Assembly: GCA_963718615.1 (NCBI GenBank)
Contig: OY970368.1
Location: 5,152,001 to 5,216,000, forward strand
Direction of reading: 5' to 3'
From: an uncultured cyanobacterium
GTDB lineage: Bacteria > Cyanobacteriota > Cyanobacteriia > PCC-9006 > JAAUQQ01
Length of the DNA: 64,000 bases
In this document: piece by piece, positions 1 through 64,000 of the stretch
Layout of the letters: each line of letters begins with the position of its first letter
Position numbering within the stretch: position 1 is the first letter of the stretch
The notes under the pieces: model-generated
Databases searched by the model: none
What the model was told of the DNA's origin: nothing
What the model saw: only the letters and a program-made list of their open reading frames with translations
Program-made: the position numbers and the translations under genes

Positions 1-33
1 GACTTGGTCGATTTCGAGAATGGGTTGAGCCAT
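1..33 (-). CDS. urtD: Urea ABC transporter ATP-binding subunit, first 11 codons only (runs off window)
   Basis: Minus strand reads MAQPILEIDQV from ATG at 33, directly downstream of urtC; the call rests mainly on operon order. Confidence 0.7.
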   Translation of the reverse strand, partial: MAQPILEIDQV

Positions 34-82
34 GGTCCTGGATGACTGGTCCTTGATGACTGGTCCTTGATGAATAGTCATT
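34..82. repeat. Short tandem heptamer repeats (STRR-like)
   Basis: Alternating ggtcct(g/t)/gatgact units between urtC and urtD. Confidence 0.7.
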
Positions 83-92
83 AGATTAATGA

Positions 93-1247
93 TTATTGAT
101 TAATCGTTTCCCGTTCCTGCTGAATCGCTTCATCGAGCTCCACCGCAGGGTAAGTGCGAAGCTTCGGCGGAAAGCCCAGAAAGGCTCGGGCTCGGTTGAT
201 GCCATCGTTGCGGAACCAGCCAATCACACCATCGGGTAAAACCGTTACGACAATCAAAAACAAGGCCCCTTGGAAAAAAGGCCACACATCTGGAAAGCGT
301 TCACTAAGTAACACCCTGGCCCAGTTAACAATTACTGCTCCCAGGATTGCGCCCACCAGCGTCGCGCGACCGCCGACCGCGACCCAAATGACCATTTCAA
401 TGGAAAAGGCAATGTCCATGTATTGAGGCGAGACAATGCCCGACTGGACCGTGTAGAGGGCTCCGGCAATTCCGGCGATCGCCCCCGAAACCCCAAACAC
501 CAACACCTTAAAACTCGTGGGATCATAACCGGAAAACCGCATCCGGCTTTCGTCATCGCGAATCGCAATCAGCAATCGCCCAAACCGACCGCTGGTCAGC
601 CAGCGGCAAAAGGCATAGACCAAAACCAGTAAAACAATCGTCAGGATGTACAACCGAAACTGCACCGGAGCACTTCCGACTAACCCCCCAAATAAATTTG
701 CCGAGGCCGTTTTCAAACCATTGGTGCCATTAATCAGCTTCTGCTGGCCATTGAAAAAGTTGAAAAAGACCACCAGCGCCGCCTGGGTCAAAATCGAAAA
801 ATAGACCCCCCGAATGCGGTTCCGAAACACCATATAGCCCAGGAGTCCCGCAATTATTCCCGGAATGACCACAAGGGCCAACAGCGTAAACGGCATCGAG
901 TTAAACGGTTGCCAAAACCAGGGGAGTTTTGAGACGCCATAAAGCCCAAAAAACTCAGGAATCTGGCCCTCGGGCAATTGCAAATTCAAATGCATGGCGA
1001 GGGCATAGCCCCCGAGGGTGAAGAAAATGCCGTGGCCCAAACTCAATAACCCCGTATAGCCCCAGACCAGATCGATCCCCAGGGCAACGATCGCCAAGGA
1101 CAAAAACCGGCCCAAAATTTGCAGCCGATCCGGGGCCAGCAGCAGCGGCATAATCAGGATGAAGAAGAGGGCGATCGCCCCCACTATCCCCGCTTCCTTG
1201 AGCAGTCGCTGACGCGAACTCCCCTTTTTGACAGTTACAGCTTCCAT
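93..1247 (-). CDS. urtC: Urea ABC transporter permease
   Basis: LivM-type permease motifs (DLVWGYTGLLSLGHG, GVYFSILTQA, AIRDDESR, WVAVGGR); operon context. Confidence 0.93.
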   Translation of the reverse strand: MEAVTVKKGSSRQRLLKEAGIVGAIALFFILIMPLLLAPDRLQILGRFLSLAIVALGIDLVWGYTGLLSLGHGIFFTLGGYALAMHLNLQLPEGQIPEFFGLYGVSKLPWFWQPFNSMPFTLLALVVIPGIIAGLLGYMVFRNRIRGVYFSILTQAALVVFFNFFNGQQKLINGTNGLKTASANLFGGLVGSAPVQFRLYILTIVLLVLVYAFCRWLTSGRFGRLLIAIRDDESRMRFSGYDPTSFKVLVFGVSGAIAGIAGALYTVQSGIVSPQYMDIAFSIEMVIWVAVGGRATLVGAILGAVIVNWARVLLSERFPDVWPFFQGALFLIVVTVLPDGVIGWFRNDGINRARAFLGFPPKLRTYPAVELDEAIQQERETINQ

Positions 1248-1301
1248 ATCGATTTCGATCCGCTCAACGCATTGAGAATATGCAAGGTTTTTGGGCTTTC
1301 C

Positions 1302-2552
1302 CTAGGCATCCACCGTCCGTCCCTTTTGCGGAAATAGGCCCGCAGGTTTGATTTGTAAAAAGGCAATAATCAAGGCAAATACCATCACCTTCGCCATACT
1401 CGTCGTCGCAAAGAACGTAAAGAGGTCCGTAATGGGTTGCACGGCTTCAGCCAAATTTAACTGCAACAGCAATTGAGGCAGCGTGCCAGAGCCAATCAGA
1501 TAACTCACCGTCCCAATCAATAACGCCGCCACCACGCTGCCCACGAGCTTACCGACACCGCCAACCACAACCACCATAAAGGCATCGACAATGTAGTTGC
1601 TCCCCAGGTTCGGACCCACGGACCCCAATAGCGTGACGGCGCAGCCCGCGATCCCCGCCAAGCCTGAACCAATGGCAAACGTCAGCGCATCCACTTGATG
1701 GGTGGGAATGCCCAAACAAGCACTCATCTGCCGATTTTGTGTCACCGCCCGAATTCGCAGCCCCCAGCGGGATTTTTGCAAAAACCAATACATGCCCAAA
1801 AGGCAAAGACTGGTCAGAACAATGATAAACAAACGAGCCGAGGGCACCGACAAAATCGTTTTTAGCCAAGCCCGTGAAGCGTCGTTATTCAAACTCTCTT
1901 GGAAGTCCTGAGGAAAAAGACTGAGCAAGGTTCCCCGCAACCAAGCAGGTGCCGTCACGTCAATATTGCGGGCGCTAAACCAGGGTTTGGCTAGGGCTTT
2001 TTGGGCATTGAGAAGGCTTCCGGCAGTGACGGCGATCGCCCCAGACAACATCACCAACACCAGCATCGCCCGCGATTTGATTTGATCCCAATTCGAGCGG
2101 CGTTGCAACAGCCATTTCCCCCCCCAAAAGAGGAGAACAAAGAGGGCTACGGTGAAGGCGATCGCCCAGTTCACACTGCGTACAAACTGAATCAAAATCA
2201 AACTCACCCCCCAAGTCGCCAGCAAAGTCTCCAGCGGTCGCCCATAGAGATGCCGGATCACCTGCCGTTCCAGAAACAACCCCACGGCCCCGGAGACCCC
2301 AAAGGCCAAGACCAGCGCAAAAAAGATATAGGTACCAAACAACGGCGTATCTTTGAGCGGCTGAAACAAGTTCTGCACCACATAGGTGGTGTAGGCCCCA
2401 ATCATCATCAGTTCGCCATGGGCAAGGTTGATAACCCCCATCAAACCAAAGACGATCGCCAACCCCAGCGCTGCGATCAGCAGGACCGCTCCAATACTCA
2501 AGCCGTTGAAAAGAACGTTAAAAACCGCCTCAAAGACTCCTTGAAGGACCAT
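1302..2552 (-). CDS. urtB: Urea ABC transporter permease
   Basis: LivH-type motifs (GLAIVFGLMGVINLAHGE, RPLETLLATWG, FPQKGR); start moved to the ATG at 2552 because the longer ORF overlaps urtA. Confidence 0.93.
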   Translation of the reverse strand: MVLQGVFEAVFNVLFNGLSIGAVLLIAALGLAIVFGLMGVINLAHGELMMIGAYTTYVVQNLFQPLKDTPLFGTYIFFALVLAFGVSGAVGLFLERQVIRHLYGRPLETLLATWGVSLILIQFVRSVNWAIAFTVALFVLLFWGGKWLLQRRSNWDQIKSRAMLVLVMLSGAIAVTAGSLLNAQKALAKPWFSARNIDVTAPAWLRGTLLSLFPQDFQESLNNDASRAWLKTILSVPSARLFIIVLTSLCLLGMYWFLQKSRWGLRIRAVTQNRQMSACLGIPTHQVDALTFAIGSGLAGIAGCAVTLLGSVGPNLGSNYIVDAFMVVVVGGVGKLVGSVVAALLIGTVSYLIGSGTLPQLLLQLNLAEAVQPITDLFTFFATTSMAKVMVFALIIAFLQIKPAGLFPQKGRTVDA

Positions 2553-2580
2553 CTTTTTCCTGCCACAAAATAAACAAAGA

Positions 2581-2600
2581 AGGGGGCAAATTTGCCCCCT
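2581..2600 (-). terminator. Hairpin between urtA and urtB (terminator or mRNA stabiliser)
   Basis: Perfect palindrome AGGGGGCAAATTTGCCCCCT followed by a T-rich tract on the minus strand. Confidence 0.6.
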
Positions 2601-2638
2601 GTATCCATCCGCGATCGGCCTCACACCAACCGATGACC

Positions 2639-2718
2639 GTAGGGGCGCGCATTCCGCGCCCAATTGTGCAACAGCGCATCCCGCGCCTGATTTTGCAAAA
2701 GCGCGTAATCTCCCTACA
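2639..2718. repeat. REP-like palindromic element
   Basis: GTAG-GGGCGCG-CATTC-CGCGCCC ... CCCTAC ends. Confidence 0.45.
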
Positions 2719-4009
2719 CCTTGTATTTTTCGCCCTTCGCGGGATCCGACCAATCGCAAGCAAAGCCCTTGGTCTCAGGGACATACTGGTTCCAGGGCAC
2801 CGGATCCACAGGTCCCGGCGTTTCAAAGACGATGTCAAACATGCCATCATCCCGAATTTCGCCGATCCGCACAGTCTTCGAAATATGGTGGTTGGCATTC
2901 ATCGTGACCAACCCTTCCGGTGCATCAAAGGTTTGGCCATAGGCCGCCTCCCGCACCGCTGGAATATCGGTCGAGCCCGCCTTCTCCACAGCTTGCTTCC
3001 AAAGATAGACCATGATATAGGCCGCTTCCATGGGGTCGTTGGTGACGCGATCGTCCCCATATTCCGCCTTAAAGGCCGAAACCCACTTCTCATTGACGGG
3101 GCTCTTGACTGTCTGGAAGTAGTTCCAGGAAGCATAGTGACCCTTGAGAAACTCAGGCCCAATCTGACGCACTTCTTCTTCCGCGATACTGACCGACATC
3201 ACTGGATACTGGTCAGGACCCAGGCCCGCCGCCTGCATCTGCTTAAAGAAGGCGACGTTACTGTCACCATTAAGGCTGTTGAAAATTACCCCCCCATCGG
3301 GCAGTGCAGCCTTAATTTTGGTGATAATCGGCGTGACTTCGGTATTGCCCAGGGGCAGATAATCTTCGCCCACGGTCTCGCCACCCTTGGCGCTGAGCTG
3401 CTCCTTGATGATGGTATTAGCCGTCCGAGGGAAGACATAGTCTGATCCCACCAGGAAGAACTGCTTGCCTTTATTTTCCAGCAGCCAATCCACCGCCGGT
3501 TCAATCTGCTGGTTCGGCGCAGCACCGGTATAAAAAATATTCTTAGAGCACTCTTGACCTTCGTACTGAACCGGATACCACAGCATGTGGTCCTTGGTTT
3601 CAAACGTGTCTTTGACGGCCTTGCGGCTCGCGGAGGTCCAGCAGCCAAATACGACAGAAACCTTATCTTGGTCGATTAACTTGATCGCCTTTTCGTTAAA
3701 CGTCGGCCAGTCGGAGGCACCGTCCTCCTTGACAAACTCAATTTGCTTACCCAGGACCCCCCCGGCTGCGTTGATCTCCTTAATGGCCAGCAACTCCGCA
3801 TCCACCACGGTGTTTTCGCTAATGGCCATGGTGCCGGTCAAGGAGTGCAAAATACCAACCTTGATCGTGTCTCCGCCCCCGCCACTGCTCGCACTACTGC
3901 CTGAATCTCCACCTCCTGCATCTGGGGCAGCACAGGACTTGAGCAAAATGCTGCCTGCGGTTGCCGAACTTAAAACTAAAAACTGACGCCGATTAAACTG
4001 GCTTGCCAT
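2714..4009 (-). CDS. urtA: Urea ABC transporter substrate-binding lipoprotein
   Basis: [33 protein letters not shown] motifs; twin-Arg-like NRRQFL and LKSC lipobox-like signal; ATG at 4009. Confidence 0.95.
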
Positions 4010-4091
4010 TTGAAGACTTGCTCCCCACAAAAGAGACCACACGACAAGTGATACCCCAACAAAATCCTAGGATTTTGCAGGTGTTGACAGC

Positions 4092-4175
4092 ATAGTAGAG
4101 AGCGGCTAGCAGCAAAAATGTATTTTCAACTACAAAACACAATCTCTAGTGAATTTGTTTTGTAGACTTTTGTAC
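4092..4175 (-). promoter_or_regulatory. NtcA-activated class II promoter of urtA with a second upstream NtcA box
   Basis: GTA-N8-TAC at 4120-4133, 22 nt from a TACTAT -10 (4097-4092); second GTA-N8-TAC at 4162-4175. Confidence 0.85.
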
Positions 4176-4206
4176 TTTCTCATACGCAATCGACCGATCC
4201 CCAGGA

Positions 4207-4812
4207 TTAATCCCTCTGGATTGGCATTTGGCAACGGACGAATGCTAGGACTAAATCAAGACCCTCTCCAGATTTGAGATTGGTAAAGACAAAGGGTTTT
4301 TCGGGCCGCATCCGGGCGGTATCCTGTTGCATTACCGCTAAATCTGCTCCCACATGGGGGGCAAGGTCTGTCTTATTAATTACCAGTAGATCAGACTTTG
4401 TAATACCAGGTCCCCCTTTACGGGGAATCTTGTCACCCCCAGCCACATCAATTACATAAATCGTTACATCAACCAATTCAGGGCTGAAGGTCGCGGCTAA
4501 ATTATCTCCACCACTCTCAACCAACACTAAATCTAAGACAAACTGATGTTCTAGGTCTTCGATCGCACTCAAATTAATCGAAGCATCTTCGCGAATGGCG
4601 GTGTGGGGGCAACCGCCGGTTTCTACGCCTCGGATGCGATCGCTCGCCAAAGCCTGACTCCGAACCAAAAACTGCGCATCCTCTTGGGTATAAATATCAT
4701 TGGTCACCACTGCCAGTTGATAGTGATCCCGCAGGGCTTTGCACAGGGCATCGACGAGTGCTGTTTTACCGGAGCCTACGGGACCTGCAATCCCAATACG
4801 AAGGGGAGACAT
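4207..4812 (-). CDS. ureG: Urease accessory GTPase
   Basis: [37 protein letters not shown]. Confidence 0.97.
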
Positions 4813-4864
4813 GAAGGTGATTTCGAAAGAGCATCAAAGCATGGGTTGATTTTACCGCGCCATC

Positions 4865-6022
4865 CTACAGTCCCAAATATTGCTTGACCCCTTCGGCAAT
4901 GCCCTTCGCCATTTGGGTGCGAAACTGGCTGCTACGGAGATTTGCCGAATCCTGAGCCCCGGTGACAAACCCCGTCTCGACCAATACCGAAGGCATGGAG
5001 GTTTGAGTCAGGACATAGAACCGAGCGGTGCGGACGCCGCGATCGCGAATATTGGTGGTTTGCAAAATCTTCTGATGAATGGTCCTCGCCAAATCACCTC
5101 CAGACGAATAATAGTAAGTCTCCAGCCCATTTACATCCGGACGAGACAAACTAATGGCATTAGCATGAATACTCACAAATATCGTCGCATTTGCCCGCTC
5201 AGCCATGGCAACACGGGGAGCCAAATCTAAATCATATTCCCCGGATCGAGTCATCAGGGTTTTAATGCCAGCCGCTTCTAGTTGTGACGACACCTGACGA
5301 GCAATATCCAAAACCACATCGGTTTCTCGCAAACCCTGCTGGCCAACGGCCCCCGGATCAGGCCCCCCATGCCCCGGATCAATCACCACCAAATAGCGAC
5401 CATTGGGCACCGACGGATTACTGGGCGTGGGAGTCTCCAAGACCGGCGGCGGACCGGGCGGCAGCGTCACCTTAATCGGCTGGGAGGCAACGGGTGCCGG
5501 TGGTGTCAAAACCGGTGGCCTTGAAACCGGCGGGGTGGAAACTGGCGGGGTGGAAACTGGCGGAGTCGTAACCGGCGGAGTAGGCGGGACATAGGGCGGC
5601 GTGGTGGTGGGCAGTTCATTCTCTATGCTGACCCGCTGGGGTTCCGGCATTTCCAGCACCCAGTTATTGGCAGTCCGTTCCCGCACTCGGACCTGCTGGG
5701 GGTCAAGGGTCCAGCCTGATGCAAGTTCAACTACGATCCGGGTAGTTTGGCGATTGAACTGGGCAATGCGAACCTCTCGAATGGCTCCTTGCCCTGGCTG
5801 CATGATCTTGGAACGCCCGAGTTTTACCCCTGGCAAATCCACGACCACCCGCATTGGGTTCATAATCATCTGGGCTTGGGGTTTAACCCGTCCGTTGGTG
5901 CTAAATTCCAACTGATTGCTGGGGGCGTTCAGTTGCCAACGGGACAATTGGGCAGCTTCTGCCGGAAGACAGAGCAAAGCAGAACTCACCGCTGCAAGAA
6001 TCCAGGGAAGACGGCTACGCAT
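4865..6022 (-). CDS. N-acetylmuramoyl-L-alanine amidase (AMIN + Pro-rich linker + Amidase_3), AmiC-type
   Basis: Signal peptide, RVVVDLPG/VRIAQF AMIN motifs, IDPGHGG, FVSIHAN, SVLVETGF; start placed at MRSRLPW. Confidence 0.9.
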   Translation of the reverse strand: MRSRLPWILAAVSSALLCLPAEAAQLSRWQLNAPSNQLEFSTNGRVKPQAQMIMNPMRVVVDLPGVKLGRSKIMQPGQGAIREVRIAQFNRQTTRIVVELASGWTLDPQQVRVRERTANNWVLEMPEPQRVSIENELPTTTPPYVPPTPPVTTPPVSTPPVSTPPVSRPPVLTPPAPVASQPIKVTLPPGPPPVLETPTPSNPSVPNGRYLVVIDPGHGGPDPGAVGQQGLRETDVVLDIARQVSSQLEAAGIKTLMTRSGEYDLDLAPRVAMAERANATIFVSIHANAISLSRPDVNGLETYYYSSGGDLARTIHQKILQTTNIRDRGVRTARFYVLTQTSMPSVLVETGFVTGAQDSANLRSSQFRTQMAKGIAEGVKQYLGL

Positions 6023-6210
6023 AACTGTAATGTAGTGTTGAGGAGCGTGAAGATGTTCCCGGTCCCTGACGTCATAGAGGAGCAGAAGGTGTCGGGGAAG
6101 ACGAATATTTTTTTGAACTTCTCTATCTAGGGTCTGAGGAAAGGTCAAATCAATCTGACTAGTGTAAGGAAGGCATTTTCCTTTCGCTACGCTTGCATGC
6201 AGGTTGACCC

Positions 6211-7689
6211 ATGACTCCTGACAAAAATATCCTCACCAACGCCGCTGGCATTCCCGTCCCCAGCAACGACGTCTCTAAAGGCATTGGCAAGCGAGGGCCG
6301 CTGCTGCTGGAGGATTACACACTGCTAGAAAAAATGGCCCACTTCAACCGGGAGCGGATTCCCGAGCGGGTGGTTCACGCCATTGGTGCGGGAGCCTACG
6401 GAACATTGACGGTGACCGAGGATATTACCCACCTAACCAAGGCCAAGCTGTTTTCCGAGGTGGGCAAAGAGACCGAAATGTTTGTCCGCTTCTCGACCGT
6501 GGCCAAATCCAAAGGTGGCTCCGATATCTATCGGGATTTGCGAGGCTTTGCCATGAAGTTCTATACCGAGGAGGGCAACTGGGATCTGGCGGGGAATAAT
6601 ACGCCGATCTTTTTTGTGCGTGACCCGATGAAGTTTATGGATTTTATTCGGTCTCAGAAAGAGCATCCCGAGCAGCACTGGCGACAGGATGAAATGTGGT
6701 GGGATTTTTGGTCTTTGGTGCCGGAAAGTATTCACCAGGTGTTGTGGCTGATGGGCGATCGCGGTGCTCCCATGGGCTGGCGGCATCTCAATGGCTATGG
6801 TAGCCACACCTTTAGCTTCATTAACGATCGCGACGAACGCACCTGGGTCAAATTCCATTTCAAGACGGACCAAGGCATCAAAAACTTTACCGAAGAGCAG
6901 TGGCAACAGATGCAGGGCATCGAACCCCGCTGGGCCACGAAGGATCTGTACCAGGCGATCGACCAAGGCAACTATCCCTCTTGGACGATGTACATCCAGA
7001 CGATGACCGATGAGCAGGCTGCCACATTCCCGTGGAATCCGTTTGACCTCACGAAGATTTGGCCCCATGCGGATTATCCGCTCCAGCGGGTCGGTCGGTT
7101 TGAGCTCAATCGCAATCCCGACAATTATTTTGAAGAAGTCGAGCAAGCAGCGTTTTCGCCGGGTAATGTCGTACCGGGAATCTCCTGGTCCCCAGACCGG
7201 ATGCTCCAGGCCCGGATCATGTCCTACGCCGATGCCCACCGCTATCGCCTCGGCGTCAACTACGACACCTTGGCGGTGAATCGCCCCCACGCCACGGAAG
7301 CCAACACGCCCTACCGGGATGGCTCAATGCGTGCCGATGGTAACAATGGTTCGCGCATCAACTACAGCCCGACGCACCGCGATTATCCTAGCGTCGACGC
7401 CAAAGCCAAGGAGCCGAGCCATCACGTTGAGGGCATGGCAGGCCGCATTGAGCTGGATGAGCCCGACCACTTTGACCAAGCTCGCATGTTTTACCAAATG
7501 CTGGACGACGACGCCAAGGACCGGCTTGCCCACAATATTGCGGGTAGTTTGGGCAAATGCGCACCGCCCATTCAGGATGCACAAATGAACCTGTTCCGCC
7601 AGGTAGACAAGCAGTTGGCTCAGCAAGTCAAAGCCAAAATGCAAAGCGAAGAACCGCCTAAACCAGAGCCGATGCCTGCGAGTGTGTAG
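6211..7689 (+). CDS. Monofunctional heme catalase (small subunit)
   Basis: FNRERIPERVVHA, VRFSTV, GNNTPIFF and RIMSYADAHRYRLG heme-ligand motifs. Confidence 0.95.
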   Translation: MTPDKNILTNAAGIPVPSNDVSKGIGKRGPLLLEDYTLLEKMAHFNRERIPERVVHAIGAGAYGTLTVTEDITHLTKAKLFSEVGKETEMFVRFSTVAKSKGGSDIYRDLRGFAMKFYTEEGNWDLAGNNTPIFFVRDPMKFMDFIRSQKEHPEQHWRQDEMWWDFWSLVPESIHQVLWLMGDRGAPMGWRHLNGYGSHTFSFINDRDERTWVKFHFKTDQGIKNFTEEQWQQMQGIEPRWATKDLYQAIDQGNYPSWTMYIQTMTDEQAATFPWNPFDLTKIWPHADYPLQRVGRFELNRNPDNYFEEVEQAAFSPGNVVPGISWSPDRMLQARIMSYADAHRYRLGVNYDTLAVNRPHATEANTPYRDGSMRADGNNGSRINYSPTHRDYPSVDAKAKEPSHHVEGMAGRIELDEPDHFDQARMFYQMLDDDAKDRLAHNIAGSLGKCAPPIQDAQMNLFRQVDKQLAQQVKAKMQSEEPPKPEPMPASV

Positions 7690-7725
7690 CGATTAGAAGA
7701 GATAAGAGCATTCTTAAAGCCCAGA

Positions 7726-7760
7726 CAAAAAGCCCAGACCATTGAGTCTCTGGGCTTTTT
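7726..7760 (+). terminator. Rho-independent terminator after catalase
   Basis: AAAAAGCCCAGA...TCTGGGCTTTTT inverted repeat. Confidence 0.7.
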
Positions 7761-7816
7761 GGTCGGCATCGATTGTCCCTGATAGAATAAGAGTACTTTC
7801 GTAAGCGGCGAGCACA

Positions 7817-8203
7817 ATGGTTGTCAACTCAACAGCAACGCCTACCTCTAGGATGACGAAGTTATGCTATCCCATACTATTAGAACCGGTGTCAGGGGGA
7901 TGGATTGTATCCATTCCGGGATGGGTGGAAGCTAGAGCCGTTGGAACAAGCAGGGAAGGGGCAGTAGACTCCCTTCGGCAATGGGTGAGTCAACGGCTTC
8001 AGGAATCCATCACTCCAACCGGAGAATTCTCTCAGCTTGAGCTTGATTTTCCCTGTGACTTAACCAATCCTATCCTACATTTCGCGGGTATGTTTGCAGA
8101 CGATCCAGCATTTGATTCTATGATGGAGCATCTAGAAGCATTCCGCCAAGAGGATCGCGAGGCGTATTTTCGCCAACTCGACGCTGAAGAAGTAAAAGAA
8201 TAG
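7817..8203 (+). CDS. HicB-like antitoxin
   Basis: YPILLEP..GGWIVSIPG..GTSREGA HicB-like fold plus acidic NPILHFAGMFADDP tail; lies upstream of a PIN gene; start may be 7853. Confidence 0.7.
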   Translation: MVVNSTATPTSRMTKLCYPILLEPVSGGWIVSIPGWVEARAVGTSREGAVDSLRQWVSQRLQESITPTGEFSQLELDFPCDLTNPILHFAGMFADDPAFDSMMEHLEAFRQEDREAYFRQLDAEEVKE

Positions 8204-8220
8204 AAACCCCAAAGAACGCG

Positions 8221-8640
8221 ATGCTGAGAGTCTTAGATACAGACCATATCTCACTTTTTCAGCGCAATCATACTCAGGTTGTAAGACGAGTAAGAGAAAC
8301 GGCAAGCAGTGACCTTGCTATCACTATTATTTCGGTTGAAGAGCAGATGCGGGGCTGGCTAGCGGCGATTCGTCAAGCTTCAAATTCAACACAGTTAATC
8401 GAGAATTATCAGCGACTCGCTAGTACGGTAAGATATTTTAATACTATCGCTGTGCTTCCATTTAATCAGAAGGCAAATCATTGCTATGAAAACTTTTTAA
8501 GTCAAAGAATTCGCGTTGGACGTCAAGATCTAAAGATTGCGGCGATCGCGATCGCCCATGATGCAGTTTTAGTGACTCGAAATCGGCGAGACTTTTCGCA
8601 AGTACCAGGATTACAATGGGAGAGCTGGGCAACCGAATAG
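8221..8640 (+). CDS. VapC family PIN-domain toxin
   Basis: [31 protein letters not shown]. Confidence 0.9.
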
Positions 8641-8668
8641 ACATTCTAGACATGGATTGAGGAGGGCA

Positions 8669-9640
8669 ATGAAGTCAAGGTCCTTATTGGGCGATCGCCT
8701 CAAACAAAAAGCCCTCGACCTCGGCTTCCACCAAGTCGGCATCGCCCGCGTTGCCGATTGGGACCATGAACAGCAACCCAACCAAGCCCTTCAACGCTGG
8801 CTCGACCAAGGCTACCAAGCCGACATGGCCTGGATGGCCAACCCCAAACGCCAAGACATTCACCAAGTCCTTCCCGGCGTACGCTCCGTCATCGCCCTCG
8901 CCCTCAACTACTACACCCCCCATTCTCACAGCGACGATCCCAACCACGGCAAAATTTCCCGCTACGGCTGGGGCCGAGACTACCACCGAGTCCTCGGCAA
9001 AAAGCTCAAGGCCCTCAGCCTCTGGATCGAAGACCAGCCCTCAACCGACGGAGCCGCGATCGCCACCCGCTGGTACGTCGACACCGGCCCCCTCTCCGAC
9101 AAACTCTGGGCTCAACGGGCCGGACTGGGCTGGATCGCCAAAAATAGCAACCTCATCTCCCGCCAATACGGCTCCTGGATGTTCCTCAGCGAAATCCTTA
9201 CCACGCTGGATCTAGAACCCGATCGCCCCCATACGGCCCACTGCGGCACCTGCACCCGCTGTCTTGACGCTTGCCCGACCCAGGCGATCGCCCAGCCCTT
9301 CGTCGTCGATGCCAACCGCTGTATCGCCTATCACACAATCGAAAACCGCGCGGCGGAACTCCCGGATGGGATCGCCGTCAACTTGAAAGGATGGGTTGCA
9401 GGGTGCGACATCTGCCAAGACGTTTGCCCCTGGAACGAGCGATTTGCCCAGCCCACCGATGTTTCAGACTTCGAACCCTACCCTGGGAATCTGGCCCCCG
9501 ACCTCCAGGAGTTGGCGGAGCTGAGCGAAGCTGACTGGCAAGAACGCTTTCCTGCCTCCGCCCTCCGCCGTATCAAACCCACCCAGTGGCAGCGCAACGC
9601 CCGCGCCAATCTCCGGGCATCTTCCTCCGATTCCCCTTGA
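8669..9640 (+). CDS. queG: tRNA epoxyqueuosine(34) reductase
   Basis: [28 protein letters not shown] and [12 protein letters not shown] Fe-S motifs. Confidence 0.95.
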
Positions 9641-9661
9641 TTTCAGTTTGAGTGAGAGATA

Positions 9662-10588
9662 ATGATGGAGATGGTGCATTTTAGAAACAAGCGACCCCAA
9701 TCCCAGACCGTTCCTAGGCAGTTACTTTGGATCTCATCCGTGAAACTATCCCGTCTTTTCTCCCTCAGCCTCGTTTTCAGCCTGACCCACAGCCTCGCCG
9801 CTGTTGCTCAGGTGCCCCACACCGCCACCATTGACTTCAAGGAGCTGCGGGAGAGCGGGTTAGCGCTGGCCCAGGAAGCAGCCCAACGGACCCAGTTTCA
9901 GCAGTACGATATTGCCCTTCAGCAAGCGGAGCTCGCAACCCAGCTCGTGCCCGATGACTACCGGGTCTGGGCTGTCACTGCCGACATTTATCTCCGCACC
10001 GACGAGACCGATAAGGGCATCGAAGCCCTTGATAGGGCTCGCAAACTGGAACCCCAGGATCCGGCGATTAATCTGGCCCTCGGTACGGCTTACTTCCGCA
10101 AACAGGAGTATAAAACCGCCACGGACTACTACGAAAAAGGCGTTCAGCTCAAGCCGGATTCCCCCGGTGCACTGTTTGATTTGGGCAATGCCTATTATCT
10201 GACCCAACGTTATACAGAAGCGGTGAGCACCTACCAAAAGGCCGTTGATCTCAGCGACGATTTTTGGGAAGCAATTAACAATATTGGGCTCGTGCGTTAC
10301 GAACAGGGGCAAAAAGATGGGGCGATCGCCGAATGGGAGCGAGCCCTGGCCATCAATCCCAAAGCCGCTGAACCCCAGCTTGCCTTGGCGGTGGCGCTGT
10401 TTGGCAAGGGCGATCGCAGCAAAAGCCTAAAGCTGGCGGAAACCGCGCTCAAAACGGATCAGCAGTATGGCAGCATGGACTTTTTGAAGGAACAGTTGTG
10501 GGGCGATCGCCTCCTGCAAGATACAAAACTCTTCCTCTCCACCCCTCAAATGAAGAGCGTCCTCGCCCGCGTCCAAGAGGCACAATAG
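9662..10588 (+). CDS. Tetratricopeptide repeat protein with signal peptide
   Basis: Several TPR units (LALGTAYF, FDLGNAYY, NNIGLVRY); true start is probably downstream, near 9740. Confidence 0.85.
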   Translation: MMEMVHFRNKRPQSQTVPRQLLWISSVKLSRLFSLSLVFSLTHSLAAVAQVPHTATIDFKELRESGLALAQEAAQRTQFQQYDIALQQAELATQLVPDDYRVWAVTADIYLRTDETDKGIEALDRARKLEPQDPAINLALGTAYFRKQEYKTATDYYEKGVQLKPDSPGALFDLGNAYYLTQRYTEAVSTYQKAVDLSDDFWEAINNIGLVRYEQGQKDGAIAEWERALAINPKAAEPQLALAVALFGKGDRSKSLKLAETALKTDQQYGSMDFLKEQLWGDRLLQDTKLFLSTPQMKSVLARVQEAQ

Positions 10589-10616
10589 CGCCAACATAAT
10601 CCCTCCATTTTGGCTG

Positions 10617-10647
10617 GTAGGGTCGAACTGCGGTTCGACCCTTTTTT
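10617..10647 (+). terminator. Terminator hairpin (GTAG REP-like)
   Basis: AGGGTCGAAC-TGCG-GTTCGACCCT followed by a T run, between convergent genes. Confidence 0.7.
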
Positions 10648-10671
10648 GTGGATCCTGACAACATCCCCCGG

Positions 10672-13600
10672 CTAATTCTGAACGATTAAAGCACCATCCG
10701 TTCGGGGCTCTAGGGTGATCCGGTTGGCGATCGAAGTGCCGTTCATCTGCCAGAGCACGTTGGCCCCAGTGGTCGGATTTTGCCAGAGAATGTCCGCCTG
10801 CTGATCATTGTTGTAGTCACCACTGCCGGCGAGCACCCAGTCTCTGGAAACCGGCGGCAACGAGACCGCCTGGGTTACGGTGATACCGTCCATAATCCAA
10901 ATCAGATTTTGGCCCGTGGCAAGGTTTCGCAGCACCAAATCGGGTCTCACATCATCGTTGAAATCGCCAACCGCTTCGATTTGCCAGTTTCTGTCTCCAA
11001 TAATCGGCCCAAAGGTGGCTTCGCTCTTTTTGGTTTGGTCGCCATTCATATACCAAACCGAATACTGACCTGTGCTGGTGTTATTCCAGATAATGTCTTC
11101 TTGGCCATCTCCATCAAAGTCGCCCACGCCGCGAATGGACCACTGACTCGCTCGACTTTCAATTTCATCTACATCATCGGCGACAATATTAACAGTTTGA
11201 GCCCCTAAATCAGTGGGGTCTAGTGTAACAATGGCATTTTTCCCCGTCGCGTCTTCTCGAAGGAGCAAATCTGGTGTGCCATCCCCATTAAAGTCACCCG
11301 TACCGCGAATATTCCAGGTGTTGTAGGGATCCGGCAAGGTAAAGGCAACCTCGGTTTCCTTAGTGTCGCCATCCATAAACCAGATCGAGATCTCGTTGGT
11401 GGTTGGATTGACCCAGAGGATATCGCTAGAGCCATCTTGATCAAAGTCGTTTTTGGCTTCGCTCGTGACAGCATCCAAATCCAGATTGATGATCTGAGTA
11501 TCGATCAACTCCAGCGGCGGATTTTCTGGGCCATTATTACCCAGGTCATTCACTTCAATCGTAATACTGGCATCCGCATCAACATTTAACGGCTTAAACC
11601 GTAACCCATCCAAAGCTGCATTAATTGCAACTTCGGTCCCCGTAAACGTCATCGACGCATCCGCCGTTCCGGTACCGGTAGAAAAGATCAATCCTTCAAT
11701 CGTCCCAAGGGTTAAGCTGCCCGTATTCGGCGTCACGCTCAGCGTCACTTGTAAGGATTGGGTCGGCAAGGCATCGTCATCGAGGGTTAAAACATTACCC
11801 GTGGCTTGAGAAAAGGTCAGCGAGCCGTTGCCATTGAGTTGGATCTTGGCTGCGGGATCCACCTCCTGAAGCACCCCATTTTGCAAAAACTGGATATCAG
11901 GTGGGTCGTTTTCAAAAACAATGGGTGCGTAGGTTGCTTCAAATACCGCTGAAGCCGCGTTGGGGTTATTGGCAACGTCAATGGCAGCGCCTGGCTTGAC
12001 GCTGATGGTGACCGGACCCGGCTGACTGGGGGCAATGGTTAGGGTGTAGGCCGTATCCGAACCCGCTACCGGAACCACCTGCGTCACCGAACCATTGTCA
12101 ATCAGCAAATCTTCCAGCGTCGCCGGTGCAGTAGTAAACGTCTGGAAGCCGGTGACTACCTCAGAAAACGTAACTGTGACCTCAAAGGTTTCGTCTAACA
12201 CCGGCTCAGTCGGCCCTGCCAACACCACCGTGGGAACCTCGCCATCATAGGTCACGTTCAAAACGTTAGAGGCGGTATTCGGATTGGTGGCCAAGTCCGT
12301 TGCGACCCCTGCACCGATGGAGATTTCAAGCTGCTGCACGGTGTTGGCAGCCCCTGGGTTGGGAGTTACCGTAAAACTATATTTTGTACCATCCACCGGA
12401 TCAACCAGGACTGGCTCAGAGGCGACAAAGTTATTGCCTGGGCCAAAGCTAATATCCGATGCCTCAAACCCAAGGATTGCTGGAGAAAGATTATCACCAA
12501 AATCCGCTATGACCGTAAAGGGCTGGTTGGTCGGCCCAGTCAAATCAGTTGTCAAAACAACCGAAGGACTCGTCACGTCATAGATTCGGGTGATAGAATT
12601 GGCAGCCTCGCTGGGGTTACCCGCCAAATCGGTAAAAATGCCCTGGGGCAGACTCGCCGTAACTTCACCTTCAGCGGCAGGGGTGAGGATGAAGTCAAAG
12701 ATTGTGGGAGAGGTGGAGGTGATATTGAATAGAGAGGCCGAGCCGTTGGTAAAGCTGAAGAAAGTTGCTTCGTCGAAGGGGGCGATCGCCTCGCTAAACG
12801 TCGCCGCAATACTAAAGATCCCCTGGTTAAAGTACTCTGGCGTTGCTGAAAATAAGGTAACCGTTGGATTTTTGGTGTCAATATCAAAGATATCCGTCAC
12901 CAGCTCCGAATCCGGCTGGGCAGGCTCTTGCTCTAAGCCATCTGGATTTTTCGCGCCCGTAATCTTCAGATCCAGATCCGCAATTTCAACCCCCAAATCA
13001 ACCACATCATATCTGGCAACAAAGGCTTTGTTGGCAACCCCTTCGTAGGTAATCCATTCGCTCTGGGCTGCGTTGAAAACAAGTGTGCCACCGGGTTGCT
13101 CGTTAGGAAATTCGATCGTGGGCTGGATACTCGGATCCATGCCTTCGCTGTAGACGATCGTGAAGCTGAATCCAGGGGTTACTGCATTGGCACTGGCAGT
13201 CCCCACATTGTTATCCGAAACAATTAGATCGGCATCATCATTAACAATGACATCCACAACCTCCGGCAACGTCCGCAGAAAATAGACCGCTCCAGAATTT
13301 TCAACATCTACCAGATCGTCATCAGGTCGCGACAATAACAAATCATCTTGGCCTAGAACACTGACATCAGCAGGAGCTCCAATCAGCGCTTGGCTACCAC
13401 CAATGGGATTTTGATAAATCGCCACAGCTGTGCCGAGGGCCGGTTGATTTTCAATCCCATATAACTTTTCTTGAGCACCAGGCTGGATACCGCCATCCAA
13501 AATCTCATTTCCTGCCTCACCCTCTGCAAAACTGATTTCGTTTCCGTTTGCATCCACTGCCGCTTTCGTCAGTTGAATGACTTCGATTTGCTCCCACTGG

Positions 13601-15669
13601 GGTGTGGCAGTCTCTTGGTTGAGCTCGTAGAGGAACACAGCACCGGGGGTAAGATTGCGGCCATCAGAAGGGCCAGCAGTTGGCGCACCAACCAAGAAAA
13701 AGTCCTGAGAAAGAGCAACGGAGGTGCCGAAACGGTCCTCTGCTAGATCGGAGACTTCCTCCTCGGTCAAACTATCCAGATCCGCAATATCTCCCGTCGG
13801 ACTCGTCCCCAACAAACGCCGGGGAACAGGGTCCCAGGTGCCATCGGTATTGCGTTTGAAGACATACACTGCCCCGGCATCTTGCGCTAGGACGGTGATA
13901 TTGCTATTCTCATCTTGCTTAATGTCATCCTGGGGCGCACCGACGATCGCATAATCCCCATAAATGCTGACCGCTTGGCCAAACTTGTCATCGACATCGC
14001 GATCGCCCTGTTCCGCCAACAACACCGCCGCCTGGGTCCAAGTCCCTCCGGCATTGGTATAGACAAACGCAGCTCCAGTCGCCCCAATTTGCTCAGCACC
14101 GGGCTCTGCAAAATAGAACGTGTCCTGGTTAGGAGAACCAATAATTATTTGAGTGATTGGAGTGGTTTGACCATCTCCATCAACGCCCTCAAAGACATTT
14201 ATGGAAACAGAAGACCCAAAGTTATCGTTGGCAAGCCGAGCCCCATTCACCTCTGGCAAAACATCGGCCTGGAAAAGCTTCGTTGAACTTGAAGTCCCCG
14301 CTTCATCCAGTTCAATCACATAGGCCGCACCAGCATTGGCAAATTCGACATTCTCAGATTCGACAACCGGGCCATCCGACTCATCAAAAGGTGCGCCCAC
14401 AACAATCGTCTTACCTGAGGCAGCAACCGCTGAGCCAAACTGGTCTCCTGCAATGCCAAGGGCGTTTTCATCAGCAGATGCAGGATCAACCTCAAGAATT
14501 GTCAGTGGCTCCCAAGCTTGGGTTAGGTCCGCAGCCTCAGGATTACGGTCAAAAACGTAGACTCTTCCCGCTTGAGTCTGATTATTAGGCGCATTGGCAT
14601 CCCCTGTATCCACGGTTGCCTTGGGATCACCGATGACAATCCGTTCAATCGTGACACCCGCAGCGTTGACATAGCTCGTAATCGCAACGGCATGGCCAAA
14701 GTCAACGGATTGAAGCGCCTCATCCGCCCCAAAATCCGCTGCCGTCAGCTTTTGGACCGGCTTCCAGGAACCATCGGGCTGTTTCGCGTAAACATAGGCC
14801 GCCCCTGGACTAAATTGTTGCGGGTTATTATCGCTAAGGGGGTTATCATCCGGAATGCCCACTACGGCATACTGCGCCCCGATCGCCACCGAATAACCAA
14901 ATTGCTCGTTCGTAACTAGGTCATTAAAATCGTCATTGCTATTGAGATTATCGTCCGGATTGACAACCCCAATGGTGGTGTCATTATTAGGCGCATCGGC
15001 ATCGGGTGAAATCGAAAACACCTTGCTGGCGACGACCCAGCCCAAAATCCCGGCATAGGAGGCTTGGGTTTCCGGGGCGATCGCCAACCGAGCAGGCGCT
15101 CCTACCTCCCCCCGCGTTGCATCCAACACCCAATTTCCACCTAAACTGGCTTGCCCAATCGGCGTCGTCGAAGCCGAAATTCCGGCCCCCGTTAAACCAT
15201 GAAGCTTTTCGAGAAACTCAGCCCCAGCATCCCCTGCGGCCACCTGACAACCATAGAGCAAGAGCTGCGCGGGTTCACTCGGATCAAACCAGCTCGGATC
15301 AAACCAGCGCTGAAGCGCGGCGGCATGGCGATCGAGCGTCGTCAGGGACAGTTCTCCCTCACCCAAAAATAAACAACCCGGAGCCCCGTGGCTAATGAGG
15401 TGCAGTTCGCGTAGGGCAACGCCATGGGTGGCTTGGGTGGCGATCGCCTGGGTAATCTGCGCAACCCCATCCTTCAGCGGATCCAAAATCACAACGGCAA
15501 AACCGGGGAATACCCCCGCCGCCAACTGGCGAGCCTCCGCCACAGCGGAATCAATCACAACAAGAGCAGCCGGTTGAGGCCGCGTCACGCAACGAACAGC
15601 GGTGCGGGCAGATTGCAGATTAGACATATGCTTGGCAGAAGATTCGGCAGTGCAGATCAGGGTCGTCAT
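10672..15669 (-). CDS. Large surface/secreted protein: DUF4347 + FG-GAP propeller + Ig-like domains + C-terminal FG-GAP/VCBS repeats
   Basis: LHLISHGAPG/LLYGCQVA (DUF4347), repeated FG..VAI..IVGAP, TDLAGN Ig-like motifs, GDFNGDG..DLL repeats. Confidence 0.88.
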   Translation of the reverse strand: MTTLICTAESSAKHMSNLQSARTAVRCVTRPQPAALVVIDSAVAEARQLAAGVFPGFAVVILDPLKDGVAQITQAIATQATHGVALRELHLISHGAPGCLFLGEGELSLTTLDRHAAALQRWFDPSWFDPSEPAQLLLYGCQVAAGDAGAEFLEKLHGLTGAGISASTTPIGQASLGGNWVLDATRGEVGAPARLAIAPETQASYAGILGWVVASKVFSISPDADAPNNDTTIGVVNPDDNLNSNDDFNDLVTNEQFGYSVAIGAQYAVVGIPDDNPLSDNNPQQFSPGAAYVYAKQPDGSWKPVQKLTAADFGADEALQSVDFGHAVAITSYVNAAGVTIERIVIGDPKATVDTGDANAPNNQTQAGRVYVFDRNPEAADLTQAWEPLTILEVDPASADENALGIAGDQFGSAVAASGKTIVVGAPFDESDGPVVESENVEFANAGAAYVIELDEAGTSSSTKLFQADVLPEVNGARLANDNFGSSVSINVFEGVDGDGQTTPITQIIIGSPNQDTFYFAEPGAEQIGATGAAFVYTNAGGTWTQAAVLLAEQGDRDVDDKFGQAVSIYGDYAIVGAPQDDIKQDENSNITVLAQDAGAVYVFKRNTDGTWDPVPRRLLGTSPTGDIADLDSLTEEEVSDLAEDRFGTSVALSQDFFLVGAPTAGPSDGRNLTPGAVFLYELNQETATPQWEQIEVIQLTKAAVDANGNEISFAEGEAGNEILDGGIQPGAQEKLYGIENQPALGTAVAIYQNPIGGSQALIGAPADVSVLGQDDLLLSRPDDDLVDVENSGAVYFLRTLPEVVDVIVNDDADLIVSDNNVGTASANAVTPGFSFTIVYSEGMDPSIQPTIEFPNEQPGGTLVFNAAQSEWITYEGVANKAFVARYDVVDLGVEIADLDLKITGAKNPDGLEQEPAQPDSELVTDIFDIDTKNPTVTLFSATPEYFNQGIFSIAATFSEAIAPFDEATFFSFTNGSASLFNITSTSPTIFDFILTPAAEGEVTASLPQGIFTDLAGNPSEAANSITRIYDVTSPSVVLTTDLTGPTNQPFTVIADFGDNLSPAILGFEASDISFGPGNNFVASEPVLVDPVDGTKYSFTVTPNPGAANTVQQLEISIGAGVATDLATNPNTASNVLNVTYDGEVPTVVLAGPTEPVLDETFEVTVTFSEVVTGFQTFTTAPATLEDLLIDNGSVTQVVPVAGSDTAYTLTIAPSQPGPVTISVKPGAAIDVANNPNAASAVFEATYAPIVFENDPPDIQFLQNGVLQEVDPAAKIQLNGNGSLTFSQATGNVLTLDDDALPTQSLQVTLSVTPNTGSLTLGTIEGLIFSTGTGTADASMTFTGTEVAINAALDGLRFKPLNVDADASITIEVNDLGNNGPENPPLELIDTQIINLDLDAVTSEAKNDFDQDGSSDILWVNPTTNEISIWFMDGDTKETEVAFTLPDPYNTWNIRGTGDFNGDGTPDLLLREDATGKNAIVTLDPTDLGAQTVNIVADDVDEIESRASQWSIRGVGDFDGDGQEDIIWNNTSTGQYSVWYMNGDQTKKSEATFGPIIGDRNWQIEAVGDFNDDVRPDLVLRNLATGQNLIWIMDGITVTQAVSLPPVSRDWVLAGSGDYNNDQQADILWQNPTTGANVLWQMNGTSIANRITLEPRTDGALIVQN

Positions 15670-15871
15670 AGTGACGGGACTCCGGGGAGAAAATTGAGCC
15701 TAGGTCCGAGAGGAAAATTCGGCCTGGGCTGGTTCAGCATCGGAACGGGATCCTACATACTCCAAAAATGCATTAATTTTTTCAGACTGCGCGTGCTTTG
15801 ACTCAAAATTTACGATTCGATTAAACTCGCCCCAAGAAATAGGGACTCAAGTTTATACGGTAAATGCCCTA

Positions 15872-17059
15872 ATGATGCCCCAAGGATTGAGAAAAAGGAT
15901 TCCCGAAACCCTGGGAAATTGTGTCATCTTTCTCCAAATTCAGTGGCTGAGCAAGCTTTTATACGACGTTGGGCACCCTAAAGCCAGCGCGGTTTTGAGT
16001 CACCTTTCTACCCCTTCGATGGCCCTGTCCTCGATGACACAGTCTGTCTCCAGTTCTGCTACTTCCCCGTTTACCTTTGAGACCTCGCCCTGGTTTGAGC
16101 GGCTGGCGGCCAATGTGCCCGGCATGCTTTATCAATTCCGGCTAGGCACCGATGGCTCGCTTTCCTTTCCCTATGTCAGCTCCGGTTGCCGGGAATTGTA
16201 CGGGACAACGCCGGAGGACATCATGGCCCATCCTGAGTTTTTGTTTGATAGCGTCGCGCCGGAGGACTGGTCCACCTTTGAACAATCGATTCAGGCTTCG
16301 GCCAGAACCCTAAAACCCTGGTCTTGGGAAGGGGAGGTGATTTTGCGGTCGGGCGATCGCAAATGGATCTGGGGCTCCGCCCGACCCGAACGTCAGCCCG
16401 ATGGCACGGTCTTGTGGGATGGGGTGTTGATGGATGTGAGCGATCGCAAACGAGCAGAACTCGAACTTCAGCAGCTCAACCGAGAGCTAGAGGCCCGTGT
16501 AGAGGAGCGCACAGCGGCCCTAGCCCAGGCCAATCGCAAGTTAGCTCGACTGGTTAACCTGGATAGTCTGACCCAGATTGCCAACCGGCGCTGTTTTGAC
16601 CACCGACTCCATGAGGAATGGAAACGCCTCGCCCGTGAGCAGCAGCCGCTGTCGTTGATTTTGATTGATCTGGACCATTTCAAAGCCTATAACGATCGCT
16701 ATGGTCATCTGGCGGGCGATCGCTGTCTCAATCGGGTGGCCCAGGCGCTGAAGCGTGCGATTTTGCGTCCGGCGGATTTGCTGGCGCGTTATGGGGGTGA
16801 GGAATTTGCCGCCGTTTTGCCCAACACGCCACCGGAAGGGGCAGAGCACATCGCCACCCGGATGCAAGAGGAAGTGGCAGCGCTGCGCATTGACCACGAT
16901 CGCTCCCAAACCGGCTGCTATGTAACGCTCAGTCTGGGCATCGCCAGCACGATCCCCCAACGGGGCATGATGGCCACGACGCTGATTGAATACGCCGACA
17001 GCGCCCTCTACGAGGCCAAGCACCAGGGCCGCAACCGCTGGTGTGTGCAGGAATTTTGA
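15872..17059 (+). CDS. PAS-domain diguanylate cyclase
   Basis: ANVPGMLYQF PAS, coiled coil, DSLTQIANRR, RPAD I-site and GGEEF; true start probably near 16019. Confidence 0.92.
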   Translation: MMPQGLRKRIPETLGNCVIFLQIQWLSKLLYDVGHPKASAVLSHLSTPSMALSSMTQSVSSSATSPFTFETSPWFERLAANVPGMLYQFRLGTDGSLSFPYVSSGCRELYGTTPEDIMAHPEFLFDSVAPEDWSTFEQSIQASARTLKPWSWEGEVILRSGDRKWIWGSARPERQPDGTVLWDGVLMDVSDRKRAELELQQLNRELEARVEERTAALAQANRKLARLVNLDSLTQIANRRCFDHRLHEEWKRLAREQQPLSLILIDLDHFKAYNDRYGHLAGDRCLNRVAQALKRAILRPADLLARYGGEEFAAVLPNTPPEGAEHIATRMQEEVAALRIDHDRSQTGCYVTLSLGIASTIPQRGMMATTLIEYADSALYEAKHQGRNRWCVQEF

Positions 17060-17073
17060 GAGGAAATGGGGCT

Positions 17074-17943
17074 TTAACCGTTCGCGCCTTGCCAAACCCG
17101 AGCCAGACCTTGGGCAATGCGATCAACCACTTCCCCATCTTGCCAATAGGCATTGTGGGAGAACAGATTCCAACGGGTGGCGAGGTTGCCAACGTTGACG
17201 GCCTGGTCGGTGACCATCGTGGCATATCGATCGTTGATGTTTTCCAGCGGATAACCGAGGAGATCATCGCGGTCATAAAAATTGATCCATTCCCCCCCCG
17301 TTATCTTGGGATAGTGGGTTTTGAGACTGGGTGAAGGAACCGCGATCGGTGAGCCAAAATCCCGATAGCGCAGAGACCAAAAGGCAATTTGACTGCCAAA
17401 GGTATAAAACAATGCCAGCGTTTCTCCTTGATCCATGGGAGTGGTTCCCAATTGCACCTGGGCTTTTTTGCCCTGCAAGTCCCAAACATAATTACTCGCC
17501 ACTGCGGAGCCCATACTGTGAGAAATAATGCAGAGGGGGGCATGGGGTCCCGTGCGTTCGGCTAAACGGGCGATCGCATCGGCAAAAACCTGGTGGATAT
17601 CATCATAAATATCTCGGCTGCCAGGGGTGATTTGATAGCCAATGCTATCGGCCAAGGAATGAAAGACAAAATCCCGCATGCCAAAGGCTTGGCCCAGATT
17701 CTCTTGAATGCCTAGGCGGTGATCGAGCTCATCTTGGCGATTTTGGAGGACAGGAGCCCAGTAGACCGCTTCGATTTCGAGATCGTTGCCCACTTGCTCA
17801 AAGGGCTGACCGAGGGCTTTGGCGAAGGCTTTTCTCAAGCGAGGAGCCATGCCACTAATAAAGTCTGCGTGGCTGGGATCCGCAAAGCTGGGGTTGGCTT
17901 TGCCGATTCCGTGGACGACGGCGATCGCGATCTTCTGAGACAT
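17074..17943 (-). CDS. Alpha/beta-hydrolase-fold protein
   Basis: VVHGIG oxyanion motif, SHSMG nucleophile elbow, D-x-L-G-Y-P and SHNAYW. Confidence 0.75.
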   Translation of the reverse strand: MSQKIAIAVVHGIGKANPSFADPSHADFISGMAPRLRKAFAKALGQPFEQVGNDLEIEAVYWAPVLQNRQDELDHRLGIQENLGQAFGMRDFVFHSLADSIGYQITPGSRDIYDDIHQVFADAIARLAERTGPHAPLCIISHSMGSAVASNYVWDLQGKKAQVQLGTTPMDQGETLALFYTFGSQIAFWSLRYRDFGSPIAVPSPSLKTHYPKITGGEWINFYDRDDLLGYPLENINDRYATMVTDQAVNVGNLATRWNLFSHNAYWQDGEVVDRIAQGLARVWQGANG

Positions 17944-18189
17944 GAGTATCCTCCGATGGATAATAAGGCAGGATCACAGGGCTCAATCGACACAGTGTCT
18001 TTATTATCACCATGGCCAGGGGAAAAAGAGTTTCAAGATTTCTTGCTGATGGGATCTAGCGGGTATTTTCTAAGATTCCTCCTGCTGTCGTCCTGGTCGG
18101 CCAAGGGGATGGGCTGGCGATCGCCCGCTAAAATAGTCAACGCAGAGGCTTGATTTCTAGCAATTCTCTACCCTAGCAATTCTCCAACA

Positions 18190-19158
18190 ATGGTCTATCC
18201 TCTCCAAGATAAGTACATTAACTTACTGACGGATTTTGGCTTTAAGCGGGTCTTTGGGACAGAACCGAATAAGCGGCTGTTGATTGATTTTCTGAATACG
18301 TTGCTGCCTCGCGATCGCCAAATCGAGGATGTGACGTTCAAAAACAATGAAAACTTGGGCGGTACGCCGATTGATCGCAAGGCGATTTTTGATATTTATT
18401 GCCAGGGGGTTAATGGCGATCGCTTTATCGTCGAGATCCAAAAAGCCAAGCAAAACTTTTTCAAAGATCGCAGTGTTTACTACTCCACGTTTCCCATCCA
18501 AGAGCAGGCCCTGAAGGGAGAGTGGAACTACAAACTTGCGCCGGTTTATGCGGTGGGTGTCTTGGACTTTGTTTTTGATGAAGACAGGCGTTCACCAGAT
18601 ATTGTTCATACGGTTGAGTTAAAGGATCAAAAGTGTCAGGTTTTTTACGATAAGCTCAAGTTTATCTATATTGAGTTGCCGAAGTTTCGGAAAACGGTGG
18701 AGCAGCTAGAGACTCACTTGGATAAGTGGATGTTTGTGTTGAAAAACTTGGCGAATTTGAGCGATCGCCCTCAACTCCTCCAAGAAGAGATCTTTAATGA
18801 GTTATTTGAAGTTGCAGAAATCGCTAATTTTAGCCCGGAGGAGCAGGATGTCTATCAAAATAGCCTCAAGTATTACCGTGATTTGAATAATGTGGTTGAG
18901 ACTTCTCGTCAAGAAGGTTGGGAAGAAGGACGAGCAGAAGGACGAGCAGAGGGGATAGAGGAAGGATTGCAGGCGGGACTAATGCGGGAGCGACGTCTCT
19001 TACTCAGGCTTTTAGTTCGACAGTTGGGTGATATTTCGGTTGAGATTCAAGGTCAAATCGCCAATTTTCCTGGGGATGACTTGGATGCGTTAGGCGATGT
19101 ACTGACGGATTTTGAAACGATGCAAGATTTGGAGGATTGGTTGGCGGGGCGGGGGTGA
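18190..19158 (+). CDS. Rpn family PD-(D/E)XK nuclease with DUF4351-like C-terminus, copy 1
   Basis: LLTDFGFKRVFG, FDIYC..FIVEIQ, FIYIELPKF, EG-repeat linker. Confidence 0.9.
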   Translation: MVYPLQDKYINLLTDFGFKRVFGTEPNKRLLIDFLNTLLPRDRQIEDVTFKNNENLGGTPIDRKAIFDIYCQGVNGDRFIVEIQKAKQNFFKDRSVYYSTFPIQEQALKGEWNYKLAPVYAVGVLDFVFDEDRRSPDIVHTVELKDQKCQVFYDKLKFIYIELPKFRKTVEQLETHLDKWMFVLKNLANLSDRPQLLQEEIFNELFEVAEIANFSPEEQDVYQNSLKYYRDLNNVVETSRQEGWEEGRAEGRAEGIEEGLQAGLMRERRLLLRLLVRQLGDISVEIQGQIANFPGDDLDALGDVLTDFETMQDLEDWLAGRG

Positions 19159-19262
19159 GGGCGATCGAACAATGGTGCAATAGACGGCTGTGGTGTTTGT
19201 TGCTGGGGAAAAACGCAGGTTAGAATAGAAGGTGAGGTGTAATTTCCACCAGCTTTGCGACC

Positions 19263-20246
19263 ATGGCTTATTCTCTCCAAGACAAGTACATTAATTTACT
19301 CACGGATTTTGGCTTCAAGCGGGTCTTTGGGACGGAGCTCAATAAGCGACTGTTAATTGATTTTTTGAATACGTTGTTACCTGGCGATCGCCAAATCGAG
19401 GATGTAACGTTTAAGAATAATGAAAACGTTGGCAATACGCCGATCGATCGTAAGGCGATTTTCGATATTTACTGTCAGGGAACCAACGGTGAACGGTTTA
19501 TTGTTGAGATCCAGAAGGCGAAGCAAAATTTCTTTAAGGATCGGAGTGTTTTCTATGCGACGTTTCCGATTCAAGAACAAGCCCTGAAGGGGGATTGGAA
19601 CTATAAATTAGCACCTGTTTATGCGGTGGGGGTTTTGGATTTTGTCTTTGATGAGGACAAGGCTTCACCTGATATCGTGCATACGGTCGAGTTGAAGAAT
19701 CAAAACTGTCAAGTTTTTTATGACAAACTTAAGTTCATTTACATTGAGCTGCCAAAGTTTCAGAAAACGGTGGAGCAGCTTGAGTCGCACTTAGATAAGT
19801 GGCTGTTTGTGCTGAAGAACTTGGCTGCATTGAGCGATCGCCCCCAACCCTTACAAGAAGCAGTCTTTAGTGAACTGTTTGAAGTGGCAGCGTTGGCTAA
19901 CTTTAGCCGTGAAGAACAGGATATCTATCAAAATAGTTTGAAGTATTACTGGGATCTAAATAATGTGGTGGATACCTCTCGGGAAGAAGGGAGAGAAGAA
20001 GGCAGAGCAGAGGGCAGGGCAGAGGGGCTACAGGAAGGGCTAGTACAGGGGCAGCGATCGCTGCTTCTACAGTTGCTCAGACGAAAGTTAGGCATCATTC
20101 CGCAACGATTCCAAGACCGGATTAGCCAACTCTCAAGAGAGAACTTAGATGAGTTGAGTGATGTAATTTTGGAGTTTGAAACGATGCAGGATCTGGAGGA
20201 CTGGTTCAGTGATTCAGCTCGGGACAACGATTCCGTTAGTCATTGA
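19263..20246 (+). CDS. Rpn family PD-(D/E)XK nuclease, tandem paralogue
   Basis: Same motifs as 18190-19158; N-terminal domain nearly identical in protein, C-terminus divergent. Confidence 0.9.
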   Translation: MAYSLQDKYINLLTDFGFKRVFGTELNKRLLIDFLNTLLPGDRQIEDVTFKNNENVGNTPIDRKAIFDIYCQGTNGERFIVEIQKAKQNFFKDRSVFYATFPIQEQALKGDWNYKLAPVYAVGVLDFVFDEDKASPDIVHTVELKNQNCQVFYDKLKFIYIELPKFQKTVEQLESHLDKWLFVLKNLAALSDRPQPLQEAVFSELFEVAALANFSREEQDIYQNSLKYYWDLNNVVDTSREEGREEGRAEGRAEGLQEGLVQGQRSLLLQLLRRKLGIIPQRFQDRISQLSRENLDELSDVILEFETMQDLEDWFSDSARDNDSVSH

Positions 20247-20265
20247 GGTCGTGAGTACAAATTGG
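20209..20265 (+). pseudogene. Uma2 endonuclease fragment fused to the end of rpn copy 2
   Basis: Alternative frame reads VIQLGTTIPLVIEVVSTNW, typical of the Uma2 catalytic core. Confidence 0.55.
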
Positions 20266-20694
20266 GGCACCGTCTTCTGAAAGGGTGATCAACGAATTTA
20301 TGTTGTTGAATGCCTTGAATTCATAAAGCTTTCAACACTCATCACTCTCTAGCCGGTCAGTACCGTCGTCACCGATCTCAGTGATTTTGTGTGGAGTCCC
20401 ATAGTCAGCACATCTGAAAGCACACAGCTCATTTTCTGAGTAGGACAATAGTTTGCTAGATCGAAACCATATATATCAATACCTACATTATCTCTAAGAT
20501 TTAATGAGACTGGTAGACGTATAAATCTCTAGATTTTCGGGAATCTTAATAAGTAGTTCTGTTTTCATCAAAAGCTCCTGCAATCAGAGCCTTTTGAGCT
20601 TGGCAACGCAAGATCGCATTCATGGCCCTTTGGAGCGATCGCAAAGATTCATTGTTGGTTTATCTTTCAACTCTATATCAACTCGAAGGTTTTT

Positions 20695-21477
20695 ATGGCT
20701 TGGTTAAAGTTGACGAAGAATGCTCTTTATCTTATGAAGAGCGGCTCGGATTGCTATCTAAAAAAGGTCACTGTTTCACCAACTTCACCCTCTTCTTCTG
20801 AGCTACGGTTACATCTCCCTCTGGACTGGTTCTCTGGAAGAGATGTGCCCAGTGGTATGATTGTAGATTTAGAAAGTGCTGAACCTAAACCATGGACTTT
20901 GATCCAGCCTCTCAACGACTCTTCGCTTCCTCTTTTGGGCAGAGTTGTGGTGCTTGATCCAGGTCATGGTGAGATTGATGCGGGAATTAATGATCCGGGG
21001 GCTGTGAGTCCGACTGGGGTTACAGAACGGGACTTGGTTCGTCAGCAGGCGGATATGATTAAGGCGAATCTGGAAGCGTTGGGGGCAACGGTCAAGATTG
21101 TCGAAAATGGTACGGGCATGAGCCTAACGGAAATTGGAGCACAAGGTAGGGGCGCTGATTGTTTTGTGTCGCTGCATCTCAATTCGTTTAACCGAGAGGT
21201 TCAAGGGCATGAGGTTTTGATCGATCCAGATGGTACGGCTTTTGATGCAAAGCTTGCGAACTGTATCAATGATGAGCTGGATAGTGAGTTTGAGTTCCCG
21301 AATCGAGGGGTTAAGAAGCAGGGGCTTGCTGTTTTGCGAGGGGTACCGCTGCCGACGCCAGCGGTGCTTGTGGAGTCTTTTTTTATTGATGAAGTTAAGG
21401 ATACTAAACTCTTAGAGAGTTGGAATTTCCGCGCTTCGATCGTAATTTCTCAAGGGATTACAAAGTTCTTGAGATAA
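20695..21477 (+). CDS. N-acetylmuramoyl-L-alanine amidase (Amidase_3) without signal peptide
   Basis: VVLDPGHG, TERDL, FVSLHLNS, AVLVESFFID. Confidence 0.85.
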   Translation: MAWLKLTKNALYLMKSGSDCYLKKVTVSPTSPSSSELRLHLPLDWFSGRDVPSGMIVDLESAEPKPWTLIQPLNDSSLPLLGRVVVLDPGHGEIDAGINDPGAVSPTGVTERDLVRQQADMIKANLEALGATVKIVENGTGMSLTEIGAQGRGADCFVSLHLNSFNREVQGHEVLIDPDGTAFDAKLANCINDELDSEFEFPNRGVKKQGLAVLRGVPLPTPAVLVESFFIDEVKDTKLLESWNFRASIVISQGITKFLR

Positions 21478-21684
21478 GGTTTCTGTTATCTTGACGACAC
21501 ACAGTATTTTTGACTAGTGAGTGAGACTCATTTGCTCTAACGTTACTAAGTAGAGGCTTAGTTAGATGCAAGATAAAAAGGGATAGAAACATTGCTCTTC
21601 CGTATTTTATCTCTTGAATAATCTGACTTATCTATTTAGTTCTCTTAGACCATTAGCTTCACACAAATCTCGTAAGACAAAAAA

Positions 21685-21915
21685 ATGAAAGACTTTCTAC
21701 AGTTTCTTGGAAAATTTCTGTTCGCATTTTTCTCAGGGTTCGGAAGCTCTCTTATGGCAAACGCCGAATTTTTAGTCGGTATCCTAGCAATAGCAATGAT
21801 AATTTATATTATTTACATACTTTTCTCTGAAGAAACCGATAAGGCACAGAGAATTGTCACATCTCTTTCCGGTTTGGTAGGTGGTGTTGTCGCAGCAGCT
21901 TCCCTTGATCATTAA
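21685..21915 (+). CDS. Small hydrophobic membrane protein
   Basis: 76 aa ORF with 2-3 hydrophobic segments in an AT-rich region. Confidence 0.5.
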   Translation: MKDFLQFLGKFLFAFFSGFGSSLMANAEFLVGILAIAMIIYIIYILFSEETDKAQRIVTSLSGLVGGVVAAASLDH

Positions 21916-21927
21916 GTAGGAGTAAAA

Positions 21928-22242
21928 ATGAAAAACCATCAATCCTGGCTATTGCCTCGGCTTATAGTGTTTGTACTTTTGGTCATTGTAATGTCATCAA
22001 TGTTTACTCAGTACAGTCGAGATAGATACGAAAGGGGAATTACTCTAACAAAAAATCAATATATCGAAAACTACAGTTCTTTCAAAGAAGAACTGCTAAG
22101 CTCCAAACCATACAGGCAATATGGCAATTCACTTTTGGCCACATTCTTACCAATGCTTATAATCATTGGAGCATACGAGGGGATAATTTTGCTTTTAAGC
22201 ATATATCTTCGCAAGGGAAAAGTACAAGCAAGTAGATACTAG
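21928..22242 (+). CDS. Two-TM membrane protein
   Basis: AGGAG RBS; hydrophobic segments at both ends. Confidence 0.55.
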   Translation: MKNHQSWLLPRLIVFVLLVIVMSSMFTQYSRDRYERGITLTKNQYIENYSSFKEELLSSKPYRQYGNSLLATFLPMLIIIGAYEGIILLLSIYLRKGKVQASRY

Positions 22243-22642
22243 AGACATCTTGATCTAGTAGTACGATATCGAGACAGAGTAAACAGGGGGATAAGTGATA
22301 TATTTATCCCTCTACCAAGGATTGATAACGACAATACAGTTTCTTGAGTCGAGACTCCTTGGATCATAGTATTCAGTCGTTATATTCGTATTCAAATCGC
22401 AGTATCATCTTAAGGAAAAAGCAATTACCGACTAAACTCTTCATTCGTCAAAGATTCTTAAAATCTAAACATTAGACTAATCATTAAATCATTTTGTCTA
22501 GACTCATTGAAAACTAGGAAGTCTAGTATTTGAATGACCGCCTCCGCTACAAGCAGACAGAGTATCACTTCAAGATCGCTAGCATGTTGCTTGCCGCAGG
22601 GAATCAGGACCAACAAAATAAATACAATTGGAAAGGCAAAAA

Positions 22643-23725
22643 ATGGCGAAAGACTTTGTTCTCTTCATTCATGGAGTTACTGTAAGAAACAACAACTATG
22701 CTAACAGAATTATTCAAGTCATTCAGAAGAGATTAATAACGGAAGAAAAGTATGAGATTGATGCATCACAACTACTAAACAAGGATAAAAAGATAGTTAA
22801 ACATGTCTTTTCAAAAAGAGATTTAGATGGAAATAAAGTTCATGATGTCGTACTACTTCCGCTTTTCTGGGGTGATATTCCAGAAAAACAAATTGAACAG
22901 AAGCTTAATAACTTGACAAATCAGCCAACATGGAAATATCTCGACTTTAAAGATATAAGACTAAAATCTATAATGCCATTTGCAGGAGACGCAACTCTAT
23001 TTATTAATGAACAGATAGGACCTATTTTTATCAAAAAAATGGTTGAGGATGCAAAAGATGCAATCGGAACTATAGAGCCAGGCGATCGACTTCACTTGGT
23101 TACTCACAGTTGGGGAACTATCATACTGTTCGACTTTATCCTTTCACAAAGATGGTTATTTAAAAATAACGGAACTATCGAAGATGAGACAAAATTTTTG
23201 TTCGAATTTCAAGAGCTATTGTTTGACTCTTTGATTCTAGAAAGTGTTATCACTATGGGCTCACCTATTTTCTTTTTTGAATTTATGCAGGCAAAAAGAC
23301 AGGCTAATAATGATAAAGCTAGAGAAAACTTTATTAAAATTTTGATTGAAAAAGTTAAAGGCGGTCGAAACAAACAAGAGTATCGATATAAAATTCCTTG
23401 GACAAATTTCGTTCATCCGTCTGATCCAATAGCATGGCCAATAAAAGGAATTTTTAGTTCCAAAAATGGTTTCGATAAGGACACAAGCAAACTATTTGTA
23501 GTGGAGGATAAAATCATTTGTAAAAAGTCTAAAAAAATTCTGAAGCCATTTCATTATTTAATTTCTAATATAGGACCGATTGGGAAAATCATCTTGATAT
23601 TACCATCAGTTATATATGCCTATTGGGCTCATTCAAGTTACTGGAGGAACAAAGAGATCGCCAACAAGATTCTTATCAACGTTCTTAAAGAAGCAGAAAG
23701 GGAGTTGATTTCTAGTTCGACTTGA
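22643..23725 (+). CDS. Alpha/beta-hydrolase-fold protein (AT-rich)
   Basis: FIHGV, THSWG, TMGSP, DPIAWP, AHSSYW; same family layout as 17074-17943. Confidence 0.75.
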   Translation: MAKDFVLFIHGVTVRNNNYANRIIQVIQKRLITEEKYEIDASQLLNKDKKIVKHVFSKRDLDGNKVHDVVLLPLFWGDIPEKQIEQKLNNLTNQPTWKYLDFKDIRLKSIMPFAGDATLFINEQIGPIFIKKMVEDAKDAIGTIEPGDRLHLVTHSWGTIILFDFILSQRWLFKNNGTIEDETKFLFEFQELLFDSLILESVITMGSPIFFFEFMQAKRQANNDKARENFIKILIEKVKGGRNKQEYRYKIPWTNFVHPSDPIAWPIKGIFSSKNGFDKDTSKLFVVEDKIICKKSKKILKPFHYLISNIGPIGKIILILPSVIYAYWAHSSYWRNKEIANKILINVLKEAERELISSST

Positions 23726-23871
23726 TTAGGTTCGTACAAAACTTTTATGAGGCTGCATAGAAAAATTCTTTCAGTAAGATCTTCAACTTTTATTCTGTGC
23801 AATCTCATACATACAAGAGATCCTGTCAGAAATACTCATAAAGATAACTGTTAGGAGAAGATTTTAAAGGC

Positions 23872-24645
23872 ATGAAAGACGATACAATGCAGAGACTGAG
23901 TTTTCTCGTCCATCATAATACTCACGTCATGCGATTGAATCTCCTAAATTCCTGCCTTAATTTACTTTTCAGCATATTGGTTATCAGCGGAATATGTTTT
24001 TTGACTAACAGCCCTGGGGCGATCGCCACCCCCCTCCAGCCCCCCATCCACCTCGCCCAACTCACCCCAACCGATCGCCTCGCCCCCACCCTCCCCCGCC
24101 TCAACGGCAAAGCCACGATCGAAATGATCGTTAACAGCAAACCCATCACCATCGAAGTTGATGGCACCAAAGCCCCCATCACCGCTGGCAACTTCGTCGA
24201 TCTCGTCCAGCGCGGCTTTTACGACGGCCTCAGCTTCCACCGCGTCATCCGCCAACCCCAACCCTTCGTTGCCCAAGGCGGCGACCCCAAAGGCAACGGC
24301 TCCGGCGGCTTTATTGACCCTACAACAAAGAAAGAACGCATCGTCCCCCTCGAAATCCAACCCGAAGGAGCCGATCAACCCGTCTATGGCAAACCCCTCA
24401 AACGGCAACTGCCTGCGCTGAAACATCAACGGGGCGCGATCGCCATGGCCCGCACCCAAGTGCCCAACTCCGCCTCCTCCCAGTTTTACTTCGCCCTCGC
24501 TGACCTTGGCTTTCTCGATGGCAACTACGCCGTCTTTGGCTACGTGACCCAGGGAATGGATGTCGTCGATGGGATAGAGCAAGGCGATCGCATCACCTCC
24601 GCCAAAGTCACCGCAGGCATAGAAAACCTCCAACCCCCCCAGTAA
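23872..24645 (+). CDS. Cyclophilin-type peptidyl-prolyl isomerase
   Basis: [39 protein letters not shown]; start uncertain. Confidence 0.92.
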
Positions 24646-24685
24646 AAAACCGCCCCACCCCATCACTCCCCACCCTCCCTCACCC

Positions 24686-26122
24686 ATGCCCACCCGCCCC
24701 TACCTCTTCTACGCCCTCACCAACAGCCTCTGCTCCCAGTGTCTCACCAAAGTAGAAGCCAAAATCGTCTTTCAAGCGGGAGGCGTTTACCTGATCAAAC
24801 ATTGCCCCAGCCATGGCCGAGAAGAAGTCCTCATCGCCGACGACATTGACTACTATCGCCAAACCCAAGCCTTCATCAAGCCGGGAGACATGCCCCTGCG
24901 GTTCAATACCCCGATCAAATACGGTTGCCCCTACGACTGTGGCCTTTGCCCCGACCATGAACAGCACAGTTGCCTCACGCTCATCGAACTAACCGATCGC
25001 TGCAACCTCACCTGCCCCATTTGCTACGCCGACTCCGGAGCCGAAGACCTCAACAAAACCCACCAACCCCGACGCCACCGCAGTCTTGCCGAAATTGAGC
25101 GCATGCTCGATGCCGTAGTCGCTAACGAAGGCGAGCCGCAGGTGATACAACTGAGCGGTGGCGAACCCACACTGCACCCAGAGTTTTTCGCAGTCATGGA
25201 TTTGGTCAAGGCGAAACCGATCAAACATTTAATGATCAATACCAACGGCCTTAAAATTGCCCAGGATCGAGCCTTTTGTGAACAGCTCAGCCAATACAAA
25301 CCCGGCATCGAAATCTACTTACAATTTGACAGTTTTGAAGCAGAAGCCTTGCGAGAACTGCGCGGGGCCGATCTGCGTAATATTCGGCAACAGGCCCTAG
25401 AGCATCTCAATGAATTTAACCTCTCTACAACGTTGGTCGTCACCGTCAAAAAGGGCTTGAACGATCATGAAATTGGCAAGATTATCGACTTTGCACTTCA
25501 GCAGCGCTGTGTTCGGGGTGTGACCTTTCAGCCGATTCAGATTGCGGGGCGATTGGAAGGATTTAAGCCAAAGCGCGATCGCTACACCCTCACCGAAGTC
25601 CGCCGCGCCATCCTCGACCAAAGCCCCCACTTCAAACCCCAGGATATCCTTCCTGTTCCCTGCCATCCCGATTCCTTAGCGATGGCCTACGCGGTCAAAA
25701 TACAGGATAAAGTCATTCCCCTCACGGGCCTATTTGACCCGCCCACTTTTGTGGATATGGTGCCCAATTCCGTCCTTTACGAGCAGCATCCAGAACTCAA
25801 GCAAAAGATTTTCGAGCTATTTTCCACCAGCCATTCCCCCGCCTCGGCAACGACCTCCCTCAAGGAATTACTCTGCTGTCTACCGCTCGTTCCGGTACCC
25901 GAGGGATTGACCTATGAGAATATTTTTAGGGTCATGATCGTGCAGTTTTTAGATGCCTATAACTTTGATGTGCGATCGGTCAAACGCTCCTGTATTCACA
26001 TTGCCCATCCCGACGGACGAATTATTCCCTTTGATACCTATAACCTCTTTTATCGAGAAGGTAGCGCAGGCTATGAAATGATTCATCAAATGCATGGGTC
26101 CCCAGTTCTGGTTAGAGATTAA
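24686..26122 (+). CDS. Radical SAM protein of the MJ0619/Tes (tetraether synthase)-like family
   Basis: SLCxxC...CPxHG metal site, GCPYDCGLCPDH, CNLTCPICY SAM cluster motif, GGEPT, IYLQFD, RGVTFQP, CIH..PDGRIIPF. Confidence 0.85.
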   Translation: MPTRPYLFYALTNSLCSQCLTKVEAKIVFQAGGVYLIKHCPSHGREEVLIADDIDYYRQTQAFIKPGDMPLRFNTPIKYGCPYDCGLCPDHEQHSCLTLIELTDRCNLTCPICYADSGAEDLNKTHQPRRHRSLAEIERMLDAVVANEGEPQVIQLSGGEPTLHPEFFAVMDLVKAKPIKHLMINTNGLKIAQDRAFCEQLSQYKPGIEIYLQFDSFEAEALRELRGADLRNIRQQALEHLNEFNLSTTLVVTVKKGLNDHEIGKIIDFALQQRCVRGVTFQPIQIAGRLEGFKPKRDRYTLTEVRRAILDQSPHFKPQDILPVPCHPDSLAMAYAVKIQDKVIPLTGLFDPPTFVDMVPNSVLYEQHPELKQKIFELFSTSHSPASATTSLKELLCCLPLVPVPEGLTYENIFRVMIVQFLDAYNFDVRSVKRSCIHIAHPDGRIIPFDTYNLFYREGSAGYEMIHQMHGSPVLVRD

Positions 26123-26637
26123 CGGGGCGGCTTCAGGAACTGAATCGTCAAGGGATAGCGATAGACTTGGCCTTGATTGGCTTTGATCGCACCATAAATA
26201 CTCAAAATCAGGCTGGTGAGCGGTTGCAGAATCGCAAATACAGCCATACTAATCCAGGTCACATTAAAGAGAATCATGGGAATATTTAAGCCGAAGGATC
26301 CTGGATTAGAGCTACTAGAAGTAGGGCTATACAATGTACCGCAAAGGGACAGCGCAATCAAGGCAGTCAATAACCAAAAAATCGTCGTATAGATCGCCAC
26401 TGAAATATGAAAATTGGTTGCATTGCGACCGTTTTCCTCCACAAAAGAATGGTTATCCCGTGACGTTCGCCAAACCAAATAGGGAATCAGCAGCGCAAAC
26501 CAATAGACCATAAACCCGACCAATACCGCACCAGCTCCCGCCAAATGCATCCACATCGCCTGATTCCGTACCTCAGGAGCAAGTCCCTCCTGGGGCGGGC
26601 CACCGGGCAAGCCACGGTTCGGTAATTCGTCACTCAT
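26119..26637 (-). CDS. DUF4870 membrane protein
   Basis: AMWMHL, FVEENGRNATNF, AIKANQGQVYRYPLTI. Confidence 0.85.
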   Translation of the reverse strand: MSDELPNRGLPGGPPQEGLAPEVRNQAMWMHLAGAGAVLVGFMVYWFALLIPYLVWRTSRDNHSFVEENGRNATNFHISVAIYTTIFWLLTALIALSLCGTLYSPTSSSSNPGSFGLNIPMILFNVTWISMAVFAILQPLTSLILSIYGAIKANQGQVYRYPLTIQFLKPPR

Positions 26638-27445
26638 TCTGGAACTCCTTGGGACGCAGTTGCCATAGATGCGGGATCTCTCGACTGTAATATAACAGAC
26701 CCAGTACGCAGGCGATCTGAATGGCCGTCAGGCCGAACGCAATGGGCAAATCAGGCTTGAGGAAGTCGATGAAAAATCGCATTCCGAGATAGGACATGAG
26801 AAAAAACTTAAACAAATCACCTGATCGCAGGGCAAATTGCGATCGCCACCGCAAAAAGACCCACACCAACATCAAAAAACCAATCTCATACAACTGCGTC
26901 GGGTGCCGCTGAATGCCATCTCCAAAGTCAATGCCCCAGGGCAACGTCGTGGCAATTCCGTAGGTGCGATCGCTCAACCCTGTCAAAAAACACCCTATCC
27001 GCCCGATCGCCATACCCAGCAGCAGCGGAATAGCAAAGGCATCCCCCGTCGATTGTCGAACCCCAATCAACTTTTTAGTCAGTTCAACGCCCGCCAGCGC
27101 ACCCAGCAATGCACCCACAACCGTTTTTCCCTGAAGCAGCAGCACCATCAGCGATGCCCCTCCTTGCCATTCATCCCAATGTTGCACCAGCGCCAGCCCC
27201 TTACTGCCCAGGAATGCCCCCGCTAATCCCCCGACAATCACAAGACTGCGCTGGGCGGCATCCAAACTGCCCCGCTGGAAGCGCCGCAGGGCAAGGCGAA
27301 ACGCAACGCTGTAGGCAATGGCTTCCAAAACGAAATGGGGATGGAGGTGAAGCGGCCCTCCCAAATACACAGGAAACGTGAGGGCGAGAGAGATCATCTC
27401 TGCCAGAGACGGGGCAATCGAAAAGAGCATGAGCGGAAGGAGCAT
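26630..27445 (-). CDS. Prolipoprotein diacylglyceryl transferase (Lgt) family paralogue
   Basis: IGRIGCFLTG..TYG..LPWG..RHPTQLYE, RFFIDFLK; true start perhaps 27397. Confidence 0.85.
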   Translation of the reverse strand: MLLPLMLFSIAPSLAEMISLALTFPVYLGGPLHLHPHFVLEAIAYSVAFRLALRRFQRGSLDAAQRSLVIVGGLAGAFLGSKGLALVQHWDEWQGGASLMVLLLQGKTVVGALLGALAGVELTKKLIGVRQSTGDAFAIPLLLGMAIGRIGCFLTGLSDRTYGIATTLPWGIDFGDGIQRHPTQLYEIGFLMLVWVFLRWRSQFALRSGDLFKFFLMSYLGMRFFIDFLKPDLPIAFGLTAIQIACVLGLLYYSREIPHLWQLRPKEFQNE

Positions 27446-27454
27446 GAGCGGTGT

Positions 27455-28051
27455 CTAATTTCCCCAAACCTTCCGTAAATCCAGCGCAAATCCTATCAAC
27501 ACCGTCTCGCCGGATAATGACCGTGGATCTTGCAAAACTTCTACCGCTTCTCCGGCTCGATAGACCTCTACAGAACGTCCTTTACGATTCAGTAACCATC
27601 CCAAACGACAGCCATTGTCCAAATATTCCTGCATCTTTGCCTGCGTCTTTGCCAAACTGTCTGAAGGTGACAAAATTTCCACAACAAAATCAGGACATAG
27701 CGGTACAAAATGCTCCCGCTGCTCCGGCAACAATGACACCCAACGGGACTTCTCAACCCAGGCTGCATCAGGCGAGCGGTCGGCCCCATTGGGCAACGTA
27801 AACCCTGTGGAAGAATCAAACGCTTCTCCCAAGCCAACGCGATCGTTCCAGATCCAAAGCTGACTCCCCACGGATAAATTACTGCGACCCGTCTCTCCTC
27901 CCGTCGGCGGCATGACGATTAACTCTCCTGTGGCAGTCCGTTCTAGCTTCAACTCAGGATTCTCCCGACACAGTGTATAGAACTGCTCTGGGGATAGATG
28001 GATGACGGCATCAAGGTTTAAGGTCAGACTAGGCATGGGTGAATCCCCCAA
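27455..28051 (-). CDS. Uma2 family endonuclease
   Basis: LERTATGELIVMPP, RSPDAAW, CPDFVVEILSPSD, KMQEY. Confidence 0.92.
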   Translation of the reverse strand: MGDSPMPSLTLNLDAVIHLSPEQFYTLCRENPELKLERTATGELIVMPPTGGETGRSNLSVGSQLWIWNDRVGLGEAFDSSTGFTLPNGADRSPDAAWVEKSRWVSLLPEQREHFVPLCPDFVVEILSPSDSLAKTQAKMQEYLDNGCRLGWLLNRKGRSVEVYRAGEAVEVLQDPRSLSGETVLIGFALDLRKVWGN

Positions 28052-28110
28052 TGGAACCTATGGAAGATTCTATCCGATGGGTTTGGGTTTTAGGATGATG
28101 GAGCGAAATC

Positions 28111-29373
28111 ATGATGCAAAGAATGCAGAAATCAACACACAATCTTCCGGCTCTGAACCGAACGCTAATCCTGGTGGGGTTATGGGGTGGGGTGATGGTT
28201 GGCGGGATCGCGATCGCCAGCTGCTCCACAGCTGCTAGCTTGAATACCCAAGCCTCTACGCCTGCTTCAACGCCTCCAGATTCAGCATTATCAACACCGA
28301 TTGCACAAGCCACCACCCTCCAGCCCCAGATCCTAGCTGAAAATCTAGAACATCCCTGGAGTATGGCTTGGTTACCCGATGGTTCAATGCTAATTACCGA
28401 ACGACCGGGCCGCTTGCGAATGATGCGCAATGGCAAGCTGGATCCGAACCCGATTGCCGGTGTTCCTGCGGTCTTCGCATCCGGTCAGGGAGGCTTGCTA
28501 GATATTGCGCTACATCCGCGTTTTCAAGAAAATCAATGGGTTTACTTTAGCTATTCGGCGGGCGATCGCAACACCAACCAAACCAAAGTCGCCAGGGCCA
28601 AATTCGATGGCAAAACCCTAACCGATTGGCAGGATATCTTGCAAGCCGATCCGACTAAAACTGGTACCCAACATTTTGGCTCCAGACTGCTTTGGCTTCC
28701 CGATGAAACCCTACTGATTTCGATTGGCGATGGCGGCAACCCTCCGCTACAAATTGACGGAGAACTCAGCCGCAAACAGGCTCAAAACCTCAGTTCTCGT
28801 CTCGGAAAGGTTCTCCGCATCAAGGACGATGGCTCAGTCCCCGCAGACAACCCCTTCGTCAACCAAGCCAATGCTGCCCCCGAAATCTGGACCTACGGCC
28901 ATCGCAATATCCAAGGTCTTGCCCTCGACGCCGCCACGGGCCAAGTCTGGGCCTCGGAGCACGGCTCTCGCGGGGGCGATGAGCTCAATCGATTGGAAGC
29001 GGGTAAGAACTACGGCTGGCCAGAGGTGAGCTACAGTCGCGAATACACCGCCGACCAAATGGTTGCCCCGGTCACGACTCGGCCCGACGTGCCTGACCCG
29101 CTCGTCGTCTGGACTCCCTCCATCGCCCCCTCCGGTCTGATGGTTTATCAAGGAGACCAACTTGCCGGTTGGCAGAGCAACCTTTTAGCAGGTGCATTGG
29201 TCAGTCAAGAGATTCGTCGGATTGAGGTGGATGGGCAAGGTCAGGCGGAAGAGGTGGGGGCGATCGCCATCGGCCAGCGGGTCCGAGATGTGCGCCAAGG
29301 CCCCGATGGCTTGATCTACGTGCTCACGGATGAAGATGCTGGACAGTTGATTCGGCTAGAGCCAGCCCAGTGA
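28111..29373 (+). CDS. PQQ-dependent sugar dehydrogenase (YliI/GSDH family)
   Basis: LEHPWSMAWLPDG, GQGGLLD, HFGSR, GHRNIQG, GGDELN..NYGWP. Confidence 0.92.
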   Translation: MMQRMQKSTHNLPALNRTLILVGLWGGVMVGGIAIASCSTAASLNTQASTPASTPPDSALSTPIAQATTLQPQILAENLEHPWSMAWLPDGSMLITERPGRLRMMRNGKLDPNPIAGVPAVFASGQGGLLDIALHPRFQENQWVYFSYSAGDRNTNQTKVARAKFDGKTLTDWQDILQADPTKTGTQHFGSRLLWLPDETLLISIGDGGNPPLQIDGELSRKQAQNLSSRLGKVLRIKDDGSVPADNPFVNQANAAPEIWTYGHRNIQGLALDAATGQVWASEHGSRGGDELNRLEAGKNYGWPEVSYSREYTADQMVAPVTTRPDVPDPLVVWTPSIAPSGLMVYQGDQLAGWQSNLLAGALVSQEIRRIEVDGQGQAEEVGAIAIGQRVRDVRQGPDGLIYVLTDEDAGQLIRLEPAQ

Positions 29374-29396
29374 TGCCATGCCGATAGGATAACCAT

Positions 29397-30284
29397 CTAG
29401 ATAACCGTCCCAAAGAGGTTAGGCCAATCGATTGTCTCAGGACGATCGCCCCCATTGACAATCTCAAAAACCAAATTTCTAGTCCGCTCATCCGCGAGAC
29501 AGGCCACACAGGCATCTGCCACGTCAATGCGGCTAGTTTGGCCATTAAGGCGATCGCCCGTTCCCAGCTTGATCCCCCGGTTCCCATCGGTTGTGGCTTT
29601 GAGCAGCGTGTTTAAATCGTAGGACGTAAAGGGTCCATCGATCAGTTGGCCAGGGCGCAGGATCGTGTAGGGTAAACCTGAGTGGCGGATTGCGGCTTCG
29701 CCTCGGGCTTTGGCATCGAGGACCCCGAAGGCATTGAGCAGGTTATAGGGCGGTTGGCTTTTGCGATCGACGCCGCAGGAGGACACAAAGACAAAGCGTT
29801 GCAGCGTTTGAGGTGCGGCGGCAACTAAGTGTTCAATGGCGATCCCATCCACCTGTTCCGGGTCGTTCTTGGCCTTGGCTTTGCGATAGTCGGCATCGAC
29901 TAAAATCCGAGGCCAGCCCAGCCATTCCGGGTCATCGCCAAACTCAAACTGCCAGCGTGCAGAAGGAAAAGCGGTGGTTCCCGTAGCGCAGATCACATGG
30001 GTAATGCCTTCAAAGGCTGCGGGGAGCGTTTCCGGTTTGCGGGTGTCTCCCACAGCAATTTCGACGCCCTCGCTCGGCAAATTGTCTGGAACATCACCAA
30101 ACATTCCCTTGGCCTTCTCAGCATTGCGCGTCAAAGCCCGGACGGCATAGCCCTGGTCTAGGAGCCTCGCCACGACCAGTTGTCCGACGCCACCCGTTGC
30201 ACCCGCAACTAAAACCTTCGCCGAGCTTTGACGAGCCGAGTTCTGATCTGTGGTCTCTGTAGTCTCTGTAGTCTCTATCGTCAT
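29397..30284 (-). CDS. NAD(P)H-binding Rossmann-fold oxidoreductase
   Basis: VLVAGATGGVG, YTILRPG, SRIDVA. Confidence 0.88.
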   Translation of the reverse strand: MTIETTETTETTDQNSARQSSAKVLVAGATGGVGQLVVARLLDQGYAVRALTRNAEKAKGMFGDVPDNLPSEGVEIAVGDTRKPETLPAAFEGITHVICATGTTAFPSARWQFEFGDDPEWLGWPRILVDADYRKAKAKNDPEQVDGIAIEHLVAAAPQTLQRFVFVSSCGVDRKSQPPYNLLNAFGVLDAKARGEAAIRHSGLPYTILRPGQLIDGPFTSYDLNTLLKATTDGNRGIKLGTGDRLNGQTSRIDVADACVACLADERTRNLVFEIVNGGDRPETIDWPNLFGTVI

Positions 30285-30440
30285 TGTATCCTCTGAGAAA
30301 CGGTGCTAACCATTGTGCCAATTGCGCGGGTCAAATTCCTATCCGCCCTAGGCATGAATCCTGGTCCTCTTCTATGCCTATCCAAGCGGATTCAAGATAC
30401 CCTAGACTTGCAGCCAGGATTGTCTGTTTCCTAAGTTCCC

Positions 30441-31406
30441 ATGTGCCCCGATTCTCCCCCCGTACTCCCTGCTCCTAATCTCCCCTTTTCCCCCAATTCG
30501 CGCCGCCTGATCCCCCTCAGCCAAATTAGCTTTGATCAGGGCACCCAAACCCGCCATGGGGGGAACGATCTAGCGACCGTACGCCGCTATGCCGAGGAAA
30601 TGCAGACGGGGCTTTGGGACTTTGAGCGATCGCCTCTCCCCCTACTGTTTTTTGATGGTCGCTGCTACTACCCCGGCGATGGTCATCATCGGCTCGAAGC
30701 CGCTCGGCTCAGCCAGCTCGAAGCCCTGCCCTGCGAAGTTTGCCCCGGCAGTCTGCGGGAGGCCCAATTTTTTAGCAACACCGAAGCCAACAAGTACCAT
30801 GGCAAACAGCTCACCCGCCAGGACAAACGCCATCGGGTACAAAATTTGTTGGTGGATCCTGAATGGACCCTGATGAGCGATCGCGAAATTGCCCGGTACT
30901 GCGGTGTCTCGGCCCCCTTTGTCGGCAATGTCCGTAAGTCTTTAATTGAGGCCAACCAAATTACGGCTTCGACGCAACGCAAGGGCAAAGACGGTCGAGT
31001 GCGCGAAACCGCCAAGATTGGCCGGGTAAAATCTCAATTGGAACCGGACTTTGAACCGGACTTTGGACCGGACTTTGGACCGGACTATGAAACCCTCCTG
31101 ACGGAGCGCAATGCTCTGATGCAGCGGATTGCGACCCAGCAAATGCAACATGCTAAGGAAATTGACCGGCTCACGGCAGAATCGCTCCTAGGCCGCAACG
31201 ACGAGCTGGAAGAGGCCCTGGCAACGGATGAAGTGCTGTTGCAAAAAATCTATGATGGATTGGGTACCATAGCAGAAGCCTTACATCCTGACCGACCCGC
31301 CCATGAACTCCGCAAGGATGTGCAGCAAGCTGCACGGGGCATTGCACTGATGCGTCGTATTTTAGAGGCCCAGATTCCAGCTCTGGGACAGGATGAGGGT
31401 GTTTGA
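30441..31406 (+). CDS. ParB-like N-terminal domain + HTH + coiled-coil protein
   Basis: GDGHHRLEAA ParB/Srx motif, SDREIARYCGVS HTH, RKGKDGR. Confidence 0.75.
   Translation: MCPDSPPVLPAPNLPFSPNSRRLIPLSQISFDQGTQTRHGGNDLATVRRYAEEMQTGLWDFERSPLPLLFFDGRCYYPGDGHHRLEAARLSQLEALPCEVCPGSLREAQFFSNTEANKYHGKQLTRQDKRHRVQNLLVDPEWTLMSDREIARYCGVSAPFVGNVRKSLIEANQITASTQRKGKDGRVRETAKIGRVKSQLEPDFEPDFGPDFGPDYETLLTERNALMQRIATQQMQHAKEIDRLTAESLLGRNDELEEALATDEVLLQKIYDGLGTIAEALHPDRPAHELRKDVQQAARGIALMRRILEAQIPALGQDEGV
31041..31088 (+). repeat. 12-bp tandem repeat x4, in frame
   Basis: g(a/g)accggact(t/a)t units encoding EPDF/GPDF. Confidence 0.85.
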
Positions 31407-32568
31407 TTTGATTCAGCCAAATTTAGATGCCTCTCGTCTCCTGCTGGACCTCAAGTTGGCGGGAGAGTTGATCCAGCAGTTTACTGGATTGTTAGAGCCC
31501 CAGGCGATCGCCGCCCGTGTGACAGAGGGGCTGGTGGATGGCTTTGACTGTGCCTTCGCGCGGCTGTGGCTGGTGGAACACGATCGCACCACCCTCCGAT
31601 TGACCGCTTCTGCGGGGCTTTATCACCGCTTAGATGGTCACTTTTCCCGGATTGCTATGGAGGATTGCAAAGTGGGCAAAATTGCTCAGCACGGCATTCC
31701 GTTCTTAAGCAATCGCCTCGCCGAAGAAACCTGGATTCAAGACCGCGAGTGGGTGATTGAAAATAAGTTGCGGGGGTTTGCCGGTATGCCGCTGCGCAAA
31801 GGAGATACCCCGCTGGGTGTCTTGGCGGTTTTTAGCCATCGCCTGCTATCCCCGGAATTTTTAGAGGCGCTGCAAATGTTGAGTTTAGCCCTGAGTGCCG
31901 CCTTAGCGAGTGCCGGGGAGTATCAGCAATTGCAAACCCAGTTAAAAATGACCCAGCAGGAAACGGGAAGCGATCGCCTCGTCCTCTCGGAAACCATTTC
32001 TCAAATTTTAGGACAGCAACGTCTGAGTTTGGTGGGCAATGAGCAATCGTTGATTCCAGCGGCCAATCGGTTGCTCCTACAAACCGCAGAACGTCTTGCT
32101 ATTTTGCCCTGCCATTACTGTCGCTTGGTCTACGACGAAGATGTTGTGGTCTTTGAGGTCATGCTGGCGACAACGGCTGAGTTATCTCACGATCCTCGCT
32201 CTTGGCTCATCCGGCTAGCACGGGATATTCGCCTCAATTTAACTGAGATTGGTGGCTATCTCCAAACCCAGTCAAGTTCCGATCGAACCGTTACCCAACT
32301 ACGGCTGGAGCTGCCCCTCAGTAAAGTGCTCTGGATACCTAAACCAATCCAAGAAGCAGAACCCCCAGAAGGATTGCTGCCGCTATCGCGGCGGGAGCGG
32401 GAAGTTTTGTCACTGCTGGCGGAGGGACTGCGCGATCGCGATATCGCAGAACGGCTTTTTATCAGCGAAAGCACGGTAAAATTTCATATTAATAATAGCT
32501 TGACCAAACTTCAGGCTAAAAATCGTTATCAGGGGATTTATCAAGCAACGCTGCGCGGATTGCTTTAG
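31393..32568 (+). CDS. GAF + LuxR-HTH transcriptional regulator
   Basis: FARLWLV..GFAGMPL..GVLAVFS GAF; LSRREREVL..TVKFHI LuxR. Confidence 0.9.
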   Translation: MRVFDLIQPNLDASRLLLDLKLAGELIQQFTGLLEPQAIAARVTEGLVDGFDCAFARLWLVEHDRTTLRLTASAGLYHRLDGHFSRIAMEDCKVGKIAQHGIPFLSNRLAEETWIQDREWVIENKLRGFAGMPLRKGDTPLGVLAVFSHRLLSPEFLEALQMLSLALSAALASAGEYQQLQTQLKMTQQETGSDRLVLSETISQILGQQRLSLVGNEQSLIPAANRLLLQTAERLAILPCHYCRLVYDEDVVVFEVMLATTAELSHDPRSWLIRLARDIRLNLTEIGGYLQTQSSSDRTVTQLRLELPLSKVLWIPKPIQEAEPPEGLLPLSRREREVLSLLAEGLRDRDIAERLFISESTVKFHINNSLTKLQAKNRYQGIYQATLRGLL

Positions 32569-32801
32569 GAACAAACACTTAATTCTCGTTCCTTAGATGG
32601 CATTGGGGTTGGATTGTCTATTTACAGGAAACAATCTGTCAAGCAAAGCTGATATTGTCTTTGTTTTCAAAACAATCCATAATCAAGATAGGGTAAAATG
32701 AGCGCAACGAATTCTCCAAAGATGCTGAATCTTATTGTTTGAAGCTTATCGTTTGAACTGCCTTTACCCTGACGATTGATCCGCTCTGGAGGTAACTTTT
32801 A

Positions 32802-33539
32802 ATGATTACAATTCGTCCTGCGGCTGAACGCGGTGCTGCAAACTTGGGTTGGCTCGACACTCGTCATACGTTCTCCTTTGGCAACTACTATGACCCAGCC
32901 CACATGGGATTTGCCAGTCTACGGGTCATTAATGAAGACAAGGTGCTTCCCGGTCAGGGATTTCCCACCCACGGTCATCAAGACATGGAAATTGTGACCT
33001 ATATTCTCGAAGGCGAATTGGAGCATCGGGATAGTATTGGCAATGGCTCAATCATTCGCCCCGGCGATGTGCAACGCATGAGCGCAGGCTCTGGAATTCG
33101 GCACAGCGAGTATAATCCTTCCTCCGAAAACCCAGTGCATTTGCTGCAAATTTGGCTGTTACCAGAAACCACTGGCTTGGCACCGAGCTATGAGCAAACC
33201 CATTTTTCGCAGAGCGATCGCCAAGGTCAATTGCGATTGATCGGCTCCCGTGATGGCCGTGAAGGTTCTGTCACGATTCACCAGGATGTTTCACTGTATG
33301 TTGCTCGGCTCACGGCTGAAGAAAAGGTGCAATATCCAGGGCAAGATCCAGGACCAGATCCAGGGCAAGCGGGGGAAGGCGATCGCAAAATTTGGGTTCA
33401 AGTGGCCCGAGGGATGATTACACTCAATGGCCAAACGCTGTACGCTGGAGATGGTGCTGGCATCAGTCAAGCGCAACAGCTTGAACTCGTGGGTCAATCC
33501 GATCATGCCGAGTTCTTGCTGTTTGATATGGCAGCCTAA
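32802..33539 (+). CDS. Pirin family protein
   Basis: [34 protein letters not shown]. Confidence 0.95.
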
Positions 33540-33597
33540 TCCCGCCAGCAAAATCAGCAAGAAGAGAGCCCAGGAAGATAGCCCAGGAAGATAGCCC

Positions 33598-34008
33598 ATG
33601 AGTCGCCCATCCATCGATTATCCCATTGTCTTTTTTGATGGAGAATGCGTCCTATGCAACGGCTTTCTGGACTGGATGATGGCGATCGACCATCAAGCTC
33701 AGCTCCGGGTTGCACCCCTCCAAGGCGAAACCGCGACCCAGCTCTTGCCCCCTTTACCCCATCAGCCGGAAGACTGGTCGATCTATTACCTCGACGAGCA
33801 AGGGTTGTATGCTCAATCTGATGCAGTCCTGCGGATTATGCGTCGATTGGGCGGAATTTGGGAGGTCCTGAGCTGGGGAGAGGGGATTCCCCAGCCCGTG
33901 CGAGATGCGGTTTATCGCCTTGTGGCCAGTAATCGCTATCGGCTTCTGGGCAAACGGGAGACCTGCCGATTGCCCAGCAAAGCAGAAAAAGCAAGGTTTT
34001 TACCCTAG
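33598..34008 (+). CDS. DCC1-like thiol-disulfide oxidoreductase
   Basis: FFDGECVLCN DxxCxxC motif, YRLVASNRYR. Confidence 0.9.
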   Translation: MSRPSIDYPIVFFDGECVLCNGFLDWMMAIDHQAQLRVAPLQGETATQLLPPLPHQPEDWSIYYLDEQGLYAQSDAVLRIMRRLGGIWEVLSWGEGIPQPVRDAVYRLVASNRYRLLGKRETCRLPSKAEKARFLP

Positions 34009-34013
34009 CGCTT

Positions 34014-34652
34014 TTAGGCTCGTAAAGATTGCCCCGCAACTGCGGCAAACACCAAAAACAATGCTCCCCCCAGGGCTGTTAGCGTCTGCTCCGAGAGGTG
34101 ACCACAGACCCAGCGACCGCAAACTACGGCGATCGCCGCACAAATCCCATGGCCAAGGGTTCCCCCAAAAATCACGCTGAGGGCAGGATGATCTGCGGCT
34201 AAAGCAATGGTGGTGAATTGAGTGCGATCGCCCCACTCTGCCACAAAGACCAGCGAACAAGCCTCCAGCATAATCGCCAGCGGCCCTGTGCGTTTTAGTT
34301 TTGCCTCCGCCGCTGAAACGGCGGCAGCGGCCTCTTCCATTTCATCATCACTCGACCTCTGGGGAGCCATTCGCCAAGCATCGTAGAGCAACTTCAAGCC
34401 AAAGGCTGCAAACAAAACAATTTCTGCAACCTTGACCCAATACTGGGGCAACAACGTTGCCGCCTGCCCGAAGCTTACTGACAGAACCGTCATCGCTGCT
34501 AAGGCGATCATGGCTCCCGCAAAGACCCAGCGGCGCGGATGTTTGGTCGCCAGTAGCGCCCCAATCAAAAAGGTCTTGTCCCCCAACTCAAACAGGGTCA
34601 TGGCCACCAAAGACTTGGTAAACCCTGTCAAAAACACCGTGCTATTGAACAT
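34014..34652 (-). CDS. TMEM165/GDT1 (UPF0016) Mn2+/Ca2+ transporter
   Basis: Two ExGD(K/R)T motifs (ELGDKT, EWGDRT); start set at MFNSTV. Confidence 0.93.
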   Translation of the reverse strand: MFNSTVFLTGFTKSLVAMTLFELGDKTFLIGALLATKHPRRWVFAGAMIALAAMTVLSVSFGQAATLLPQYWVKVAEIVLFAAFGLKLLYDAWRMAPQRSSDDEMEEAAAAVSAAEAKLKRTGPLAIMLEACSLVFVAEWGDRTQFTTIALAADHPALSVIFGGTLGHGICAAIAVVCGRWVCGHLSEQTLTALGGALFLVFAAVAGQSLRA

Positions 34653-34773
34653 ACAAACGCTTCGCTCTGTAACGCTAGGAGGCGGCAGGGTAACAGAGTT
34701 AAAGATTGCAAACCCAAATATCTGACATTTGGCCAAGACACTCCACTCCGTCCACCCAAACCGGTGAACATCG

Positions 34774-34922
34774 TGAAGGTCTCGCTTAAACTAACGCATT
34801 CGCTTAAAACAAAGGTCTAAAGATCCTGTTCCAAACGCCTTAGCATGCTCTCAACCAGGCTCATCGCCAGTATGTTGATTGAAAGCCGGGAATCTGAAGA
34901 TTACCGAAACTACTCCCCTTCA
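34774..34922 (-). promoter_or_regulatory. yybP-ykoY manganese riboswitch
   Basis: Minus strand TGAAGGGGAGTAG...AATCAACATAC...GGTTGA...GCGAGACCTTCA, upstream of a GDT1 gene. Confidence 0.85.
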
Positions 34923-35132
34923 AGAGTTCAATTCTACAGGATCCTCACCTATTCTTCCTAATCCAAGCTGAAAGATTTCCTAAGCCACCTCAACCCGTGA
35001 TTTTGGGGTTTTGGACTTGGCTTGAACCTTGATCAGCATTTGCTCCACCTGGATCCCCAAGAAACGTCCCCCAGCTTCGAGCATATCCAAATCCTCTTGA
35101 TCCCAAGCATGGGGAAGGGTATCGATTTCAAC

Positions 35133-35900
35133 TCACGAACTCCTACTTTCGCTGGTCATCACTAATGCTTTGGGGCGGGCCGTGGGTTCATTGACCAAAG
35201 GTTCGCGGGAAATGCGCATGAACCGAATTGGCCGAGGAGATTTGAGCAGCGCAATCGGAATTTGTAAGACAACTTCTCCGGTGGATGTCGAGTTGAATTG
35301 ACCACAAAGAACTTTTTGCTCTGGTGTAAATGCCCACAGATGATAACGTTCGCCTTCAGGCAACTGCGGTAAGTTTTGCAGCGCCACCCAAGCATTGCCG
35401 GATTCCAAATCTAAGACCACGCTTCCCGTTGCAGCCTTCGCGACCTGAGTTCCGTGGAGCACAAAGGCTTGGGTTTTTGATTCCTGGAGCGCAGCCACCG
35501 TTGTATCCAGGAGCGCCAAGCGATGGCGCAACACGTAGTTGTTCCAGCTTAGCCCTAGGGTCAAGGCTACAAGCGCTGCGATCGCCCCCCAAATTCCCCA
35601 AGTCATCCCCCCATTCAATCTGCCCTTCGGCCCACTCTGATTGATTCCATTCCAGCTTATTTTTTTTGAGCCCGTTGCTTCTCGGCGGGTCCCTGCCGCC
35701 GCCAAAATCCTCGCCTTGAGCGTTACCGGAGCTGGTTCACAAGCGTCATAGGCGATCAAGCCCACCATGGATTGCAGGGTTTGAAGCTCCCCCTCCAAGG
35801 CTGGCTGGGTCTGCAACCGCTGCTCCACCGCTGCTTGGTCTTCTTCGGTGAGCGACCCTAGGGCATAGCCGATTAATAATTCCCCAGTGCGCTCGTCCAT
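35133..35900 (-). CDS. RskA-like anti-sigma factor 2
   Basis: LLIGYALGSL, LKARILAA, single TM, YHLWAF..LCGQF. Confidence 0.88.
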   Translation of the reverse strand: MDERTGELLIGYALGSLTEEDQAAVEQRLQTQPALEGELQTLQSMVGLIAYDACEPAPVTLKARILAAAGTRREATGSKKISWNGINQSGPKGRLNGGMTWGIWGAIAALVALTLGLSWNNYVLRHRLALLDTTVAALQESKTQAFVLHGTQVAKAATGSVVLDLESGNAWVALQNLPQLPEGERYHLWAFTPEQKVLCGQFNSTSTGEVVLQIPIALLKSPRPIRFMRISREPLVNEPTARPKALVMTSESRSS

Positions 35901-35941
35901 AGTCCTACCCCTCTATCTCCTCTATAGGCTTAGCATGCCTC

Positions 35942-36721
35942 CTAACTTTCAGTCATCAGCACAACATTCTCCTGGGGCGATCGCGGCAATTCTCCCCGCT
36001 TCCCTCGTACCAATCGCATCGAAACCAGTTCACTGGTATATAAAGCTGGATTAACAAAGAGATCTGCGATCGCCGTTTCCCCAGCCTCCACCGAAATCTG
36101 GCCACAGATAATCGCTGAATCTTCCATTATTGCCCAGAGGTAGTAGGTTTCATCCTCGGGCAACGGTACCAGCCGTTGGGCCACCAACAAAACTCGACCT
36201 TGGGTTTCATCGATCACCACCTTAGCCGAAGCCTCAGACGCAGCTTGAGCGGGGTTGGCCACCAACGTCAGGAAGTGGGCTTCCTCAGGGATATGGGCTT
36301 GGGTGGCTTGGACCGTAACCAACTGATGACGGAGACGATAGTTGTCTAATCCAAACCCTAGACCAACCAACAAACTAGCCGCAGCAACCCCCATGGACCA
36401 GCGATGCCAGGAAGGTTGAGGCGATCGCTGCTGGCTCACCAACGCCTGAGGTCGGAGGGCGCGCTGTATACTCCGTTTTGCGAGGGCACGTGTCCCAGGT
36501 GCCGTCCCTTGAGCCGATGCCAGAATTCTCGTTTTTAGGGCGGCTGGAGCCGGTGGAGTGACCTCGCCATGGGCCACTAAAGCTAAGGTTTCTTGCCATT
36601 GACGAAGTTCCTGACGCAGCCACGGCTCATTTTCTAAACGCTGCTCGATCGCGTAGGTTTCTTCCGGCGATAGAGACTGGAGAATGTAACCGATTAACAA
36701 CGACTCAGGATACTCAGACAT
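35942..36721 (-). CDS. RskA-like anti-sigma factor 1
   Basis: LLIGYILQSL, LKTRILAS, single TM, YYLWAI..ICGQI. Confidence 0.88.
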   Translation of the reverse strand: MSEYPESLLIGYILQSLSPEETYAIEQRLENEPWLRQELRQWQETLALVAHGEVTPPAPAALKTRILASAQGTAPGTRALAKRSIQRALRPQALVSQQRSPQPSWHRWSMGVAAASLLVGLGFGLDNYRLRHQLVTVQATQAHIPEEAHFLTLVANPAQAASEASAKVVIDETQGRVLLVAQRLVPLPEDETYYLWAIMEDSAIICGQISVEAGETAIADLFVNPALYTSELVSMRLVRGKRGELPRSPQENVVLMTES

Positions 36722-36823
36722 GGATTAGGAGGAGGGGATAAAGGGGATTAGGGCAAAGAAAAGAACTAACATAAAGTTTATTAAGGGTGGAAAAGGCGTT
36801 AGCCGCTAAAAGACAAAATAGCG

Positions 36824-37375
36824 CTAGATCAAATCATGGAGATTTTTCCTCAACTTCGTAAATCCAAGGCGAAACCAGCTTTTAACGGTACCCAGAGGAA
36901 CCTGCAGCCGCTGAGCAATTTCGGCCTGGGTTAGACCCTCGTAATAGGCCAGTTTCAAGGCTTGACGCTGTTGCTCCGGTAACTCATTCAAGGCGGCTTG
37001 CACACGACGAGTCGTTTCGTCCTGGACAACGTTTTCCAGCGGTTGATTGGGAAACTCCTGTCCGATGTCCCCTCGAATCCAGCGCTGGGCGGTGCGTAGG
37101 GCTCCTTGACGCGATCGCACCCGGTCCAAAGCTCGCGAACGAATCGTCAGCAACAAAAAGCTTCTGAACGAGCCGCGTGCTGGATTATAGGTGCAGTGAT
37201 TCCAGAGGTTGAGAAAGACTTCTTGGACCAAATCTTCCGCTTCCTGGCGCTGCCCTAAAATTCGCAAGGCCAAACCATACATGACGTCCCCATAGCTATC
37301 GTAGAGCGACCCTAGGGCTGAGGCATCGCCTGCCTGAAGCGCTTGAACGATGGCTTGTTCAGAGGTACGGATCAC
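36824..37375 (-). CDS. ECF sigma-70 factor (SigK/RpoT-like)
   Basis: EAEDLVQEVF region 2, LAYYEGLTQAEIA..PLGTVKS region 4; GTG start. Confidence 0.92.
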   Translation of the reverse strand: MIRTSEQAIVQALQAGDASALGSLYDSYGDVMYGLALRILGQRQEAEDLVQEVFLNLWNHCTYNPARGSFRSFLLLTIRSRALDRVRSRQGALRTAQRWIRGDIGQEFPNQPLENVVQDETTRRVQAALNELPEQQRQALKLAYYEGLTQAEIAQRLQVPLGTVKSWFRLGFTKLRKNLHDLI

Positions 37376-37511
37376 AGATCAGCGTCGTATGGATTTTCCA
37401 TAGTTTACCTTGCCTCAGTCAGCAAGACCGGACTTATGGGTTGCGACTTAACTTTTGTTAATTGGATAGCGTTTCTTCACCTCCTTACGGTACTAACGCT
37501 TTTAACTATAG

Positions 37512-37538
37512 ATACGGAGCATCCCTTCATTTAGATCA
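37512..37538 (-). promoter_or_regulatory. Putative ECF promoter (autoregulatory)
   Basis: TGATCT-N16-CGTAT upstream of the sigma gene. Confidence 0.75.
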
Positions 37539-37595
37539 CCCCTGGTCAATCCCATCTCAAAATCCGAGATTTACGAGGTGATGAGGTCACAAGTT

Positions 37596-38900
37596 TTACT
37601 GAGCCAAACCCACATCCCAGCGATCGCGATGTCGTCCAATCGTGACTTGCTCCGCTAGACGCTGCTCGCACAACCGTAGAAGGTCCGCCGTGAAGAGTTG
37701 ACGGGAGGGGAGGCGATCGCCCAGGGCAAGGTGTCGAACCAAGGTCAGGCTGGTGTAGATCGCGATCCGTTGCCGCAAGGCCGTGAGTTGGGCAGGGGTC
37801 ATCTGGGGGGTTTGCAAATCGAGGAAGCTTTTGAGAAAGCGATCGCCCACCGGCTTAAGTGCCAGGGCATAGCCAAGGGTCCGCACACCCTGTTCGATTA
37901 AGTAGCCCAGAAAATTTCCCACATCTACGGCTGGATCACCTAAACAAGCCAGGTCCAGATCAAGAAAATAGAGCCGTTGGCCCATTCGTAGCACCTGATC
38001 CGCAGAAAAGTCGCGATGGATCAACCCTGAAGGGCCAGGGGATAAATCCCAGTCCAATCGATACCCCAACCGGTGACACTGCTCCCACAGGGCCAAAATA
38101 CGAGGCTCCCACTCGGGATGGCGTTGCGCAAGGCGACGCAATTGTTGGTGCAAAACCCTAAATTCCACCCCCAAATCATGCTGCTGAAGCTGCGGCCACA
38201 AGGAGGGCAGCGAGGTCCTATGTCCCCGTTGGGGACTCAAATGTTGTCCATCTAAGGGCGTCTGGTGGAGCTTGTGCAAGGCTTTTGCCATCTGCCGAGC
38301 AAGCAGCATACCGCTGGGTCCCGGCAAAATTTCAGTGACTTCTGTACCGGGAATCCGACGCTGCACCCACTGATTAAAGTCCGCAAACAATCCTAGCGGT
38401 TCGGGAACACTGATCTCATCCAGGCTCTGGTCATCAAAACCCGAGAACCAAAGCGCTCGCTGGATTTCATAACTGCGACGATCCAAACCTTTCGCACGGA
38501 TCTTGCCTAGAACATCGTAGGACCAGCCTGGAGCATCCGGATCAATCCAACGATATTCCACTAAACAGCGCCGACCCGGTTTATGCCGACAGATCCAAAT
38601 TCGCTTTAGAATCTGGGGCTGAGCTTCGCAGTCCGATGCTAATTCATGGGGAAGACTGCGAAACGGCAACGAGCCTTCAGCCTCGGCATTGTGGTAGAGC
38701 TGCTGAAATTGCTGGAGCACCTCCTCTGGATTCACTGCCGCTTTAAGGGTGAATAATGCCGGGTCAGATTGAGCATTGAGGGGATCCAGAATTGCAAGAT
38801 TGGGGGCGATCGCCCCAAAACAAGGGGAGGAGATCGGGGGCATCTCCTGAGAACCAGCGGTGGTGTCAAAGGAGCTTTTAGAAGTCGATAAATGGTGCAT
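37596..38900 (-). CDS. APH/choline-kinase-fold phosphotransferase
   Basis: RHKPGRRCLVEY, VLGKIR, IHRDFSADQV, FLDLDLACLGDPAVD; ATG at 38900. Confidence 0.85.
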   Translation of the reverse strand: MHHLSTSKSSFDTTAGSQEMPPISSPCFGAIAPNLAILDPLNAQSDPALFTLKAAVNPEEVLQQFQQLYHNAEAEGSLPFRSLPHELASDCEAQPQILKRIWICRHKPGRRCLVEYRWIDPDAPGWSYDVLGKIRAKGLDRRSYEIQRALWFSGFDDQSLDEISVPEPLGLFADFNQWVQRRIPGTEVTEILPGPSGMLLARQMAKALHKLHQTPLDGQHLSPQRGHRTSLPSLWPQLQQHDLGVEFRVLHQQLRRLAQRHPEWEPRILALWEQCHRLGYRLDWDLSPGPSGLIHRDFSADQVLRMGQRLYFLDLDLACLGDPAVDVGNFLGYLIEQGVRTLGYALALKPVGDRFLKSFLDLQTPQMTPAQLTALRQRIAIYTSLTLVRHLALGDRLPSRQLFTADLLRLCEQRLAEQVTIGRHRDRWDVGLAQ

Positions 38901-38907
38901 ATAAACA

Positions 38908-38934
38908 ATACGAAGTCTGTTAAAACTTGGATCA
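38908..38934 (-). promoter_or_regulatory. Putative ECF promoter of the kinase gene
   Basis: TGATCC-N16-CGTAT with 7 nt between it and the ATG. Confidence 0.75.
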
Positions 38935-39055
38935 CAACAGGGCAATTGATCGCCAGTTTCAGCCTAAGAACAATCTATGGATCCAATTTTCTCAAGGCCC
39001 AGTCGTCTTTACAAGGAAATTCAGGAGGCCATTTCAAAGAAAAATTATTTCCCAG

Positions 39056-39082
39056 TGATCCAACTAGAGCTTGACTCCGTAT
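39056..39082 (+). promoter_or_regulatory. Putative ECF promoter of the peptide-PCAT-HlyD unit
   Basis: TGATCC-N16-CGTAT. Confidence 0.75.
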
Positions 39083-39289
39083 TAACAGCAGAACATCGCC
39101 CAACCCGTGAGTGAAATCTTCCCTTTATAGCTCTAACTCGGTGGCCCAAAAACTCTAGAGCGAGTAGAGCTCAATTGGATAATGACACTAGAGATTGCCT
39201 AGAACATTGCTTATCACAAGCATTTTCTTATCTCGGCAATCCCGTTTGGCAATTCTGTCAAGTAGCCTTTTATTTCTGTAGAGAACATC

Positions 39290-39472
39290 ATGAAAACGAC
39301 TCAAAAGCCCTCACTATTCACTAAAATCACTCCTGAAGAAGCAACGTTAATTAACGGTGGTCGTCGCGGTCGTGGTGCAGATGATGGCCCAGGCCACGAT
39401 GCAGGGGACGACAAAGGCGGTCGCAGAGGCGGTCGCGGTCGCGGCACAGATGACGGTCCCAATCATCGCTAA
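39290..39472 (+). CDS. Double-glycine leader precursor peptide
   Basis: 24-aa leader ending SLFTKITPEEATLINGG; 36-aa Gly/Arg/Asp/His core; directly upstream of a PCAT. Confidence 0.85.
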   Translation: MKTTQKPSLFTKITPEEATLINGGRRGRGADDGPGHDAGDDKGGRRGGRGRGTDDGPNHR

Positions 39473-39688
39473 GTAACTGCGGTGAACAGACTTAATTCCT
39501 AACTATTCTAAGGCAATGTGTAATTCGCGATCTGTGAGAGATTACAACCGGTCTAGGCAGTTGAAATAGACCTCGTTCTCTTGCATGGACCAGTAACTCT
39601 GATTGGGAAAGATTACACATTGCTGTTACATACCGCTATGACACACCATCGTTAAAAAGCAATTCAGACCCTCACTTTAGCGTTGACT

Positions 39689-41833
39689 ATGGGTTATGCC
39701 AACATCTTGCAGTATAGCGAAGAAGACTGTGGTGCAGCTTGCTTAGCAAGCATCGCTCAACACTATGGCCAGTTCTTCAGCCTCAACCGTGTTCGTGCCG
39801 CCATTGGCACGGGTCAATTGGGTACAACACTGCTAGGATTGATGCAAGGAGCCGATAGTCTAGGCTTTCAGGCAAGAACCGTACGAGTTTCTCCAGATAT
39901 TCTCGATTGGCTTGATGAGATTCCCTTACCCGCCATTCTCCATTGGCAAGGCAACCATTACGTTGTGTTTTATGGGAAACGGGGCAATCAATACGTCATT
40001 GCTGACCCCGCGATTGGCATCCGCTTTGTCTCTAGACAAATCTTGCTCAAAGACTGGAGCCAAGGCGTTACACTCCTCCTAGAGCCGGATCCGCTGCGGT
40101 TCGCGGAGCAACTCGGCGATCGCCCCCAAAGCCTCATCCGGTTTCTACAACCCGCATGGCAGTATCGCGGTTTACTGATTGAAGCGCTGGTTTTAAATCT
40201 CTTCATCGGTGGATTTGCCTTAGCATTGCCCTTGGTCATTCAGGTTTTAACCGACGATATTTTGGTGCGGGGCGATCGCCTACTTTTGGCACGCATCGGC
40301 ATTGCTTTTGTTGTTTTACAGGGGCTCAGCAGTAGCTTAGAGTGGATTCAATCCCAACTCATTGCCCATTTCGCCCAGCGCCTCGAACTTAAACTAGTTC
40401 TTGAATTTTCCCGTACTCTGCTGCGGCTGCCCTTAACCTATTATGAGTCCCACCGCAGCGGTGAAATTGTTAGCCGTTTGCAGGATATTCAAGATATTAA
40501 TCGCTTGATTTCTAAAGTCTTGATTCGATTGCCCAGTCGATTTCTTGTGGCGTTAGTTTCTTTGGGCGTCATGGTCCTGTACAATTCAGCGCTCACGGGA
40601 GTTGCAGTGGCGATCGCGCTCTTCATGTCCTGCTCAACCCTAGTTTGCCTGCCAACTCTGCGGCGCAAAATGCGTCACTTGCTCACCCTTGAAGCGGAAA
40701 ATCAAGGCATTTTGGTTGAAAGCTTTAAAGGGGCCATGACCCTAAAGACCACTGGCGCTTCACCGCAGCTTTGGGACGAGCTCAACATCCGATTTGGGCA
40801 GTTAGCCAATCTAACCTTCCGCACGCTACAGATTAACATTCTCAATCGTAGTTTTTCTGGATTCGCCTTTGGCATCGGCGATATTGCGCTCCTCTGGTTT
40901 GGAAGCCAGTGGGTTTTGAGTGGAGACCTAAGCATTGGGCAGTTGCTAGCCTTTATGGCACTCACCGATAATTTTCTAGCATTTATTGATTTTGGTATCC
41001 AGTTTCTAGATGAGTATGTGCGAGTTAAAGCATCGGTTCAGCGGCTCTCAGAAGTTATTGATACTCCCCATGAGGCTTCATCCCAAGGCGGTCAAGCTCG
41101 GGCTCAGATCTCTTCAAGTGCAGACATTATTTGTGCAGATCTGAATTTCCATCATCCAGGTCGTCCCGAGCTTTTGAAAAATCTTTCGGTTAAGATTCCT
41201 GGCGGTAAAGTCACAGCTCTAATTGGTCCATCCGGCTGTGGCAAAAGTACTTTAACAAAATTAATCACTCAACTGTATAGTCTCCAATCCGGCAGCATTC
41301 GGGTAGGTGCCTATCGCCTTGGGGATCTACAACTAGACAATCTCAGACAACAGATTATTCTAGTTCCTCAAGATGCTCATTTTTGGAGTCGAAGTATTCT
41401 AGAAAACTTCCAGTTTTCGCTCCCTCATGCGAGCTTTGATCAGATTACAAAAGTCTGTCGAATTGCCGAAGCGGACGAATTTATCCAACAACTTCCCCAT
41501 GGCTATCAAACCATCCTAGGAGAATTTGGAGCTAATTTATCCGGTGGACAACGACAGCGGTTAGCGATCGCCCGCGCCCTCCTCTTCGATCCACCCATTC
41601 TCATCTTAGATGAATCGACAGCGGGCCTCGATCCGGTCAGCGAAGCCCATCTCCTCAATCAATTGCTCGCCCATCGACAGGGCAAAACCACATTATTAAT
41701 TAGCCATCGTCCCTCCGTCATTCAACGGGCAGATTGGGTCATTTTTCTAGAGCAAGGTCAACTTAAATTTCAAGGACCCTTGCTGGATTTACAGCGCAAT
41801 CCCGGCGCAGCAGCGAAGTTTGTTGCGCGATAG
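39689..41833 (+). CDS. Peptidase C39-containing ABC transporter (PCAT)
   Basis: QYSEEDCGAAC, HYVV and ADPA triad residues; TM domain; GPSGCGKS, LSGGQRQR, ILDES. Confidence 0.95.
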   Translation: MGYANILQYSEEDCGAACLASIAQHYGQFFSLNRVRAAIGTGQLGTTLLGLMQGADSLGFQARTVRVSPDILDWLDEIPLPAILHWQGNHYVVFYGKRGNQYVIADPAIGIRFVSRQILLKDWSQGVTLLLEPDPLRFAEQLGDRPQSLIRFLQPAWQYRGLLIEALVLNLFIGGFALALPLVIQVLTDDILVRGDRLLLARIGIAFVVLQGLSSSLEWIQSQLIAHFAQRLELKLVLEFSRTLLRLPLTYYESHRSGEIVSRLQDIQDINRLISKVLIRLPSRFLVALVSLGVMVLYNSALTGVAVAIALFMSCSTLVCLPTLRRKMRHLLTLEAENQGILVESFKGAMTLKTTGASPQLWDELNIRFGQLANLTFRTLQINILNRSFSGFAFGIGDIALLWFGSQWVLSGDLSIGQLLAFMALTDNFLAFIDFGIQFLDEYVRVKASVQRLSEVIDTPHEASSQGGQARAQISSSADIICADLNFHHPGRPELLKNLSVKIPGGKVTALIGPSGCGKSTLTKLITQLYSLQSGSIRVGAYRLGDLQLDNLRQQIILVPQDAHFWSRSILENFQFSLPHASFDQITKVCRIAEADEFIQQLPHGYQTILGEFGANLSGGQRQRLAIARALLFDPPILILDESTAGLDPVSEAHLLNQLLAHRQGKTTLLISHRPSVIQRADWVIFLEQGQLKFQGPLLDLQRNPGAAAKFVAR

Positions 41834-41871
41834 GGACCGACCAAACGCTTCAGAGTAGAGGAAAGCAAATT

Positions 41872-43221
41872 ATGCCGCTGGCTCCAGAATCTTCTCCACC
41901 GCCCACACCCTTGACAGATTGGCTCAGCAACTCAGCACCATTACAACGCAGTGAGTTTCTGCCCAGCGCAAGCTGGTCCTTGCGCCTGGGGGGACTGGGG
42001 CTAATGGGAGTCGTCGTGTCCCTGTTGGGTTTGGCCACCACGATACCCTATTCCAATGCAGTCCTAGCAACTGCAACCGTGCGACCTCGGGGAGGGGTTC
42101 AGCAGATTCAGGCTGCTACGACCGGCGTGGTAACCGCCCTTGAGGTTCAGGAAAATCAGCAGGTTACAGCGGGTCAGGTTCTGGTTCAAATCGATACATT
42201 GGAGCTGGAGCGCGATCGCCAAAGCCTTCAACTCAAAATCCAATCCACCGAACAACAGTTGCAGGATCTTTCCAAGGAGGCCCTGGATCTAGAAAAGCAG
42301 TTTGCTGCTCAACAAAATTTTCAGACCCAACGGGAGAGCTTGGGTCGAACTCAACTCGCCCAGGCCCAGGGGCAGCAGCAAGCCCAACACCAGATTGCCC
42401 AAAGCGAATTGGCAGAAGCCATGGCACTGTTAGACCTTGCCCAAGAAGAACAGCAACGCTACGAAGAGCTCACCCAGGCTGGCGCAATCTCTCAACTCCA
42501 ATTCCAGGAAAAGCGACAGGCTTTTAAAGTTGCACAGGCTCGGGTCGCCAAAGCCCGAGCGATCGCCCAACCTCCCATCCATGCCTTAGCCACAATCCAG
42601 GCCGAAATCAACCAAGCCCAAGCCGAAGGCACCGTTCAGCTCGATAGCCTACGCCAAGCCCAACAAGCCCTCCGGCGGGAAACTCATCAATTGCAAACTC
42701 AACTCCAAGAACATCGTCAAAGCCTTCAACACCTGGAAAGCCAACGCAGATCGCATCAAATCAAAGCGCCCAGCGGAGGCACCCTGCTCCAGTTTACCCT
42801 CCGCAATCGCGGCCAAGTGGTCCATCGGGGGGATACCATAGGCCAGATTGTTCCAGCAACGGACTGGGTTATCCAAGCACGAGTGAGCCCTGAGGCGATC
42901 GCCCAGATTAAACGCTGTGATGCTCCTAAGGCTACGCGCCATCGCTGTACCGAGGGACAAGCCCAGGTGCGAATCGATGCCTATCCCTATCCCGAGTACG
43001 GGACCATGGCTGGCTGGGTGACCGAAATCGCCTCAGATACCCAACAATCTCCAGCAGGCAAGGCTTATTACACCCTGACGATTGAGCTAGCGGAACCTGC
43101 TTTCCATCGGCACGGAAAACGCTACCCGTTGCAAGCAGGGATGACGGGCACTGCTGAGTTGCTAGGCCCACCGGAAACGTTATTGCGATTTTGGCTACGC
43201 AAGGTCCGACTGTGGGTCTAA
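41872..43221 (+). CDS. HlyD family membrane-fusion protein
   Basis: N-terminal TM, lipoyl half motifs, long coiled coil, AYPYPEYG, LQAGMTG. Confidence 0.92.
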   Translation: MPLAPESSPPPTPLTDWLSNSAPLQRSEFLPSASWSLRLGGLGLMGVVVSLLGLATTIPYSNAVLATATVRPRGGVQQIQAATTGVVTALEVQENQQVTAGQVLVQIDTLELERDRQSLQLKIQSTEQQLQDLSKEALDLEKQFAAQQNFQTQRESLGRTQLAQAQGQQQAQHQIAQSELAEAMALLDLAQEEQQRYEELTQAGAISQLQFQEKRQAFKVAQARVAKARAIAQPPIHALATIQAEINQAQAEGTVQLDSLRQAQQALRRETHQLQTQLQEHRQSLQHLESQRRSHQIKAPSGGTLLQFTLRNRGQVVHRGDTIGQIVPATDWVIQARVSPEAIAQIKRCDAPKATRHRCTEGQAQVRIDAYPYPEYGTMAGWVTEIASDTQQSPAGKAYYTLTIELAEPAFHRHGKRYPLQAGMTGTAELLGPPETLLRFWLRKVRLWV

Positions 43222-43225
43222 GTTT

Positions 43226-44827
43226 TCACACCACCCCTGACGCAATCATCTGAATGGCCTTGGGCAGGGATGGATCAAAGCCCCCAAAATCCCAAGAATT
43301 GCGGTCCTGGGGATCGGTCAATGTCAGTTGGTTGGGCACCAAGGTGACGTAAACAGCTTTAGCGTTGGGATTGACCCGCTGGCGATAGTCGGCTAGGGCT
43401 TGGCTCGGATGGCGGCGTCCAGCCCAGGATTCACAGTCGGTCCAGAAACAAAAGACATCGGCATGGAAACGATGGGCGATCGCCCAGTCATAGGCCACTG
43501 AAGCATCGGTCCCGCCAAAGTTCTGATCCTGGGCTTTCTGCATCGCCGAGGCGAAGCTATCGCGGGCCGTAATGCCGAGGTCTTTAAACTGGGTGGAAAA
43601 ACCGCGAATGGCGTAGTGATGCTCGGCTTTTGCCGTGGCTAAGGCCAAGGTTGTGGCAATTTCGCAACAGGTGAGGCCCAGGGACGTCACCTGATAAAAC
43701 CCCATGGAACCGGAGATATCGATCGCGTGCAGGAACACCTTGCCCGTTGGCTCCACAACTTCAAAGGAGAGCTCTAGGGCCTGGTCCAAAATATCGACAA
43801 TGCGGGCGATCGGCACCCAAGTTTTAGAACTGCGGCCCAGTTTGCCGCCGGACTGATAGGTCTTGAGCGCTTTGAGAATCTCGATGGGGTGAATCCGTGC
43901 CTTGCGCAGGGCATGGCGATCGCACAACCGTTTCGCCACTTGCTTGAGCTGTTTGCCCTTGTGGGACTGCAATACGCCAATTTGGGTGAGGGACCCGAGG
44001 TTGCGGAGTAAGGCTCCGAGGGGCATCTCTTGAAACAGCAACTGCCAGGCTTCAACATCCATCTGGCCGACGGGCGCGATCATTTCGTGGGTGAGTTTGC
44101 CCTGGGCGATCGCCTCCTTCGTCAGTTTGGGCTGGCGCTTGACCCGCTCATACCACCAAATCTGGGTCATCGCTTCAGACGGCGGTTGTGCAGGCACGAT
44201 ATCCCAACCTTGGGTCACCCACTGAAACAAGGCTTGGTGTTGATCGCTCACGGGTTTGGCATGCAGTAAGCGCAGGGCATCGCGATGGCAGAAGCCATGC
44301 CGTTGTTGATATTTGAGCAGTTGATAGGCCAATTGTTTGGCATTGGGCTGGGAAAGCCAAGCCTTACCGCATTCCCGCACGATTTTGCCAAAGCCCCGCG
44401 TCGATTTGGTGTAGCTCAACCACTCGTAGAAATGGCTGCCGGTGCGAACCACTTGCAAAAACACCTCGGCAAAGGCTTGCTTAGCGGCGTGGGATTCGCC
44501 CATGGAGAGGAGCACAAGGGCAAAAATGGGCGCACTGTTGTTGATCGCACGACCATCGCTAGCGTAGACAATTTCCTGGGCGACGCGCTGGGGATCTTCG
44601 TCCACGCAACGCCAAACGGCATCGACAAAATCGTGGGTGAGTTCGCGCTTGTCGGCATAGAACGAGCCTTGGGCGGTCCCCAGGAGCAAGCAGCGGCGCA
44701 GGTGTTGCCAGCGATCGCTCTTGAACCCATATCCCCCTGATCCAGCCTTGATCATCTCGGCTTGGCGACCGGGAATTGGCTGGGTTTGGGGCGTAGTTTG
44801 GGGGTTGAGATAAAACTGATAGGTCAT
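43226..44827 (-). CDS. TROVE/Ro60 (Rsr) RNA-binding protein with vWA domain
   Basis: RRCLLLG, LKYQQRHG, MPLGALLRNLG, RKARIHP, DISGSM MIDAS, GGTD, WTDCE. Confidence 0.92.
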   Translation of the reverse strand: MTYQFYLNPQTTPQTQPIPGRQAEMIKAGSGGYGFKSDRWQHLRRCLLLGTAQGSFYADKRELTHDFVDAVWRCVDEDPQRVAQEIVYASDGRAINNSAPIFALVLLSMGESHAAKQAFAEVFLQVVRTGSHFYEWLSYTKSTRGFGKIVRECGKAWLSQPNAKQLAYQLLKYQQRHGFCHRDALRLLHAKPVSDQHQALFQWVTQGWDIVPAQPPSEAMTQIWWYERVKRQPKLTKEAIAQGKLTHEMIAPVGQMDVEAWQLLFQEMPLGALLRNLGSLTQIGVLQSHKGKQLKQVAKRLCDRHALRKARIHPIEILKALKTYQSGGKLGRSSKTWVPIARIVDILDQALELSFEVVEPTGKVFLHAIDISGSMGFYQVTSLGLTCCEIATTLALATAKAEHHYAIRGFSTQFKDLGITARDSFASAMQKAQDQNFGGTDASVAYDWAIAHRFHADVFCFWTDCESWAGRRHPSQALADYRQRVNPNAKAVYVTLVPNQLTLTDPQDRNSWDFGGFDPSLPKAIQMIASGVV

Positions 44828-44873
44828 ACATTCCTCCAGCCCTTTGGGGCAAGGCGGCGTTGTGGGTTTGCCG

Positions 44874-45002
44874 CTGTTGCCTCCAGAGTAGGCGCGGGAG
44901 CTTCCCCTAGGCGACTCCCCTCTCGCCCAGCCGGAACGCTTGCCATTACGGGCATTTCAGGGGAGGGGAGGGCGATCGCAGTTGAGGGAGTACCCGAACT
45001 TT
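44874..45002 (-). promoter_or_regulatory. Multi-box promoter/operator upstream of TROVE (copy 1)
   Basis: Shares boxes and spacing with 50528-50655: AAAGTTCGGGT-N3-CCCTCAACT, TCGCYTAGGGGA, TAYTCT -10, CAACAGC. Confidence 0.65.
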
Positions 45003-45459
45003 CTGGGTTAAGTGCGCTCCTGATTTTCTCATCCGGCGACTTTGCGCCAAAACAACGCAGACAACGCCGTTGGTTTTCAGGTGAAGGCCAATGAGGATAG
45101 CCATGTCTACCAAGCAGACGAGACCATCACCCTGTCGCAGAACATCAGGTACCACCCTCTTCAGCCGCCGCGTAATCATTTGAGCCTTGACCCACTTGCC
45201 CGCCATCAACCAATCCCAGAGGACATCGCTAAAAAACTTGACCCAGCCGGGATGCGACCCAAGCATCTGCTCGAAAGAACGCATCTGATCCACACAAGCA
45301 TCAGGGGAGCATCGGTCAACAACTGCTGCCACAAGATTCAACTTTTTTCTGAAGACGACCCAACTCCCAAACCAGACGACTCATCCCTCTTCATAGAGTC
45401 TGCACTCATTGCGAGTCACCTCCTTATAGGCTACGGATGCCGATTGGCATCCTCCATTG

Positions 45460-46398
45460 TTATTTCAGCAACGTTATTTCAGCAACTTCAAAAGTTGCGT
45501 CTGACTTTGCCAAAGCTTCACTCGCCCCGTCTTGTAAACCTTCGCAATAAACGGAGCCCGATTCCCCAGCGCAAACCGCTCCATCCGCGCCAAACTCTCC
45601 ACAAAAATCGCCGCCATCTTTTCCCGAGTCAAATTTCCAGATGCCAAAATAAACACCTTGGCACCCGAATGAGCAACGGCCAAAACACGCTGCCCGATTC
45701 CGCGACTCAAACCAAATCGCCGCATGAATTAGCTTCGATTGACAGTCATACTCCTCAGCAAGGTCATCAATCGAATCCCCGGCGTCATACAGCTCTGCAA
45801 TCACATCCGTTGGAATGCCCGTTCCAGAAATCACTGGGCGTCCAAACGAAACCCTCGGGTCAATCGTTAGTGGCTTCTCCAATGGCTCAATATCAGGTAA
45901 CGTCTGCACCATGGGGAAAAGACGCTCCGCAATCCCCTCCTCATTCCAATCAATCCGCGTCAGCAAATGCCGAAGGACATCACGCATGGCCAACTGTCCC
46001 GATCGTGACGCATTAATCAAATTGCCAAACGACTCTACAAACAAATCAACCCCATCTGTCTGGAACTCAACCCGAGCCAGGGGGTGTTCCATCACCAACT
46101 GCTGACTCACATAGTCCATCGCCTCCCGCACCTTATCCAAGCGAATGCGATGAGATTGGCGAATCACGCGAAGCACATGGGCCTCAATCAGGTTGATAAA
46201 GGAAAGCTGTGAATGCTGATCACTAGGCCGCTGAATGATAGCCGGGAGTGCCTTGGAGCCGTTCTTCGTGGGATATGTACGACCCTTCAGCCAAGTACGA
46301 AGTGTTGGCACCGGAATCTGAAGGTAGCGAGCTACGTCAGCCACCGCATAAACAGGGGCGTGATGAACCTGATTGCTCCAATCTAAATTAGGCGACAC
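45460..46398 (-). CDS. DUF433 (VapB45-like) antitoxin that has lost its stop codon and reads through
   Basis: HTH (VARYLQIP..TLRTW), LSFINLIEAH, IDPRVSFGRPVI; native end expected near 45685 after ESRNRAA. Confidence 0.85.
   Translation of the reverse strand: MSPNLDWSNQVHHAPVYAVADVARYLQIPVPTLRTWLKGRTYPTKNGSKALPAIIQRPSDQHSQLSFINLIEAHVLRVIRQSHRIRLDKVREAMDYVSQQLVMEHPLARVEFQTDGVDLFVESFGNLINASRSGQLAMRDVLRHLLTRIDWNEEGIAERLFPMVQTLPDIEPLEKPLTIDPRVSFGRPVISGTGIPTDVIAELYDAGDSIDDLAEEYDCQSKLIHAAIWFESRNRAACFGRCSFGCQGVYFGIWKFDSGKDGGDFCGEFGADGAVCAGESGSVYCEGLQDGASEALAKSDATFEVAEITLLK
45474..45686 (-). pseudogene. C-terminal remnant of a VapC45-like PIN toxin
   Basis: AKVFILASGNLT..APFIAKVY; the N-terminal half is missing. 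Confidence 0.7.
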
Positions 46399-46681
46399 GC
46401 TCTCAACTTCCCAAACAGTCTTTCCATTCTACCCCGGTTGAGTGCTTCTCATTGGCTGGTGAAGCCATCGACTGAAAAATATTAAGAAATGACCAAACCC
46501 AGCTTCGCCAAAAGCTCCTCAGGGGAAACATTCTGCGACTGCCCCCGGTGACGCCCCTTCTTGCGCGCCTCAACCGGAATATCCGACAACTTGAGTACCG
46601 GCAAAAGCGTTGCAGCATTGAAAGCCTCGATATCGCGAATCAGCTCCTCCAACAATTCTAGGCGAGTAAAATGGTGATGTC

Positions 46682-47278
46682 TCAAAGTCGATTCTCGGCA
46701 TACCTGTAAACCCGGCCCAGATTCAGCACCAGTGGCGGATGTAGATGGCCTAGCTGAATTTCTAGATCAGTTTCCTTGCCTAAATAGAAGTTCTTAATCC
46801 AGTCATTCTCTTGACGCTGATAGACCGTCACCATCACTTCAGTCTGCGACAAAATCAGATAGGTCTGTAGCGAATCGATCGCCAGATACTTTTCCCGCTT
46901 TTCTCCCTTATCCTTCCGCGCCGTGCTATCCGAAAGCACCTCCGCCAACAGCACAGGTGACTCCTCATACAACTCCGAATATTCTTCCCCACAAGCCAAC
47001 ATCACATCGGGATAAGCAGAATTATCCTTCTCATTAAGCCGCCGCTCCCGATCAATCCGCACCTTAACGTCTGCCACGTACAGGCGACAGCCCGCTTCCT
47101 TCTGGCGGTCAATCTCCGTAAACAGCCCCAGCGCAATCAAATTATGCGCCTTCGTCCCACCTGTCATTGCCACAATCTGGCCATCCAGCAGCTCATACTT
47201 GAGCCCCGTTAGCTCTTCCAGCTCCAGCAATTCCTCAAAGCTGTAAAGTCTTTTAGCATCTGGTAATGCACTGTTCAT
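46682..47278 (-). CDS. Uma2 family endonuclease
   Basis: KYELLDGQIVAMTGG, YPDVML, AEVLSDST..DKGEK. Confidence 0.9.
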   Translation of the reverse strand: MNSALPDAKRLYSFEELLELEELTGLKYELLDGQIVAMTGGTKAHNLIALGLFTEIDRQKEAGCRLYVADVKVRIDRERRLNEKDNSAYPDVMLACGEEYSELYEESPVLLAEVLSDSTARKDKGEKREKYLAIDSLQTYLILSQTEVMVTVYQRQENDWIKNFYLGKETDLEIQLGHLHPPLVLNLGRVYRYAENRL

Positions 47279-47427
47279 GGATCGTTCCCAACCAACAGCT
47301 CTAAACAACCTAGCGATTTCCAAGTCTTATTATCGCTCTTTCTCTTGATGATCCGGTTAATCAGATCATCGGTAGTCCAAATGATCAGGGTAATGGGATC
47401 ATCATGAACTCTTTCCGCCCTGATTTC

Positions 47428-47961
47428 CTAGATCGCTTGCCACTCGCGTAAAACTAACCGGCATTGCAGGCATTGGATTCGCGCTAGGAGCGATCGCACA
47501 CCGCTCTCATTGGCGGGATAAGCGGCTTCGAGGTATTCCGGTAAGACTATTGCATCGGGGCGAATCTGGGCGATGTAGCCGTAGAGCTTTTGGTTGGAGA
47601 AGGAACTGTTGATGGGCCAACCTTCGGTGTTGAGGGGGGTGAGGTGATCGATGGCGGGGGCGGGGAGGCCGAGTTCTCGCTGGAGGATGGCGATCGCCAC
47701 GGACTCGCGATCCTGTTCCGCCGGACAGCGCCCACCGGGGAGATCGAGGGTTGCGGTGCCAAGGCCAGGGCGATAGACGGGCGGGGGTAGGAGGATTTGT
47801 TGGTTTTGCAGGGGTAGAACGATGAGGGAGTCGGCTTTTTCAATTCGCCAGTATTCGTGGAGGGTACCGTTGGGGTCTTGGAGGTGTTCGCCGATGAGGG
47901 TGAGCCATTTTGTTTGGAGGTGGAGGAGGCGGTTTTGGAGGGTCCAGGGTTGGGGAGGCAT
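47428..47961 (-). CDS. Nudix-fold protein (degenerate box)
   Basis: YRPGLG..TLDLPGG...ILQRELG. Confidence 0.7.
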   Translation of the reverse strand: MPPQPWTLQNRLLHLQTKWLTLIGEHLQDPNGTLHEYWRIEKADSLIVLPLQNQQILLPPPVYRPGLGTATLDLPGGRCPAEQDRESVAIAILQRELGLPAPAIDHLTPLNTEGWPINSSFSNQKLYGYIAQIRPDAIVLPEYLEAAYPANESGVRSLLARIQCLQCRLVLREWQAI

Positions 47962-48144
47962 AGGAATAGGGAGATGATGGAGATCGAGATCACAGGGCGA
48001 TCGTGGATCTAGTATTTATCCTGAAGTATAATAAGACTCAGTGTATATAGTATGACTCCAAGCAAGAGTCTTGACGGCAGCTTCTATATTTTCATCATCG
48101 AAAGATAGAACAAAGACACTACTTTGAAGCATAGGTCATACACC

Positions 48145-49491
48145 ATGGTAAATGTCATCAGCGGTAGTTTATCTGAGGTGCTGCTAGAACTTCCTAGTGA
48201 CGCTAAAGAGCCGGTTGTTTGTCAATTATTTTCGGGTAAGCTTCTGAAAGCTTTAGGATTTGGAGATCATGAGGTTTATCCTGAGTATAAAACAGGGAGC
48301 GGGCAAAAATCTGTTGATAGGGCGGCAAGAAAAAATCTAGATAACAATGACCTATTCATTGCTACAAAAAAAGATCCATATTTGCTAGTAGAGCTAAAAG
48401 GAAGAGATATCAATTTGAGCGACGGCTCGGCACATTATCATTCAACTGTTAGACAGCTCAAAGGCTACATGCTTGATGTTAATTGCAAATCTGTAAAATG
48501 GGGAATTATTACAAATTCTTGCCATGTTCAACTATTTAGAAAGCATGGAAAAACTATTTACCCGGCAACCAAGTGCATCGCATTAAGCGTTGACAATATC
48601 GAAGAAGAAGTTAGAAAAATACGAGATAAGATTGACAACCCGAAAAAAGCTTTAACAGTCGCCATTTACAATAATAAAGGAGGCGTTGGCAAGACCACGA
48701 CGACAGTGAATCTTGCTGCGACTTTAGCTCTATTTGGCAAAAAAGTTTTGGCAGTTGATTTTGATCCAAATCAACACGATTTAAGCAATTCCTTGGGGTT
48801 TAAGTTAAGCGAAAATTCTGTTTCAAGTGCTTTAGAATCAAAAGATATAGATATTCTCTCAACCATAGAAACCTATTCTTTTAAAACTAGAACACCTGGA
48901 CTTTCTCTTACCTTTGATATTATTCCAGCAGACCAAAGGCTTAAAAAAGAGGGTGAAAAGTTTCTAAGTAACTACCCTAGAAACCTACTATATCGTAATC
49001 TTGAAGCCGCAAGAGAAAAATACGACTATATCATTGTAGACTCGCCACCTAATTGGACAATTTTTAGTCAACTGGCAGTCTATGCTGCCGATGTAGTTCT
49101 TATTCCAGCTAAGCATAATAACGTTTTCTCTCTGGAAAATGCGGCGATCGCCATGAAGAATTTTATTCCAGAAACACAAGAGCGAAAATCAGATGGAACA
49201 CCAGTCGCACTACCTATCTTTTTTAATGGTGAAAGAACTACTCCTCCACAATTGAGCGCAGCACAGAAGGAAATCAACAATATTCTTAAGACAGCAAAGC
49301 AGGAAGGATTTGATCTGCTACCCTACTTTTACTCTAGATACACGAATTCACAGAGAAACCTATATATTCCTCAAATACCAAGTTATGCCAACATAGCCAG
49401 TGCTGCCTTTTCTCGGGTGCCAGCCGTTTATCGTGATCGTGCTGCCCACGAATACTACAAAAACTTAGCAAAGGAATATTTTTTACAATGA
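48145..49491 (+). CDS. N-terminal restriction-endonuclease-like (HsdR_N-type) domain fused to a ParA ATPase
   Basis: PEY..VD..LLVELK..QLKGY..WGIITN; NKGGVGKTT, VDFDPNQ, YIIVDSPP. Confidence 0.8.
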   Translation: MVNVISGSLSEVLLELPSDAKEPVVCQLFSGKLLKALGFGDHEVYPEYKTGSGQKSVDRAARKNLDNNDLFIATKKDPYLLVELKGRDINLSDGSAHYHSTVRQLKGYMLDVNCKSVKWGIITNSCHVQLFRKHGKTIYPATKCIALSVDNIEEEVRKIRDKIDNPKKALTVAIYNNKGGVGKTTTTVNLAATLALFGKKVLAVDFDPNQHDLSNSLGFKLSENSVSSALESKDIDILSTIETYSFKTRTPGLSLTFDIIPADQRLKKEGEKFLSNYPRNLLYRNLEAAREKYDYIIVDSPPNWTIFSQLAVYAADVVLIPAKHNNVFSLENAAIAMKNFIPETQERKSDGTPVALPIFFNGERTTPPQLSAAQKEINNILKTAKQEGFDLLPYFYSRYTNSQRNLYIPQIPSYANIASAAFSRVPAVYRDRAAHEYYKNLAKEYFLQ

Positions 49492-50177
49492 AAAACATAA
49501 CTGATATCGGTAGCTTGATGCATCTATATTTAGATGAGATTGATCCTGGGGAAGGCACTGATTGCCCCGATTTTCTCATCAAAGCATCAGCTCAAATACT
49601 CAACCAAAAAGATGAAAGAAATTGGCTACCCGTCATTGTTAAAGAGATTGCTGAAGATCGCTATGAGGTGATTGCAAATTCATTTGTCTATGCGATCGCC
49701 GAAGCAGCGGGTCTAGAGAGAGTTTGGTGCATTATCGCAGATGACAGCGAGAATACAGCCTTAATCAGTCGAGTATTAACTGGTGAGGAAATTCCTAAGA
49801 TCAACCTTTCTAAAGCCTCAAGAGATGAAATTGTAGCAGCTTTAGAATATCTAGCTCAGCAGCCTGGAAGTCTTCTAAAATCTGTGAAAGTCTCAATTGC
49901 CGCTAATCGAATTGATGAAGCTCCTAGGCAATATTGGAAGAATTTTGATGCGATCGCAAACTTAAAATGCGGAATCACGAGAGGGAAAAAACTAGATGCT
50001 TTGAAAAAGGTTTTCTATTTAACCCCTCAGCCTATGCCTGACACAATTTCTGATCCCAAGATTTTAGAGACTATGACGATTACAGATCTAAAAGCCATGG
50101 CAAAGAAACGCAAGATTGTGGGTCTTAGCAAAATGAAAAAGGCCGATCTGGTTAATGTATTAAGTCAAGCTGAATAG
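49488..50177 (+). CDS. Degenerate ParB-like N-terminal domain + Rho_N/HeH C-terminal domain protein
   Basis: ATGA overlap with the ParA gene; PVIVKE..RYEVI..AAGLERVWC; MTITDLKAMAKKRKIVGLSKMKKADLV. Confidence 0.7.
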   Translation: MKNITDIGSLMHLYLDEIDPGEGTDCPDFLIKASAQILNQKDERNWLPVIVKEIAEDRYEVIANSFVYAIAEAAGLERVWCIIADDSENTALISRVLTGEEIPKINLSKASRDEIVAALEYLAQQPGSLLKSVKVSIAANRIDEAPRQYWKNFDAIANLKCGITRGKKLDALKKVFYLTPQPMPDTISDPKILETMTITDLKAMAKKRKIVGLSKMKKADLVNVLSQAE

Positions 50178-50193
50178 TTCAGCCTGCCATCAA

Positions 50194-50323
50194 TGAGGGA
50201 GTAGAACGGGAATCGAACCCGCACCTCGACGGACAAAGGGGGAAAGAGCTTTACAGAGCGATAACCCTCCATCCTACAGCCCTTACGGGCAAAATTGCGC
50301 TCTACCGTTGAGCTATCCACTCC
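50194..50323 (-). ncRNA. tRNA-mimic Y-RNA-like gene B
   Basis: Acceptor GGAGTGGA/TCTACTCC, D arm GCTC-AACGGTA-GAGC, T arm GCGGG-TTCGATT-CCCGT, enlarged centre containing GGGTTATCGC; near TROVE. Confidence 0.75.
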
Positions 50324-50354
50324 ATAAGATATCGAACGAAAATCGAAAGAACAC

Positions 50355-50484
50355 TGAGGCGTGGCAGGGAGGATTCGAACCTCCGACCTCCCGCTTAACA
50401 GGCGATAACCCTTCTTCAACGACCCTCGCGGATAAATAAGTGAATCAGGGGGTTTAGGCGCTCTAGCCTCTGAGCTACTGCCAC
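50355..50484 (-). ncRNA. tRNA-mimic Y RNA (YrlA-like) gene A
   Basis: Acceptor GTGGCAG/CTGCCAC, D arm, inserted long stem (TTTATCC-GCGA-GGGTCGTTGAAGAAGGG), CGC-CTGTTAA-GCG loop, T arm GGAGG-TTCGAAT-CCTCC. Confidence 0.8.
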
Positions 50485-50527
50485 AAAACCTCGGTCTTTC
50501 GGTCTCAGCGTCGGGAGTTGTCCTTTG

Positions 50528-50655
50528 CTGTTGAACCCAGAATAGGCGAGAGCCCATCCCCTAAGCGAGGCAGCGCGGCAATGGGCCAAAAGGCAGACGG
50601 GGAAAGCCATTTCGAGTTCGGGGGAGGCGTTAAGTTGAGGGGAGACCCGAACTTT
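50528..50655 (-). promoter_or_regulatory. Multi-box promoter/operator upstream of the Y-RNA pair (copy 2)
   Basis: Same boxes and spacing as 44874-45002. Confidence 0.65.
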
Positions 50656-50723
50656 ATGGCCCAGCCAACCCCTTGGAAGATACGATGAATGAATCCAAGC
50701 CTTAACCTCCCCGCTGTTTAACC

Positions 50724-51182
50724 GTGGAAATCTGTGCGGACCAAGTTCTGCTCCTCCTGGGACGCCTCAGCCTCGCCCTCCTCCTCGGCGGACTCATCGG
50801 CTTGGAACGCGAGCACCGCCATAAACCCGCAGGTCTTCGTACCCACATGCTTGTCAGTCTAGGGGCAGCGCTGTTTATTCTGGTTCCCCTCAGCATCAAC
50901 TGCATTACCCCTTCCCAAGAAGCCTTGAGCCGCACCATCCAAGGCGTTGCCAGCGGTATTGGCTTTTTGGGAGCTGGGGAGATTTTGCATAGCCAACGCC
51001 AAAACGAAGCCGGCCTTGAACGAGTTCACGGACTCACCTCCGCAGCCTCGCTTTGGGTTTCTGCGGCGTTGGGGGTCGTAGCGGGAACGGGCCAGTGGCG
51101 TTTAGGAATGATGACTGTAACGTTGGTGTTAGGGGTGTTGGTGGGCGCAAAATACATCGAACAGTGGTTCCGGAATCTCTAG
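50724..51182 (+). CDS. MgtC/SapB family membrane protein
   Basis: IGLERE..KPAGLRTH, GIGFLGAG, GLTSAASLW. Confidence 0.93.
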   Translation: MEICADQVLLLLGRLSLALLLGGLIGLEREHRHKPAGLRTHMLVSLGAALFILVPLSINCITPSQEALSRTIQGVASGIGFLGAGEILHSQRQNEAGLERVHGLTSAASLWVSAALGVVAGTGQWRLGMMTVTLVLGVLVGAKYIEQWFRNL

Positions 51183-51241
51183 GTAAACGGCGTCAGAAAA
51201 GAGACGATAATAAAACCCCTGTCCGTATCCCCCCCTGATCC

Positions 51242-54181
51242 ATGCCCAAGCTCAGCTACGGTCCTGAAGCCAAAGCCCGCACCCAGCATTTGCTGCTGGC
51301 GCTGTTGGATTTTGCCAACGATGAGTTGGAATTGGCGGATCCTCAGCAGGAGCGTCAACTAGAGGCATTGCGATCGCACCTCTCCCTCCACTGGGAAGGC
51401 GATCGCACCCTGATCATCCGCACCAAACTACGCCACCTCGAAACCCTGTCCCCCCTAGCCCCCGGCAACCGTCCCCTCACCCAGGGTCAAATCAAAGAAG
51501 CCCTGAGTCATTTGCAAAACCTAGTGCAATGGCTCGAAGATAACCGCACCAGCCGCCGTGGGTCGGAGGTTTGGCATTTTACGATCCATTGGGGGGCGGC
51601 GCGGCGCGATCGCCCTGGGATCTTGCAGCGGTTTGAGGAGGCTTGGGCAGCGAATCATCCGCGACAGCGGCCAGAGCAGCAGGACGAACAGCGGCAGGAC
51701 AAACAGCCGTTTGTCCCGACGGGGGGTGGGATAGATTGGCCGCAGATTTGTCGCCAAGCCTTGGCCCAGCGTCGCCCTGGGGAACTGACCACCAATCCTT
51801 TGACCGGCCAGGATGGGCTGCGGTTTGACTGGATCGATGTCTATGTTCCCTTGGAGATCATTCCGCCCCATAAAGCCACGGAGGAAGAGGCTGATGGTCC
51901 AGCGATTTCGCCCGATCTATTGCTTCAGCAACTGCAAGAAGGTTTACCCCATCCGGAGGTTCGCATTGCCCTCGTGGGGGAACCCGGTGCGGGCAAAACA
52001 ACGCTGCTGCAGCGGTTGGCCCTGGGGTTGCTGGAGCAGGCAGGAGCGCTGCCCCTGTGGGTGTCGTTGGCGGATTTGGAGGGGCGATCGCTAGAAACCT
52101 ATCTCTTGGAAGATTGGCTGCAAGGGGCTTTGCGGAGGCGATCGCTCCCCCCCGAGATCCGAGACGACTTTGCCCAGCAGATCGAACAGGGCCGGGTTTG
52201 GCTGCTCTTGGATGCGGTGGATGAAATGGGGCTGGCGCTGGGGATAGCACCGGCCACAGCACTGACCAAACTGGCTCAACAGCTCAACGGTTGGCTGGGC
52301 AACGCTAAGGTGATTTTGACCTGTCGGCTCAATGTTTGGGACAGCGGCAAAAACGTCCTGACCGAGTTTGAGACCTACCGGCTCCTGGGCTGTCGTGATC
52401 GGAATCAAGCCCAAATGCTCATTCAGCGTTGGTTTCAAACCCAGCCGGAGCGAGGCCATAACCTGTGTGTCGCGCTGGAACGCCCGGAGTTGCGGCGGCT
52501 GCGCAGCGCCCTGCGCAATCCGTTGCGGTTGGCCCTGTTGTGTCGCGCCTGGGCCTGTGGCCAGGGACAATTGCCCCAAACGAAAAGCTTGCTCTACAGC
52601 CAGTTTGTCGAAGCCTTTTACGAGTGGAAACAGGATATTGTTCCTACGCCGTTGGCCCAACGACAACAACTCAATCAAGCCCTCGGCACCCTTGCACTGT
52701 CCGCCTTTCGCCAATCCGTCCCAACGTTTCGCTTGCCTTTGTCCCTCCTCGAACAGGCATTATCGTCGAACCTCAGCGTCCTAGACATGCTCTTACAACT
52801 CGGCTGGCTAACGCCCCTAGGACGATCTCAACAAACCGGGGAACGGTTGTATGGCTTTTATCACGCCACGTTTCAGGAATACTTTGCCGCCCAGGCGATC
52901 GCCCAAGTCCAAGATTTTCTATGCCTCTCACCCGCCGACTCCCAGGACAAGACCCAGATCACGCCGCTGTTTGAACCCCACTGGCAAGAGATCATTCTGC
53001 TGTGGCTGGGTCGGGCCGATGTGGCGATCGCCTCCAAGGAACAGTTGATGCACCATCTCATCAACCATCCTGACGCCTGCGGCGGCTATTTTCAACAGCG
53101 GGCCTATTGTCTCGCCGCAGAAGCCCTCGCCGAGTTTCCGGAGTTCGGCCCAGGGGAAACGCTGATCGATCAGCTGATTCAATGGCGCTTTAATCTCAGG
53201 GGCAACGTCCCGGCTCCGTTGATTCAAACCGCCCAGCGATCGCTCTCCCGCTCAGACCAAACCCGCGTGATTGCTCAGCTCGAACGCTACGCCCAGGACC
53301 CAACCCTGCGACCCTTTGACCGCTGGATGGTGGCCTACAGTTTGGGCAAAACCTATGATTTTGGCAATGCCGTGGCGATCGCCACGCTCACCGAACTGCT
53401 CCAGGGGGCGAGCTACAGCAAAAACCTCCAGATGGATCTGGCGCGGGCCTTGGGGTTGGTGGATCCGGGAAATGAATGGGCGATCGCCACCCTCGTCGAG
53501 AGTTTTACAACCACCGTCCACCAGCCCCTCCAGCAAAAAGCACTGCTGCGTCTGGCCCGCATTGCCCCGGAGCATCCGCTGATCCTGCCGACGCTGGAGG
53601 CTTGGCTGAGCGGCCATCCAGCTCCCCCAACTCGACCCAATGCCAAGGTCTTAGTTGCGGCCTTAGCGGCGATCGCCCCCGACCATCCCCTGGTTCTCCA
53701 GGCCCAGCAAGCCCAGATCAGCCCCCCCCAGAGGCGCAAGCGCCAGACGAAACCCAAGGCAACCCCCTTGGCCCTTTCCCAAGCGGCCCAGCTCCAGCGC
53801 CTGCTGCAACGGCTAGAGCAAGGGACCGATGCCCCCGCCCAAGTCCGCTGGGCGATCAAGCTCGGACGGTTGCAGCCTGGTCATCCTGAGGCGATTCAAA
53901 CCCTGGTGAGGCATTTATACACCGACGAGGGTGTCCCGTTGCTCAAGCAAATTGGGGAGGGATTGGAGGCGATCGCCCTACCGGAGCAAATTCCGAGGCT
54001 GATTGGGGTGGCTCGGGATTTGAAGCAGGCTGAGCCGTCTGGGCAGGCTGAGCGGTCTACGCAAGGAGAGAGGAGATTGTTGGGCGATCGCCTCCTCTGG
54101 CTCTGGTCCGAACGCCTGGGCTACGATGCTTTTCGGCTGGCCTTTCAAGAGGCTTGGCGAGGTTCCGACGGGATGGTATAG
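51242..54181 (+). CDS. NACHT (STAND) NTPase with C-terminal HEAT-like repeats
   Basis: GEPGAGKTT, LLLDAVDE, ILTCR, RNPLRL, FYHATFQEYFAA; LGxxxPGxxxAI repeats. Confidence 0.9.
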   Translation: MPKLSYGPEAKARTQHLLLALLDFANDELELADPQQERQLEALRSHLSLHWEGDRTLIIRTKLRHLETLSPLAPGNRPLTQGQIKEALSHLQNLVQWLEDNRTSRRGSEVWHFTIHWGAARRDRPGILQRFEEAWAANHPRQRPEQQDEQRQDKQPFVPTGGGIDWPQICRQALAQRRPGELTTNPLTGQDGLRFDWIDVYVPLEIIPPHKATEEEADGPAISPDLLLQQLQEGLPHPEVRIALVGEPGAGKTTLLQRLALGLLEQAGALPLWVSLADLEGRSLETYLLEDWLQGALRRRSLPPEIRDDFAQQIEQGRVWLLLDAVDEMGLALGIAPATALTKLAQQLNGWLGNAKVILTCRLNVWDSGKNVLTEFETYRLLGCRDRNQAQMLIQRWFQTQPERGHNLCVALERPELRRLRSALRNPLRLALLCRAWACGQGQLPQTKSLLYSQFVEAFYEWKQDIVPTPLAQRQQLNQALGTLALSAFRQSVPTFRLPLSLLEQALSSNLSVLDMLLQLGWLTPLGRSQQTGERLYGFYHATFQEYFAAQAIAQVQDFLCLSPADSQDKTQITPLFEPHWQEIILLWLGRADVAIASKEQLMHHLINHPDACGGYFQQRAYCLAAEALAEFPEFGPGETLIDQLIQWRFNLRGNVPAPLIQTAQRSLSRSDQTRVIAQLERYAQDPTLRPFDRWMVAYSLGKTYDFGNAVAIATLTELLQGASYSKNLQMDLARALGLVDPGNEWAIATLVESFTTTVHQPLQQKALLRLARIAPEHPLILPTLEAWLSGHPAPPTRPNAKVLVAALAAIAPDHPLVLQAQQAQISPPQRRKRQTKPKATPLALSQAAQLQRLLQRLEQGTDAPAQVRWAIKLGRLQPGHPEAIQTLVRHLYTDEGVPLLKQIGEGLEAIALPEQIPRLIGVARDLKQAEPSGQAERSTQGERRLLGDRLLWLWSERLGYDAFRLAFQEAWRGSDGMV

Positions 54182-54228
54182 TGAGAAGCTGCGGATTTTG
54201 TTTAGAGCGCAATTAGGGCGCAAAGGTC

Positions 54229-54405
54229 ATGGCTGTTCCAAAGAAGAAAACCTCGAAAAGCAAGCGTAACCAGCGCCATGCGCACTGGAAGCGGAAGGCT
54301 CAGTTTGCGGCAGAGAAGGCGTTGTCCCAGGGCAAGTCGATTCTGACGGGTCGGGCGAAAGGGTTTGTGTATCCGACGGAAGAAGAGGCCGAAGACGAAG
54401 AGTAG
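54229..54405 (+). CDS. rpmF: 50S ribosomal protein L32 (58 aa, absent from the ORF track)
   Basis: [24 protein letters not shown]...GFVYPTEEE. Confidence 0.97.
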
Positions 54406-54438
54406 GATTTACTCACGATGTCTGGTCTATCAAAAAGT

Positions 54439-54463
54439 GGGAGAGAGCAACGGCTTTCTCCCC
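54439..54463 (+). terminator. Hairpin after rpmF
   Basis: GGGAGAGAGC-AACG-GCTTTCTCCC. Confidence 0.6.
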
Positions 54464-54499
54464 GATTTATCTATTTGCTGTGACACTCTAGATTGGAAT

Positions 54500-56239
54500 T
54501 CAGACTCGTTGACGCTGAGCCGCGCGATGATTGCTGAGCCGCAGAAATTCATGGAGCAGAACACTACCTATCAACATCAAGCCAATACCGCTCAACCCAT
54601 GTAGGGCGAGTTGAAAGAGTGGCAAAACAGTGGCCAAGCTCAGTCTCACCCCCCAGCCAAACGCAAGCACCAAGGCCAGTGCAGGAAGCAACACCGCCAC
54701 CGAATCTGTAAACTGTCGCGTCTTGTGCCGCCGAGCACAAGCAGTCGCAATCCCTACCAACGGAGCACCGATCGCCCCGCCTAGAATGTAATTCATCAAC
54801 CCCGCATCAAAAATTCGTGGATTGCCCGCCAGTGCTCCCACGGCCATGCCAATCGAGCCAGTCATTAAGCTTGCTCGGAACAAGACATCCCAATTCGAAC
54901 GGGCGATCGCCCATCCCATATAGCCACTCAGCAAAAATCCCGCACCGAAAAAGGTCCAGCCCAAATTGCCAAACTCATTCACCAGCGGTGTTGCCCCATA
55001 GCCTGCCCCGAGTGCCAATCCCACCAATAAGAGCAGCGACCCAAAGGGAAGCCAGCGGGGTTGGAACCGAGCGGTCTGTACTTGGATCGGAATGCGAATT
55101 TCAGGCCGTGAAGCGTTGCTATGAAAACAAAGTTCTAATTGCTTAGATTGATTGGATTTGAGTGCACCCGTATCGATCGCCAAGCGACACTGAACCTGAT
55201 TGCTCTGAATCCGCTGGGGCTCGATCCGCAGCCAAGTCGCTTGATGCTGAGGTAGATTCACCGTCCAATAACCTTCCAAAGTTGTATCTGGAACCGAATT
55301 GCTAATCTGAATCCTCTGGAACAGAACCTCGTTGAGTTGCTTAGCTTTGAGGGACAATGCTCGGGGGGTCAGGTGAAGCTCAGGATGGCGCTCACTCGAT
55401 AGCGGCTCCAAGGCTTGTAGGGCCGCCGTTGCATCGACAAAGCGATCGGGATAATCGGACTGAACCAACGTATCTAACCAACGAATGAACTCAATGCTAA
55501 ACCGAGCGGGGACTCTGTTCTGAAACCGAATGCAACCCTCGCGATCGAACAAAGACTGGATGCGATCGACTGGGGTTTGAGTGATATGAGCAATGAGCGT
55601 AAGACCCAGGCTATAGAGATCGGTCGAGGTATTATGAGTGTTACGATGCCGCTGCTCAGGTGCTAGAAAATAGCTGAGGTGGGTGGCGATCGCCGGACCA
55701 CCTGCGCGGCCAAGAGATCCGAGGAAATCTCCCAGCCCAAAGTTCATCAAATAGACCTGCTGTTGGTCATCCAACCATAGCGCCAGAGGCGAGATTTCTC
55801 CATGATACCAATCATAACGGGAGGATTTCTGCCGCAAGTCTTGTAGAATTCCAAGGGTTTGGGAGGCGATCGCCTTCAGACTCACTGGCTCCGAAATCGA
55901 AAGCTGAACTAAGGGCTTAGCCTTCACCAATTCTTGAACGGTGTAGAACGTACAAGGCCGATTATTCGGCGACCCCTCATCCTCAGCTAGGAAATCTGCA
56001 TAGAGATAGCGAGGAACCCGAGAATGTTGAAGGTGTAGAAGTACAGCAGCACGGGTCTGAAGCTCAGTACTGGCTGAACTGCGGGCTGACAGCAGCGATT
56101 GCCGAATAATCACAGGTTGGCCTGTCATGATACAGTGCCCCAGCCAGACCTCGCCACCTGTGACAGTGTGACCAAAGGCATGCTTGAGTTCAAATTGGTC
56201 GGCGATGCAACTTCCCTGACGCAACATGGGGGCCTCCAA
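54500..56239 (-). CDS. Ser/Thr kinase-fold membrane protein, probable pseudokinase
   Basis: Kinase layout with VIIR, HGEISP, MNFG, APE, DLYSLG; beta-sandwich middle; multi-TM C-terminus. Confidence 0.8.
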   Translation of the reverse strand: MEAPMLRQGSCIADQFELKHAFGHTVTGGEVWLGHCIMTGQPVIIRQSLLSARSSASTELQTRAAVLLHLQHSRVPRYLYADFLAEDEGSPNNRPCTFYTVQELVKAKPLVQLSISEPVSLKAIASQTLGILQDLRQKSSRYDWYHGEISPLALWLDDQQQVYLMNFGLGDFLGSLGRAGGPAIATHLSYFLAPEQRHRNTHNTSTDLYSLGLTLIAHITQTPVDRIQSLFDREGCIRFQNRVPARFSIEFIRWLDTLVQSDYPDRFVDATAALQALEPLSSERHPELHLTPRALSLKAKQLNEVLFQRIQISNSVPDTTLEGYWTVNLPQHQATWLRIEPQRIQSNQVQCRLAIDTGALKSNQSKQLELCFHSNASRPEIRIPIQVQTARFQPRWLPFGSLLLLVGLALGAGYGATPLVNEFGNLGWTFFGAGFLLSGYMGWAIARSNWDVLFRASLMTGSIGMAVGALAGNPRIFDAGLMNYILGGAIGAPLVGIATACARRHKTRQFTDSVAVLLPALALVLAFGWGVRLSLATVLPLFQLALHGLSGIGLMLIGSVLLHEFLRLSNHRAAQRQRV

Positions 56240-56347
56240 TGTTGGGGATGGGGGATAAATGAATCTCGGGCAGGAGATCGCTCCCCCTCAACGTAGATGT
56301 TCTACACTCTGATCCCCTTTACATTTCCGACGATTTAATAATTTGTA

Positions 56348-56577
56348 TCAATTATTTCGAGTTTGAGTAAACGTGTTCTGGGCTTGGGGCGTACCGACAA
56401 ACCGCCGGTGCCAGGGCTCATAGGAGACATTTTGAAAATTATTGGGCGGGAACGACAGCTCAAAGCCGTAATAGGCCGCATTTTGATTGAGCCAACGCGG
56501 CGGCGGCCTGAGACCCTCGCCGTGCGGTCTGGGCCGTAAACAGATCAGCCTGCACATGAACATCCCGAAACCCAGAA
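56348..56577 (-). pseudogene. 3' fragment of an M15 carboxypeptidase, internally deleted
   Basis: Near-identical to 57994-58312 but missing about 120 bp that include SEHHTGYAID; WHWR changed to WHRR. Confidence 0.85.
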
Positions 56578-56656
56578 GAGGCCGAAGACGAAGAGTAGGA
56601 TTTACTCACCATGTCTGGTCTATCCAACAAAGGGAGAGAGCAACGGCTTTCTCCCC
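56574..56656 (+). repeat. Direct repeat of the rpmF 3' end and terminator
   Basis: 83-bp near copy of 54381-54463. Confidence 0.9.
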
Positions 56657-56726
56657 TTTTTTCTGACTGAATGATCTGAGTGGATTAAAAAAAGGAGATG
56701 GCTGACAGCGGTCTTATAAAAGCCGA

Positions 56727-57704
56727 TTAACTGAAAACCAGATGACTCAGATCAAAGCCACCATGGACCGGTAATTGGGCGAACTGCGTCCTCTCAAAGG
56801 CAAGAGCACCTGTGGCAGCATCGTAGCTAAACTGCCCCAGCGACAGGGGTTGACTCGCAGATATTTGAATTCTGTCACCTTCGCTAGCATTGAAATCCAC
56901 CAGCTCATCAATCCCCGAATCAATTTTCATCGGTGCGGGACGATAACCCCCCTCTCCCACACTCTTCACAAAGAAGGACTGACCATCCACAACCGCATTG
57001 AATTGAAAGATATCGCGTCCGGTCCCTCCAACCAAACGGTCAGCACCACGACCACCATCCAAAAAGTCGTCACCTGAACCACCATTTAGAGAGTCATTCC
57101 CCACATTGCCGTACAGCCAATCATTCCCATCGTTCCCTTCAAGAATGCTATTGCCAGCCAACTGGTTGAGGGTTGAATCATAATCCAGACCCCAGTCAAC
57201 TCCTGAGAGAATCTGTGAGGTGGCACTGCCTGCTCTGAGCACATCGTTACCGGAACCGCCGTAGAGTCGATCATTCCCGGAACCGCCGTAGAGCTGATCA
57301 TCTCCGTCACCCCCCCAGAGTAGATTGACATCTGCAGAGATTTTGCCTGTGTCCTCGCCCATAAGCGGTGAATTATATCCGTAGAGTTGGTCATTGCCAG
57401 CTCCGCCATACAACTGGTCAGATCCAGACCCTCCGTACAGCACATCACCTCCGTCTCCACCATAAAGATGGTCGTTACCTTCGTCTCCAAACAAGGTATC
57501 GTTGCCAGCTTGCCCGTTGAGAATATCGTCTCCCCCCATACCGGAGATTAAATCCTCGCTGTTGCCCCCTGTCAGGTAGTTATTGCCGTTATCTCCGACT
57601 AGAGTTGGAGTAGGCAGCGCTATCTTGATCAACCTCTCGATCGACATCCCGATCGACTTTTTATCAATGAAGCCAGTGAACGCAAAACTATCTATGTTGG
57701 CCAT
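56727..57704 (-). CDS. RTX/hemolysin-type calcium-binding repeat protein
   Basis: Many GGxGxDxLx nonapeptides; DFNASEGDRI C-terminus. Confidence 0.88.
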   Translation of the reverse strand: MANIDSFAFTGFIDKKSIGMSIERLIKIALPTPTLVGDNGNNYLTGGNSEDLISGMGGDDILNGQAGNDTLFGDEGNDHLYGGDGGDVLYGGSGSDQLYGGAGNDQLYGYNSPLMGEDTGKISADVNLLWGGDGDDQLYGGSGNDRLYGGSGNDVLRAGSATSQILSGVDWGLDYDSTLNQLAGNSILEGNDGNDWLYGNVGNDSLNGGSGDDFLDGGRGADRLVGGTGRDIFQFNAVVDGQSFFVKSVGEGGYRPAPMKIDSGIDELVDFNASEGDRIQISASQPLSLGQFSYDAATGALAFERTQFAQLPVHGGFDLSHLVFS

Positions 57705-57854
57705 ATTTTAAAGTCCTTCAGCTAGGTGCTGGAGCATGTATTGAGACTCTCTAGAACGCTAGCTTAAAAGGATTTGTAAATGTGGCCATAATGGCAGACT
57801 GAAATCTGCTTACGGGCTTAGAGTTTTTAGATAAGTCGAAAGGCTGAATGATTG

Positions 57855-57920
57855 GTAGGATGGGTTAGCGATAGCGTAACCCATGCGGGCGTTGGGTTTC
57901 GTTCCTCAACCGCAACCTAC
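57855..57920. repeat. REP doublet (GTAG family)
   Basis: GTAGGATGGGTTAGCGATAGCGTAACCCAT ... GTTGGGTTTCGTTCCTCAACCGCAACCTAC. Confidence 0.75.
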
Positions 57921-57969
57921 ATCCTCGCTGATCCCACGGATAGCGAACTGATCTCTAGCTCCAGGGGTG

Positions 57970-58962
57970 TTAGCGAGCCTGGGCAAAGGTTTGCTGGGCT
58001 TGGGGCGTACCGACAAACCGCCAGTGCCAGGGCTCATAGGAGACATTTTGAAAATTATTGGGCGGGAACGACAGCTCAAAGCCGTAATAGGCCGCATTTT
58101 GATTGAGCCAACGAAACGCCGGGGTTCGCTCAAACGTGACTTCTAGATCGGCGCTAGGTGTACCACCATCTCCCAGGTCAATGGCATAGCCCGTGTGGTG
58201 TTCGCTGTGCCCCGGTGGTGCGCTAATCCGCGCTGCGGCGGCCTGGGAGCCTCGTCGTGCGGTCTGGGCCGTAAACAGATCGGCCTGCACATGAATATCC
58301 CGAAATCCAGAAATGGGAATAATCTCAACCCCGTCCCGCTGAGCCGCCTGGATCATTTGCTGATAGGCCGCTGCGGCATCGCGCTGGAGTTGCTCAGGCC
58401 GCGACCCATAGTAGCCTGCCACGACCAAGCTGCTGCGACTGGCTTCGGTATAGGGCAGATGGCCAAACTGGGTATTGATGGGAGCCGTGTTCGTTGTACT
58501 AGCCGTTAAAGGTGAATCTATCGCAGGTGCCAAAGGTAGAGGTTCAGAACGTACGGGTTCAGAACGCACAGGTTCAGAACGCACAGGTTCAAAACGCACA
58601 GGTTCAGAAGCCACAGGCCCAGAAACCGCGACCGGAGCTGAACCAACCGCCGCTGGGGAAGTCCCTAGGGGTGGAGGCGCGGCGGGTAACAGGGAAAGCA
58701 ATTGCTGATTGATTTGCTGATTGGAGGGGAGGGGCTGGGTCATGGCGATCGCCCGAGCCTGCCTAGGCCCTGGACTGCTCTCTCGCAAACCGCCGATGAG
58801 GTTAAAGGCGATCGCCAACGACAAACTCACTATCCCCAACGACAACACTTTCCAATGCCGTTTCGCAAACATAAAAATTCCCACTCCCAAAAACCCCAGA
58901 TCTATAGCGTTTCTATAGCGTTCCCGGCGGAAAGGGTGAAAGGTTTTTATTCTGAAGTTCAA
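57970..58962 (-). CDS. M15 family D-Ala-D-Ala carboxypeptidase (VanY-like)
   Basis: ISGFR, SEHHTGYAID, YEPWHWRF; N-terminal TM; SEPVR 15-bp repeats; true start probably near 58872. Confidence 0.9.
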   Translation of the reverse strand: MNFRIKTFHPFRRERYRNAIDLGFLGVGIFMFAKRHWKVLSLGIVSLSLAIAFNLIGGLRESSPGPRQARAIAMTQPLPSNQQINQQLLSLLPAAPPPLGTSPAAVGSAPVAVSGPVASEPVRFEPVRSEPVRSEPVRSEPLPLAPAIDSPLTASTTNTAPINTQFGHLPYTEASRSSLVVAGYYGSRPEQLQRDAAAAYQQMIQAAQRDGVEIIPISGFRDIHVQADLFTAQTARRGSQAAAARISAPPGHSEHHTGYAIDLGDGGTPSADLEVTFERTPAFRWLNQNAAYYGFELSFPPNNFQNVSYEPWHWRFVGTPQAQQTFAQAR

Positions 58963-59063
58963 TAAAACCTCAATCCTTCCTGCTCAAGAGAGATCCAGCC
59001 CTCGGCTCTGGGTTTGCGGATAAAATGAGAATTGCATGCACCGTTTAGGAGAAAATCCCAGCC

Positions 59064-59726
59064 ATGGCCCAGGCAATTGACCCCACACCTAATTCCAATC
59101 CGATTTATCAAGGACAGTTCGGTGAGTTTACGATTGACGATCGCGATCGCCGGGAGGTAATCCTTTACCGGGCGGGACTCGGGGTGGCGGCGGTGAGTTT
59201 TGCGATCGCCACGGCCCTCGTCATCTGGCAACCGGCATCGAGTCTGACGCTCAATCTACTGACGGGGCTCTATGGCCTGTTCTGGGCGGGACTAGGACTC
59301 AGTCTGTTTTACATTCATATCTATCTGAAAGTGTTGCACCGGGCGCTGCAAGGCTTTTGGCTGGTGGGGGGGGTGGCGTCTTTGGCGATCGCGCTCCTTG
59401 ACTCTCAGCCCCTGGCGCTTCAGGTGTATGAGCATCCTCGTTTACTGTTTGGGGTTGGTTTCACGTTTGTGGCACTGACGGGGATTTTCTTTAAGGAGGC
59501 GTTTTGTTTTAACCGTGCTGAAACTAAGGCCCTAACACCGCTTGTGCCGATGCTGTTGCTGGGTCATCTGGCTGGGGTGATTCAGCCGGGTACGGAACGG
59601 GTGCTGTTGCTGGTTTGGGCGATTTTGTTTGGGGTGTTTGCAGGGCGCAAGGCGATTCAGGGGATTCCGTCGGATATTGGTGATAAGAGTGTGTTTGAAT
59701 ACCTCAAGGCCCAGAATCAGGTCTAG
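59064..59726 (+). CDS. DUF2301 membrane protein
   Basis: YQGQFGEFTI, IHIYL, FKEAFCF, DIGDKSVF. Confidence 0.88.
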   Translation: MAQAIDPTPNSNPIYQGQFGEFTIDDRDRREVILYRAGLGVAAVSFAIATALVIWQPASSLTLNLLTGLYGLFWAGLGLSLFYIHIYLKVLHRALQGFWLVGGVASLAIALLDSQPLALQVYEHPRLLFGVGFTFVALTGIFFKEAFCFNRAETKALTPLVPMLLLGHLAGVIQPGTERVLLLVWAILFGVFAGRKAIQGIPSDIGDKSVFEYLKAQNQV

Positions 59727-59774
59727 AATCAGGTCCAGAATTAGGTCCAGTCCTGAGTTTGGCGAGATCCGGGT

Positions 59775-60086
59775 TTATTCGGAGTCTTCGTCGGGCCAAT
59801 GGTGTTGTAGGCGCTCTAGGATGCCATCGGTGTAGGTTTCTGGGTTTTGGCACAGATCGCGTAGGGCCTCTTGCAGGCGTTCGGCTTGCTGGTCGCGATC
59901 GCCCTCTGGGGGGTCTCCGGGGGGCAAAGTGCCGGTGGCTTGCATACAGATGAGTAGGCTGGTGAGGGCTTGCTGGCGCTCTAGGGTGCCGGGGGGATGT
60001 TGGAGGCTGCGGTTGAGGATCTGGTTGAGGGCGGCTTGGGTTTCTGGGGTGTTGGCGCTGGGGCGTTTGGGTCGGAAGAGGGACAT
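59775..60086 (-). CDS. 103-aa hypothetical protein resembling the N-terminus of cyanobacterial sigma-70-like proteins, copy 1
   Basis: QHPPGTLERQQALTSLL..LQEAL..LCQN; the ORF is conserved in both duplicate copies. Confidence 0.55.
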   Translation of the reverse strand: MSLFRPKRPSANTPETQAALNQILNRSLQHPPGTLERQQALTSLLICMQATGTLPPGDPPEGDRDQQAERLQEALRDLCQNPETYTDGILERLQHHWPDEDSE

Positions 60087-60254
60087 GGGTGGGCTAGCGC
60101 AAGAGGGTTGAGGGGTGAATCTGGATGTTAGATTCACTACTTGTAAGTATTTCTCTGGGCTAGCGACCTATGCGGGGAAGATTTCCTTTGGGTTGCTTCC
60201 ACAATAGGGTTGTAGGGACATGGCAATGTGTCACGCGCTGTAAGGTTGTACCCC

Positions 60255-60521
60255 GTGGCACTGACGGGCATTTTCTTTAAGGAGGCGTTTTGTTTTAATC
60301 GCGCTGAAACTAAGGCTCTAACGCCGCTTGTGCCGATGCTGTTGCTGGGTCATCTGGCTGGGGTGATTCAGCCGGGTACGGAACGGGTGCTGTTGCTGGT
60401 TTTGGCGGTTTTGTTTGGGGTGTTTGCAGGGCGTAAGACGATTCAGGAGATTCCGTCGGATATTGGCGATAAAAGTGTGTTTGAATACCTCAAGGCTCAG
60501 GCACGGTCGGCCCAGTCTTGA
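60255..60521 (+). pseudogene. 3' fragment of the DUF2301 gene
   Basis: Duplicate of 59469-59726 lacking the 5' part. Confidence 0.85.
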
Positions 60522-60547
60522 TGTTGGCTGGATCCGGGTTGATTGGT

Positions 60548-60859
60548 TTATTCGGAGTCTTCGTCGGGCCAATGGTGTTGTAGGCGTTCTAGGATGCCAT
60601 CGGTGTAGGTTTCTGGGTTTTGGCACAGATCGCGCAGGGCGTCTTGCAGGCGTTCGGCTTGCTGGTCGCGATCGCCCTCTGGAGGGTTTCCGGGGAGCAA
60701 GATACCGGTGGCTTGCATACAGATGAGCAGGCTGGTGAGGGCTTGCTGGCGCTCTAGGGTGCCAGGGGGGTGTTGGAGGCTGCGGTTGAGGATCTGGTTG
60801 AGGGCGGCTTGGGTTTCTGGGCTGTTGGCGGTGGGGCGTTTGGGTCGGAAGAAGGCCAT
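60548..60859 (-). CDS. 103-aa hypothetical protein, copy 2
   Basis: Paralogue of 59775-60086. Confidence 0.55.
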   Translation of the reverse strand: MAFFRPKRPTANSPETQAALNQILNRSLQHPPGTLERQQALTSLLICMQATGILLPGNPPEGDRDQQAERLQDALRDLCQNPETYTDGILERLQHHWPDEDSE

Positions 60860-60998
60860 GGGTGGGCTAGCGTGAGAGGGTTGAGGGAGTGAATCTGGGT
60901 GTTAGATTCACTACCTGTAAGTATTAAGAAGAAGTCAATAGACTTTCAATGGCATTTCACTTAACCTAAGATATCGTTGGCGATCTAGTAGAGTAAGC

Positions 60999-61144
60999 AT
61001 GGACCTCAATTTCCTCAGTGCCCTTGAACTACGCCAGATCTGCTACTTTCTGACCATCGTAGACAACGGCAACAACTTTAGCCGAGCCGCAGAATGCTTG
61101 TATGTCGAACAGCCACCCCTGAGTCAGCGGATTCGTACTCTCGA
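60999..61144 (+). pseudogene. LysR-family HTH fragment truncated by a CRISPR repeat
   Basis: ELRQICYF..NFSRAAECLYVEQPPLSQRIRTLE followed directly by repeat sequence. Confidence 0.85.
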
Positions 61145-61240
61145 ATTCAATTGGTTTCCCCAGCGAGTGGGGAGTGTGTCTTCTAGTCCATCGCACGTAG
61201 TCGTCTTGAGGTTTCCATTCAATTGGTTTCCCCAGCGAGT
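61145..61240 (-). CRISPR. Detached mini-array: two 30-nt truncated repeats and one 36-nt spacer
   Basis: 61145-61174 lacks GTTTCC; 61211-61240 lacks GGGGAG. Confidence 0.85.
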
Positions 61241-61325
61241 AAAGCGCTATACAATAACAACAGTTGAAAATAATGATATTGACAGTCTGTCCTAAAATCA
61301 GACGGCTTTTATCTTTGGAAATAAG

Positions 61326-61418
61326 GAAGATTTACCTCAAATCAGCATTGAAGATTATCAAATCAAGCTTTTAGTGTTTAGCCTAGATAGCTTAGAGGTC
61401 GTAGAATGGAGAGACTAA
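61326..61418 (+). pseudogene. xisH: xisH 3' fragment
   Basis: EDLPQISIEDYQIKLLVFSLDSLEVVEWRD* overlapping the xisI start. Confidence 0.65.
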
Positions 61419-61756
61419 CTGAGGAACAATTGGCTACGTATCGAACTTTGATTGAGCAAGTCATTCATCATTACAGCAAGTTCAAGCCGATTATTGGTGA
61501 TGTAGAACGAGAAATATCATTCGATCGAGAACGAGATCATTATCATCTTTTTACGCTCGGATGGAATGGCCATCAAAGAATTTATGGCTGTTTAATTCAT
61601 ATAGATATTCGAGATGGAAAAATCTGGATTCAGTATGATGGTACGGAAACTGGTGTGGCGAATGATCTGGTGGAGAGGGGTGTGGATAAGCAGCAAATTG
61701 TCTTGGCATTTCAGTCGGAAACTCTACGTCGGTATGGTGAGTTTGCGATCGTTTGA
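61406..61756 (+). CDS. xisI: XisI family protein
   Basis: FDRERDHY..GW..RIYGCLIHIDI.DGKIWIQYDGTE.GVA..IVLAF. Confidence 0.93.
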   Translation: MERLTEEQLATYRTLIEQVIHHYSKFKPIIGDVEREISFDRERDHYHLFTLGWNGHQRIYGCLIHIDIRDGKIWIQYDGTETGVANDLVERGVDKQQIVLAFQSETLRRYGEFAIV

Positions 61757-61843
61757 GTGGATGGTTGAGTCAGTATTGTCGTTTTCATTCAATGGGTGGC
61801 GTTGCTGAATCGAGGGATGTATGGATTTGCGGCGATCGCCAAC

Positions 61844-61872
61844 GTGGGTACATGGCAATGCCATGTACCCAC
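61844..61872. repeat. Palindrome with perfect 14-bp arms (REP-like)
   Basis: GTGGGTACATGGCA-A-TGCCATGTACCCAC; related half copy at 60212-60228. Confidence 0.75.
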
Positions 61873-61900
61873 CAAATTCATGCCTAAAATCAGCAATGCC

Positions 61901-64000
61901 CAATTGGTTTCCCCAGCGAGTGGGGAGGACTAAACCACAGCGCCGTAATTGACTACGCATTAGGTGTTTCCATTCAATTGGTTTCCCCAGCGAGTGGGGA
62001 GGTAACAGTTTGTAACGGAGGGTTTACGACCATGAGCTGTTTCCATTCAATTGGTTTCCCCAGCGAGTGGGGAGCAAGTCTGTCATGGGAAAATTGTACT
62101 CAAATGCAATTAGTTTCCATTCAATTGGTTTCCCCAGCGAGTGGGGAGAGGGCGGTAACTTCTTCGTGAATTACTGCCGAGAGATTGCCGGTTTCCATTC
62201 AATTGGTTTCCCCAGCGAGTGGGGAGCGGAGAACAGGCACAAGCTTGCTAAGCCCACACTTAGTTTCCATTCAATTGGTTTCCCCAGCGAGTGGGGAGGA
62301 TCAAGCCCGCCGCTGCGTTTGTGCAGTACGTTCAGTTTCCATTCAATTGGTTTCCCCAGCGAGTGGGGAGGACGTTAGTATTCAAGTTATTACGGCAAAT
62401 ATCTAAGTCCGGTTTCCATTCAATTGGTTTCCCCAGCGAGTGGGGAGGGTGTATGGGATGTAGATGTCCAAGACCCTGGATATAAACAGTTTCCATTCAA
62501 TTGGTTTCCCCAGCGAGTGGGGAGGCGCGGGCGAAAGTGTCACACCATACCGATGTCCGTCGTTGAGTTTCCATTCAATTGGTTTCCCCAGCGAGTGGGG
62601 AGGTTTCTCTGTTTTGTAGCTCAGGATGCGGCACTTCTGACCTAGTTTCCATTCAATTGGTTTCCCCAGCGAGTGGGGAGGTGACGCTGGTTACAAGGTA
62701 TTGATGCGGATGTTATCCGTTTCCATTCAATTGGTTTCCCCAGCGAGTGGGGAGGAAACAGCATTCTTACGATGGCTAGCGCGGTTAACTGCCGTTTCCA
62801 TTCAATTGGTTTCCCCAGCGAGTGGGGAGGCTTCGCAAAATCGATACAGACATAAACTCTCTGTATGTTTCCATTCAATTGGTTTCCCCAGCGAGTGGGG
62901 AGGCTTATCCCACTAGCGCGAAAGTGAAAGTTGATCCAATACGTTTCCATTCAATTGGTTTCCCCAGCGAGTGGGGAGGCAAAACCTACCAAGGAGAAAA
63001 AAGCCGGTGTGAAGGTTTCCATTCAATTGGTTTCCCCAGCGAGTGGGGAGGTTGGAAATGCATTCCCGCTGGAATAACTCCTGCTGTCTAAGGTTTCCAT
63101 TCAATTGGTTTCCCCAGCGAGTGGGGAGGCCCAAAAGCGCAGCACCAACAGCCCCGTAAACAAGTTTCCATTCAATTGGTTTCCCCAGCGAGTGGGGAGG
63201 CCTTTAAGGACCAGAGCAAGACCGGACGAGCGATGAAAGCGTGTTTCCATTCAATTGGTTTCCCCAGCGAGTGGGGAGCGCCAAGGATGCTCGGGCTCAT
63301 AGTTTTCATGAAACGCCGAAGTTTCCATTCAATTGGTTTCCCCAGCGAGTGGGGAGGCCAGGTGCAAAACAACAAACCCAAATACACCCCAAGGAGTTTC
63401 CATTCAATTGGTTTCCCCAGCGAGTGGGGAGGCACGTACGCTTTATCTTTGCCCTTACCGGCCCCTTGTTTCCATTCAATTGGTTTCCCCAGCGAGTGGG
63501 GAGTTGAATTAAACGGTTTTGTTTTTAATAATATTTCCCGGTTTCCATTCAATTGGTTTCCCCAGCGAGTGGGGAGAACTAAGAGTTCTTTTCGAGACAC
63601 CCTCGCATCTGTATCGGTTTCCATTCAATTGGTTTCCCCAGCGAGTGGGGAGCCTGAGGGTGGGGCGCATGAATAAAAATTTCATCACCCTAGTTTCCAT
63701 TCAATTGGTTTCCCCAGCGAGTGGGGAGTACTTTACTTTACCGAGGTTTTTACCATGGCTATTCCTGGTTTCCATTCAATTGGTTTCCCCAGCGAGTGGG
63801 GAGGCCAATCACCTCGCCGAGCCCTATCTCGAATCCCAATTGATGTTTCCATTCAATTGGTTTCCCCAGCGAGTGGGGAGCCGATGACTGGGGCAATATC
63901 CCGATGGGGTACTGCCGGTTTGGGTTTCCATTCAATTGGTTTCCCCAGCGAGTGGGGAGTCCAGTTCAGACTAGTAAAGGGTATGTGGACAACTAGTTTC
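61901..64000 (-). CRISPR. CRISPR array, 36-nt repeat CTCCCCACTCGCTGGGGAAACCAATTGAATGGAAAC; 27 full repeats, 28 spacers of 35-43 nt; continues beyond the window
   Basis: Exact repeats from 61966 to 63959; the 3' GAAAC end and the decayed left end imply minus-strand transcription; resembles the Synechocystis PCC 6803 CRISPR3 (III-Bv) repeat. Confidence 0.98.

Follow-up and report, generated by a model that had tools for sequence, protein, structure and literature searches.

A putative ECF sigma factor regulon for double-glycine peptide export in an uncultured cyanobacterium

Results

Gene content of the locus

The window analyzed here is the whole 64,000-nucleotide stretch of the genome of an uncultured cyanobacterium. 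The list of open reading frames and domain searches bore out the gene content originally described for the cluster, comprising two anti-sigma factors, an ECF sigma factor, an APH-fold kinase, a double-glycine (GG) precursor peptide, a C39-peptidase ABC exporter (PCAT) and an HlyD-family adaptor (Table 1).

Table 1. Predicted genes and sequence features of the cluster (window coordinates)
Feature	Position	Strand	Description
Anti-sigma factor 1	35133..35900	-	N-terminal anti-sigma domain, one TM segment, periplasmic RskA_C
Anti-sigma factor 2, tandem paralogue	35942..36721	-	Pfam RskA_C 3.9e-12
ECF sigma factor, SigK-like (ECF19-type)	36824..37375	-	Pfam Sigma70_r2 + Sigma70_r4_2
Predicted ECF-type promoter, sigma/anti-sigma operon	37512..37538	-	TGATCT-N16-CGTAT, 137 nt upstream of sigma start
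APH-fold kinase, 415 aa	37596..38843	-	Pfam APH 6.5e-13; alternative upstream starts 38900, 38945
Predicted ECF-type promoter, kinase	38908..38934	-	TGATCC-N16-CGTAT
Predicted ECF-type promoter, peptide-PCAT-HlyD operon	39056..39082	+	TGATCC-N16-CGTAT, about 208 nt upstream of peptide ATG
Precursor peptide, 60 aa, GG leader	39290..39472	+	Leader residues 1-24 (39290-39361), core 39362-39469
Long imperfect hairpin, peptide/PCAT gap	39512..39625	+	Arms GGCAATGTGTAAT / ATTACACATTGC
PCAT	39683..41833	+	C39 peptidase, ABC membrane domain and ABC ATPase (Pfam)
HlyD-family periplasmic adaptor	41872..43221	+	Pfam HlyD_3 1.9e-13

The predicted sigma factor is a 183-aa protein with sigma-2 and sigma-4 domains and no region 3. 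It scored 231.5 bits against NCBIfam NF009172 (cut-off 222) and 138 bits, below the cut-off of 226, against the SigK model NF007228; its putative ECF19-type placement uses these NCBIfam profiles as the nearest substitute for the group HMMs of the 2021 ECF classification. Two RskA_C proteins are encoded directly downstream, giving the RskA linkage at +1, and all 29 of the best sigma-homologue loci in other cyanobacteria also carry an RskA-like anti-sigma factor. In its group descriptions, PMC7826278 gives ECF19 as RskA-linked at +1, 5.65% cyanobacterial, and associated with "ATC in -35, CG or TG in -10"; a redox Cys pair in sigma-4 is not a defining feature of the group as described there. Inspection of the sigma-4 part of our sigma factor found no Cys, and the redox disulfide switch described for SigK therefore cannot apply here.

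The two anti-sigma copies share 36% identity, and each of the three other genomes compared below has a single anti-sigma factor only. Copy 1 (Pfam RskA_C 3e-13; 93.6 bits against the NCBIfam anti-sigma model NF052375, below its cut-off of 100) is the closer of the two to these single anti-sigmas, with 39-42% identity to those of loci L070 and L175 as compared to 32-34% for copy 2 (alignment A7).

A promoter motif shared across the cluster

Three copies of TGATCY-N16-CGTAT, with identical spacing and in the right orientation, had been reported in the original prediction. A pattern search confirmed exactly three copies in the window, spanning 1.6 kb, each pointing at a gene start: that of the sigma operon, the kinase, or the peptide-PCAT-HlyD operon. 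Dinucleotide-preserving shuffles of the window contained a mean of 0.02 matches, and three or more were seen in none of 100 shuffles. The scan of the genome and of related cyanobacteria that had been proposed as a check gave 5 strict matches in the entire genome (6,095,823 bp, both strands), 3 of them being the cluster copies, and found the motif kept at three other loci. The two remaining genomic matches, at 2813396 (+) and 4526222 (-), are absent from the list of matches outside ORFs of at least 120 aa and thus lie inside long ORFs.

The predicted promoter of the sigma factor's own operon fits the group pattern, with ATC in the -35 element and CG or TG in the -10 element, which for ECF18 is CGTA. 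The ECF18 promoter is listed as TGCATCTT/CGTA in the group descriptions of PMC7826278, and the -35 element of the cluster, TGATCC, differs from the TGCATCTT given there. We found no sigma-70-like site in the cluster's three intergenic regions. Transcription would start just downstream of the three motifs. The gap from the kinase stop codon to the predicted sigma promoter contains no terminator-like site, so that read-through from the kinase into the sigma operon is possible. An Rfam scan of the 35-45 kb interval, with E-values up to 1, returned nothing relevant, leaving the predicted long 5' UTR without a known riboswitch or leader.

Homologous peptides were found in three other Cyanobacteriia (G134, G406 and G210) from two other families; together with the genome under study (G000) the comparative set is small, with four genomes, two of them from one genus. 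In all four, a sigma factor and an RskA-type anti-sigma factor adjoin the peptide locus, and a homologous double-glycine peptide, PCAT and HlyD are present in each of the other three. The motif TGATCC-N16-CGTA appears upstream of both the sigma operon and the peptide-PCAT operon in all peptide-bearing genomes, with sites orthologous to our sigma-operon promoter preceding the sigma genes in L070, L175 and L071. Where hlyD forms a separate divergent unit it has its own TGATCC-N16-CGTA site upstream, and G406 has a fourth site upstream of an RTX-like gene, bringing the total to 12 sites across the 4 genomes. Outside the search pattern, the alignment of these sites has C at position 6 in 11/12, C at position 20 in 11/12, and A at positions 7-8 in 8-9 of 12. 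Alignment of the four peptide-upstream regions (A5) revealed GTGATCC...CTCCGTA as the only conserved block, invariant between diverged flanks.

Taken together, these patterns strongly support, at the level of sequence, that the predicted sites of the sigma/anti-sigma genes and the peptide-export unit behave as genuine ECF promoters defining a local regulon. The proposal that all seven genes form one regulon thus stands for these two units, whose motif and spacing are kept in three other genomes; it is not supported for the kinase as a dedicated part, as detailed below. The distribution of the peptide is sporadic: it occurs in 2/400 other genomes of a class sample, 0/400 of a phylum sample, 1/70 in the family of G134 besides G134 itself, 0/7 in the order of G000, and 0/16 in the order of G210 besides G210. 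At 0.517, the cluster matches the window in GC content, so no compositional island that would signal horizontal transfer is seen despite this sporadic distribution.

The precursor peptide and its exporter

The predicted peptide has a short leader ending in GG and its gene adjoins the PCAT gene, as expected for a double-glycine precursor. Leaders of this type follow a rule of hydrophobic residues at -4, -7, -12 and -15, and this one conforms to it. Here the leader ends with INGG, its C-terminal stretch being ...FTKITPEEATLINGG, and residues I21, N22, G23, G24 and R25 are invariant in 14/14 peptide homologues. The 36-residue core (RRGRGADDGPGHD...DDGPNHR; average mass 3711.8 Da) contains two DDGP(G/N)H units and consists largely of 12 Gly, 8 Arg, 7 Asp and 2 His. 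It is wholly hydrophilic, rich in Gly and zwitterionic, lacks any hydrophobic or amphipathic stretch, and has one non-conserved Thr and no Ser, Tyr or Cys; a C-terminal Thr, found in 9/13 homologues, is absent from it.

The three PCAT domains lie in one chain, with Pfam matches to Peptidase_C39 (PF03412; 4.1e-34, 117.7 bits), ABC_membrane (PF00664; 1.1e-29, 104.4 bits) and ABC_tran (PF00005; 3.9e-31, 108.9 bits). The sequence contains the motifs DCGAAC and HWQGNHYVV, which we take to hold the catalytic Cys and His, and is 52-61% identical to the PCATs of L070, L175, L071 and L072. It did not pass the cut-offs of TIGR01193 (bacteriocin_ABC; 360.1 bits against 523.85) or TIGR03796 (NHLM ABC1; 405.7 against 853.3). 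The predicted product is accordingly a PCAT by architecture, outside these two curated subfamilies. Similarly, the HlyD adaptor scored 136.8 bits against TIGR01843, below the cut-off of 208.65. The single TolC-like OEP gene of the genome lies away from the cluster, at 4787496-4788782.

The hairpin between the peptide and PCAT genes may be an attenuator or a processing site; the 39470-39690 region folds with an MFE of -53.5 kcal/mol (z = -1.86), with 8/200 shuffles folding equally well.

Among the scanned ORFs of the region we found no match to LanB/LanC/LanM, YcaO or radical-SAM enzymes, as the original prediction had noted, and its statement that no known RiPP class fits is a fair one. The simplest reading of the product is an unmodified, leader-cleaved secreted peptide.

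A cross-phylum family of secreted repeat peptides

The core proved to be one of the short forms of a secreted repeat family, with the unit (R/H)G-x-DDG(P/A)(G/N)H, that extends over many phyla. Forms carrying Sec signals are present in Alpha-, Beta- and Gammaproteobacteria, Actinomycetota and Verrucomicrobiota. Neither Pfam nor NCBIfam has a model for the family, and a protein atlas queried with one Sec-type relative returned only unnamed clusters, with scores of 0.81 or less. Our set contains 13 metagenomic GG-peptide homologues (P0122-P0137). A metagenome search for the genomic context of these homologues with alignment A3 as query gave 51 pattern matches, 0 of them confirmed, and none of the 99 metagenomic stretches matching a degenerate DNA pattern for INGGRRGRG encodes a member of the family.

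Sister sigma factors with the same promoter motif drive RTX Ca-binding proteins that have N-terminal DD(S/R/G)(G/A)NH repeats. From this association and the composition of the repeats, we infer that the peptides may bind divalent cations as disordered molecules outside the cell or in the periplasm.

The family is often found next to sensors. Two-component genes, of two different types (NarL- and OmpR-type), lie no more than 2 kb away at 11/31 Sec-type loci, with 0.142 per kb near the peptide gene as compared to 0.008 per kb farther away, an enrichment biased upward since the query proteins were drawn from near the peptides; and in one Obscuribacterales locus (L031) an OmpR-type two-component system, a GG peptide, HlyD and PCAT are found together. 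The layout of the G000 cluster recalls ComC/ComAB/ComDE-type circuits, which combine GG-peptide export through a PCAT with a sensor and positive feedback. An autoinducing loop could be envisaged on this model, in which the exported peptide is the ligand of the anti-sigma RskA_C domain (and, in other phyla, of the adjoining histidine kinases) and serves quorum or self-sensing through an ECF pair in place of a two-component system. The cluster has the peptide, exporter and sensor of such a circuit, its feedback would act positively on both the sensor and peptide operons, and the peptide family adjoins membrane sensors of three unrelated kinds. However, the core motif hardly varies from one phylum to another, unlike strain-specific pheromones, and the Sec-type relatives contain multiple repeats and reach lengths of about 300 aa. 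Moreover, 20/31 Sec-type loci show no sensor within 2 kb, and the cluster has no histidine kinase of the kind that a ComC/Blp-type system would include. We consider such a loop unlikely. A broader version, in which these peptides form an unrecognized cross-phylum class of sensor partners acting back on the controlling sensor (the RskA anti-sigma in cyanobacteria, NarL- or OmpR-type two-component systems elsewhere) as a ligand or by cation buffering, is doubtful, with a slightly better chance of being right; if true, it would amount to an ECF-based peptide autoinduction circuit in cyanobacteria.

The cluster could also be an ordinary class-II-like bacteriocin cluster, with an unmodified antimicrobial GG peptide and its exporter under stress control. 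Many cyanobacteria have sets of GG-leader, C39 ABC and HlyD genes, which are usually classed as bacteriocin clusters, according to the account of them in PMC3140520, and in G336 at least 5 unrelated GG peptides share the orthologous PCAT. Yet none of the seven genes is a candidate immunity gene, the core lacks the hydrophobic or amphipathic stretch noted above, and in many phyla the same core is Sec-exported, beside sensors rather than immunity genes. This makes a bacteriocin very improbable.

The kinase

Alignment with the closest homologues (A4) placed the most likely kinase start at ATG 38843. This start replaced the TTG at 38945 that opens the longest ORF, and a leaderless mRNA beginning at ATG 38900 was dropped in its favor. 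The structure model (pLDDT 90) has a generic APH/choline-kinase fold. Foldseek retrieved generic APH-fold matches alone, the best being small-molecule kinases with a TM of about 0.5, and a PDB sequence search gave one match (E = 0.61); neither result points to a substrate.

By sequence, the kinase belongs to a cyanobacterial APH family, to which it shows 40-48% identity with the RHKPGRRC and HRDF..DQ motifs kept; the closest homologue (P0002/P0142) is 55% identical. Family members are about 340 aa long, and their genes directly follow that of an MsbA-like ABC exporter and are accompanied by GT4/GT28 genes, the usual setting being GT28-GT4-GT4-MsbA-like ABC, and GT4 fusions occur in other phyla. 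The canonical copy of G000 is at 675 kb. The cluster copy departs from the family in its insertions, its own predicted ECF promoter and the lack of GT genes nearby, and is best described as a divergent paralogue of this GT/ABC-cluster family.

The original prediction gave this kinase a dedicated role in maturation, the phosphorylation of the peptide or of a molecule exported with it ahead of secretion, which would make for a new RiPP-like class. Its position between the sigma and peptide operons and under the shared promoter motif, both seen in G000 alone, would agree with such a role, as would the fact that canonical family members always adjoin an ABC exporter. The APH fold also includes peptide kinases. 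Chains of LxmK, from the class V lanthipeptide dehydratase LxmK/LxmY (PDB 9dk1-9dk3), in whose system an APH-fold kinase gene likewise adjoins a precursor peptide and an exporter, appeared among the Foldseek matches (ranks 22, 35 and 43) with 18-21% identity, the highest in the list. In G210, furthermore, the neighbors of the sigma operon are a fusion of APH and HopA1, unrelated to this kinase, and two Arg/Ser-rich peptides with GG leaders. However, the LxmK model (NCBIfam NF038156) gave the cluster kinase only 36.8 bits against a cut-off of 315, there is no match to a HopA1-type lyase (PF17914) in the G000 genome, and the core, with its single Thr, has no Ser/Thr/Cys-rich stretch; on these grounds the cluster does not qualify as a class V lanthipeptide or other kinase-dependent RiPP system.

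The linkage of kinase and peptide, on which the original prediction had staked this role, is not conserved in other genomes. The kinase is present at 0/3 of the other peptide loci, and a search of G134, G210 and G336 found no match anywhere. Conversely, 28 of the 400 other genomes in the class sample carry the kinase family, and 0/28 have the peptide. With no conserved Ser, Thr or Tyr in the core, with small-molecule kinases as the best fold matches, and with the glycosyltransferase setting of its family, a dedicated peptide-modifying kinase is improbable; its substrate is more likely to be a small molecule of the envelope, such as a glycan or glycolipid, than the peptide. The co-regulation of the kinase in G000 appears real, and the kinase could be functionally tied to the peptide or exporter in this organism.

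Discussion

We propose that the cluster is probably a self-contained ECF signalling module coupled to a unit for peptide secretion, with the kinase as a lineage-specific recruit to the regulon. A SigK-like sigma factor would be held by one or two single-pass RskA-type anti-sigmas until an extracytoplasmic signal inactivates the anti-sigma, perhaps through regulated proteolysis by analogy with SigK/RskA. The freed sigma factor would then read TGATCC-N16-CGTA promoters: that of its own operon, providing positive autoregulation; that of the double-glycine precursor, the C39-peptidase ABC exporter and the HlyD adaptor; and, in G000 alone, that of the APH-family kinase gene. The PCAT would cut the leader after Gly24 and export the core, probably via the TolC-like channel of the genome. 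The peptides would in this way be made on demand by a neighboring envelope sensor.

Double-glycine/PCAT export systems include ComC-ComAB and lactococcin-LagD. In cyanobacteria, the EbfG peptides carry a GG motif, as described in PMC4997328. The cluster resembles all of these in its short GG leader, its C39-ABC exporter and HlyD-type adaptor, and a peptide gene directly upstream of the exporter. It differs from them in that an adjacent ECF sigma/anti-sigma pair would control it through a shared promoter, and in that its core is a Gly/Asp/Arg/His repeat that is also Sec-exported in other phyla. Our literature search did not find ECF sigma/anti-sigma control of GG-peptide/PCAT export described. 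ECF sigma factors and PCAT exporters are each well known, and what is new here would be their hard-wired pairing. With the Mycobacterium tuberculosis pair SigK-RskA and with groups ECF18 and ECF19, as characterized by Casas-Pastor et al. (2021; PMC7826278), the cluster shares an ECF sigma factor with a single-pass RskA-type anti-sigma at +1, predicted autoregulation, a -35 element with ATC and a -10 element of CG(TA). The SigK regulon includes the secreted proteins MPT70/MPT83 in the same account (PMC7826278), and here too a secreted product falls in the predicted regulon. The cluster differs from SigK/RskA in having two tandem anti-sigmas, and in its putative targets, which are the GG peptide, the PCAT/HlyD exporter and the kinase.

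A promoter recognizable directly in the sequence of four genomes makes this a clean, testable candidate regulon in a phylum with few defined ECF regulons, and the analysis removes a tempting, unsupported reading of the locus as a new RiPP class with a kinase. The peptide may be the more useful lead, since it exposes an unannotated secreted repeat family, reaching from cyanobacteria to Pseudomonas and actinomycetes, whose genes recur next to envelope sensors. Known examples of small periplasmic metal-binding proteins under the control of a neighboring sensor are SilE/PcoE with SilRS/PcoRS and ZraP with ZraSR. Like these, the cluster peptide would be small, secreted, rich in metal-ligand residues, and placed beside and controlled by an envelope sensor system. 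However, it has no sequence relationship to them, the metal binding of the repeat family is putative, and export by PCAT/HlyD would probably carry the peptide across both membranes.

Relaxing the pattern to TGATCY-N16-CGTA gave five further matches outside long ORFs elsewhere in the genome, beyond the cluster, and the regulon may thus be larger than the locus described here.

Candidate ECF promoters of the peptide cluster

The motif TGATCY-N16-CGTAT occurs exactly three times in the window, in each case facing a gene start, which bears out the original observation of a triple occurrence in the right orientation. Shuffled windows held a mean of 0.02 matches, with three or more in none of 100 shuffles. 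Across the genome holding the window (G000, a single contig of 6,095,823 bp with the window at 5152001-5216000) only five matches were found on both strands, three of them the window sites; the other two must lie inside long ORFs, since they are missing from the list of sites outside ORFs of at least 120 aa. Dropping the final T gave 15 matches genome-wide, 8 outside long ORFs and 5 of these away from the cluster. A simple scan of the three intergenic regions retrieved no sigma-70-like promoter.

Features of the cluster, its candidate promoters and related loci (positions without a locus label refer to the window)
Feature	Location	Strand	Remarks
GDT1-family divalent cation/proton antiporter gene	34014-34736	-	397 nt downstream of anti-sigma 1, same strand
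RskA_C anti-sigma factors, two	35133-35900, 35942-36721	both -	Pfam, NCBIfam
ECF sigma	36824-37375	-	r2 and r4 domains; NF009172 231.5 bits (cut-off 222, passed)
Site 1	37538-37512	-	137 nt ahead of sigma GTG at 37375
APH-fold kinase	ATG 38843	-	415 aa; Pfam/NCBIfam; start from homologue alignment
Site 2	38934-38908	-	ahead of kinase
Site 3	39056-39082	+	208 nt ahead of peptide ATG at 39290
Double-glycine (GG) peptide precursor	39290-39472	+	60 aa
Imperfect inverted repeat	39512-39625	+	fills peptide-PCAT spacer
C39 peptidase-ABC transporter (PCAT)	39683-41833	+	Pfam, NCBIfam
HlyD adaptor	41872-43221	+	Pfam, NCBIfam
Rsr/Ro60 orthologue	43226-44827	-	TROVE and Ro60 vWA; abuts hlyD end
Rfam tRNA call	50198-50322	-	41.4 bits; model positions 1-71
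Canonical kinase cluster of G000	about 675 kb, L179 (G000:C1:666000-685999)		conserved cluster of the same type at L176-L178
Tandem TGATCC boxes, three	L071 3940-3964	-	G210 sigma promoter region
APH-HopA1 fusion	L071 (G210:C695) 4042-6603	-	853 aa; LxmK/LxmY-like kinase-lyase, directly upstream of sigma operon
GG-leader peptides, two	L071 6722-6886, 7287-7499	both -	precede APH-HopA1 gene
PCAT/HlyD of G336	L072 9979-12354	-	closest pair without sigma
RTX calcium-binding repeat protein	L175 (G406) 12456-13160	-	N-terminal DD(S/R/G)(G/A)NH repeats; behind TGATCC-N16-CGTA
RTX calcium-binding repeat protein	L221 (G134:C5) 9362-10075	+	N-terminal DD(S/R/G)(G/A)NH repeats; behind TGATCC-N16-CGTA

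Established biology covers ECF autoregulation, RskA anti-sigma factors, GG leaders and PCAT/HlyD export. The sigma scored 138 bits against the SigK model of NCBIfam, under its cut-off. The peptide ORF matched no family in Pfam or NCBIfam, and its 36-residue core has a computed average mass of 3711.8 Da (monoisotopic, 3709.75 Da). A gene for a TolC-like protein is present at another genomic location. In the peptide-PCAT spacer, the outer arms of the long inverted repeat are perfect for 12-13 nt, and its fold was not clearly better than those of shuffled sequences (z = -1.86).

Conservation of the proposed regulon in other cyanobacteria

We searched whole genomes with an alignment (A2) of 14 peptide homologues whose leader ends in INGG followed by R. 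In the class sample, 23 of 400 other genomes matched at E ≤ 0.01; only the matches in two of them (G134 and G210) reach a related core, the remainder being leader-only apart from two weak core-region matches (G164, G072). The match in G336 was rejected as an unrelated GG peptide. Within the family of G134 (71 genomes) G134 and G406 matched, within the order of G000 (8 genomes) only G000, and within that of G210 (17 genomes) only G210, while the phylum sample of 400 other genomes gave no match.

Common to all three other loci are the sigma (52-54% identity), a single RskA anti-sigma, the peptide and the PCAT (52-62%), with a divergent hlyD also in G134 and G406; the G210 contig ends within the PCAT gene. 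In each of these genomes the sigma and peptide operons both have TGATCC-N16-CGTA ahead of them, as does hlyD in G134 and G406; a further site in G406 precedes the gene of an RTX-repeat protein. At positions outside the search pattern, the 12 sites share C6 (11/12), A7 (8/12), A8 (9/12) and C20 (11/12), and the regions upstream of the peptide, aligned across the four genomes, keep GTGATCC and CTCCGTA without a change amid diverged flanks. In the G210 sigma promoter region the tandem boxes are 12 nt apart, and only the last is correctly spaced to CGTAT.

These sites resemble a pattern described for related sigma groups. ECF19 is linked to RskA at +1, is 5.65% cyanobacterial and has ATC in the −35 and CG or TG in the −10 element, and its neighbour ECF18 has TGCATCTT and CGTA (PMC7826278, Casas-Pastor et al. 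2021). Given this pattern and the conserved sites in other genomes, we take the window sites to be putative promoters of the cluster's own sigma. The sigma/anti-sigma genes and the peptide-export unit would then form one regulon, a reading well supported by conservation, and we consider an ECF regulon driving peptide export probable as the whole mechanism. The seven-gene regulon originally proposed is supported for the sigma/anti-sigma and peptide-PCAT-HlyD parts, whose sites are kept in four genomes, but not for the kinase as a conserved member. Full-text literature searches yielded no account of a PCAT unit placed under the control of an ECF/anti-sigma pair. The GDT1-family gene is absent from the other peptide loci, and its link to the cluster may be coincidental.

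Sigma homologues (E ≤ 1e-35) are present in 251 of 401 sampled genomes, G000 included. An RskA-type anti-sigma is adjacent at all 29 best sigma loci, and the TGATCY-N16-CGTA form occurs at only four of these (the second sigma pair of G134, the G319 and G271 pairs, and G210's own locus), some others having TGCATCC- or TGAATCC-type boxes. At the sister loci the motif lies ahead of the anti-sigma/sigma operon and ahead of a divergent or upstream target. The target in G134 is a 237-aa RTX protein with N-terminal DDGANH and DDRGNH repeats, which resembles the G406 RTX protein with its DDSGNH repeats; in G271 it is a protein of 136 aa that carries a signal peptide. These targets suggest that the sigma subfamily controls secreted proteins, several bearing DD-x-G-N-H. 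The repeats of the RTX N-termini echo DDGPNH of the peptide.

The kinase is not a conserved partner of the peptide

The kinase had been predicted to be dedicated to the system and to phosphorylate the exported peptide or a co-exported molecule. Its family is large, with members of about 340 aa that share conserved RHKPGRRC and HRDF..DQ motifs; in other phyla, some members are fused to GT4 glycosyltransferases or methyltransferases. Family members at 40-48% identity occur in 28 of 400 other class-sample genomes, none of which bears the peptide. The kinase has no match in G134, G210 or G336, and none of the Pfam APH matches of G134 and G406 shares a contig with the peptide. Among 12 loci examined in other genomes, 11 have the kinase gene directly behind an ABC exporter gene and one has a second kinase copy upstream, and the fuller clusters examined read GT28-like, GT4, GT4, MsbA-like ABC, then one or two kinases. 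This conserved cyanobacterial cluster, behind which G015 has a two-component system and G031 an OprB porin, looks like an export pathway for an oligosaccharide or glycolipid in phosphorylated form.

The window kinase aligns as a divergent paralogue with insertions. Its probable start, set by alignment with its closest homologues P0142 and P0002 (55% identity), would put roughly 58 nt of 5' UTR between the predicted promoter and the ATG. The catalytic loop of these two homologues reads HGNF in place of the family's HRDF, retained in the window copy, which suggests that they have lost the catalytic Asp. Structural matches of the kinase model (pLDDT 90) were to the generic APH fold only, all near TM 0.5, and included choline, methylthioribose and tryptamine kinases, antibiotic phosphotransferases and LxmK.

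A kinase dedicated to modifying the peptide is improbable on this evidence, given its family context and its absence from the other peptide genomes tested. The G000 core offers a single Thr and no Ser or Tyr, lacking the C-terminal Thr present in 9 of 13 homologues, and the G000 genome has no HopA1 lyase. One point in favour of such a kinase comes from G210, where a different protein, an APH-HopA1 fusion (LxmK-like, 82.7 bits; cut-off 315) adjoins the sigma operon. We conclude from these comparisons that the kinase, though apparently co-regulated in G000, is neither conserved in nor dedicated to the peptide system, and that it more likely acts on a glycan or glycolipid of the envelope.

No ECF motif lies ahead of the G210 fusion and its two GG-leader peptides, the cores of which are almost pure Arg/Ser/Lys/Asn; together they could possibly yield a dehydrated-Ser RiPP using the common PCAT. 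Behind the PCAT/HlyD pair of G336 (55% identity) lie five or more unrelated GG-leader peptides, which are Gly/Trp/His-, Cys/Lys- or Asp/Ser-rich, and the PCAT clade of this pair would therefore be a general GG-peptide exporter.

A widespread peptide family

The uncharacterised peptide family is the most interesting content of the cluster. Scanning one genome per species, we found the core also outside GG-leader peptides, at 31 loci in Alpha-, Beta- and Gammaproteobacteria, Actinomycetota, Verrucomicrobiota and one Obscuribacterales MAG. An ORF is readable at 30 of these; the encoded proteins range from roughly 67 aa to about 300 aa (a few of the longest-ORF readings evidently extend too far), contain (R/H)G-x-DDG(P/A)(G/N)H units in repeated copies and, judging by sequence, mostly start with Sec-type signal peptides. 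The repeat family has no Pfam or NCBIfam model, and the protein atlas gave nothing but unnamed clusters for a Sec-type relative; by these three resources the family is unannotated. Core units follow long Gly/His/Ser runs in Pseudomonas relatives, with DUF6502 and DUF5666 proteins nearby, and relatives in Sphingomonadaceae and Lysobacteraceae adjoin conserved 250-315 aa proteins without a Pfam match.

The kinase is at none of the 31 loci, and PCAT plus HlyD only at L031, which combines an OmpR-type two-component system with a GG-leader form of the peptide. Neighbour clustering and Pfam placed response regulators and histidine kinases directly beside core-peptide genes. The pairs are of NarL/HisKA_3 type in Rhodobacterales and actinomycetes and of OmpR/HisKA type elsewhere. 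Two-component genes lie within 2 kb of the peptide gene at 11 of 31 loci, at 0.142 genes per kb as compared to 0.008 per kb farther out, a ratio biased upward because the query proteins were drawn from the near zone.

One conserved core is therefore served by two export routes and coupled to three unrelated kinds of envelope sensor, which points to a physico-chemical role that has been conserved and is tightly controlled locally. Sensor-controlled periplasmic metal binders exist, and by this analogy, together with its Asp/His/Gly composition and RTX association, the core may be a cation binder. In cyanobacteria, GG peptides encoded with C39 exporters have been listed as bacteriocin clusters (PMC3140520), and some act in biofilm formation (PMC4997328); for this peptide we hold a role as feedback signal to be unlikely and one as bacteriocin slightly more so.

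Other features of the window

The Rsr/Ro60 orthologue scored 321.9 bits with NCBIfam, under the cut-off of 900. Rfam searches detected neither a Y RNA nor a YrlA-like RNA, whether in 35-45 kb (E up to 1) or across the entire window (gathering scores). ARAGORN reported no tRNA in 49500-51000, where the Rfam call spans 125 nt and may represent an interrupted or intron-containing tRNA gene.
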